From: Methanococci archaeon
Lineage (GTDB): Archaea > AGJL01 > Methanococci > Methanococcales > Methanocaldococcaceae
Length of the DNA: 24,000 bases
Assembly (NCBI GenBank): GCA_013153845.1
Contig: JAADDS010000013.1
Location: forward strand, 1 to 24,000
Direction: 5' to 3'
Shown here: positions 1 to 24,000 of the stretch, in pieces
Position numbering within the stretch: position 1 is the first letter of the stretch
Layout: the number at the start of each line of letters is the position of its first letter
Program-made: the position numbers and the translations under genes
Notes under the pieces: model-generated
Told to the model about the DNA's origin: nothing
The model's input: only the letters and a program-made list of their open reading frames with translations
Databases searched by the model: none

Positions 1-57
1 ACTTGAGATCCCATGGGGCTTTGCCCCGCCTGGGTTCAAATCCCAGCCCCTGCGCCA
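1..57 (+). tRNA. tRNA-Ser(UGA), 5' part cut off by the window edge
   Basis: GC-rich island in AT-rich DNA. Anticodon loop C-T-TGA-G-A at 2-8, with a1 pairing t9. Long variable-arm hairpin GGGGC-TTT-GCCCC (15-27), typical of class II tRNAs. T arm CTGGG-TTCAAAT-CCCAG (30-46). Acceptor 3' strand 47-53, discriminator G54, encoded CCA 55-57. Confidence 0.85.
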
Positions 58-457
58 TACCTATTTTATCACAAAGAAGGTTAATTTGTTGCTCTTTTAG
101 GATTACACGATCTGTTGGATACATCCAACTGCTTTATAAAACCAACAGATTTTAAAGCTATTGGACTTAATAGATTTATTAATTATTTTAAATGGTCAAA
201 TTTATATAATAAAATAGTTTCATTAATTTTTATCTATAAGTTTAATATGAAACCTTTTAGCTGTTCTGTCAAAAATAAGATTTAATCATAACATTTGGAT
301 GTATACATAAATCAAATATAGAATAAGATTCATATGTGGATCATAGATATAGTGTAAATTAAGGGTTATGACAAATACATTTAACATAATAATATAACTA
401 CTCAAGAATAACTTATTTTAATAAATTATATTGATAATGCTTGTTTTGGTGAGGTTT

Positions 458-1333
458 ATGAGGGTTCTTCCTTTGGCATCTGAAAGTTTGGGAGTTAGAT
501 CGCTGGCAACTTATGTAAAAACCAAAGATGTCGGAATTTTAATAGATCCGGGAGTTGCAATAGCTCCGGATAGGTATGGATTAAAACCCACTGATTTAGA
601 ATTTAAAAAATTAAAAGAAATGAGGAAAAAAATAAACGAATATGCAAAAAAAGCAGATGTGATAACTATATCTCATTACCACTATGATCACTATACGCCT
701 TTTTTGGATGATATTTATTTAGATTCAAAGGATTATGCTAAGGAGTTATATAAGGACAAAATATTATTAATAAAGCATCCTACTGATCATATAAACAAGA
801 GTCAGATGCAAAGGGCAAGGAAATTTTTAGAATGTGTTAAAGATATTGCAAAAAGGATTGAATTTGCAGATAACAGGACATTTAAATTTGGTAATACAGA
901 AATAAAGTTTTCTCCTCCGTTTCCACATGGAAAGGATGATAAACTTGGATATGTGTTAATAACAACAGTTAAAGAAGGAAATTTTAAATTTATGCACACT
1001 TCCGACACTCAGGGGATAGTTTTTGATGAGATAAGAGATTACATAATAAAAGAAAAACCGAATTTAATAATTATAGGGGGCCCTCCAACATATTTAATGT
1101 ATAGATATGGAAAGAAAAATTTAGAAAAGACAAACGAAAACTTAAAATCCATAGTTGAAAATACAGGAGCTGAGATCATACTTGATCATCATTTATTAAG
1201 GGACAAAAAGTATAGGGAGAAGATAAATATAAAATTTAAAACGATAGCTGAATTTTTAGGAGAAAAAAACATTTTGTTGGAAGCATATCGAAAAGAACTC
1301 TCTCAGGGAAAGAAACTTGAAGATCTATTCTGA
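458..1333 (+). CDS. UPF0282-family metallo-beta-lactamase-fold protein (conserved archaeal hypothetical)
   Basis: N-terminus MRVLPLASESLGVRSLA and the HxHxDH motif (SHYHYDHY). ATG at 458 is preferred over the TTG at 431 because homolog-like sequence begins there. Confidence 0.7.
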   Translation: MRVLPLASESLGVRSLATYVKTKDVGILIDPGVAIAPDRYGLKPTDLEFKKLKEMRKKINEYAKKADVITISHYHYDHYTPFLDDIYLDSKDYAKELYKDKILLIKHPTDHINKSQMQRARKFLECVKDIAKRIEFADNRTFKFGNTEIKFSPPFPHGKDDKLGYVLITTVKEGNFKFMHTSDTQGIVFDEIRDYIIKEKPNLIIIGGPPTYLMYRYGKKNLEKTNENLKSIVENTGAEIILDHHLLRDKKYREKINIKFKTIAEFLGEKNILLEAYRKELSQGKKLEDLF

Positions 1334-1389
1334 TAAAATTTATAGTTATTTCTATAACTTATTCATTATTTTATAATTCATTAATTCAT

Positions 1390-1456
1390 TTTATCTTTCA
1401 ACACACTCTTCAACAAAATACTTATAAACCTTGTATCCATCTTCAGAAAGTTCTGG
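1390..1456. repeat. 67-bp direct repeat, left copy (att-like): orphan duplicate of the pdxT 3' end
   Basis: Identical base for base to 5050-5116 by direct comparison. On the minus strand it encodes [21 protein letters not shown]-stop with no gene body upstream of it. Confidence 0.95.
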
Positions 1457-1632
1457 TTAAACAATATATTTGTATGTTTTTTACTCTTAATCTATTCATA
1501 TATATTTTTGAATATACAAGCATAACTATTTAGCATCTTGATTTAGCATATTATTATGAATATTATACAGTATATACTATTATATGTTTATACTTAACTT
1601 TATATATTCGCACGCAAATTATATATACTTTA

Positions 1633-1648
1633 TACACAAATTTGTGTA
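1633..1648. promoter_or_regulatory. Perfect 16-bp palindrome TACACAAATTTGTGTA, candidate operator for the adjacent RHH protein
   Basis: Self-complementary by inspection. It lies between a TATA-like CTTTATAC (1628-1635) and the GGTG ribosome-binding site (1663-1666) of the RHH gene. Confidence 0.5.
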
Positions 1649-1672
1649 ATATATAAGTTATAGGTGTTATTC

Positions 1673-1885
1673 ATGAGAACAAATAAAGGAGAAGTAAAAC
1701 GAATACAGGTAACATTTACAAAAGAACAGTGGGAACTGATAGAGAAACTAAAAGGAGAATTGGGATTATCTGACTCTGAAGTCGTTAGAAATATTGTGTT
1801 AAATTGGTTAATTGAAAAATCGTTTATTTCAACGGCTTTAAAAAACAGATTATTTAGAGGAGATGATAATGGCAAAAAACATTAG
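1673..1885 (+). CDS. Ribbon-helix-helix (CopG/Arc-like) DNA-binding protein, putative controller of the cassette
   Basis: N-terminal beta-strand KRIQVTFT followed by two helices (KEQWELIEKLKGE, SDSEVVRNIVLNWL). GGTG sits 6 nt upstream of the ATG at 1673. The 3' end overlaps the methyltransferase start by 23 nt. Confidence 0.65.
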   Translation: MRTNKGEVKRIQVTFTKEQWELIEKLKGELGLSDSEVVRNIVLNWLIEKSFISTALKNRLFRGDDNGKKH

Positions 1886-3980
1886 AGAATATAAATATAT
1901 AGAAAAGAAATTTCCTATTGCAGAAATAAATAGAATATGTGTTTCTGAGAGAATTGCGTTAAAGCCAATATATATGATGCACAGGATATTTGCAAGAAGA
2001 ATCGGCTCCGTTTTCAGGACAATCATATTAGGGGCTTTAAAAGATGATTCTGTGAATATAATGGAAGAATTTTACAAATCACATAGAACTGACCCTGATA
2101 CAAATGATATAACAATATTAGACCCAATGTGTGGCGGTGGAACTACTCTTATTGAAGGATCACGATTAGGAGCCAAAGTTATTGGCTTTGAAATAAATCC
2201 AATACCTTGGTTTATTACAAAGTGTGAAATGAGTATTGTAGATGTAGATAAATTGATAGAAACATACAAAAACCTTGAAATCACTATTGGAAGGAAGATA
2301 AAGGAAATGTATAAAACAAAATGCCCACATTGTGGAGAAGAGGGGGAAATAATATACGTTTTTTGGATAAAAAAGGTTAAATGTCCAAATTGTAATAAAG
2401 AGATTCAGTTATTTAAGGACTATATTATAACTTATGACAAAAAAGAAGAAAACTTTTATCTTGTATGTCCTAATTGTTTAGATGTTTTTCATACAACTTC
2501 TTTGAAAGAAGAAACCACTTGCCCCACCTGTGGAAATGTGTTTAATCCAAAAAATGGAGTGGTTGTTAAAAATAACATAACCTGCCCCTATTGTAGCCAT
2601 AAATTCCGACTAATTGATGTATTAAAACAACAAGATGAGCCATTAGATGCGATTCCTTATGCTATTGATGGATTTTGCCACAATTGTGAAAGAAGGTTCA
2701 TTAAAAAATTTGATGAAAATGATTGGAAAATTCTCAAAAAAGTTGAAGAGGTCTTTGAAGAGAATAAATCAAAGTTGTTATTTCCAAGAGATGAAATTCC
2801 AGATGGCTATAATACAAATCAGATGAAAAAGCATAATTATAAATATTGGTATCAGATGTTCAACAAAAGACAACTACTTGCTTTATCACTACTTTTAGAA
2901 GAAATTAAAAAAATTGAACCAAAAGAGGTAAGAGATATATTCCTATTAACATTTTCAGAGACGTTGAGGGCAAATAACATGTTCTGCTATTACGATAAGA
3001 GATGGGCTAAACAGATCACTCCCTTATTTTCAAGAAAGGACTTTGCACCGGTTAATTTTCCTTTAGAGCAGAATGTCTGGGGAGGGAAATATGGCAGAGG
3101 ATCATTTAGACAAGTTTTTGAAAGAGTTCTAAAGGGAAAAGAATTTAATTTAAAACCTTATGAGCGACTATACACCAAAAAAGGCACAAAACGAATATAT
3201 TTGGATGAAAAAATCGGGGAAAAGGAATGGGCTGTGTATTGTATGGATGCCCAAAATTTAGATAAAATCGTAAAAGATAAGGTTGATTTAGTAATCACTG
3301 ATCCCCCATACTTTGATAGCATAAATTACTCTGAGGTATATGAATTCTTCTATGTGTGGTTGAAATTGGCTTTGGATTATGAATGCTTTAAAAATTCATC
3401 GGCAATAAATCAAAATGAAGCAATTGTAAATGAAATTCAAAATAAAGATAAAGAGCATTTCAAAAAAATATTAACCAACATATTTAGAAAGTCAGCAGAT
3501 GTGTTGAAAGATAATGGCATGTTTATATTTACATTCCATGATTTTAGTAAAGAGGCATGGGTTGATATGTTAGAAATTGTAAAAAATGCAGATCTATCTG
3601 TCAAAAAAATACACTTCTATCATGGAGAAAATGTTAGTGCTGGACATTTTGGAGGACAAAAAAGTGTATTTGATGGAATTTGGGTGTGTAAAAAAGAGGA
3701 AATGGAAAAGGTGTCAATATCCGTTGAAGAAAGTATAGATCTTGTTTGGAAGGAAATTAATCACCTAATAGATGAGATAAAAAAGGGTAAATACTTTAAG
3801 TTAGATGAAAATGATATAAAAATATTTGTGTATGGAAAATGTGTTGAGATTTATGAAAAATACAATTTAGGTATTTCCCTTAATGAATTTATTGATATTG
3901 CATTAAATAAAAAAGCAATTGAAAATGCATTAAATAATGTTAAAAAACCAAAGAAAGTTCTTATTACCGATTTTATTTAA
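1863..3980 (+). CDS. DNA methyltransferase (N6-adenine or N4-cytosine class), DUF1156/COG1743-like with Zn-ribbon inserts
   Basis: SAM motif I DPMCGGGTT (nt 2118-2147) followed by GFEINP. Catalytic motif IV DPPY (nt 3300-3311). N-terminal FPI..IN....ER...HRIFARR resembles DUF1156. Three CxxC...CxxC pairs span nt 2322-2687. The start may instead be the ATG at 1869, which is better spaced from GAGGAG. Confidence 0.85.
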   Translation: MIMAKNIREYKYIEKKFPIAEINRICVSERIALKPIYMMHRIFARRIGSVFRTIILGALKDDSVNIMEEFYKSHRTDPDTNDITILDPMCGGGTTLIEGSRLGAKVIGFEINPIPWFITKCEMSIVDVDKLIETYKNLEITIGRKIKEMYKTKCPHCGEEGEIIYVFWIKKVKCPNCNKEIQLFKDYIITYDKKEENFYLVCPNCLDVFHTTSLKEETTCPTCGNVFNPKNGVVVKNNITCPYCSHKFRLIDVLKQQDEPLDAIPYAIDGFCHNCERRFIKKFDENDWKILKKVEEVFEENKSKLLFPRDEIPDGYNTNQMKKHNYKYWYQMFNKRQLLALSLLLEEIKKIEPKEVRDIFLLTFSETLRANNMFCYYDKRWAKQITPLFSRKDFAPVNFPLEQNVWGGKYGRGSFRQVFERVLKGKEFNLKPYERLYTKKGTKRIYLDEKIGEKEWAVYCMDAQNLDKIVKDKVDLVITDPPYFDSINYSEVYEFFYVWLKLALDYECFKNSSAINQNEAIVNEIQNKDKEHFKKILTNIFRKSADVLKDNGMFIFTFHDFSKEAWVDMLEIVKNADLSVKKIHFYHGENVSAGHFGGQKSVFDGIWVCKKEEMEKVSISVEESIDLVWKEINHLIDEIKKGKYFKLDENDIKIFVYGKCVEIYEKYNLGISLNEFIDIALNKKAIENALNNVKKPKKVLITDFI

Positions 3981-5023
3981 AAAATATTTTTATTATCTAT
4001 TGTATATTGAAGACCTTTATTTTTTGATGTTATTGCGAGAGATATTGGCTTTTGTTTTATTGCTTCATCATAATATTTTTTCCTGGTTTCATTAATTTTT
4101 TTATCAAAGATAACTACTTCAAGTTTATCTTTTAAAACATTCCACTTATTAACATTAAAATTCCAATTATATCTGTTTGCAAGATGTTCTAAATAATTAG
4201 AAAGTTCATTGCCCACAGTTTTATCTAAATAATACTCATTTCCATATTTTTTAATATCCACCAACTCGCCTTTTTTATTCGATAACGTTATCTTACCTTT
4301 TCTATCCTTGTTTTGTGTAGTCCATAGTTTGTTTAACTCATCTAAAAAATCTTTTATTAGTTCTGTTAAGTCCTTTATAGATGTAGGATAATTTAATAGT
4401 ATTTCAAGTGGATGGTTTGAATCGTTATTTGTTAGATATTTCAACCAATCGAGACAATTTTCAGGATAATTAAATAAGTTTTTGAAAACACCGTCAATAA
4501 ATATTGAAGGGATTAATGCATCTTTTGGGCTAAAATTAAAAAATTTTTTGTTTGAATATAAAGAATAAACAAGAGATACAAGTAAATGGAACGTCCCAAA
4601 TGGATATTTTCTTTTAAATTTTTCAGGTTTGTTTGCACACATGCCTCTCCAATTATTTGGATTTATCATTTCATTTTGGATTGAGGTTATTAATTCTGGC
4701 GGATTATTCGAATCCCACAATAATATATGATGACCAATTGATTTTATTCCCTCTCTTAAAATTTCTACATCAATGAAGGCATATTTTTCTTTATTATTTT
4801 TGAAATCAATTGATTCCAAAGTAGTAAGAACTTTGCCATCATAAAATCCAACAACTTCCCATCCATAAACCTCATTTAAAAATAATGCGGAAATAAATCC
4901 ATCGGTATCTGGACTTATAATAATTCCTTTTATTTCATCTTTTTTATTATATAACCAAGAATAGCAATTACCTTTTTTGATATTTTCTACAACTTCTTTT
5001 ATTGAGTTGTAATTATGTAGCAT
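3977..5023 (-). CDS. Hypothetical 348-aa protein, candidate nuclease or effector partner of the methyltransferase
   Basis: Long ORF with an AGGTGG ribosome-binding site 7 nt upstream of the ATG. It is convergent with the methyltransferase, and the two stop codons overlap in TTAA (3977-3980). The N-terminus has DHH-like motifs (SPDTDGFISALFL, FIDVE, GHH). I recognise no family with confidence. Confidence 0.6.
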   Translation of the reverse strand: MLHNYNSIKEVVENIKKGNCYSWLYNKKDEIKGIIISPDTDGFISALFLNEVYGWEVVGFYDGKVLTTLESIDFKNNKEKYAFIDVEILREGIKSIGHHILLWDSNNPPELITSIQNEMINPNNWRGMCANKPEKFKRKYPFGTFHLLVSLVYSLYSNKKFFNFSPKDALIPSIFIDGVFKNLFNYPENCLDWLKYLTNNDSNHPLEILLNYPTSIKDLTELIKDFLDELNKLWTTQNKDRKGKITLSNKKGELVDIKKYGNEYYLDKTVGNELSNYLEHLANRYNWNFNVNKWNVLKDKLEVVIFDKKINETRKKYYDEAIKQKPISLAITSKNKGLQYTIDNKNIF

Positions 5024-5049
5024 AAATCTTCCACCTATTTCTATAATTA

Positions 5050-5116
5050 TTTATCTTTCAACACACTCTTCAACAAAATACTTATAAACCTTGTATCCAT
5101 CTTCAGAAAGTTCTGG
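5050..5116. repeat. 67-bp direct repeat, right copy (att-like), forming the functional 3' end of pdxT
   Basis: Identical to 1390-1456 and contiguous with the rest of the pdxT reading frame. Confidence 0.95.
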
Positions 5117-5611
5117 ATGGAATGATAGAGCCATGTATTTTCCTTGTTTAACACCAACAATTTTATCTCCATCTCTTGCTATAATTTCAACATCATCACT
5201 CAAAATCTTATCGACCACTGGGGCTCTTATAAATACTCCGTAAATTTTTCCAAGGCCTTTAAATTCAATTTCTTTTTCAAAGCTATCTACCTGCCTTCCA
5301 TAGGCATTTCTTTTAACTGTGAAATCCATCAATTCAAGTAAGATTTGATCAATGCCCGTTCCTTTTGATAATAAAACCATTCCTGCACAAGTTCCCAATA
5401 TTGGAATATCAAGTTTTCTTATTTTTTCTATGAAATTGTATTTTTTCATTAACTTTCCGATTGTTGTGCTCTCTCCTCCCGGAATTATAAGAGCATTTAT
5501 GCCTTCTAAATCTTCTGGTCTTTTTACTCTTTTTGGAATATATCCTGCCTTTTTTAGTGTCTCTTCATGTTCTTCTATATCTCCCTGGATAGATAAAACC
5601 CCAACAATCAT
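5051..5611 (-). CDS. pdxT: Pyridoxal 5'-phosphate synthase glutaminase subunit PdxT
   Basis: [16 protein letters not shown]-terminus, catalytic Cys in GTCAGM, and C-terminal FHPE triad motif. The 186-aa length is typical of the SNO/PdxT family. Confidence 0.9.
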
Positions 5612-5664
5612 TTTAATCCCTCATACATGCTTTTTTTATATTTTTATTTAATTTTTAATTTAAT

Positions 5665-6513
5665 TTAGATTATTTTAGCCCCGCAATTATTGGGTTTTGT
5701 TTTTATTACCTTTCCATATTTATTTAAGGTAGACATCACTTTTTCCACGTGATCATCTTCCACAATAGCAATGTAAGAAGGTCCGGTTCCAGATAAACCA
5801 GCAGTTAAAGCTCCCGATTTTAGTGCATCTATTGCAATATTTGTCGGAAAGTTAAGGGCTGAGGCGTAGAGTATACCATTTAAAAATAATGCTTTAAAAT
5901 AATTTCCTTTTAATGCCTCATTGTATGCCACGTCTACAAATTTCCCAATTGCTTTCATACTTTCAACATCGAGATTTTTTTCTAATTTTGGGATTAGCAC
6001 TAAAACATTAAGATTTTCATCCATATTATCTTTTTTTATAATTTCTCTTTTTATATTGTCGGTTATAGTTATTCCACCAAAATATGAGGCAGTAGCATCA
6101 TCGTAAGCTCCCGTAATGGTTAATCCTTCATCAAAACTTGATTTTATTCCAAGTTCTATTATTAACTCATCATCTATCTTTTCATTTAAAGCATCAAAGG
6201 TTGCTAAAACCACTGCGTTGGATGTCGCTGAACTACTACTTAATCCTGATCTTATGGGAATTTCTGTTTTTGTTTCAACATAAGCAGAATAATCTAAATT
6301 AAAATATTCAAGTGTATTCTTAACACATCGGATTATAAGATTCGGTTTTATGTTGGGATTATCTAACACTTTTCCCTCTATTTTTCCTTTTCCATCGTCT
6401 ATAAGCTTTACTTTTGCATAAACTTTCAAATCCAGACCAAAAGCAGATCCTTTTCCCATAGCTATCGCGTTTATTATAGTTCCAGATGCCAAAGCATATG
6501 CACTACCCTCCAT
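5665..6513 (-). CDS. aroK: Archaeal shikimate kinase (GHMP-kinase family)
   Basis: MEGSAYALASGTIINAIAMGKG start and the GHMP motif SGLSSSSA. ATG at 6513 is preferred to GTG at 6522 by comparison with my recollection of the Methanocaldococcus enzyme's N-terminus. Confidence 0.8.
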   Translation of the reverse strand: MEGSAYALASGTIINAIAMGKGSAFGLDLKVYAKVKLIDDGKGKIEGKVLDNPNIKPNLIIRCVKNTLEYFNLDYSAYVETKTEIPIRSGLSSSSATSNAVVLATFDALNEKIDDELIIELGIKSSFDEGLTITGAYDDATASYFGGITITDNIKREIIKKDNMDENLNVLVLIPKLEKNLDVESMKAIGKFVDVAYNEALKGNYFKALFLNGILYASALNFPTNIAIDALKSGALTAGLSGTGPSYIAIVEDDHVEKVMSTLNKYGKVIKTKPNNCGAKII

Positions 6514-6571
6514 ATAAATCACACTTTTATTTTTTAGTGTCTTGGATTTTTCTTATTCCCTATTTACTTGT

Positions 6572-7150
6572 TTAGTTGTTAGTCCAATTCCATAATCCTA
6601 CTCTATTCTCTTTTGCCTTTCTTTCAATATTTAAAAACTCATGTTCCAATTCAAACCTACTAACATAAACTCTTGCATATCCATACTTTAATAACTCTTC
6701 ATTAAAGTTTTCTAACTTTCCGCTATCGTTTATATAGATATACGCTAAATACCTTCCATATTTGTCTTTTTTTGGAGCTTCGTCATCAAAAACTATTATT
6801 ACTTCCTTATGATCTAACTCTCTCTTTGCAAAGTTTTTGGCTTTTTCTCCCCAATATTTTAGATAATTTATATCGGTTATTGGCGTTCCGTTTAGCAGAT
6901 AATACTCATCAGGATTGTTTTTCTTGTATGTCTCAGGGGTATCAACTCCCAGCAACCTAATCTTCCATAAATGACCATTAACTTCCACATAAATAGTATC
7001 CCCATCTACAACTTTAACAACCTTTCCATAGTAGTGTTCATGAGTATCAATAAATGGAGAAGAAACCATGTTGTTGTGTTGCTCAAAACATCCGCAAAAT
7101 AGCAAGTTAATTGAAATTATTAAAATTATGGGAATTATTTTTATCTTCAT
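6572..7150 (-). CDS. Secreted or membrane-anchored thermonuclease (staphylococcal nuclease-like)
   Basis: N-terminal hydrophobic signal ending in CGC. SNase signature VVKVVDGDTIYV...IRLLGVDTPE. Confidence 0.8.
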   Translation of the reverse strand: MKIKIIPIILIISINLLFCGCFEQHNNMVSSPFIDTHEHYYGKVVKVVDGDTIYVEVNGHLWKIRLLGVDTPETYKKNNPDEYYLLNGTPITDINYLKYWGEKAKNFAKRELDHKEVIIVFDDEAPKKDKYGRYLAYIYINDSGKLENFNEELLKYGYARVYVSRFELEHEFLNIERKAKENRVGLWNWTNN

Positions 7151-7228
7151 ACTTATCCCTTCTAATTCCGAATTTTTAATTTTTTAAATTTTTATCAATT
7201 TTTGTCTATTTATTATTTAACTTCTATT

Positions 7229-7948
7229 TTAACTTTTAGATATTTTTAATGCATCTTTTAAATTAATCATTCCCTTATAAAGTGCAGATCCAATAATAAC
7301 GCCCTCAACTCCGATCTCTTTGAGTTTTTTTATATCTTCGAGTGTTGTTATTCCACCAGAATAAATTATTGGAACTCCTACATTCTTTACTAATGCTTCA
7401 ATTATATCTGTTTTAATTCCACTCAACATTCCCTCAACGTCAACATTCGTAAATAAAATCCCTCCAACGTTTTTTTCATATTTTTTTGCAATCTCTATGG
7501 GATTTTTATTGATCGTCTCTTTCCATCCTTTTATAACAACTTTCCCCTGTTTACACTCAACAGCTAAAATTATTTTTTCTCTTTCAATTTCAGAAAGTAA
7601 TTCATTTAAAAAGGTCGGATCGGTTATTGCCTTAGTTCCTACTACGATTTTATCTACACCAATATCCATTAACCTCTTAGCAATTGTTAAACTTCTAATT
7701 CCTCCTCCAACTTCAACAGGAATATTAACCTCTTCAACGATCTTTTCAATAACATCAATATTACTTCCGCAACCTAATGCAGCATCAAGATCAACAATAT
7801 GTAAGTATTCTGCTCCATCATATTCCCATTTTTTAGCAACTCTTACAGGATCTTCGAGTTCTAAGTGTTTTTTAGTTGGATCTCCTTGAATTAATTGCAC
7901 ACATTTTTTATCTTTTAGATCAACAGCGGGAATTACGATCACACTCAA
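7229..7948 (-). CDS. hisA: ProFAR isomerase HisA (histidine biosynthesis)
   Basis: IPAVDLKDKKCVQLIQGD N-terminus, internal GGGIRS and C-terminal SGGI phosphate-binding motifs of the HisA (beta/alpha)8 barrel. Confidence 0.85.
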   Translation of the reverse strand: MSVIVIPAVDLKDKKCVQLIQGDPTKKHLELEDPVRVAKKWEYDGAEYLHIVDLDAALGCGSNIDVIEKIVEEVNIPVEVGGGIRSLTIAKRLMDIGVDKIVVGTKAITDPTFLNELLSEIEREKIILAVECKQGKVVIKGWKETINKNPIEIAKKYEKNVGGILFTNVDVEGMLSGIKTDIIEALVKNVGVPIIYSGGITTLEDIKKLKEIGVEGVIIGSALYKGMINLKDALKISKS

Positions 7949-8272
7949 TCACCTATTTAGATACTTTTTATATTTTTTTAAGTTATAACATCCATATCTT
8001 TAACTTTTATAATAAGTTTTATAAACAGTTTAATAATTAAGTAGTCATAATTTAGATTTTATAAAGATTTGTATGCCTAAGTATTTTGACAGTTAGGTTA
8101 TAACAACTTTGTATAAAAATTATTTAGTAAAAGATTATTAGAATGTTATAAAAATTATCCATAGTTGTCGCTTAGGAGAGTAATCTTACAAACAATTCGA
8201 TTAAATTACACAAACTTAAATATTTTAAGAAAAATAAAGATAAAAATAGAAGAAAAATAAAGAGGAGATCTT

Positions 8273-8839
8273 ATGTTCATTGTGTTTGAGGGCATAGATG
8301 GGAGTGGAAAGACCACAATCTCAAAAAAACTGGCTAAAAGTATAAACGCATTTTGGACTTATGAGCCATCAAATAGTGTTGTAGGGGACTTAATTAGGAA
8401 AATACTTTCTGGAAATGTCAAAGTTGATGATAAAACCTTGGCATTATTATTTTCAGCGGATAGGGTAGAGCATAGCAAGAAGATTAAAGAAGAGCTTAAA
8501 CATAGGAGTGTGGTGTGTGATAGATACCTCTACTCTTCAATTGCTTATCAAAGTGTTGCAGGTGTTGATGAGGACTTTATAAGGTCAATAAACAGATATG
8601 CATTGAAGCCAGATCTTGTTTTTTTGCTAATTTGTGATGTTGAAACTGCACTAAAACGAATAAACACAGAAGATATTTTTGAAAAAAAAGAATTTTTAGA
8701 AAAAGTGCAAGAGAAATACTTAGATCTTGCAAAAAAAGAAGGTTTTGTGATCATAGACACAACAGACAGAAGTGTTGAGGATGTTTATGATGAAGTTTTT
8801 AGCATACTAAAACCAATGATCACTCAACATAGTTTTTAA
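8273..8839 (+). CDS. tmk: Thymidylate kinase
   Basis: P-loop FEGIDGSGKTT and DRY motif (CDRYLYSS). AGAGGAG ribosome-binding site upstream. Confidence 0.85.
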   Translation: MFIVFEGIDGSGKTTISKKLAKSINAFWTYEPSNSVVGDLIRKILSGNVKVDDKTLALLFSADRVEHSKKIKEELKHRSVVCDRYLYSSIAYQSVAGVDEDFIRSINRYALKPDLVFLLICDVETALKRINTEDIFEKKEFLEKVQEKYLDLAKKEGFVIIDTTDRSVEDVYDEVFSILKPMITQHSF

Positions 8840-8910
8840 ATAGGGAATAACAAAATATATAAACAATTAATATTTAGAGTGGTATGTTAAAATTGTTAAA
8901 GGTGGGGATT

Positions 8911-9495
8911 ATGAAAGTTGCATGTGATATTCCTGTTTCGGAAGTTATGAGCTTTCCAGTCATTACCGCAAAAAAGAATATGAGTGTTTATGATATTGCA
9001 AACATAATGACAGAACATAATATAGGAGCAGTGGTGATCGTTGAAGATAACAAACCCGTAGGAATTTTAACTGAGAGAGATATTGTTAAAAGAGTCGTTT
9101 CAAAAAATTTAAAGCCAAAAGAAGTTTTAGCGGAAGAGGTTATGAGTAAAAAGATAATAACTATTCATCAAAATGCATCAATAACAGAAGCTGCTAAAAT
9201 TATGGCAAGATGCGGAGTAAAGAGATTACCCGTAGTTAAGGATGGGAATTTAATGGGAATAATTACTCAAAGCGATATAATCAAAATATCTCCAAATCTA
9301 TTGGAAATCGTTATGGAATATGCATCAATAACCCCTGAAGATGTAGAAGGGTTTTCATTAGATACTGATGAATTTAGCGAAGAATACATTAATGGAATAT
9401 GTGAAAACTGCGGTTATCAGGGCAGAGTAAGATTATACCATGGAAGATACTTATGTGATGAATGTATAGAAGAATTCGAAGAAAAAGAAGAGTAA
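8911..9495 (+). CDS. CBS-domain pair protein with C-terminal zinc ribbon
   Basis: Two CBS repeats (GAVVIVEDNKPVGILTERDI and RLPVVKDGNLMGIITQSDI). C-terminal CENCG...CDEC. GGTGGGG ribosome-binding site before the ATG at 8911. Confidence 0.75.
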   Translation: MKVACDIPVSEVMSFPVITAKKNMSVYDIANIMTEHNIGAVVIVEDNKPVGILTERDIVKRVVSKNLKPKEVLAEEVMSKKIITIHQNASITEAAKIMARCGVKRLPVVKDGNLMGIITQSDIIKISPNLLEIVMEYASITPEDVEGFSLDTDEFSEEYINGICENCGYQGRVRLYHGRYLCDECIEEFEEKEE

Positions 9496-9556
9496 ATTAA
9501 ATAAAAGATAAAATTACAAAAAATTACAATAATAAAAGTAAATTAAAATTAAAAAA

Positions 9557-10465
9557 TCATCTATGGGCTAAACCAACTATCTCTTTTAGAGTAAGGCCCT
9601 CCTCTTTTAGAAACGAACATATCTCATCACAGATCTTTTTGAACACATCATATCCTCTATAATAAACTCCACTTCCAACTTGAACAGCTGAAGCACCCGC
9701 CATCATATATTCAATAGCATCCTCTCCACTCATTATTCCTCCAACACCAATAATAGGCACATCAAAGTTCTCATACAGATCCCAAACTGCCTTTACACCG
9801 ATAGGTTTTATCGCTTTTCCACTTAATCCTCCAAATTTGTTAGATAATATAGGTTTTTTCGCTTTAATATCTATAACCATTCCTCTAACAGTATTAATTG
9901 CCACAAGACCATCAACTCCCGCCTCTACAACCGCCCCAGCTATTTCTACAATATCACTAACATTTGGAGTTAATTTAGCAAAAACAGGGATTTTAACAAC
10001 ATCCTTAACCGCAGCACATACGTTATATGACATCTCTGGATTTTGCCCTATTGTTGCTCCATAACCCTTCGCATGAGGACAGGAAATATTTAACTCAATG
10101 GCATCAACAAAACTTTCAATTTTCTTAGCGACATCTATAAATTCATCCTCATCCTTTCCATATATCGAGCCAATAACCCTAACACCCATTTTTTCAAGGT
10201 CTTTTTTAACAGATTTTATTTCCTCTATGTATTCATCAACCCCAGGGTTTGGTAAACCCATCGCATTTAAAAATCCTCCATAAACTTCTACAATCGTGGG
10301 ATTTTTATGTCCAGAGTTTGGATATAATCCAACTGATTTCGTAACAACTGCCCCGGATCCTCCCTTTGCAATTCTTTTTAACGCACTACCTGTTTCTCCC
10401 ATTATTCCACTTGCTAAAAATACCGGATTTTTGAATTTAATACCACAAATTTCAGTTTCTAACAT
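9557..10465 (-). CDS. pyrD: Dihydroorotate dehydrogenase, class 1B catalytic subunit
   Basis: FKNPVFLASG N-terminus, catalytic-loop NISCPH, and C-terminal GVGGI FMN-binding motif. Confidence 0.85.
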   Translation of the reverse strand: MLETEICGIKFKNPVFLASGIMGETGSALKRIAKGGSGAVVTKSVGLYPNSGHKNPTIVEVYGGFLNAMGLPNPGVDEYIEEIKSVKKDLEKMGVRVIGSIYGKDEDEFIDVAKKIESFVDAIELNISCPHAKGYGATIGQNPEMSYNVCAAVKDVVKIPVFAKLTPNVSDIVEIAGAVVEAGVDGLVAINTVRGMVIDIKAKKPILSNKFGGLSGKAIKPIGVKAVWDLYENFDVPIIGVGGIMSGEDAIEYMMAGASAVQVGSGVYYRGYDVFKKICDEICSFLKEEGLTLKEIVGLAHR

Positions 10466-10609
10466 AATCGTTTCACCATTCTCTTTCTTTAAAACTATAA
10501 ACCACTATACAACTATTCTTACGTTTTTTTATGTTTTTAATTTTATTTTTTGATATTGTTTAAAATGCATTATTTAATATAAATCAGTTTTTACTTTTTA
10601 TTTTTACTT

Positions 10610-11479
10610 TTATTTTTTTGGAAATCTTCTGTAGAGACAGTTTGGGTAGTTCGTGCATCCTAAAAATTCTCCCTTTTTTGTCCTAACAATCCTTAATTTA
10701 GATCCGCACCAAGGGCATGTGTTATCATCTATTTTTGACATTATATCCAAAATTGCAGGGTTTTTATTGCATAATCTCTCTTTATTGTATATTATTTTGT
10801 TATTAACAGAGTCCACATAGACGATAAAGTTTTTAAAGAGATGGGAGTTTTCTAAATCGATAATTATTTTACCATTGCTTATTTTTATTCCAGAAGTTAT
10901 TTGCATGTTTGTCTTTATTGGGAGAAGATAATACCCCTGCCCCGAATACTCTAAAAGTCCCATATTATACTTTATCCTACCAATTAACCAGTTATAGTCC
11001 CTATTTGCGACAAATCTAATAGTTTCTTCTATATTATCAAACATATTCTTTTCCTTTATGTTATCTAAAACTTCTCTTATAAACTCATCTTCCTCATATC
11101 CTTTTGTTAACATATTAACTGCCTTTCCAATAAATTCTTTTTTATCAAGCTTTATCAATAGTAAAAGTCCATTAAAGGCGTTTGCTACAACATATTTCTC
11201 TTTTTCTATTATATCTCTTCTGTCAAATATAAAGTATGTTCTTGCAAAAACTTGTTTCTGTCCTTTTGGAGAAACTATCTTTTTTATTTCAAATTTTTTT
11301 TCGTATGAATTTGTTATTCCATAATAAAAGACCGGCATCTTTGCATTTTCAAGTCCAATTATTGAAATAAATCCTTCTGGAACTTTCCAATTTTGATCAT
11401 AATTTTTAGAATCAAGTTTGCTGACATTAAAATGTAAATCTTTTGACAATACTTCAAATAACTCATTTAACACGCTCAT
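10610..11479 (-). CDS. Hypothetical protein with C-terminal topoisomerase-type C4 zinc finger
   Basis: C-terminus CPWCGSKLRIVRTKKGEFLGCTNYPNC matches the Topo I/III-type zinc-finger pattern. I do not recognise the N-terminal ~240 aa. ATG at 11479 follows AGGAGGG. Confidence 0.55.
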   Translation of the reverse strand: MSVLNELFEVLSKDLHFNVSKLDSKNYDQNWKVPEGFISIIGLENAKMPVFYYGITNSYEKKFEIKKIVSPKGQKQVFARTYFIFDRRDIIEKEKYVVANAFNGLLLLIKLDKKEFIGKAVNMLTKGYEEDEFIREVLDNIKEKNMFDNIEETIRFVANRDYNWLIGRIKYNMGLLEYSGQGYYLLPIKTNMQITSGIKISNGKIIIDLENSHLFKNFIVYVDSVNNKIIYNKERLCNKNPAILDIMSKIDDNTCPWCGSKLRIVRTKKGEFLGCTNYPNCLYRRFPKK

Positions 11480-11500
11480 GGTATCCCTCCTCATTTAAAA

Positions 11501-13009
11501 CTAAATGTTTGGTCTTGGCAATTTTTCATCTCTTGTTTCTACAACAACCAACATCGGCTTATCCTTTTTAACATATTCCCGAATAGTTTGCGGGATTTCC
11601 TCTACACTTTCAATATAGCAGTTATCTATGTCAAACGCATCTGCCAATCTATTTAAATCTGGATTCTTTATCTTGCAAAATTCTGCTAAACTGTTATTTT
11701 TCATCACAATCATGAGAATTTTTAAATTGTGTTCAGAGATAACTTGTAATTCTTCAACGTTCATTAAAAAGCCACCATCTCCACTAATAGAAACAACCTC
11801 TCTATCAATTCCAAAGTCGATGGTTCCAAATTTTACTCCAATCGATACCGGAACAGAAAATCCCATGGTTCCAAAAGAATGGGAAGCGATTATGTTCCTT
11901 GGAACTACACAGGTTTTTAGTAGGCATGTAAATACAGTATGTTTTCCAGCATCGGTAATTATTATAGAATTTTCTGGAATATTTTCAATAATTTCATTTA
12001 TTTTCGTGGAATAATCCCCTTGTGGAGATATTCTTTTCCATTTTTCAGTTTCCCATGGTTCTCCAAGATCGAGTGTTTCAAAAAACTCTTTTATTTCTTT
12101 GATGTTTTTAGGTGTTAGATGTATGTTCTCTGTTTTACTTAAAAGTTTTTTTCTAATGCTTTCAGGATAGGTATTGAATGATAGTGATGAGGAAATATTT
12201 ATTATACTATCTGCCTCTAACAGGGGTTTTATTACCCCTCTTCTACCAATCAATCCCACACAATTTTCTTCTTTTTCGTTTATAACTCCCCTCGCTGGAA
12301 ACGTTGTTGCTATTGGAATATCCACATTTTTAAGAAATTTTGAGATCTTTTCCATCTCTTTATAACTTAATGTTCCATATATCCCCTGACCAATCAAAAT
12401 TAATGTTTTTTTAAATTTCTCATTTTCATTAATTAAAGTTTTCCAATTAAATGTTTTATCAACTATGTCATTATCTTTATTATTATTGTTCATCTCATTT
12501 AAATTTATTTCTTCTCCTATTGTAAACTCTTCATAAACATCCTTTGGGATATTAAGATGAACGGGTTTTTTATTTTGAAAACTTAAAGAAAATGCCTCTT
12601 CAAAATATTTTAAATTCGGCTCTTTAACAAAATATCCCTTATAAAAGTTTAAAAAACTCATATCTATTTCTTGAAAGTAATTTTTGCCAATCTTATCTCT
12701 GGAACATCGTCCAGTAATTGCTATAACAGCAGAACTATCTTTGTAGGATGTTGCGATAGGTGTTGTCAAATTCGTAGCTCCGGGACCTGCTGTAACTAAA
12801 CAAACGCCCACGTGGTTGGTTATTCTTGCATAACCATCTGCCATAAAGCCAGCTCCTCTTTCGTCTCTAACCATAACATTTTTTATACTGCTATTTTCTA
12901 TCTCATTATACAGTGGAAGAATCTGCTCCCCGGGATAGGAAAATATTCTCTTAACATTTTTTTCTAAGAAATCTACAATTGATTCTAAAAACTTTGTTAT
13001 AACAACCAC
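11501..13009 (-). CDS. Thiamine-pyrophosphate enzyme, acetolactate synthase large-subunit-like
   Basis: N-terminal Pyr domain (YPGEQILPLY, GPGATNL) and C-terminal TPP-binding motif GDGGFLMN. GTG start. Confidence 0.7.
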   Translation of the reverse strand: MVVITKFLESIVDFLEKNVKRIFSYPGEQILPLYNEIENSSIKNVMVRDERGAGFMADGYARITNHVGVCLVTAGPGATNLTTPIATSYKDSSAVIAITGRCSRDKIGKNYFQEIDMSFLNFYKGYFVKEPNLKYFEEAFSLSFQNKKPVHLNIPKDVYEEFTIGEEINLNEMNNNNKDNDIVDKTFNWKTLINENEKFKKTLILIGQGIYGTLSYKEMEKISKFLKNVDIPIATTFPARGVINEKEENCVGLIGRRGVIKPLLEADSIINISSSLSFNTYPESIRKKLLSKTENIHLTPKNIKEIKEFFETLDLGEPWETEKWKRISPQGDYSTKINEIIENIPENSIIITDAGKHTVFTCLLKTCVVPRNIIASHSFGTMGFSVPVSIGVKFGTIDFGIDREVVSISGDGGFLMNVEELQVISEHNLKILMIVMKNNSLAEFCKIKNPDLNRLADAFDIDNCYIESVEEIPQTIREYVKKDKPMLVVVETRDEKLPRPNI

Positions 13010-13150
13010 CCAACCTGGTTATTATGAATAACTAACAAATAAACAATAAATTAACGATAATTAAATAAGAATTAAATAATCAATAATTTAATAATTTTAA
13101 CCTACTTAATCCATCGCAATTTATATTCTTGGGATATTTCGGGTGAGATC

Positions 13151-13855
13151 GTGGATAAAAGAATAGTAGTTAGATTGTGTGTTTATCCTATTGCATACTT
13201 ACTTTGGGGCGGTTTGATGTGGTATTCACAAGTAGTTCATCCTTTTGACCTGACTAATTTTTTATTCTATATTCCTCTCTGCAATAAAGGGTTTTATACA
13301 ACTTTACAGACCCTTCCTTATCCAGTAATCGAATTTTTTAGAATTATATACCTCTATGGTTTCTCTTTAATAATCGTTGGAGGAATTGGTTATTATCTTT
13401 TTATAAAGAAGGACTTTTTAAAGAGTGATATGATTTTGATAGATCTGGCGTTAGGTTGGTTATTTGCAGGAATTATATATACTTTTGTTGTTGTTAAGTC
13501 CCCTTTTCAAGTTGGTGTTGCGAAGGATCTTGTTGATTATCACTACTTTTGGATATTTACAAAGCCAACCTATGAGATTCCATCTCTTCACACTGCATAC
13601 TCACTTTTATTAGCCCTACACTTTAAGGATGAAAAACCGTTGAATTATATTTTTTTTGCTATGGCAGTGTTGATTCCAATAGCCACGTTGATCATGGGTA
13701 TGCATTGGATCGTCGATGTGATAACAGGAGTTATATACGGCTATCTAATATATAAGTTTCCCAAGACATTACATAAAAAAATAAGCGAAGCATTGGATTT
13801 TTTAGCAGGACATATAAAACCTTGCGTTTTTTGTGGAAAATGCAAAGAAAAATAG
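13151..13855 (+). CDS. Integral membrane protein, PAP2-like phosphatase or transferase superfamily
   Basis: Multiple hydrophobic helices. PSLH and HWIVDV motifs resemble the PAP2 C2/C3 motifs. GTG start after GGGTGAG. Confidence 0.45.
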   Translation: MDKRIVVRLCVYPIAYLLWGGLMWYSQVVHPFDLTNFLFYIPLCNKGFYTTLQTLPYPVIEFFRIIYLYGFSLIIVGGIGYYLFIKKDFLKSDMILIDLALGWLFAGIIYTFVVVKSPFQVGVAKDLVDYHYFWIFTKPTYEIPSLHTAYSLLLALHFKDEKPLNYIFFAMAVLIPIATLIMGMHWIVDVITGVIYGYLIYKFPKTLHKKISEALDFLAGHIKPCVFCGKCKEK

Positions 13856-13973
13856 TTGTGCGAAATTATAAAAATATTTGCACATCCATAGGTATTTATA
13901 CCCCTTTTAACAAGGATATTAATGAGCGAAATGCGATGAAATAAAATACTACTTTGAAATTTTGGTGAATTAA

Positions 13974-14207
13974 ATGTTTAATAATAAAGGAAGAAGAAAT
14001 GTAAGAGATAATGAAATACAAAGAAATGTTCCAGTTAAAGAAGGAGAAACCTATACTGTTACTATTGAAGATATGGGTAGAGGCGGAGACGGAATAGCAA
14101 GAGTTGAGGGCTTTGTTGTCTTCGTCCCTGAAACACAGAAAGGAGAGACAGTAAATGTTAGAATAACTGCTGTCAAAAGTAAGTTTGCATTTGCAGAAAA
14201 AATTTAA
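13974..14207 (+). CDS. TRAM-domain RNA-binding protein
   Basis: The 77-aa sequence [24 protein letters not shown]...[11 protein letters not shown] is a typical stand-alone archaeal TRAM domain. Confidence 0.75.
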
Positions 14208-14216
14208 AACCCTTTT

Positions 14217-14262
14217 AAGGTTTAGCTAAACCTTTTCATTTTATTTTATTTATTTTATTCAT
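14217..14262. terminator. Bidirectional terminator candidate: perfect 18-bp palindrome plus T-runs
   Basis: AAGGTTTAGCTAAACCTT (14217-14234) is self-complementary and is followed by an oligo-T-rich tract. It lies between convergent genes. Confidence 0.5.
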
Positions 14263-14356
14263 TATTTTATCCATTTTTATTCATCTTATTTATTTTTTGT
14301 TTTTAATTTTTAGTTAGGTTGTTAGTTTTTAGATCTTAATTGTTCTCTTTATTCTT

Positions 14357-14773
14357 TTATTTTTCTAACTCGCATAGGAGTGCATTGATTATTGATATTA
14401 GAACATCCTCTTTTATAGCTCTTGATCTAATCTTCTCTGCAACTCTTAAGGCCTCTCTATACTTTCCAATTTCTATTAACTTCTTAGCTATCTTTTCTAA
14501 ATCTGTCTCTGTTCTAATTTTTTCAGATAACATTATTGCCTTCTCGATATTGCCATTATCTATATACTTAATCGCAACTTTTCTTAACACTTCATCCCTC
14601 AATCCGGGACTTGAAATCTTTTCAGCAACCTTAACCGCCTCTTCATAGTAGCCCTTTTCTATTAAAGTTAAAGCAATTATCTCCAATTTTGCATCTTCTT
14701 TTATCTCTTCAACTTTTTTTAACACTTCTTCTATATTTCCCTCTTCAATTAGTTTTATTATATCACTAACCAT
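14357..14773 (-). CDS. Small alpha-helical repeat protein (HEAT/TPR-like)
   Basis: Recurring units of roughly 30 aa of the form G.YEEA.KVAEKI...EVL. No enzymatic motifs. Confidence 0.5.
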   Translation of the reverse strand: MVSDIIKLIEEGNIEEVLKKVEEIKEDAKLEIIALTLIEKGYYEEAVKVAEKISSPGLRDEVLRKVAIKYIDNGNIEKAIMLSEKIRTETDLEKIAKKLIEIGKYREALRVAEKIRSRAIKEDVLISIINALLCELEK

Positions 14774-14989
14774 CTTCCCCCTCCTTGTTGTTCACTTATT
14801 TTAAAAATTTTTTCATATTTTATCTACATGTCTAATTTTAATCAACCTAATATATATAATTTTTTAAGTTGGTGTTTATTATGGCACTATATAACACAAC
14901 CAAGTAAAAACCAAAACAAAAAACAAACAACAAGATAAAAAATTAAACCAAAAAAATAAATTTAACACAAATAAACCTAAAAAATCAAA

Positions 14990-15961
14990 TCATAAAAACT
15001 TATAAAACCCTCCAGTATATCCAAGAGACCTCAAAAACTCAACGTCATCTTTATTTAACTCGCATCTCCTCGTTGGAGGAACTTCCTTTCCAGATCTTGC
15101 ATATATAACTCCCCCTTTCTTTTTAGCCCCAAGATATTTCCCTGCATTACCATCAACAACTATTATCCCATCTCTCATTTCAAAGCCAGTGAAATCATTA
15201 GTATTTCCGTTAATTATAACAAGCCCTCCATTTAAAACCGCTCCAGTATTTTTTCCAGCATTTCCATTAACTATAACTTTCCCATTCTTCATTAAAATTC
15301 CAGTAGATAGATCAACATCTCCATTAACTACAACTGTTTTATCTTCATTCAATCTTGCTCCAACAGTGTCTCTTTTTATTTTATCATTTATCTCTAAAAT
15401 TCCTTCATTTTCATCAAATTTATTCGGTTTTAAAAGTTTTTCTTCCTTATATCTTTCTTCAACAAACTCGGTTATAGATATGAATTTCCTATAGCCCTTT
15501 ATATCGCTCTCAACCTCTATAACATTCCCCATCGGCTCTTTTATCTTATTTTTTTCATTAATATAGACGGTTCCAGATAACATACTAATTCCAAATCTTG
15601 TATCAACATCCCCATCCACTATAACCGTTCCTACTTTTATCCTTCCTCCACTTCCTCCAAAATATTTTAAATCAACCCCCATAGAGGAGCAGAATCTTTT
15701 CCCAACATTTCCTTTAATATAAACTATCCCTCCATTCTTTAAATGCTCTACAAGGGTTTTAAAGGTAATATTTCCTTTTATCTCTGCCTCTGGATTAAAA
15801 TCACTCTGCCATATAAAATTATATGTGAAATCGCATAGGCAGTTAATCGGCTCTTTTATATCTATGGTTATTACTCGATCTCGGTTTTTATTTAAAAATT
15901 CTTCTAATTTTTCCTTTTTTTCATTCCCTCTGTTTTTAAAGAGTTTGAGACGGAACATCAC
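14990..15961 (-). CDS. GXGXG beta-helix protein related to formylmethanofuran dehydrogenase subunit C / glutamate synthase C-terminal domain
   Basis: Two blocks of G-rich beta-helix repeats (GNVGKR...GGSGG...VDGDVD and NGDVD..NGNAGKN..NGNTND..DGNAGKY). Confidence 0.65.
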
Positions 15962-16239
15962 AATCCCTTTTTACATTTTCATTACACATATAATAATTTA
16001 TTGCGTCGTTTATTTATTTAAATTTTCATTAGATAAGTTAAACTATTTATATCAGAATAGAGTATTATTCTTCATAAAATATGAATTAAAAAATTGCTGT
16101 TTAAAGCAATTAAAAACAAGAAATTAGAACATCATATCAATAATATATAATGAATTAATAATATAAACCCAAACGTTTAATTGAATATAACAATTTATGA
16201 TAATCATTAAAATAACTTTAAAAGTTCTGAGTGGTGAGT

Positions 16240-17085
16240 ATGTTAAGAGGAAAAGAAGCAACGTTAGCAGGAATTATAAGGGTTATAATTGAAGAAGAGC
16301 CAGAGACGCAAGACGAGATCGCTGAAAAACTCGGAATAAGTAGGAGATACGTTGCTAAGTTATTAAAACCGCTCATAGATAAAGGTGTCGTTAAACATCC
16401 CTATGTTGTAGATATGAATAAACTTCACACCATCAACTTAGAATTTGACGAAAACATGCTAATGAAAGAGATAAAAACAACTTTTGAACGAATGAAATCT
16501 ACTTTGTTAACTAATTTGGATTTAGTTCACAGGGCATTAAAAAATAACGATGAAAAATTAGCTGAAGATATTATAATAAAGGATTATGCATTAAATAAAA
16601 TGGAAGAAGAGATTAGATTACTTTTAGGAATGGATGCTTTAAAATACCTTCCTGGAGCGTATGCCAATGCGTTTGCAACCATTGCTTCCAACCTTGAAAG
16701 ATTAGGGGATTATGTTGCAAATATTGCTGAAGAGGTTGTTCATGGGTTAAAATTAGATAAAAACATAGAAAAAGATGTTGAGGAGATATTCTCTCTACTA
16801 AAAGAGATGTTAATAGAAGCAATAGATGTTGTAAATAGTAAAAGAAAGGAAACCAAAATTTACGATCTTGAAGAAAAACTTCACGAAAAACTCGAATCTT
16901 TACTTAACAAAGTTTTAGAAAGTAAAAGAGAAGAGTTAAACTTCTATGTGCAGTTTGGGATGTTTTTAAAGGACATTGAGAGATTTGGAGATAGATGTGT
17001 AAATATTGTAGATATTGCTTTGGAATTATATCACAACATCCCAAGAAGTCCAATACCCGAAAGATTAAAGAGAGGAACCTTATAA
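16240..17085 (+). CDS. PhoU-domain protein with N-terminal winged-helix domain
   Basis: wHTH-like QDEIAEKLGISRRYVAKLLKPL. Two PhoU repeats with ERLGDYVANIAE and ERFGDRCVNIVD. ATG at 16240 follows GGTGAG. Confidence 0.7.
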   Translation: MLRGKEATLAGIIRVIIEEEPETQDEIAEKLGISRRYVAKLLKPLIDKGVVKHPYVVDMNKLHTINLEFDENMLMKEIKTTFERMKSTLLTNLDLVHRALKNNDEKLAEDIIIKDYALNKMEEEIRLLLGMDALKYLPGAYANAFATIASNLERLGDYVANIAEEVVHGLKLDKNIEKDVEEIFSLLKEMLIEAIDVVNSKRKETKIYDLEEKLHEKLESLLNKVLESKREELNFYVQFGMFLKDIERFGDRCVNIVDIALELYHNIPRSPIPERLKRGTL

Positions 17086-17154
17086 TTGTAATAATTAATA
17101 AATTATCAACAATTAATAATTAATAATCAGTTGTCAATTATTGGAGGTAAAATA

Positions 17155-17763
17155 ATGCGAGAATTTATATTCAAAGCAAACAAAACTATAACCTCACCAG
17201 ACATAAATTTAAAGGACTTACCAGGAAGTTGTGGAAGGTTGGATCTACTGTGTAGATGCGTAAGTGATGCATTCTTTTTATCCCACGATATAAGGAGAGA
17301 TGTAATATTTTACGCGATTTTATGCGGTCAACCAAATCCTCCCATTTGCATAAAGTTTGTAGGAAGTGAATTGAAAAAGGTCTCTCCAGATGAGAGAAGT
17401 ATCGCAATTTTTATAAAAAAGGCACTAAAAAAATTTGAAGAGATAGATGAGGAGCAGAGAAAATATTGGACTCAATCAACTCCCGGAATATATGTAAAAA
17501 GGGCTGATTTTAGAGATATTGTATTAGAGAAGTTAGAGGAAGGAAAAGAAGTGTTTTACTTACATAAAGATGGTTCAAATGCTGAAAATTTTAATTTTAC
17601 AAATCCAGTGTTTATTTTAGGAGATCATATTGGTCTTAGTAGAGAGGATGAAGATCTGCTTAACAAACTAAATATTAAAAAAATATCTGTATCCCCAATA
17701 GAACTGCATGCAAATCACTGTATAACGATAATACACAATATTCTTGATAAAAAATCTCAGTAG
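17155..17763 (+). CDS. trmY: tRNA (pseudouridine54-N1)-methyltransferase TrmY (SPOUT, DUF358)
   Basis: [11 protein letters not shown]...[16 protein letters not shown]-terminus matches my recollection of the Methanocaldococcus TrmY family. GGAGGT ribosome-binding site. Confidence 0.7.
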
Positions 17764-17792
17764 ATCAGCAAAAAGTATTTTTTGGGAGAGTT

Positions 17793-18578
17793 ATGGATTG
17801 GGACTTAGAAATCGAGAAAGAAATAGATAATAAACTAAAAAAAATAAGGTTAGAACATTCTTTAAAAGTATTGGAATCGATAAATATTGATAAACATTTA
17901 AAGATGGGTTTAAAAGAAATGCTACATAGAAGATTAAATGAAGATCCACAATTTTTTAATGTTTCTATTGAAGAAAAACCAGGGGCTGTAATTGCGTTTA
18001 GTGGCGGAGTTGATAGCACAACCTCAGCAATTATAGCAAAAAAAATATTCGATGTTGAAGCAGTTTCGTGTTATTCTAAATACATAATGACAGAGAAGCT
18101 TAAACAGGATATTAAAGAACTATCAAAGAAGATTAAATTAAAGATAAAGTTTTTAGATATTGATTTGGATGAGGTTTATGATGGGGTTGTTAACTGCAAA
18201 TTCCACCCATGTGGAAGATGCCATAAGATAATAGAAAGAGCAGTTTTAGATTATGCAATATCCTCTGATGTAGAGTATGTAATCTTTGGAGATCTATTGG
18301 CTTTTGGTTGTCAATCAATATATTGGGATGGAAATGTGTTTAGGTTTAATTTGCCCTCTTTTTTTGCACTAACTAAGGATGAAGAGAGAGAATTGTTAAA
18401 TAGTAAGGGAATATTGTTGGATAGAGAGTACGGATGTCCTCTTTTAGAGATCTATCATCAAAGATGCGGAGGGGTAAAGTTTACAATACAGAGAATTTTA
18501 AGAGAAGTTCGAGGGAGAGTTATTAGTAGAGAAGAAGGATTTAAAAATATAATTGAGGTTTTATCGCATAAAAAATAG
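17793..18578 (+). CDS. PP-loop ATP pyrophosphatase superfamily protein (LarE/ThiI-like sulfur or adenylyl transferase)
   Basis: PP-loop SGGVDS (AFSGGVDSTTSA) and a Cys cluster CKFHPCGRC. Confidence 0.6.
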   Translation: MDWDLEIEKEIDNKLKKIRLEHSLKVLESINIDKHLKMGLKEMLHRRLNEDPQFFNVSIEEKPGAVIAFSGGVDSTTSAIIAKKIFDVEAVSCYSKYIMTEKLKQDIKELSKKIKLKIKFLDIDLDEVYDGVVNCKFHPCGRCHKIIERAVLDYAISSDVEYVIFGDLLAFGCQSIYWDGNVFRFNLPSFFALTKDEERELLNSKGILLDREYGCPLLEIYHQRCGGVKFTIQRILREVRGRVISREEGFKNIIEVLSHKK

Positions 18579-18625
18579 ATCTTTATAATTTTATAATCTT
18601 TTAATCTTTTTAGTTTTTCATTTAT

Positions 18626-19558
18626 TCAGTTTATTTTTACTTCTTTACTTGCTTCTACCATATTTTTTAATTTTCCAAATGCCACATCTATTGGAAGTAA
18701 TCTCATTCCACAATCAGGATCAATATATATACTCTCTCCCAAGTTTTTATTTAAATGAGAATTGTTCTTTAAAATCTCTAAGCCCTCCTCGATTAGGCCT
18801 TTAATTTCATCAACACTCTCAACCTTCTTAATCTTAGTATTTACGCAACCAAACCCCACTTTTTTTTCAATATTCTCTAAAATATCTAAATTTTTTTTGT
18901 TAGATGCGAATTCGTGATCTAAAATACTAACAGGAAATTTATTCAACTCTTCAATTATGTTGTAAACGTTTCCACAAACGTGCATCGCAAATTCAACATC
19001 TATACCCTCAACGATCATCTCCACAGCCCTCCTCGCAATTTCAAAATCATACAATCCAGTCGATAAGATTGGCTCATCGATCTGTATTATTGGAACATGG
19101 TCTTTTAATGCCTCTACTTCTTTTCTAAGAGCTTTTGCAATATCATAAACCAAGTTTTCATCCCTATTGTCTGAATAAAAGTTTTCCACCCTTACAGAAC
19201 TGGCTATTGTGCAAGGTCCTGTTATTATACCTTTAACTTCTACTTTTGGATTTTGACTTTTTGCTATCTTTTTTGCATAGAGAATATCTTTTAATGTTAT
19301 TGGCTTTATAAACTCGATTTTTCCAATTACTTTTTTTCCATCAAAACCATACATTCCCTTTGTAAATATCTCTACCATATCTCCTCTAACCTGCCCATCG
19401 CTAATAACATCTATACCTGCTTTTATCTGATCTAAAACAGCCCTCTCAATTGCATAGTGATATTCATCATAAAGACCAAAAATTGATTTTATCTTGTCAA
19501 TAAATGATTTTTCTTTTTTTAATACAACAGGATAACTTCCAACTACTGTGGTTTTCAC
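18626..19558 (-). CDS. metE: Archaeal short cobalamin-independent methionine synthase (MetE C-terminal domain type)
   Basis: MKTTVVGSYP start and zinc-ligand motifs HVCGN and DPDCGM. GTG start after GGTGA. Confidence 0.75.
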   Translation of the reverse strand: MKTTVVGSYPVVLKKEKSFIDKIKSIFGLYDEYHYAIERAVLDQIKAGIDVISDGQVRGDMVEIFTKGMYGFDGKKVIGKIEFIKPITLKDILYAKKIAKSQNPKVEVKGIITGPCTIASSVRVENFYSDNRDENLVYDIAKALRKEVEALKDHVPIIQIDEPILSTGLYDFEIARRAVEMIVEGIDVEFAMHVCGNVYNIIEELNKFPVSILDHEFASNKKNLDILENIEKKVGFGCVNTKIKKVESVDEIKGLIEEGLEILKNNSHLNKNLGESIYIDPDCGMRLLPIDVAFGKLKNMVEASKEVKIN

Positions 19559-19875
19559 ATTTTCACCTTTTAACTAATAATTAATAATTAAATGATTTTA
19601 ATAATTTCTAATTCCTCAACATTTTAACTTTTTAGTTTTTTAGTTTTAACTGTTTACTTTATTATTTATTATTTAAATAAAAGATTATAAAAAATTATAT
19701 GTGAAAGAAATATAAAATTTTGAGTAAACTACAAGACAAAAAATAAAAAATTAAATAATTATAAACCAATAACAACATTATAAACAGAAATAATAAACGC
19801 TAAAAATAAATATTCAATATAAGTATTTAATAAAAATCTAAAATTCTTCCAATTTACAAAAAAAGAGGGAGATTG

Positions 19876-20394
19876 ATGCAATCCCATAAAATAAAAGTTC
19901 TTGACGCATCTGCAATAATTCACGGCTATAATCCAAGTGTTGAAGAGGGAGATCACTACACCACACCGGAAGTGTTGGAGGAAGTTGAATCAAAAAAGAT
20001 CTTGGTAGATCAAGCATTATCATTTGGCAAACTTAAAATTTCAACCCCAGATCCAAAATACATACAAAAAGTAAAGGATATTGTTAACAAGACGGGAGAC
20101 AATCTCTCTAACCAAGATATTGGAATTTTAGCATTGGCTTTACAGTTGAACGCTCCCCTGTATACTGACGATTATGGCATTCAAAATGTTGCTAAAAAAT
20201 TGGGTGTTGAAATTAGAGGAATTTCTTTTAAACCAACAAACAAAAATTTTTTATGGAGAAAAGTGTGTGTTGGATGTAAAAAAATCTATCCCATAAATTG
20301 TGAAGATGAAGTATGCGAAATCTGCGGTAGTCCTTTAAAAAGAAAAATGGTAAAATTAAGATTGTCTAAGAAAAACTCTTCAAAAAAGTTTTAG
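19876..20394 (+). CDS. nob1: Endoribonuclease Nob1 (PIN domain plus zinc ribbon)
   Basis: PIN motifs (VLDASAII, TDDYGIQN) and C-terminal CVGC...CEICG ribbon. GAGGGAG ribosome-binding site. Confidence 0.75.
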   Translation: MQSHKIKVLDASAIIHGYNPSVEEGDHYTTPEVLEEVESKKILVDQALSFGKLKISTPDPKYIQKVKDIVNKTGDNLSNQDIGILALALQLNAPLYTDDYGIQNVAKKLGVEIRGISFKPTNKNFLWRKVCVGCKKIYPINCEDEVCEICGSPLKRKMVKLRLSKKNSSKKF

Positions 20395-20407
20395 ACGTGA
20401 AGTAGGT

Positions 20408-20806
20408 ATGAAAAGATTAATAGCAAAAAATAAAGAAGAGTTAATTGAAAAAATTAAAAATTGTGGATTTGAAGATGAGATCTATATAAATTTGGAATTA
20501 GATAGAGATATTGCCATCGCGTTATTAGAGCACTGTGAGCCGAAAAAGATATTTATCCCTAAATCCAAATATGCAAGAAGCTCAAAAAAAGTTATAAAAG
20601 CGTTAAAAGGAGTAGATGTTGAAGTAATTCCAATAAAGGCAAAGACAGGAAGGCCTACCAATATAGACAAAATAATTAAAAAATATTTAGACAAAAAACC
20701 AAAAGAGATCTCTGAGATCACAGGAATAAATATTAAAACCGTAGAATATCATTACTACAAATTACGAAAAATGAAAGAAAAAAAGGAAAAAAAGGATAAT
20801 CATTAA
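20408..20806 (+). CDS. Conserved archaeal hypothetical protein with C-terminal HTH-like segment
   Basis: PKEISEITGINIKTVEYHYYKL resembles an HTH, with a Lys-rich tail. The stop overlaps the thrC stop in TTAA. Confidence 0.45.
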   Translation: MKRLIAKNKEELIEKIKNCGFEDEIYINLELDRDIAIALLEHCEPKKIFIPKSKYARSSKKVIKALKGVDVEVIPIKAKTGRPTNIDKIIKKYLDKKPKEISEITGINIKTVEYHYYKLRKMKEKKEKKDNH

Positions 20807-22020
20807 TCTTCTTTCAATATCTTTTTTAAGACATCTATATCGCATTCAATCTTTATCGGCTCTTCACTTGCTCTTATTGCAGCATCAGGGTCTTTCAACC
20901 CATGCCCAGTGGTTATACATACAATTCTTTCATCCCTATCAATAATTCCCTCATCTAATAACTTCTTAAGGCCTGCTATTGATGAGGCAGAGGCCGGTTC
21001 AACAAAAATTCCCTCTTTCCTTGCTAATAATTTTTGTGCTTCTACGATCTCCTCATCGCTAACCGCCTCAGCATAGCCGCCAGATGAGTATATTGCCTCC
21101 AACGCCTTTGGAGCATTAACAGGATTTCCAATTCTTATGGCTGTTGCAATTGTCTCGGGGTTTTTGTAAGGTGTTATGTCTTTCGCTTTTCTCTTAAATG
21201 CTTCAACAATCGGCTTAGCCCCCTCTGCCTGAATTCCTGTCATTTTTGGCAACTCGTCAATAATTCCTGTTGCTTCAAACTCCCTAAATCCTTTCCATAT
21301 TGCACTTATGTTTCCTGCATTTCCTACTGGAACGATAACTCTATCTGGGACTTGCCAATTTAGTTGATCGCAGATCTCAAAGCCGATAGTTTTCTGACCT
21401 TCCAACCTAAATGGATTTATTGAATTTAATAAATAAATTAATTTTTCTCTTGCTAACTGCTTAACCATCTCCAATGCATCGTCAAAGTTTCCATTAATCT
21501 GTATAACCTTAGCCCCGTAAAACATTGCCTGAGCTAATTTTCCCAAGGCAACTTTTCCCTCTGGCAGTAAAACAATACACTTCTTCCCACTTCTTGCTGA
21601 GTAAGCTGCTAATGAAGCAGATGTGTTTCCTGTTGACGCACAGCCAACTACTTCAACTCCTAACTCGTTTGCCCTTGTAACACCAACAGTCATACCCCTA
21701 TCTTTAAAGCTCCCTGTTGGATTTGCTCCTTCGTTTTTTACATAGAGTTCTTTAACTCCAAGCTCTTTCTCTAAGTTTTTGCATCTATATAGGGGGGTTC
21801 CTCCTTCAAATAGTGTAACTATTTTTCTTTCATCTTTTACTGGAAGATACTCTAAATATCTCCAAACACCAATCTGTCTTTTTCTCAATGTTTCTTTTGA
21901 AATTCTGTTTTTTATCTCTTCATAATCATAAACTATTTCTAACAACCCGCCACACTCGCAGGTGTAGATTATTTCATCAACATCGTAAGTTTTTCCACAC
22001 TTTATACATTTTTGTAGCAT
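20803..22020 (-). CDS. thrC: Threonine synthase with N-terminal zinc ribbon
   Basis: N-terminal CIKCG...CECGG and the PLP-lysine motif NPTGSFKDRG. The glycine-rich GNAGN loop is also present. Confidence 0.9.
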   Translation of the reverse strand: MLQKCIKCGKTYDVDEIIYTCECGGLLEIVYDYEEIKNRISKETLRKRQIGVWRYLEYLPVKDERKIVTLFEGGTPLYRCKNLEKELGVKELYVKNEGANPTGSFKDRGMTVGVTRANELGVEVVGCASTGNTSASLAAYSARSGKKCIVLLPEGKVALGKLAQAMFYGAKVIQINGNFDDALEMVKQLAREKLIYLLNSINPFRLEGQKTIGFEICDQLNWQVPDRVIVPVGNAGNISAIWKGFREFEATGIIDELPKMTGIQAEGAKPIVEAFKRKAKDITPYKNPETIATAIRIGNPVNAPKALEAIYSSGGYAEAVSDEEIVEAQKLLARKEGIFVEPASASSIAGLKKLLDEGIIDRDERIVCITTGHGLKDPDAAIRASEEPIKIECDIDVLKKILKED

Positions 22021-22326
22021 CTTTTCACCTTTAAGTCAAAATTTATTCATCATATCTACGTGTTGTTATATAAAATCTTTATGTGTTAATTTAAACTTTA
22101 CATTTGAGTATGTAATTATATAAATTTTATGTGAATAGTTCAAGAAAGATCTATAACAAATAAAAATAAATAGTAAAATGGCAATGTTTAATTATGTGGA
22201 TGTTTACACTCCCTATTTAAAATTTTTAAATCCAGTTAACTTGATAAACTAATAGGGGCAGATACATTAATTGGAAAATTTTTGATTTACTGATATGTTA
22301 ATGTGTGTTTAGAGGAGGGGTGAGGT

Positions 22327-23865
22327 ATGATTTACATCCACAAAAAAATAGAAAATCCAGTAAAAGATGGTATAGAAATTGGAGAAGAAATTAAAAACAA
22401 AGTGGGGAATCCTTCTTTAATAATCTGCATAACTTCAATATTGGATGAGAAAAAATTAAAAGATGTATTTAGCGGGCTTAAAAGACAAATATCCTTAGAT
22501 AACCTTATAGGATGTTCTGCAGGAGGAACATTTAATGGAAAAAATTACATAAAAGAGGATGGAATCTTAATGTTAGTTTTTGATGAACACTATAAGAGTG
22601 CAGTATCATGCGAAAAGGTTGGTAAAGATCCAGAATATGCTGGAAAACAGATTTCGGAGAGGATAAGATCATTTATTAAAAATAAATATGCAAAATTAGA
22701 GATTGATGATAATTTTTTAGGTTTTGTATTTTTTGATTGGGACGGAAATAGCGAACAGGAGATCCTTGATGTATTGGGAAGAGAGTTAACTATTCCAATA
22801 ATAGGCGGAACTGCATCTGATGATGGCTCGTTTAGTAAATTCTTCCAGATATTTAAGGGGGAGGTGGTTAAAAACTGCTGTGTTTTTGGAGTAGTTGGTG
22901 GTAGATTAAAGTATGAACTAATATATGGCCATGGATATGAGCCGACGAACATTTACGCAAGAGTTACAAAAGCGGAGGGAAAAGTGGTCTATGAGTTAGA
23001 CGGAAAACCTGCATATATTAGATATTTAGAGATGATCTCAGAGTATTCGAAAATACCAATAGAGAAGATTAAAAAATATTTTTATAGAGAACTTAAACAT
23101 ATTGGATTCTATTTAATTCATCCACTTGGATTGATGGAAGTAAATGGAAATTATATAACCGCATATCTTGAGGGAGTAAAAGAAAATGCACTCGTATTTA
23201 GAAGGAAGATATTGGAAGGGAGTTTTTTGGTATTGATGAAAACCAGCATTTGCCGTCAAATTGCTTCAATATTTGAAGAGATCAAAAAATCAAATGAATT
23301 CAACGATCCTTTAATATTTATAAACGAATGCTATGCAAGAGAAATGTTAAAAAATAAAAAGTTTTTGGGATTAGAAGAAGATATTCCAACATATTTAATT
23401 GATTTCTATGCAAACAATAGAGATTTTGAAGAATATATCGTCGAAGAAAATCTCGTAGGTTGGTTATCCTACGGAGAGACAATTGCCAAAGACCTCATAA
23501 GGTTTCATAACAACTTATCATTCACTGGGGTAATATTTGAAAAATCTCAAATTGGTTCGATAAATTGGAAAGAAGAATTAAAAAATTTTGATTTTGATGA
23601 TGATGAAATCGAGGTCATCGTAAACTTAATACATAAACAACTAACTGCAAAAGAACTACTACATCTAACGAAACTCTCTCAAACTAAACTTTACCATACC
23701 TTAAACAAGTTAGAAAGTGAGGGTGTGATAAAATCCATAGGCGGAAAACCAAAACTGTATTATATTGATAACATAAAAGAGATGTTAGAAAAAACCCATG
23801 AAAAGATAGAACATGAAAATACAATTAAAAAGATTAAAAGAAAAAAATTGTTAAGAATTCTATAA
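22327..23865 (+). CDS. FIST-domain sensor protein fused to a C-terminal winged-helix DNA-binding domain
   Basis: FIST-like motifs (GCSAGGTF, IIGGTASDD, LGLME). C-terminal TAKELLHLTKLSQTKLYHTLNKLESEGVI is a TrmB/MarR-like wHTH. GAGGAGGGGTGAGG ribosome-binding site. Confidence 0.55.
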   Translation: MIYIHKKIENPVKDGIEIGEEIKNKVGNPSLIICITSILDEKKLKDVFSGLKRQISLDNLIGCSAGGTFNGKNYIKEDGILMLVFDEHYKSAVSCEKVGKDPEYAGKQISERIRSFIKNKYAKLEIDDNFLGFVFFDWDGNSEQEILDVLGRELTIPIIGGTASDDGSFSKFFQIFKGEVVKNCCVFGVVGGRLKYELIYGHGYEPTNIYARVTKAEGKVVYELDGKPAYIRYLEMISEYSKIPIEKIKKYFYRELKHIGFYLIHPLGLMEVNGNYITAYLEGVKENALVFRRKILEGSFLVLMKTSICRQIASIFEEIKKSNEFNDPLIFINECYAREMLKNKKFLGLEEDIPTYLIDFYANNRDFEEYIVEENLVGWLSYGETIAKDLIRFHNNLSFTGVIFEKSQIGSINWKEELKNFDFDDDEIEVIVNLIHKQLTAKELLHLTKLSQTKLYHTLNKLESEGVIKSIGGKPKLYYIDNIKEMLEKTHEKIEHENTIKKIKRKKLLRIL

Positions 23866-24000
23866 TAAAAACTAAAAACACAATTGGAAACGATATTAAA
23901 AATAAATGAAAAATAATAAAAAATAAATAAAATAAAAAATATTGACTCTCTAATACAATCAAAAGTTAAAGCATAAAATAATATTAACTACTAAAAAGAT

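Follow-up and report, generated by a model that had tools for sequence, protein, structure and literature searches.

The window analysed in this study is a stretch of 24,000 nucleotides of a metagenome-assembled contig; the entries P0001 and P0241 bear the name "MAG: Methanococci archaeon". A repeat search of the window returned a 67-mer present in exactly two copies, at 1390–1456 and 5050–5116, which are 100% identical and lie 3660 bp apart. No other repeat in the window is comparable, the next families being 27–62 nt long with 63–81% identity. A perfect 67-bp repeat within 24 kb cannot be of chance origin. Three open reading frames of the ORF list are located between the two copies. The features of the locus are as follows.

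458–1333, plus strand: intact left host gene UPF0282/PRK04286, metallo-beta-lactamase fold, 291 aa from ATG 458 (NCBIfam NF003289, 1.5e-183; Pfam Lactamase_B_2; colinear with contigs L001 and L002).
1390–1456, no strand assigned: left 67-bp direct repeat, an orphan pdxT 3' end without a gene (repeat search, 100%; alignment with empty sites).
1457–1672, plus strand: left end of the cassette, an AT-rich non-coding leader with TATA-like runs, a palindrome and a GGTG ribosome-binding site before ATG 1673 (sequence).
1673–1885, plus strand: candidate ribbon-helix-helix (RHH) protein, 70 aa from ATG 1673, listed as ORF 1664–1885 (Pfam RHH_1, 0.0033, and ParG, 0.0041, both below the curated cut-offs).
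1869–3980, plus strand: DNA methyltransferase, 703 aa, or 705 aa from ATG 1863 (Pfam UPF0020, 5e-12, and N6_N4_Mtase, 3.4e-7; NCBIfam DUF1156_antiphage, 5.5e-37, far below the cut-off; PADLOC MTase models; PHROG 10183, 2e-117).
3977–5023, minus strand: 348-aa protein, candidate restriction endonuclease, convergent with the methylase, the stops overlapping by 4 nt (124 homologues).
5024–5049, minus strand: right end of the cassette, a 26-bp spacer with a GGTGG ribosome-binding site for the 348-aa gene (sequence).
5050–5116, no strand assigned: right 67-bp direct repeat, the functional pdxT 3' end (repeat search, ORF list, empty-site alignment).
5051–5611, minus strand: intact right host gene pdxT, PLP synthase glutaminase subunit (Pfam SNO, 1.2e-76; TIGR03800, the NCBIfam PdxT equivalog, 1e-64; identical protein in L001–L003).

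The right copy of the 67-mer comprises the final 21 codons of pdxT together with its stop codon and one further nucleotide; the left copy starts 56 nt past the UPF0282 stop at 1333. This agrees with an earlier note on the same DNA, which had claimed identity at 67 of 67 positions (seen again in the repeat search), a right copy made of the last 21 codons and the stop of pdxT (ORF list, Pfam SNO and NCBIfam PdxT), and a gene-less left copy 56 bp from the UPF0282 stop (ORF list and profile search). The cassette between the repeats is 3593 bp long, and together with one repeat it makes a unit of 3660 bp; its non-coding DNA amounts to 216 + 26 bp. The trinucleotide profile of the cassette is the most deviant in the window (0.142 vs 0.045–0.085, non-overlapping 3.6-kb stretches).

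The site without the cassette was found in two metagenome contigs of the same population, L001 and L002. Both carry the UPF0282 gene, 57 nt between the stops, one 67-mer and pdxT, so that the empty site foreseen in the earlier note (one 67-mer and about 60 bp between the stop codons) exists in near-identical DNA. Once positions 1457–5116 had been removed in silico, the remaining sequence aligned colinearly with the empty site in a single block, showing 12 substitutions over 6.8 kb. Exactly one repeat and the cassette distinguish the filled allele from the empty one; the divergence of their flanks is about 0.2%, and the nearest difference between them lies 54 bp outside the repeat. The PdxT proteins in L001, L002 and a third contig, L003, are identical to that of the window; L003 ends exactly at the repeat edge. 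The 67-mer is not dispersed: the window contains two copies of it and each empty-site contig a single one. It bounds the insert, as had been supposed. The locus is an insertion polymorphism with exact boundaries, and the repeat is derived from the 3' end of the target gene pdxT. The recent insertion polymorphism ending at the repeats that the note had postulated is borne out by the empty alleles of L001 and L002 with their exact flanks; the perfect repeats indicate that the event is very young. A duplicated pdxT 3' end was absent from the other Methanococcales loci examined (Methanocaldococcus sp. 10A, M. villosus, Methanothermococcus). Synteny of the pdxT neighbourhood is not conserved in these genomes, and the cross-genus comparison is uninformative.

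The second gene of the cassette encodes a predicted DUF1156-like N6/N4 DNA methylase. Its translation contains an N-terminal motif I DPMCGGGTT, Cys-rich zinc-ribbon inserts in the middle of the protein and a motif IV DPPY near residue 480; hence the AdoMet-binding and the catalytic (D/S)PPY motifs are both present, in agreement with Pfam. P0241 is 100% identical to the methylase over 703 aa. Exact look-ups of the methylase (with two start codons), of the 348-aa protein (also as P0001) and of the UPF0282 protein gave no entry. The end of the RHH gene overlaps the methylase start by 17 nt. The leader would serve as the promoter and operator region of this two-gene operon, and a perfect 16-bp palindrome in it, TACACAAATTTGTGTA at 1633–1648, found once in the window vs 0.01 expected, is a putative operator for the RHH protein. 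The latter may be the controller of the system, the RHH assignment itself being weak. No RHH homologues were detected beside related methylases in the closest homologous loci.

The 348-aa protein had no match in Pfam, NCBIfam, PADLOC, PHROGs or PDB sequence profiles, and a Pfam search at E ≤ 1 over 58 members of its family gave nothing usable. An N6_N4 DNA methylase adjoins the homologue in 70 of the 79 loci, usually in convergent orientation and 0–30 bp away. In the closest homologous loci (L005–L008), the same 705-aa methylase is present in the same convergent layout. Since a DNA methylase adjoins the homologues so regularly, the 348-aa protein is probably the restriction enzyme partner of the methylase, a role read from gene neighbourhood only. 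Its AF2 model has a pLDDT of 95.9. In both structure libraries, the highest-ranking neighbours were DHH proteins (PggH, RecJ, GdpP, NrnB), all of them non-significant (E ≥ 0.005, TM ≤ 0.28), and the invariant residues of the family resemble DHH motifs (D39-x-D41-G42, D62, D85, G97-x-H99). The likeness to the DHH/RecJ phosphoesterase superfamily consists in the top fold neighbours and the DHH-like invariant residues, whereas all matches of the protein to it are below significance; Pfam DHH was reported for only 2 of the 58 members, with E 0.04. The family is absent from all libraries searched, widespread and confidently folded, and is a probable new kind of restriction nuclease.

Homologous pairs were then considered in 80 other loci. 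Here, five of about 10 independent exact repeats of at least 30 bp with 0.8–6 kb spacing tightly bracket the homologous pair. These five are 37, 45, 48, 86 and about 175 bp long (L047, L073, L017, L067 and L034, from five bacterial genomes), have unrelated sequences and are candidate target duplications. An 87%-identical copy of the nuclease gene is located 42 nt behind a different host gene, again with a convergent methylase. No repeats bracket the closest homologous pairs (L004–L008).

Searches for mobility functions and for other occurrences of the repeat gave the following results. No integrase, transposase or recombinase was found among the three cassette proteins (Pfam, NCBIfam, PADLOC, PHROGs), and none of the scanned ORFs of at least 100 aa in the window, which cover all plausible genes, contained a recombinase domain. 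The cassette has no terminal inverted repeats. The 67-mer had no match in viral contigs, the 348-aa protein had none in plasmids (tblastn), and a 42-nt core of the 67-mer retrieved only the empty-site contig from metagenomes; all these collections are incomplete. The circle junction (right end of the cassette, 67-mer, left end of the cassette) was not recovered in the collections searched. The attP that the earlier note suggested looking for in plasmids and viruses was not found there or in other contigs with these three queries.

We interpret the locus as a compact Type II restriction-modification (R-M) cassette, consisting of an RHH regulator, a methylase and a candidate nuclease, that was inserted with a 67-bp target duplication and without an integrase into the genome of an uncultured Methanocaldococcus-like archaeon; we give this reading a probability of about 0.65. 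Insertion of R-M genes with long target duplication has been described for bacteria (Nobusato et al. 2000, Gene 259:99; Furuta et al. 2010, PMC2853133). Insertions of this type are recognized by an insert shorter than 20 kb, a duplication longer than 30 bp that matches a single copy at the empty site, the lack of mobility genes, and the presence of both R and M genes inside the insert (PMC2853133). The first three features were all observed here. As for the fourth, the methylase is clear, and the R gene is a candidate by conserved adjacency (70 of 79 loci). Duplications of variable length and sequence among related insertions are likewise represented, by the candidate duplications of 37 to about 175 bp. 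The cassette resembles the published insertions in being a small insert of R-M genes only, flanked by direct repeats of more than 30 bp that correspond to a single copy in a close relative, without integrase or transposase and with repeats varying in length and sequence between related systems. It differs from them in the archaeal host, a nuclease family absent from the searched libraries, the RHH gene and the perfect repeats: the published insertions are from bacteria, mostly with repeats that have partly decayed, and no archaeal cases were retained in the screen of Furuta et al. (PMC2853133). Repeats overlapping the 3' end of a host gene are present in some of the published cases (PMC2853133). 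The small cargo and the protein-coding target had been called unusual in the earlier note; this holds for an integrase-borne element, but both are ordinary for an integrase-free R-M insertion (PMC2853133).

Under the R-M insertion reading, the most likely route would start with a break of the target in which the two strands are nicked at positions 67 nt apart, so that 5' overhangs remain. A foreign fragment would be joined to the overhang ends, and fill-in synthesis would copy the 67 nt at both sides. Owing to the duplication of 67 bp of the target, neither pdxT nor the UPF0282 gene was disrupted. Ordinary homologous recombination, either in the flanks or across the two repeats, could afterwards carry the filled allele through the population or remove it again. 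The methylase operon would be served by its own AT-rich leader and the palindromic operator-like site for the RHH protein. In contrast, a ribosome-binding site is all that the nuclease gene brings along; it starts 27 nt past the pdxT stop on the same strand and is therefore probably transcribed by read-through from pdxT. A bolder version, which we consider a long shot, would make the pair a self-mobilising unit, whose own nuclease, undescribed and possibly with a DHH-like fold, makes widely staggered breaks that yield long variable duplications. Such a unit would hop between unrelated archaeal and bacterial sites, and its nuclease would be switched on by host-gene read-through.

Other origins of the same structure were weighed against these data. 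Perfect direct repeats restoring the 3' end of a gene are the classical att signature, and integrase targets often begin at gene 3' ends. The earlier note accordingly took the repeats for attL and attR of an integrating element bringing a replacement gene end. A related explanation is site-specific integration of a non-autonomous element: the 67-mer would be the att core shared by attP of a circle and attB at the pdxT 3' end, and the integrase would be encoded elsewhere in the genome or by a helper element. The perfect repeats do restore the 3' end of pdxT and start 1 nt past its stop codon; a tRNA 3' fragment at 1–57 and an apparent integrated element next door (in L001) fit this scheme as well. 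Yet neither the cassette nor the window encodes an integrase, and there is no room for a decayed recombinase because the non-coding DNA amounts to so little. Viral contigs gave no match to the 67-mer, metagenomes gave only the empty-site contig for its 42-nt core, and no attP was found; none of the other Methanococcales loci examined has the pdxT 3' duplication. Further, a close relative of the cassette has a different host gene as its neighbour, and the repeats around homologous pairs vary in length and sequence, which argues against a fixed att site. We therefore did not retain the att interpretation of the note, and regard its non-autonomous form as unlikely.

A Campbell-type single crossover is also rather unlikely. 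A circle of the cassette and 67 bp of pdxT, e.g. excised from another cell and taken up, would recombine with the chromosomal 67-mer by host homologous recombination. The outcome would be precisely the observed structure, in which perfect repeats match the target; such a circle may be excised via the two repeats, and in a near-clonal population (about 0.2% divergence) it would match the next cell. However, the first insertion is left unexplained, as the circle must have contained host DNA beforehand; a 67-bp match is short for homologous recombination to be efficient, and no circle junction was recovered from the collections searched. It is very improbable that the assembler threaded together an empty chromosome and a free 3.66-kb circle sharing the 67-mer. 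The window does come from a metagenome-assembled genome, many reads exceed 67 bp whereas common k-mers are shorter, and the break of L003 at the repeat edge means that assemblers do branch there. On the other hand, a circle with the exact pdxT 3' end would be an excised form of the same element, leaving the biology unchanged, and homologous pairs that are integrated and bracketed by repeats occur in five independent genomes.

Several known systems share single traits with the cassette. Elements of the SSV and pT26-2/TKV types, known from Thermococcales and Methanococcales, integrate at tRNA genes and bring genes for replication or virions as well as a tyrosine integrase, often split in the course of integration. 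Like the cassette, they have flanking direct repeats restoring the 3' end of the target gene and presence/absence polymorphism among strains; the cassette, however, has no integrase, tRNA target, replication or virion genes. Classical controller (C) proteins of Type II R-M systems are helix-turn-helix proteins, usually encoded ahead of the nuclease gene. The systems with a C protein are similar in the small DNA-binding gene located upstream of and overlapping the methylase, the unique leader palindrome and the convergent nuclease gene, whereas here a weakly scoring RHH gene precedes the methylase and is absent from the closest homologous loci. DUF1156 anti-phage methylases (NF042963; PADLOC DUF1156_MTase, HmaB, PglX) share the split methylase architecture and give partial profile matches, but the cassette methylase scores 127 bits against a cut-off of 1000, is about 250 aa shorter and has no helicase or ATPase partners. 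A Hma/BREX-like defence system was rejected because the cassette lacks the partner genes and scores far below the profile cut-offs. The cassette does not fit a DNA transposon or insertion sequence either, in view of the absence of terminal inverted repeats, the 67-bp duplication and the lack of a transposase domain. A decayed larger element was also rejected: nothing but the cassette and one repeat separates the alleles, and there is hardly any non-coding DNA remaining.

The insertion is of a known kind rather than a new class of mobile element. The mechanism of R-M insertion with long target duplication has been a standing question since 2000, and the perfect repeats, about 0.2% flank divergence and base-exact boundaries make this case useful for testing the self-movement of such cassettes. 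The archaeal lineage has genetically tractable relatives, and the signature recurs in bacteria with the same gene family. The case also draws attention to the 348-aa family, which probably represents a new type of restriction nuclease.

The tRNA 3' fragment at window positions 1–57 lacks a 5' half and lies 1.3 kb from the repeat. In L001 the fragment precedes several small unannotated ORFs in a row and a DUF87 ATPase, an arrangement resembling an integrated element next door. Rfam returned nothing for the window or for the tRNA-like fragment of L001, nor did ARAGORN. The fragment at 1–57 suggests that integrase-bearing elements are active in the neighbourhood, and it hints at an integrated element just outside the window.

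The 67-nt sequence that marks the insertion is present in the 24-kb window in exactly two copies, 100% identical and 3660 bp apart; all remaining repeat families found by the repeat search are shorter and have 63–81% identity. The 3593 bp between the copies comprise three genes, and the gene to the left of the cassette encodes a protein of the metallo-beta-lactamase fold from the UPF0282/PRK04286 family (NCBIfam).

Features of the cassette and its flanks
1390–1456, left copy of the 67-mer, starting 56 nt past the stop codon of the UPF0282/PRK04286 gene
1673 (ATG), + strand, RHH protein, 70 aa; weak Pfam matches to RHH_1 (0.0033) and ParG (0.0041)
Start overlapping the RHH gene by 17 nt, + strand, DNA methylase, 703/705 aa; Pfam UPF0020 and N6_N4_Mtase, many PADLOC Type II methylase models, PHROG 10183 (2e-117)
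3977–5023, − strand, 348-aa protein (candidate nuclease), convergent with the methylase gene, stop codons overlapping by 4 nt
5050–5116, right copy of the 67-mer: one intergenic nucleotide, the pdxT stop codon and the 21 codons before it
5051–5611, − strand, pdxT, 186 aa; Pfam SNO (1.2e-76), NCBIfam TIGR03800 (1e-64)

The repeat search, ORFs and Pfam/NCBIfam matches bear out in all details the description of the repeats and flanks in the earlier note. Both duplication boundaries, each read on its own strand, are immediately preceded by TYCAT (TTCAT and TCCAT), a motif too short to be given weight. The first bases of the 67-mer, TTATCTTTCAACACA (1391–1405 and 5051–5065, the pdxT stop region), recur within the methylase gene at 3500–3514 as a 15-nt inverted copy without mismatches; shuffles of the window give 0 expected matches, and the rough figure for any match of this kind is about 0.003.

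A search with the exact PdxT sequence yielded three contigs, L001 (JGI 3300028534, a 73.8-kb contig), L002 (Logan SRR8439170) and L003 (GCA_054035295.1). In L001 and L002, 57 nt separate pdxT from the convergent UPF0282 gene, and there is no insert between them. According to BLAST, window segments 1–1456 and 5044–10482 abut in both contigs with one 67-mer, and the junction alignment demonstrates that the empty site is exactly the left flank, one 67-mer and the right flank, as had been predicted for the UPF0282–pdxT interval from the window alone. The window with positions 1457–5116 deleted in silico forms a single unbroken alignment to L001 and L002, containing 12 substitutions, a 26-bp AT-rich indel (5652) and a single-base gap (7973) over 6.8 kb; the closest difference is 54 bp beyond the 67-mer. 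The indel, situated between pdxT and the GHMP kinase gene, sets the window apart from all three contigs. Filled and empty alleles coexist in one population at about 0.2% divergence. The insertion is precise and recent: foreign DNA entered at the 3’-end of pdxT, 67 bp of the target were duplicated, and both neighboring genes remained intact. The trinucleotide profile of the cassette is the most deviant in the window (0.142 vs 0.045–0.085 for non-overlapping stretches). The end of L003 (8992) coincides exactly with the outer edge of the 67-mer, which would be expected of an assembly graph if the sample held two continuations.

The cassette proteins are annotated in a “Methanococci archaeon” MAG. 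The nearest PdxT proteins are those of Methanocaldococcus sp. 10A (84%), M. infernus, M. villosus and M. indicus. Since the loci compared show no synteny of the pdxT neighborhood in other genera, the conspecific comparison is the only informative one. In Methanocaldococcus sp. 10A (L085, 4559–7018), the 2.4 kb behind pdxT contain no called genes and adjoin cas2.

The methylase contains motif I (DPMCGGGTT) and motif IV (DPPY); the NCBIfam DUF1156 anti-phage model matches it in part (127 bits, with a cut-off of 1000). The AT-rich leader of the RHH–methylase operon contains one perfect 16-bp palindrome (1633–1648), unique in the window. The 348-aa protein has no matches in Pfam, NCBIfam, PADLOC, PHROGs or PDB sequences. 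We found 124 homologues of it in DPANN archaea, candidate-phyla-radiation bacteria, Bacteroidota, Elusimicrobiota and others. For the neighbor survey, 80 genome loci were fetched with a family alignment, and 79 neighbors were scanned. The immediate neighbor is mostly convergent and 0–30 bp distant, and in 70 of the 79 cases it is an N6_N4 DNA methylase. In the nearest loci (L005–L008) the layout is the same as in the window, the 348-aa protein being 42–49% identical (best segment) and the 705-aa methylase, 62%. A gene that is consistently paired with methylases of different classes bears the usual genomic hallmark of a restriction enzyme, and hence the 348-aa protein is assigned, by association only, as the predicted restriction partner of the methylase.

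The AlphaFold model of this protein is of very high confidence (pLDDT 95.9, pTM 0.94) and has no significant structural neighbor in PDB or BFVD. The best-ranked structures from both libraries are DHH-family phosphoesterases (PggH, RecJ, GdpP, NrnB; E 0.005–0.1, TM at most 0.28), and the invariant residues D39-x-D41-G42, D62, D85 and G97/H99 look similar to DHH motifs. We treat this resemblance as a lead; the family may represent an undescribed restriction-enzyme fold.

In 26 of the 70 methylase-containing loci (L009, L010, L013–L015 and about 20 others) the gene immediately downstream of the 348-aa homologue encodes a partner methylase of about 483 aa with fused LexA-like domains, namely LexA DNA-binding and Peptidase_S24, which suggests a self-cleaving repressor within the methylase, an unusual arrangement of R-M control. 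In L095, a locus with a 61%-identical methylase (P0252; 5001–7827), the 348-aa protein is replaced by a co-directional, unrelated 239-aa protein without a family match, suggesting that this methylase clade pairs with differing nucleases.

Exact repeats flank the homologous gene pair on both sides in five of the 80 loci. They were lengthened by mismatch-tolerant extension and enclose a 2.0–3.1-kb unit consisting of the two genes only.

Repeats flanking homologous gene pairs (locus, length, identity)
L017, 48 bp, 96%
L034, about 175 bp, about 90%
L047, 37 bp, 97%
L067, 86 bp, 93%
L073, 45 bp, 91%

As a control, exact repeats of at least 30 bp with spacing of 0.8–6 kb were counted over 976 kb of homologue loci. 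About 10 independent repeat pairs were found (one CRISPR array was set aside), and half of them bracket the gene pair. In L079 (5291–6708), a CRISPR-like array with 36–40-bp repeats and a 66-bp period lies 1.3 kb from the gene pair. The flanking repeats of the five loci are related neither to each other nor to the 67-mer. Moreover, in L090 (JGI 3300026488) an 87%-identical nuclease gene is located 42 nt past the 3’-end of another host gene, co-oriented with it and with a convergent methylase gene, and homology to the window ends just upstream of the nuclease start codon. Thus, judging by these sequences, related cassettes appear to have landed at several unrelated sites, with duplications of varying length; a fixed att site would predict the contrary.

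Two loci contain other units of 2.5–2.6 kb with exact direct repeats of 67 bp (L037, 11207–13816) and 44 bp (L046, 10233–12875), some hundreds to some thousands of bases away from the R-M pair; these may be further cassettes inserted likewise. Contig ends coincide exactly with cassette boundaries at the end of L003, at the start of L093 and for the whole of L094. Among the Iainarchaeum/Diapherotrites contigs, two begin 28–30 nt ahead of the homologous methylase gene, and one consists of that gene only; the breaks in L093 and L094 suggest presence/absence or partner-swap polymorphism in these populations too.

No integrase, transposase or other recombinase domain was found in the cassette (Pfam, NCBIfam, PADLOC, PHROGs), no recombinase domain in any substantial ORF of the window, and no terminal inverted repeats of the cassette. 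Its non-coding DNA is limited to the 216-bp leader and a 26-bp spacer; therefore, it cannot hide a decayed integrase gene. The 67-mer had no match in viral contigs, one metagenome scan with its 42-nt core recovered only an empty-site contig, and the candidate nuclease had no match in plasmids.

R-M insertions with long target duplication are the subject of Nobusato et al. (2000) and Furuta et al. (PMC2853133). Their operational definition asks for both an R and an M homologue within an insert of less than 20 kb, a duplication longer than 30 bp and the absence of other mobile-element genes (PMC2853133). Published cases come from Helicobacter, Haemophilus, Neisseria, Campylobacter, Thermus and others, and some of the repeats overlap the 3’-end of a host gene (PMC2853133). 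The cassette in the window agrees with this definition in every testable respect, its restriction gene being a predicted one, but differs from the published insertions in the archaeal host, the very young age of the event and the undescribed nuclease family. According to the authors, no archaeal system survived their screen (PMC2853133), and we found no later archaeal example by full-text literature search. We consider the element, with a probability of roughly 0.65, to be an R-M cassette that moves without an integrase and belongs to a mobile kind already known, and not an element integrating at an att site.

The earlier note had read the repeats as attL and attR; this reading gives way before the lack of any detected integrase or attP and the variation of sites and repeats within the family. 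The same observations make it quite improbable that the 67-mer is an att site used in trans by an integrase, although the repeat begins one nucleotide past the stop codon and the vicinity contains traces compatible with such activity. Window positions 1–57 are the 3’-part of a class-II tRNA-like sequence (TGA anticodon loop, long variable arm, T arm, CCA); the 5’-half is missing in L001 (11897–11951), and ARAGORN and Rfam both report no tRNA. Farther along from this fragment, L001 carries more than 8 kb (12247–20561) of small unannotated ORFs and a DUF87 ATPase. Together they resemble an integrated element and its att remnant, lying 1.3 kb away from the cassette. If a circle bearing the 67-mer had entered by Campbell-type homologous recombination, this would account for the observed structure but leave the first insertion unexplained, and we regard it as unlikely. 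An assembly artefact joining a free circle to an empty chromosome is very improbable, and would still mean an excised form of the same element.

For the R-M cassette reading, the most likely course of insertion is the following. Nicks on opposite strands 67 nt apart would open the target, leaving 5’-overhangs; the fragment would join these ends, and fill-in synthesis would duplicate the 67 nt. On the mechanism, Furuta et al. go no further than suggesting that double-strand breakage is involved; their proposal is a virus-like cycle in which a system inserts, is amplified through the repeats and is released (PMC2853133). Homologous recombination via the flanks or between the repeats would suffice for spread and loss of the allele in the population. 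The RHH–methylase operon would be regulated from its own AT-rich leader with the palindrome. The nuclease gene, 27 nt past the pdxT stop codon on the same strand, has a GGTGG ribosome-binding site only. Given this and its position behind pdxT, and since the L090 copy also follows a host gene, the nuclease may be expressed via read-through, at a later time and a lower level than the methylase. This arrangement is absent from the bacterial loci.

Homology of the window to all three contigs ends abruptly at 10482/10483 (5105 in L001, 3537 in L003), upstream of pyrD. Past this point L001–L003 encode L34e, cytidylate kinase and a Hef-like helicase, and the window, a Zn-ribbon protein, a TPP enzyme, MetE and other housekeeping proteins; either two near-identical strains differ here by a rearrangement, or one of the assemblies contains a chimeric join. 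Finally, the gene of a GXGXG-motif protein (14990–15961) contains diverged internal direct repeats (15203–15736; 30–43 nt, 67–80% identical, 57-nt spacing), probably mirroring the repeated beta-helix motif of the protein.

What the first reader, a model, noticed from the sequence alone, without database searches (positions are those of the whole stretch)
1457..5049. The cassette encodes no recognisable integrase, transposase or replication protein
Between the repeats there are only three ORFs over 60 aa that are not antisense shadows: the RHH protein, the methyltransferase and the 348-aa orphan. None shows tyrosine-recombinase (R..HxxR..Y), serine-recombinase or obvious DDE signatures by eye. 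Either the element is mobilised in trans by an integrase encoded elsewhere (provirus or plasmid), or the 348-aa protein is a new kind of recombinase, or the cassette arrived by homologous recombination through the 67-bp homology. An integrase-less satellite element carrying a defence module would be a notable mobility strategy.
Basis: inference. Interest (0 to 1): 0.7.

Follow-up and report, generated by a model that had tools for sequence, protein, structure and literature searches.

The report
Recombinase-free restriction-modification cassette with target duplication
The 3.6-kb insert is a restriction-modification (DNA defence) gene trio that sits in a vent archaeon's chromosome between two copies of a duplicated 67-bp piece of its target; it has no recombinase of its own, a way of moving already described for such systems in bacteria but still unexplained.

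Summary
Between perfect 67-bp direct repeats (1390-1456, 5050-5116) lie only a CopG/RHH gene, a 705-aa N6/N4 DNA methyltransferase and a 348-aa protein. No profile or fold search finds an integrase, transposase or replication protein.

The 348-aa protein is not an orphan. It has more than 120 homologues in archaea and bacteria. In all 11 distinct neighbourhoods examined it lies next to a PF01555 methyltransferase (one gene between them in L030), so it is most likely the restriction endonuclease of a new family.

The cassette is therefore the defence module itself, a Type II restriction-modification (R-M) unit, not a satellite carrying one.

Near-identical strains have the empty site with exactly one 67-mer. 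Methanocaldococcus vulcanius M7 has the cassette at the same site, with a 65-bp repeat in a shifted register. Related units at two other loci are bracketed by different repeats of 42 and 32 nt.

This matches "R-M insertion with long target duplication" (Nobusato 2000; Furuta 2010), known in bacteria. I found no archaeal case in the literature searched.

Today's presence/absence is best explained by host homologous recombination between the repeats.

Verdict: new member of a known kind; moderate interest. A weak DHH/RecJ-like resemblance of the endonuclease candidate is an unproven lead.

The parts
431..1333 (+). Left flanking host gene (UPF0282 MBL-fold hydrolase). It is the direct neighbour of pdxT in the empty-site strains.
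   Evidence: Pfam Lactamase_B_2. A 100% identical protein lies in L025/L026, where pdxT follows after 57 nt.
1390..1456 (.). Left copy of the 67-bp target duplication: a non-functional duplicate of the pdxT 3' end.
   Evidence: 100% identical to 5050-5116. It translates on the minus strand to [21 protein letters not shown]. Only one copy is present in L025/L026.
1457..1611 (.). Non-coding left end of the insert. It is shared with M. vulcanius (about 88% identity) but not with the related unit at another locus (L033).
   Evidence: homology with L033 starts at window position 1612.
1612..1663 (+). Probable promoter/operator of the RHH-methyltransferase operon: a TATA-like AAATTATATATAC followed by a perfect 16-nt palindrome TACACAAATTTGTGTA (1633-1648).
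   Evidence: The palindrome was found in the window and at the same place in M. vulcanius (L027 9170-9185). Its role as an operator is inferred.
1664..1885 (+). CopG/RHH DNA-binding protein (annotated start 1676, 70 aa), the putative controller of the unit. Its gene overlaps the methyltransferase gene by 23 nt.
   Evidence: Weak RHH_1 and ParG hits (E 0.003-0.004). NCBI names the identical-cluster proteins CopG family regulators. Conserved in L027 and L033.
1863..3980 (+). 705-aa DNA methyltransferase with Zn-ribbon inserts (a GGG motif near the N-terminus and DPPY in the C-terminal half).
   Evidence: PF01555 N6_N4_Mtase and PF01170. phrog_10183 'DNA methyltransferase' 2e-117. dN/dS 0.08-0.13. 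Scores are far below the cut-offs for the DUF1156 antiphage family (127 vs 1000 bits).
3977..5023 (-). 348-aa predicted restriction endonuclease of an undescribed family. It is convergent with the methyltransferase gene, with a 4-nt overlap.
   Evidence: 124 homologues, none named and none with a Pfam domain. Beside a PF01555 methyltransferase in all 11 neighbourhoods examined (one gene in between in L030). Invariant D39, D41, D62, K64, D85, E87, H99, H146, D177. dN/dS 0.09-0.13. Model pLDDT 95.7.
5024..5049 (.). Right end of the insert. Its last 14 nt (5036-5049, TATTTCTATAATTA) look like a remnant of a duplicated pdxT-downstream spacer.
   Evidence: 11 of 14 identical to the M. vulcanius spacer, which in that genome is part of the repeat.
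5050..5116 (.). Right copy of the 67-bp duplication: the functional 3' end of pdxT.
5051..5611 (-). Target gene pdxT (glutamine amidotransferase subunit of PLP synthase). It stays intact, and the endonuclease candidate gene lies 27 nt downstream in the same orientation.
   Evidence: PF01174 SNO 1.2e-76; ORF coordinates.

Best explanation
The cassette is a complete, self-contained Type II restriction-modification gene complex. It consists of a CopG/RHH regulator, a methyltransferase and a convergent 348-aa restriction endonuclease of a new family.

It lies at the 3' end of pdxT, bracketed by a duplicated piece of the target. The duplicate is 67 bp here and was probably at least 81 bp originally. 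This is the pattern called 'R-M insertion with long target duplication'.

Units of this class encode no recombinase. The original insertion is thought to be made by host repair of broken DNA, with fill-in producing the duplication. That step is inferred, and its mechanism is unknown in the field.

Once the repeats exist, the host's homologous recombination works on them. It deletes the unit precisely, which gives the empty alleles with one 67-mer. It keeps the two copies identical (concerted evolution). It may also re-insert an excised circle or swap filled and empty alleles between strains.

Shown here: the gene content, the precise insertion/deletion, occupancy of the same site in a sister species, different repeats around related units at other loci, and purifying selection. 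Inferred: the endonuclease activity, the way the duplication arose and the direction of the recent event.
For: (1) Gene content. The methyltransferase is clear. The 348-aa family lies next to PF01555 methyltransferases of at least four architectures in all 11 distinct neighbourhoods examined, directly except in L030, where a second family member lies between. These span Methanocaldococcus, Aenigmatarchaeota, Altiarchaeales, candidate-phyla-radiation (CPR) bacteria, a further bacterial contig (L028) and IMG/VR contigs. In L028 it sits directly behind an HTH_3 controller-like gene. Its invariant acidic, His and Lys residues fit a metal-dependent nuclease.

(2) Empty site. L025 and L026 are 99.3-99.9% identical to the window's flanks and carry exactly one 67-mer between the MBL gene and pdxT.

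(3) Sister species. M. vulcanius M7 (Metvu_1018-1020) has the unit at the same site. Its repeat is 65 nt, starts 14 nt further out and ends 16 nt earlier.

(4) Concerted evolution. The 51-nt shared core differs at 3 positions between the two genomes, yet both copies within each genome are identical.

(5) Other loci. A unit 85-87% identical sits at a different locus (L033, L032, L037), bracketed by an imperfect 42-nt repeat whose right copy is again the 3' end of the upstream gene (9 of 1000 shuffles reach the score). A distant bacterial controller-endonuclease-methyltransferase unit (L028) is bracketed exactly by a 32-nt repeat with 17 nt perfect (1 of 2000 shuffles).

(6) Criteria. All the Furuta 2010 criteria are met apart from biochemical proof of the R gene, and that paper stresses the absence of other mobile elements.

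(7) Selection. dN/dS is 0.08-0.13 for both enzymes.
Against: The endonuclease assignment rests on gene neighbourhood and conserved residues only. No characterised homologue exists, and no nuclease fold is significantly matched.

The direction of the recent event, deletion versus insertion, is not proven. The M. vulcanius copy argues for ancestral presence. However, synonymous divergence of the two enzyme genes (dS 0.135 and 0.144; the 70-codon RHH gene gives 0.05) is lower than in three of four flanking genes (0.25-0.43), which would also fit later spread between lineages.

No empty site was found for the second and third loci. The L028 repeat (17-32 nt) is at or below the 30-bp criterion.

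Six other family loci show no flanking repeat of at least 28 nt.
Confidence: 0.65

Rival explanations
1. The cassette is a non-autonomous integrative element (a cis-mobilisable, integrase-less cassette). Its 67-bp repeats would be attL and attR, recombined by a site-specific integrase encoded elsewhere, on a provirus, plasmid or chromosome.
For: Perfect direct repeats at the 3' end of a gene and a precise empty site are what site-specific integration leaves. The same site is occupied in two lineages. A virus-like region lies a few hundred bp upstream of the MBL gene in relatives.
Against: There is no integrase in the window or in the 8 kb fetched upstream. The virus-like region is present in both empty and filled genomes. 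The repeat core is absent from IMG/VR, GenBank phages and PLSDB plasmids, including pMETVU01. Related units at other loci are bracketed by unrelated repeats of different length. The repeat register differs between the window and M. vulcanius.
Confidence: 0.1
2. The 348-aa protein is itself a new kind of recombinase or transposase-like nuclease that inserts the cassette. For example, it could make widely staggered cuts whose repair yields the long duplication.
For: It is a predicted metal-dependent phosphoesterase with no assigned family. Furuta 2010 proposes that DNA breakage by the restriction enzyme may underlie this kind of insertion. Three units of this family are repeat-bracketed.
Against: No similarity to tyrosine or serine recombinases, DDE/RNase H, HUH or any transposase by sequence or fold. 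There are no terminal inverted repeats. The family is strictly coupled to methyltransferases, also at loci without flanking repeats, as expected for a restriction enzyme.
Confidence: 0.07
3. Pure homology-driven history: the unit never 'inserted' by a special mechanism in this lineage. A circular or linear fragment that already carried a piece of the pdxT 3' end, picked up in an earlier host, entered by a Campbell-type single crossover or by allelic replacement through flanking homology. The repeat would simply be the homologous segment.
For: Both repeat copies carry the lineage's own variants. Cassette dS is lower than in most flanks, and dS along the flanks is mosaic (0.07-0.43), so recombination between lineages occurs. 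The 155-nt non-coding left end (1457-1611) travels with the unit in this lineage but not in L033.
Against: It only moves the origin of the duplication back one step. It does not explain repeats of unrelated sequence at two other loci. The flanks next to the junctions show no imported tract: 2 SNPs in 1456 nt on the left, and none for 1.6 kb on the right apart from one indel.
Confidence: 0.15

Closest known systems
R-M gene complexes inserted with a long target duplication (Nobusato, Uchiyama, Ohashi, Kobayashi 2000, Gene 259:99; Furuta, Abe, Kobayashi 2010, NAR 38:2428, PMC2853133)
   Same: An R-M unit alone, less than 20 kb, with no mobility gene. It is flanked by direct repeats longer than 30 bp that align to a single copy in a related genome. 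Repeat length varies between events.
   Different: The host is an archaeon (Methanocaldococcus); the cases in the passages of those papers that I read are bacterial. The unit includes an RHH regulator and an endonuclease candidate of an undescribed family. The two repeat copies show concerted evolution, and a sister species has the repeat in a shifted register.
Type II R-M systems with a controller (C) protein, for example PvuII, BamHI and Esp1396I (from my own knowledge)
   Same: A small DNA-binding protein gene with a palindromic operator-like site upstream, a methyltransferase and a convergent endonuclease gene. A relative (L028) has a classical HTH_3 gene directly in front of the endonuclease homologue.
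   Different: Here the small protein is RHH/CopG rather than HTH, and it precedes the methyltransferase gene rather than the endonuclease gene. Control has not been tested.
R.PabI, a restriction enzyme with a new fold found through the mobility of its R-M unit in Pyrococcus (PMC1874622; Chinen 2000)
   Same: An archaeal hyperthermophile R-M unit recognised by genome comparison, with an endonuclease lacking any known nuclease signature.
   Different: No sequence or fold relation to PabI was seen. Activity is not demonstrated here.
DHH/DHHA1 phosphoesterases (RecJ, Cdc45/GAN, NrnA, GdpP)
   Same: Top-ranked Foldseek hits in both PDB and BFVD. The order of conserved motifs matches: beta-strand then PDxDG, hydrophobic strand then D, strand then HH, helix with DG.
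   Different: No match is significant (best E 5e-3, TM at most 0.39). hhalign aligns motif I only (P 0.42). Motif III is GHH rather than DHH. There is no DHHA1 domain. DHH enzymes are exonucleases or phosphodiesterases, not sequence-specific endonucleases.
Integrase-less cis-mobilisable elements (CIMEs) flanked by att sites
   Same: Direct repeats at the 3' end of a gene, and no integrase inside.
   Different: No cognate integrase or third att copy was found. Related units carry unrelated repeats.

Membership tests
R-M insertion with long target duplication (criteria of Furuta et al. 2010) | The inserted segment contains both M and R gene homologues | tested here: inconclusive
   The M gene is clear (PF01555, phrog_10183 2e-117). 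The R gene is assigned only by its position beside methyltransferases in all 11 neighbourhoods examined and by its conserved catalytic-type residues. There is no characterised homologue.
R-M insertion with long target duplication (criteria of Furuta et al. 2010) | Insert shorter than 20 kb | tested here: met
   3593 bp between the repeats; the insertion/deletion is 3660 bp.
R-M insertion with long target duplication (criteria of Furuta et al. 2010) | Flanking direct repeat longer than 30 bp that aligns with a single copy at the empty locus of a related genome | tested here: met
   67/67 nt. L025 and L026 have one copy, with flanks 99.3-99.9% identical.
R-M insertion with long target duplication (criteria of Furuta et al. 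2010) | No other mobile-element genes in or next to the insert | tested here: met
   No integrase, transposase or Rep in the cassette or the window. No terminal inverted repeats.
Type II R-M system | Methyltransferase with SAM-binding and DPPY catalytic motifs | tested here: met
   The translation shows ...DPMCGGGTT... and ...VITDPPYFD.... PF01555 covers residues 474-625 and PF01170 residues 81-107.
Type II R-M system | Cognate site-specific endonuclease activity blocked by the methylation | not testable with these tools
   Needs biochemistry or a methylome.
Tyrosine or serine recombinases, DDE/RNase H transposases, HUH/Rep | A recognisable catalytic domain in any cassette protein | tested here: not met
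   No hits in Pfam, NCBIfam, PHROGs or PADLOC at E up to 1. Foldseek of a pLDDT 95.7 model gave no such fold among the listed matches.
DHH phosphoesterase superfamily (348-aa protein) | Significant sequence-profile or fold match to the DHH domain with motifs I-IV in register | tested here: inconclusive
Site-specific integrative element mobilised in trans | The same att core at independent insertions, and a cognate integrase with a matching attP | tested here: not met
   L033 and L028 units carry unrelated repeats. The core is absent from IMG/VR, phages and plasmids. The whole M. vulcanius chromosome could not be scanned.
DUF1156 antiphage / BREX PglX methyltransferase systems | Full-length match above the curated cut-off, with partner genes | tested here: not met
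   NF042963 scored 127 bits against a cut-off of 1000. PADLOC PglXI and DUF1156_MTase hits are partial only. No partner genes are present.

The most novel reading that the evidence does not exclude
The 348-aa family (over 300 clusters at 50% identity, no Pfam family, spread across archaea, CPR bacteria and viral contigs) may be a sixth catalytic class of restriction endonuclease, built on a DHH/RecJ-like phosphoesterase core. Its mode of cutting could be what produces the long, variable target duplications that let R-M units move without a recombinase.
Probability: 0.15. Interest if true: 0.75.

Novelty: new member of a known kind. Interest (0 to 1): 0.45.

Why it matters
How R-M systems insert with long target duplications has been an open question since 2000, and no experimental system exists for it.

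This locus offers natural filled and empty alleles at more than 99% flank identity. It is also present in a cultured strain, M. vulcanius M7 (Metvu_1018-1020). A second insertion site of the same unit is known, and a distant relative is likewise bracketed by repeats. Excision, amplification and re-insertion could therefore be tested directly.

It extends the phenomenon to Archaea, as far as the literature searched here shows.

It also flags a widespread, unannotated candidate restriction-enzyme family that current defence-system and Pfam libraries miss.

Tried and rejected
- **Synteny for the empty site.** A PdxT-based scan of GTDB genomes found Methanocaldococcus relatives at up to 84% identity, but none shares the MBL-pdxT-shikimate kinase order. 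The empty and filled sites were found instead through homologues of the MBL protein.
- **Exact-core scans.** The 30-nt repeat core matched only the L025 contig in JGI metagenomes and nothing in IMG/VR.
- **Plasmids and phages.** Cassette DNA and the 348-aa protein gave no match in PLSDB plasmids or GenBank phages.
- **N-terminal domain alone.** Its model was worse (pLDDT 79, with the GHH loop below 50) and gave no significant match.
- **Further family searches.** Pfam on the family consensus and a family profile against PDB sequences found nothing.
- **DHH profile comparison.** hhalign against a small NrnA/TmPDE alignment, built from PDB sequences recovered, was not significant.
- **PD-(D/E)XK reading.** P38-D39...D62-G-K64 fits the motif pattern. 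I rejected it as unsupported because a helix lies between the two elements and no PD-(D/E)XK fold hit appeared.
- **Second-site empty allele.** The only exact match to the flanking gene (L037) was the other half of the filled site.
- **Other scans.** Rfam and terminal-inverted-repeat searches were negative. The sigma-70 promoter scan is not applicable to an archaeon.
Full report
**1. Checking the observation**

The window carries a perfect 67-nt direct repeat at 1390-1456 and 5050-5116. The right copy is the 3' end of pdxT (5051-5611, minus strand; PF01174 SNO, 1.2e-76). The left copy is an orphan duplicate of the last 21 codons, preceded by a stop codon.

Between the repeats the ORF list shows three genes:
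- a 73-aa RHH/CopG protein (1664-1885; weak RHH_1 and ParG hits; NCBI calls the cluster CopG);
- a 705-aa DNA methyltransferase (1863-3980; PF01555, PF01170, phrog_10183 2e-117);
- a 348-aa protein on the other strand (3977-5023).

All other ORFs are antisense shadows without family hits.

None of Pfam, NCBIfam, PHROGs, PADLOC or PDB sequence searches finds an integrase, transposase, relaxase or replication protein. The remaining 19 kb of the window holds housekeeping genes and no tRNA. There are no terminal inverted repeats and no Rfam match.

**2. The 348-aa protein is not an orphan and does not look like a recombinase**

It has 124 homologues at E below 1e-3 in the 90%-identity clusters and 334 clusters in the 50% library. 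All are unnamed and none has a Pfam domain. They come from Methanococci, Aenigmatarchaeota, Altiarchaeales, Minisyncoccia, Wildermuthbacteria and unbinned metagenomes.

I examined 11 distinct neighbourhoods. In every one the gene lies beside a PF01555 N6/N4 methyltransferase; in nine the two genes are directly adjacent and convergent. In L030 a second family member lies between them. For L001 the 700-aa neighbour has only faint precomputed Pfam hits, but it is 68% identical to the window's methyltransferase. The methyltransferase comes in at least four architectures:
- the 700-aa Zn-ribbon kind (window, M. vulcanius, L001, L033);
- LexA_DNA_bind plus Peptidase_S24 plus methyltransferase (L002-L007);
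- LexA_DNA_bind plus methyltransferase (L029);
- plain 270-295-aa enzymes (the P0099 contig, L028, L030, L035, L036).

In L028 an 88-aa HTH_3 gene overlaps the start of the homologue, which is the classical controller-then-endonuclease arrangement.

The alignment has invariant D39, D41, D62, K64, D85, E87, H99, H146 and D177. The N-terminal 200 residues are much more widely conserved than the C-terminal 110, as expected for a catalytic core joined to a variable DNA-recognition domain. dN/dS is 0.09-0.13.

I conclude, by inference from context, that it is the restriction endonuclease of the unit.

**3. Fold of the 348-aa protein**

AlphaFold gives a very confident model (pLDDT 95.7, pTM 0.94). 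Foldseek against PDB and BFVD gives no match below E 1e-3, and no recombinase or transposase fold among the listed matches.

In both libraries the top of the list is nevertheless dominated by DHH phosphoesterases: PggH, RecJ, RecJ-Cdc45, NrnA, CDC45, GdpP, a phage 'repair exonuclease' at E 5e-3 and phage RecJ at 7.5e-3.

The order of the conserved motifs is a strand followed by PDxDG, a strand followed by D, a strand followed by HH, and a helix with DG. By my reading this parallels DHH motifs I-IV.

The statistical support is missing:
- TM-scores are at most 0.39;
- the N-domain model alone is worse and gives nothing significant;
- Pfam DHH touches 1 of 42 members at E 0.047;
- hhalign against four NrnA/TmPDE sequences aligns motif I only, with P 0.42.

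**4. The cassette is a real insertion/deletion**

Homologues of the left flanking MBL protein led to two contigs, L025 (JGI Ga0256843_1000096, 73.8 kb) and L026 (Logan SRR8439170). Both are 99.3-99.9% identical to the window on both sides. In both, the MBL gene is followed directly by pdxT, with exactly one copy of the 67-mer. The difference is a clean 3660-bp insertion/deletion.

The immediate flanks show no imported tract. There are two SNPs in 1456 nt on the left. On the right there are none for 1.6 kb apart from one AT-rich indel.

**5. The same site is occupied in a cultured sister species**

Methanocaldococcus vulcanius M7 (CP001787.1; Metvu_1018, Metvu_1019 and Metvu_1020) has the same three genes between the MBL gene and pdxT.

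Its repeat is 65 nt, perfect, and in a shifted register. It starts 14 nt further out, in the spacer beyond the pdxT stop codon, and ends 16 nt earlier. The window's insert still ends with a 14-nt sequence that is 11/14 identical to that spacer. The original duplication therefore probably spanned at least 81 nt.

Across the 51 nt shared by both repeats, the two genomes differ at three positions, yet within each genome the two copies are identical. Either gene conversion homogenises the copies, or the unit has been re-inserted through homology in each lineage.

Nucleotide identity between the two genomes is 95.8% for the cassette and 90.9% and 93.7% for the flanks. For the two enzyme genes dS is 0.135 and 0.144 (0.05 for the 70-codon RHH gene). 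For pdxT, SNase, MBL and shikimate kinase dS is 0.25, 0.38, 0.43 and 0.07. The region is mosaic, and the cassette may be somewhat younger than the species split.

The simplest reading is ancestral presence with recent precise loss in the L025/L026 lineage by recombination between the repeats. Re-acquisition by homologous exchange cannot be excluded.

**6. Related units elsewhere are also bracketed by repeats, of different sequence**

A unit 85-87% identical over window positions 1612-4989 lies at another locus (L033 from ENA; L032 and L037 from JGI 3300026488). That stretch runs from the operon promoter into the first codons of the endonuclease gene. The unit sits between the 3' end of an unrelated gene and a DUF2076 gene.

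It is flanked by an imperfect 42-nt direct repeat (33/42 identical). The local alignment score is 22, against 14.4 +/- 2.3 in shuffles, and 9 of 1000 shuffles reach it. The right copy is again the end of the upstream gene, and the endonuclease gene again lies just downstream of that gene in the same orientation.

A distant controller-endonuclease-methyltransferase unit in a bacterial contig (L028) is bracketed exactly by a 32-nt repeat whose first 17 nt are perfect. Only 1 of 2000 shuffles reaches its score.

Six other loci show no flanking repeat of at least 28 nt.

The unit as a whole has crossed phyla: the Aenigmatarchaeota copy (L001) is 68% and 57% identical in the methyltransferase and endonuclease candidate, with the same overlapping convergent layout.

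**7. Comparison with what is known**

Nobusato et al. [quoted passage not shown] The criteria are R and M genes in the insert, an insert under 20 kb and a duplication over 30 bp.

They found this for Type I-IV systems in several bacterial groups. They proposed that DNA breakage by the restriction enzyme is involved, and that the repeats allow amplification and release. No mechanism has been demonstrated.

The present locus meets every criterion except biochemical proof of the R gene. I found no archaeal example in the literature searches.

The in-trans integrase model is disfavoured for four reasons:
- the repeats differ between loci;
- the repeat register is shifted between the window and M. 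vulcanius;
- the core is absent from IMG/VR, phages and plasmids, including pMETVU01;
- the virus-like region upstream of the MBL gene is present in both filled and empty genomes.

**8. How it most likely works**

Shown here:
- an RHH-methyltransferase operon and a convergent endonuclease candidate gene, all under purifying selection;
- a conserved 16-nt palindrome (1633-1648) between a TATA-like element and the RHH start codon, a likely operator;
- the endonuclease gene placed 27 nt downstream of pdxT in the same orientation.

Inferred:
- the unit entered by host repair of a break, with fill-in that duplicated at least 67-81 bp of the target;
- host homologous recombination between the repeats now deletes it precisely, homogenises the copies, and may re-insert a circle or exchange alleles between strains.

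**9. Verdict**

The finding is a new, archaeal member of a known kind of R-M mobility, and it carries a candidate new restriction-enzyme family. Interest is moderate (0.45). The more novel reading, a DHH-like restriction enzyme whose cutting underlies the long duplications, remains possible but unproven.

Noticed in passing
L025 1-7664 and L027 1-7300 (upstream of the MBL gene); window 1-430 is its last stretch at most: About 7.6 kb of small unannotated ORFs on both strands. They include a 222-aa DUF87/FtsK-type ATPase (phrog_2666 'terminase large subunit', 8e-21), a 327-aa Gly/Asp-repeat protein and a 287-aa protein. It looks like an integrated virus- or plasmid-like element. It is present in both cassette-free and cassette-bearing genomes. 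No integrase was seen in the stretch fetched.
   Followed up: partly
L002-L007 (e.g. L006 9018-10472) and L029 6983-8056: The methyltransferase partners of the 348-aa family in CPR-type bacteria are fused to a LexA DNA-binding domain, and in L002-L007 also to a Peptidase_S24 self-cleavage domain. That makes an R-M methyltransferase built on a complete LexA-like repressor, which might link the system to DNA damage.
   Followed up: no
L030 5244-7208 and 8978-9388: Two tandem paralogues of the 348-aa family (351 and 300 aa, sharing the C-terminal ...IEYTLEEPDKLP) precede the methyltransferase. A CRISPR-like array (36-nt repeat GTCCGAAAGGACAGCCCTGCTGGTAGGGACTGAAAC) lies about 0.9 kb away.
   Followed up: no
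window 1374-1389: An 8-nt tandem duplication (TAATTCAT twice) lies directly left of the left repeat. It is also present in the empty-site strains and absent in M. vulcanius. It explains why the repeat no longer extends into the spacer here.
   Followed up: partly
window 5651 (pdxT-shikimate kinase spacer): A 26-nt AT-rich insertion/deletion relative to L025/L026 is the only difference within 1.6 kb to the right of the cassette.
   Followed up: no
window 431-7150 compared with L027: Synonymous divergence from M. vulcanius is strongly uneven between neighbouring genes: shikimate kinase 0.07, pdxT 0.25, SNase 0.38, MBL 0.43. This suggests a mosaic of recombination tracts between Methanocaldococcus lineages.
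   Followed up: partly
L009 about 6560-8400: In Methanocaldococcus sp. 16A the region downstream of pdxT translates into reiterated peptide units, which looks like a CRISPR-type array. Gene order around pdxT is not conserved in the other Methanocaldococcus genomes fetched (L008-L012).
   Followed up: no

Follow-up and report, generated by a model that had tools for sequence, protein, structure and literature searches.

A mobile three-gene unit in a Methanococci genome as a probable type II restriction-modification system with a candidate endonuclease from an unannotated family

The segment at positions 1457-5049 of the window, the 24,000-nucleotide stretch of DNA from a Methanococci archaeon analysed here (contig JAADDS010000013.1, positions 1 to 24,000), is very probably a type II restriction-modification (R-M) unit that is mobile and comprises three genes, all readable from the sequence: a gene for an RHH regulator, a DNA methyltransferase gene (M) and, convergent with the latter, a gene for a 348-aa protein (R). 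In the reading that best explains the evidence, the methyltransferase modifies, the 348-aa protein cuts, and the RHH protein autorepresses the RHH-M operon. The features to which the text refers are as follows.

1390-1456, no strand: left copy of a perfect 67-bp direct repeat, a stand-alone second copy of the pdxT 3' end, taken as target-site duplication
1457-5049, no strand: inserted unit of 3,593 bp (RHH, M and R), probably R-M, delimited by empty-site comparison
1616-1627, plus strand: conserved TATA-like box AAATTATATATA, putative promoter element of the RHH-M operon
1633-1648, no strand: perfect 16-bp palindrome TACACAAATTTGTGTA, putative RHH operator, downstream of the TATA box and ahead of the start codon
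1664-1885, plus strand: RHH regulator open reading frame, 73 aa, open from GTG 1664
1673-1885, plus strand: RHH regulator, CopG/ParG-like, from its likely start at ATG 1673, 70 aa
1863-3980, plus strand: DNA methyltransferase, 705 aa; probably 703 aa from ATG 1869
3977-3980, no strand: TTAA in which the stop codons of the convergent genes M and R overlap, read from the sequence
3977-5023, minus strand: 348-aa candidate restriction endonuclease of an unannotated family
5050-5116, no strand: right copy of the 67-bp direct repeat, the last 22 codons and stop codon of pdxT
5051-5611, minus strand: pdxT (PF01174, 1.2e-76)

A preliminary description of this DNA had drawn attention to the compact packing of the three genes, the palindrome ahead of the RHH gene and the TTAA shared by two stop codons, and each of these can be read directly in the sequence, the palindrome as a perfect 16-bp element. 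The same 4-nt overlap of the M and R stop codons recurs in loci L082, L083 and L088 and in Methanocaldococcus vulcanius M7. The 23-nt overlap that had been claimed between the RHH gene and M holds if M starts at ATG 1863 (1863-1885), and falls to 17 nt with better-placed starts. Ribosome-binding sites are found at 1662-1665 (GGTG, for RHH ATG 1673) and at 1859-1862 (GGAG, for M ATG 1869), and because they are better placed, ATG 1673 and ATG 1869 are suggested as the starts; the resulting products of 70 and 703 aa are those annotated in M. vulcanius M7. Through this overlap of 17 or 23 nt, M would be translationally coupled to RHH. The three-gene unit was found again in one isolate genome and in several metagenome contigs, a recurrence which indicates that the gene arrangement is not due to chance.

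The identification of R as a candidate restriction endonuclease draws on its genomic partners. The 348-aa protein has no match in Pfam, NCBIfam, PADLOC, PHROGs or PDB sequences. Its family comprises at least 667 clusters at 50% identity, found in CPR bacteria, DPANN archaea, Bacteroidota and others, and the window R shares a cluster with Metvu_1018 of M. vulcanius M7. The preliminary description had proposed an R-M system that would lose its footing if homologues of the 348-aa protein were mostly found without an adjacent methyltransferase. They are mostly methylase-adjacent: a PF01555 DNA methylase abuts the family member in 76 of the 79 loci, generally in convergent orientation to R, with gaps of -9 to +14 nt. 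At least 64 of these partners are beta-class enzymes with an SPPY motif, some of them fused to LexA-S24, and five are DPPY enzymes; the partner architectures are thus several and unrelated, as is typical where R is conserved and its M is exchanged. An HTH_3 C-protein gene lies directly upstream of R, ending a few nucleotides from the R start, in 22 of 72 loci, and one family member, P0184, is a natural PF01555+R (M-R) fusion. Co-occurrence is also seen from the side of the methyltransferase: at 67-88% identity, its close relatives are accompanied by R, RHH or both, arranged as in the window. Methylase adjacency, C-proteins and natural fusion together form the signature of a restriction endonuclease, and the R-M reading is further supported by the mobile-element behaviour of the unit. 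The identity of R also draws support from the conservation of its family, in which certain Asp and His residues do not vary, and from its confident compact model.

The family, abundant in CPR bacteria and DPANN archaea, has been overlooked because every member is annotated as a "hypothetical protein"; it is unannotated so far and may already stand in REBASE as putative. If confirmed, the reading would add a large restriction-enzyme family from many phyla to the catalogue. Since the family is invisible to Pfam, NCBIfam, PADLOC and genome annotation, R-M and defence-system censuses of genomes from CPR, DPANN and Bacteroidota would then count too few type II systems and list the methylases of such systems as orphans. 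Palindrome avoidance was analysed for the recognition site and yielded no usable signal.

For the fold of R, one possible if tentative reading is that the family is a restriction endonuclease on a diverged DHH/RecJ-like two-domain phosphoesterase scaffold. The AF2 model of the 348-aa protein is confident (pLDDT 93.8) and compact, with a two-domain alpha/beta architecture like that of the DHH/DHHA1 phosphoesterases (RecJ, archaeal GAN/RecJ-Cdc45, NrnA/NrnB, PggH). Structural searches returned no significant match to a known nuclease (best Foldseek E 0.013 in the PDB and 1.8e-3 in BFVD); the top-ranked, non-significant neighbours in two independent libraries are all DHH/RecJ-type phosphoesterases, and TM-scores to DHH/DHHA1 structures are 0.2-0.28. 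At the profile level, the PF01368 DHH profile reaches two of the 91 members scanned (E 0.047-0.072), and a search of PDB sequences with the family HMM found nothing. Comparison of the family with DHH by hhalign places 189 columns in register, at a P of 0.023 with a reversed-profile control nearly as high.

The conserved residues bear on the same question. Residues D41, D85, H99, K139, P141 and W193 are invariant in alignments A1 and A4, and D39, S95, G97, N123 and D177 are nearly so. The conserved D39xD41, D85 and D177 are collinear with D82/D84, D136 and D221 of T. thermophilus RecJ, within a series of conserved residues (DxDG, D, HH/[DN]xxxP, NPN, D) that can be aligned in order with DHH/DHHA1 proteins. 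In contrast to those proteins, the motif III position holds G-[H/Q]-H99, or [D/N]103xxxP in the hhalign register, in place of the DHH triad, and there is no GGGH motif in the family; moreover, a role as R-M partner on duplex DNA is not known for DHH proteins. The folds known from restriction enzymes are PD-(D/E)XK, HNH, GIY-YIG, PLD and half-pipe, and to our knowledge a DHH/RecJ-like catalytic fold has never been reported among them. As the cognate endonuclease of the main reading, R would act as a metal-dependent phosphodiesterase in which D39/D41, D85, H99 and D177 serve to cut unmodified sites; its more variable C-terminal half probably reads sequence. If true, a DHH-like core would mean that DNA can be cleaved sequence-specifically in a way new to these enzymes, and could give new specificities for biotechnology.

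Within the same R-M unit, the nuclease could be a highly diverged PD-(D/E)XK enzyme instead, which we consider unlikely. PD-(D/E)XK is the commonest restriction-enzyme fold and its members are notoriously hard to detect by sequence; the closer half of the 348-aa family has a linear P38-D39...D62-G63-K64 motif without variation, and a BamHI-like D62...D85-x-E87 reading can also be made. However, D62 and K64 are not conserved in the divergent alignment A4, in which D39, D41, D85, H99 and D177 stay. In the AF2 model, a helix is followed by a hairpin turn that carries DGK, a placement which does not match the canonical beta2/beta3 geometry, and no PD-(D/E)XK structure appears among the top 50 neighbours in either structure library. 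It is more doubtful still that the 348-aa protein is a methylase-associated factor which does not cleave phosphodiester bonds, whether an R.PabI-like DNA glycosylase or a non-catalytic specificity or regulatory partner. PabI sets a precedent for non-canonical restriction chemistry, and the protein is without detectable similarity to any nuclease family, yet its invariant Asp/Asp/Asp/His/Asp set is typical of metal-dependent phosphoesterases. Furthermore, C-protein control and a convergent M are exactly as for toxic endonucleases, and every one of the weak structural neighbours is a phosphodiesterase or an exonuclease.

The partner of R in the window, the methyltransferase, scores above the Pfam cutoffs for PF01555 (3.4e-7) and UPF0020 (5e-12), and also matches PHROG_10183 (2e-117), PADLOC PglXI (7e-30), HmaB (9e-19) and DUF1156_MTase. 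Its motifs follow the order I to IV, with motif I (DPMCGGGTT) at about residues 84-95, the DPPY motif IV at about residue 480, and three Zn-ribbons (CxxC...CxxC) between them at about residues 150-280. Judged by sequence similarity, the enzyme is a short offshoot of the DUF1156/HmaB/PglXI clade. It had been described as being of the DUF1156 type, of which the affiliation with the clade stands. Bona fide membership was rejected for DUF1156 (PF06634; 8.7e-4, 19.8 bits against a cutoff of 24) and for NF042963 (5.5e-37, 127 bits against a cutoff of 1000), since both scores lie under the cutoffs. The DPPY motif suggests that it is probably an N6-adenine enzyme, which would modify a specific DNA site using SAM to give N6-methyladenine; the three Zn-ribbons probably form the target-recognition module.

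Enzymes of the DUF1156 type had been said to stand normally beside large ATPase or helicase genes, and this agrees with what is seen at relatives with 28-41% identity, which are true DUF1156 proteins beside DUF499 and SNF2 genes. DUF499-centred BREX-related/Hma systems combine a DUF499 ATPase, a DUF1156 N6-methyltransferase and a helicase (PMC12839542, PMC11232893). The window methyltransferase is homologous to theirs (PglXI, DUF1156_MTase, HmaB, partial NF042963) but some 300-400 aa shorter. Unlike those systems, the unit has neither ATPase nor helicase, genes for a DUF499 ATPase or SF2 helicase being found neither in the window nor in M. vulcanius M7, and its methyltransferase has a small stand-alone effector as partner, as in type II R-M. 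In the window's clade, a shortened DUF1156/Hma-type enzyme, together with an RHH protein, has taken the place of the usual SPPY beta-class methylase; the locus indicates that a BREX/Hma-type DUF1156 methyltransferase can shrink and join a minimal type II system.

The regulator falls short of the Pfam cutoffs for both RHH_1 (E = 0.0033) and ParG (E = 0.0041). Among PDB sequences it matches three entries at E<=10 and no others, ParG 1p94 and CopG 1b01/2cpg, and it is aligned in register with ParG (E 0.017) and CopG (E 0.37) over beta-strand, helix and helix, which upholds the earlier view that the controller is RHH rather than HTH. Homologues lie upstream of the methyltransferase in loci L084 and L085 (E 1e-30 to 3e-34), and across loci the RHH gene keeps company with the methyltransferase gene, not with R. 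When the window is aligned with the upstream regions of L084 and L085, the TATA-like box is almost unchanged. The position of the palindrome is also kept upstream of the RHH homologues, with L085 carrying TACACATATATGTGTA, which differs by one symmetric compensatory change. The palindrome is a putative RHH operator: bound between the TATA-like box and its own start, the RHH protein would autorepress the RHH-M operon. Because its gene precedes and overlaps M, not R, it cannot be a classic activator of R, and the name of autorepressor, acting on the RHH-M operon, suits it better than that of a C-protein equivalent in control of R. In the window, no operator is present upstream of R, where the DNA of the element amounts to just 26 nt, nor is there an obvious promoter or controller of its own; R would presumably be transcribed by read-through from pdxT or the duplicated pdxT end.

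Two groups of known systems are instructive in this regard. C-protein type IIP R-M systems (PvuII, BamHI, AhdI, Esp1396I) likewise have separate M and R, a small dimeric DNA-binding regulator and a palindromic operator ahead of the regulator's own gene (putative in the window), and behave as selfish mobile units; the related loci with an HTH_3 C-protein upstream of R come closer to them. The window departs from this layout in that its regulator is RHH, not Xre/HTH_3, and overlaps M, with R convergent. In addition, its R belongs to no described restriction-enzyme family, and its M, instead of being a beta-class PF01555 enzyme, is a DPPY enzyme with Zn-ribbons and of DUF1156 descent. RHH repressors of TA and plasmid modules (CopG, ParG, omega, PaaR; PMC3874152) resemble the window in having a small RHH gene first in the operon and a palindromic operator, again putative in the window, that overlaps the promoter, with strict autorepression expected, but the window RHH heads a protective methylase gene rather than a TA or partition operon. 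The locus suggests that an RHH repressor can stand in for HTH C-protein logic.

The mobility of the unit is documented by its boundaries and by genomes with and without it. The direct repeats at 1390-1456 and 5050-5116 are identical at 67 of 67 positions, with a spacing of 3660, and the segment between them contains no integrase or transposase. A strain that is >99% identical lacks the unit: the site is empty in L137 and L138, where identity of the flanks to the window is 99.3-99.9%, and it holds a single repeat copy, as seen in the empty-site alignment with L137. M. vulcanius M7 carries the unit at the same site, as Metvu_1018-1020, between copies of a 65-bp direct repeat whose boundaries are shifted relative to the 67 bp of the window, each pair being perfect. 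In five other loci, R-M units lie between direct repeats of 33-53 bp. The phenomenon named "insertion with long target duplication" was described for R-M units of bacteria (Furuta, Abe & Kobayashi 2010, PMC2853133); by its definition, R and M lie in an insert of <20 kb, the direct repeat exceeds 30 bp, a related genome has an empty site, and the insert has no further mobility gene. All of this applies to the window unit, an archaeal (Methanocaldococcus) example with a 3,593-bp insert, a 67-bp repeat and an empty site in L137/L138.

The same evidence bears on the least probable explanation, that the module is a decaying remnant. Solitary methyltransferases are common in archaea, and membership of the enzyme in the DUF1156/HmaB/PglXI clade could suit an orphan methyltransferase with a non-functional neighbour or a DUF499/helicase (Hma, BREX-related) leftover, but R has its full length and retains all of the invariant residues, is 96.5% identical to M7 at the nucleotide level with no frameshift (insert 95.6%, flanks 89-92%), and no DUF499 or helicase gene is anywhere near; because the whole unit is bounded by target duplication, nothing has been lost from it. 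The unit came into the 3' end of pdxT, where 67 bp of target were duplicated, and it is gained or lost within the population. As the unit is also present in the cultured and fully sequenced M. vulcanius M7, these readings are directly testable. The locus shows that "insertion with long target duplication" also occurs in archaea, where a single population has both the filled and the empty allele.

The preliminary description had read the three-gene module as an atypical restriction-modification (R-M) system, and this reading is essentially right: co-occurrence statistics, loci with C-proteins, a methylase fusion and mobility all point to a type II R-M unit that is compact, regulated and demonstrably mobile. 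The anatomy it reported is likewise present in the sequence, including the three open reading frames (ORFs), the 23-nt overlap between the RHH and methyltransferase (M) genes if M starts at ATG 1863, the TTAA common to the stop codons of the convergent M and 348-aa (R) genes at 3977-3980, and a perfect 16-bp palindrome, TACACAAATTTGTGTA, before the small regulator gene at 1633-1648.

ORFs called in the module (window coordinates)
1664-1885, + strand: RHH ORF; ATG 1673 (70 aa) is the favoured start, with GGTG at 1662-1665
1863-3980, + strand: methyltransferase ORF, 705 aa
3977-5023, - strand: 348-aa ORF

A Shine-Dalgarno-like GGAG (1859-1862) suits an M start at ATG 1869 better, giving a 703-aa protein and a 17-nt overlap with the RHH gene, and the annotation of the same gene in Methanocaldococcus vulcanius M7, at 703 aa, matches this choice. 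G+C is even throughout the module region, at ~26-32%. Three characteristics are atypical. R belongs to a large unannotated family, possibly with a DHH-like fold; M is a cut-down DUF1156/Hma-type enzyme (Hma being BREX-related systems centred on a DUF499 ATPase) in place of the SPPY beta-class partner usual for the family; and the regulator is a putative RHH autorepressor on M, in contrast to an HTH C-protein on R.

The R assignment relies on genomic context. Genes were called in 80 fetched loci, and the gene abutting the 348-aa homologue was taken in each, yielding 79 neighbours. The preliminary description had made its reading depend on these homologues keeping an adjacent methyltransferase, and they do so, with PF01555 (N6_N4_Mtase) matched by 76 of the 79. 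The two genes are mostly convergent, with gaps of -9 to +14 nt, while in eight loci the abutting gene lies upstream and is co-directional. Motif IV reads SPPY in 69 partners, 64 of which have the beta-class IV-to-I motif order (the order is unreadable in the other five); DPPY with I-to-IV order is found in five, namely the window and loci L002-L005. The partners are of several types.

Types of methylase partner of the 348-aa family
~270-330 aa: plain methylase
~360 and ~410 aa: further methylase types
~483-505 aa: methylase with a complete N-terminal LexA DNA-binding domain and S24 peptidase, 25-27 loci
705 aa: Zn-ribbon methylase, window's clade only

Upstream sequence was sufficient in 72 loci, and in 22 of them a protein of ~73 aa with an HTH_3 domain (Pfam 3e-14 for one representative) ends a few nucleotides from the homologue start, the arrangement of classic C-R operons. 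The family member P0184 (623 aa, encoded on a 33-kb contig) carries PF01555 at residues 20-255 and the 348-aa family domain at 308-615 in a single chain, making it a type IIC-like derivative of the family. Because the protein is conserved, pairs with interchangeable methylases, comes under C-protein control and is occasionally fused to M, it is assigned as a restriction endonuclease; these features constitute the comparative-genomic definition of such an enzyme, and cleavage is predicted. Across ~1.1 Mb of host sequence surrounding family members, palindrome under-representation gave no specific signal for a recognition site, with CTAG, GATC and GGCC depleted to the same degree in control loci.

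The partner is often a fused methylase of 483-505 aa, as at L006 (10921-12375, - strand) and roughly 24 further loci (L007, L010, L012, L014-L020, L022, L024 and L026-L028 among them). In the L006 protein, the sole representative detailed, residues 3-63 form a complete LexA DNA-binding domain, 76-191 an S24 autopeptidase and 239-469 PF01555. Such a fusion would couple methylase autoregulation to RecA-stimulated self-cleavage. No description of it was found in the searchable literature, and searches on Metvu_1018/1019 (the M. vulcanius M7 locus), DHH-fold restriction enzymes and LexA-methylase fusions returned nothing relevant.

The 348-aa protein is not an orphan. Its family comprises 124 clusters by word-indexed search, 667 representatives at 50% identity by exhaustive profile search (E<=1e-3), and 151 loci in a scan of one genome per species, with hosts among Patescibacteria/CPR, DPANN archaea, Bacteroidota, Elusimicrobiota, Planctomycetota and others. 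All named members are annotated 'hypothetical protein', including Metvu_1018 from the isolate M. vulcanius M7, which falls in one 90% cluster with the window protein. Neither the single sequence nor two family profiles (A1 and the more divergent A4) matched Pfam, NCBIfam, PADLOC, PHROGs or PDB sequences. With tblastn, no relative turned up in the GenBank phage or PLSDB plasmid collections; in IMG/VR the family occurs on just two contigs, each with the R-M layout seen elsewhere.

Given the family alignment, AlphaFold2 models the 348-aa protein with high confidence (pLDDT 93.8, pTM 0.93), placing alpha/beta domains at the N and C termini and helices between them. Foldseek found no PDB match at E<1e-3; ranks 1-13 are all DHH/DHHA1 phosphoesterases (E 0.013-0.14, TM-scores 0.2-0.28), including PAP phosphatase 8a8k, PggH, archaeal RecJ-Cdc45, Pyrococcus furiosus RecJ, GAN, PF0399 and Cdc45. 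In an independent viral-model library, the best matches are phage RecJ-like exonucleases (E 1.8e-3 and 2.9e-3), followed by NrnB, DHH phosphohydrolases and an exopolyphosphatase. A divergent 55-sequence alignment retains D39 and D177 (both near-invariant), D41, D85, H99, N123, K139, P141 and W193, of which D39/D41, D85, H99 and D177 are collinear with D82/D84, D136, H160/H161 and D221 of Thermus thermophilus RecJ (alignment numbering).

A 187-sequence family profile aligned collinearly with a 125-sequence DHH profile over 189 columns (hhalign score 23.7, P = 0.023), with motif I (DxDG), motif II and the 'NPN' element in register. Control comparisons with PdxT (11.6) and beta-class methylases (15.9) scored lower, and 23.7 was reached by none of 60 column shuffles and none of 60 block shuffles; the reversed-profile control was nearly equal, at 22.1, and the alignment is therefore not counted as proof. 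Several results speak against a DHH link: Pfam DHH is touched by only two of 91 family members (E ~0.05-0.07), family profile searches of PDB sequences returned nothing, and hhalign against a single Escherichia coli RecJ and a 5-sequence RecJ/GAN profile gave probabilities below 2% with motifs out of register. The N-terminal 238 residues modelled alone were likewise uninformative, being of lower quality (pLDDT 75) and giving Foldseek matches to generic Rossmann-like proteins (PRTases). A DHH relationship is the best current guess, about evenly poised between right and wrong, and not a finding. The other candidate, a PD-(D/E)XK enzyme, was suggested by a linear P38-D39...D62-x-K64 motif, but D62 and K64 are lost from the conserved set in divergent members, which weakens it; no PD-(D/E)XK, HNH, GIY-YIG or PLD protein appears in the top 50 of the PDB or the viral-model library.

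The 705-aa protein is a DNA methyltransferase by its matches to PF01555 and UPF0020 in Pfam, PHROG_10183 'DNA methyltransferase' (2e-117), and PglXI (7e-30), DUF1156_MTase (5e-29) and HmaB (9e-19) in PADLOC. It matches NCBIfam NF042963 'anti-phage-associated DUF1156' at 5.5e-37 but reaches no more than 127 bits, where the cutoff is 1000, and lies under the threshold of Pfam DUF1156. An N-terminal motif I precedes three CxxC...CxxC ribbons and a DPPY near residue 480, in I-to-IV order. The type of motif IV indicates the methylated base, and that of the 705-aa protein is adenine-type.

In a reciprocal test from the M side, relatives of M at 67-88% identity (L082-L085 and L088) share the module wherever the contig reaches far enough, with R convergent at the same 4-nt stop overlap and/or an RHH homologue upstream (E 1e-30 to 3e-34). 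No R homologue accompanies the distant relatives (28-41% identity, 850-1100 aa). These are true DUF1156 proteins (PF06634 over cutoff) and, in line with the association given in the preliminary description, lie in operons whose other genes encode a DUF499 ATPase, an SNF2/ResIII helicase and, in some cases, a Schlafen/AlbA_2 protein. The trio of DUF499 ATPase, N6-methyltransferase and helicase defines the 'Hma' or DUF499-centred BREX-related systems (PMC12839542, PMC11232893). In contrast to these systems, the window unit has neither ATPase nor helicase. Within the clade of the window, the SPPY beta-class partner usual for the R family has been displaced by a shortened enzyme of the DUF1156/Hma lineage. 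An Hma/BREX-related remnant was rejected for the missing ATPase/helicase and the duplication that bounds the unit, and an orphan methylase beside an unrelated gene for the co-occurrence statistics. This methyltransferase lineage has yet another, third type of partner at L086 (495-3635, - strand) and L087 (1509-4649, - strand), where the divergent neighbour of an 851-aa relative of M (38% identity) is a 1046-aa type IIG enzyme of the Eco57I/MmeI type that carries a TaqI_C specificity domain.

The small protein falls slightly below Pfam cutoffs for RHH_1 and ParG (E 0.003-0.004). ParG (E 0.017) and CopG are its sole matches among 177,635 PDB sequences, in register across the beta-strand and both helices, and it is accepted as an RHH protein. 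Upstream alignment of the window with the related loci L084 and L085 shows that the palindrome keeps its position ahead of the RHH homologues. In L085 (TACACATATATGTGTA), a left-arm A-to-T change relative to the window is mirrored by a symmetric right-arm T-to-A change, leaving the dyad perfect, and the L084 copy is slightly imperfect. A near-invariant AAATTATATATA (window 1616-1627) lies just 5' of the palindrome, and GGTG stands 7-8 nt ahead of the RHH ATG. AAATTATATATA would be an archaeal TATA box, and the palindrome an operator between it and the transcription start of a short leader, through which the RHH protein may autorepress the RHH-M operon in the manner of CopG, ParG and omega-type repressors. 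In contrast to C-protein R-M systems, where an HTH controller acts on R, this RHH regulator would act on M. In a published review of how R-M systems are regulated, RHH regulators figure only in toxin-antitoxin modules, and C-proteins are of the HTH type (PMC3874152).

The RHH operator was sought ahead of R, both in the window and in its relatives, and is missing there. Between the edge of the element and the R start there are just 26 nt, which include an AGGTGG ribosome-binding site, and transcription of R therefore probably begins outside the unit. Speculatively, the transcript could stem from pdxT read-through or from a TTTATAAG box (5081-5088) in the duplicated pdxT end. In L002 and L003, a ~50-aa ORF ahead of the methyltransferase has an RHH-like pattern by eye, with no Pfam match, and repeats of its own upstream.

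A perfect 67-bp direct repeat (1390-1456 and 5050-5116) brackets the three-gene unit, and its right copy is the last 22 codons and stop codon of pdxT (PF01174, 1.2e-76). L137 (73.8 kb) and L138, contigs that come from other samples, encode an identical PdxT among the same flanking genes, with a convergent MBL-fold gene 57 nt after pdxT. By alignment, their empty site (L137 6440-6700) equals the window left flank, one 67-bp copy and the window right flank, the flanks being 99.3-99.9% identical. The window unit shares all the features defined for 'insertion with long target duplication' of bacterial R-M units (PMC2853133). Five other family loci also have perfect direct repeats, of 33-53 bp, tightly bracketing just the R-M (and C) unit (L014 3249/6347; L032 9715/12143; L045 43/2030; L062 9698/11773; L068 9518/11884), which suggests that the family spreads repeatedly by such insertion in bacteria.

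In M. vulcanius M7 (L141), the unit occupies this same site, but the perfect repeat around it is 65 bp long and its boundaries are shifted (6924-6988 and 10583-10647). The window insert (1457-5049) is 95.6% identical to that of M7, compared with 89.4% and 92.4% for the flanks (1-1389 and 5117-10500), which fits either strong constraint on the unit or its transfer at a time after the two lineages had separated. The repeat copies are identical within each genome, though window and M7 differ by ~6% in that stretch, which implies that the site was hit independently more than once or that the copies have been homogenised. The presence of the same unit in cultured M7 (Metvu_1018-1020; WP_015733096.1) opens all these inferences to testing. 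Three genes from the unit, at 6572-7150 (- strand), lies a 192-aa SNase (PF00565) homologue with a hydrophobic N-terminal segment; it is conserved in the empty-site strain too and so does not belong to the R-M unit. Past the MBL-fold gene, immediately outside the left end of the window, a run of small unannotated ORFs and a DUF87 (HerA/VirB4-like ATPase) gene adjoin it in both the empty-site strain (L137 7828-12561) and M7 (L141 12264-15047), and this region may be an integrated plasmid- or virus-like element beside the R-M insertion site.
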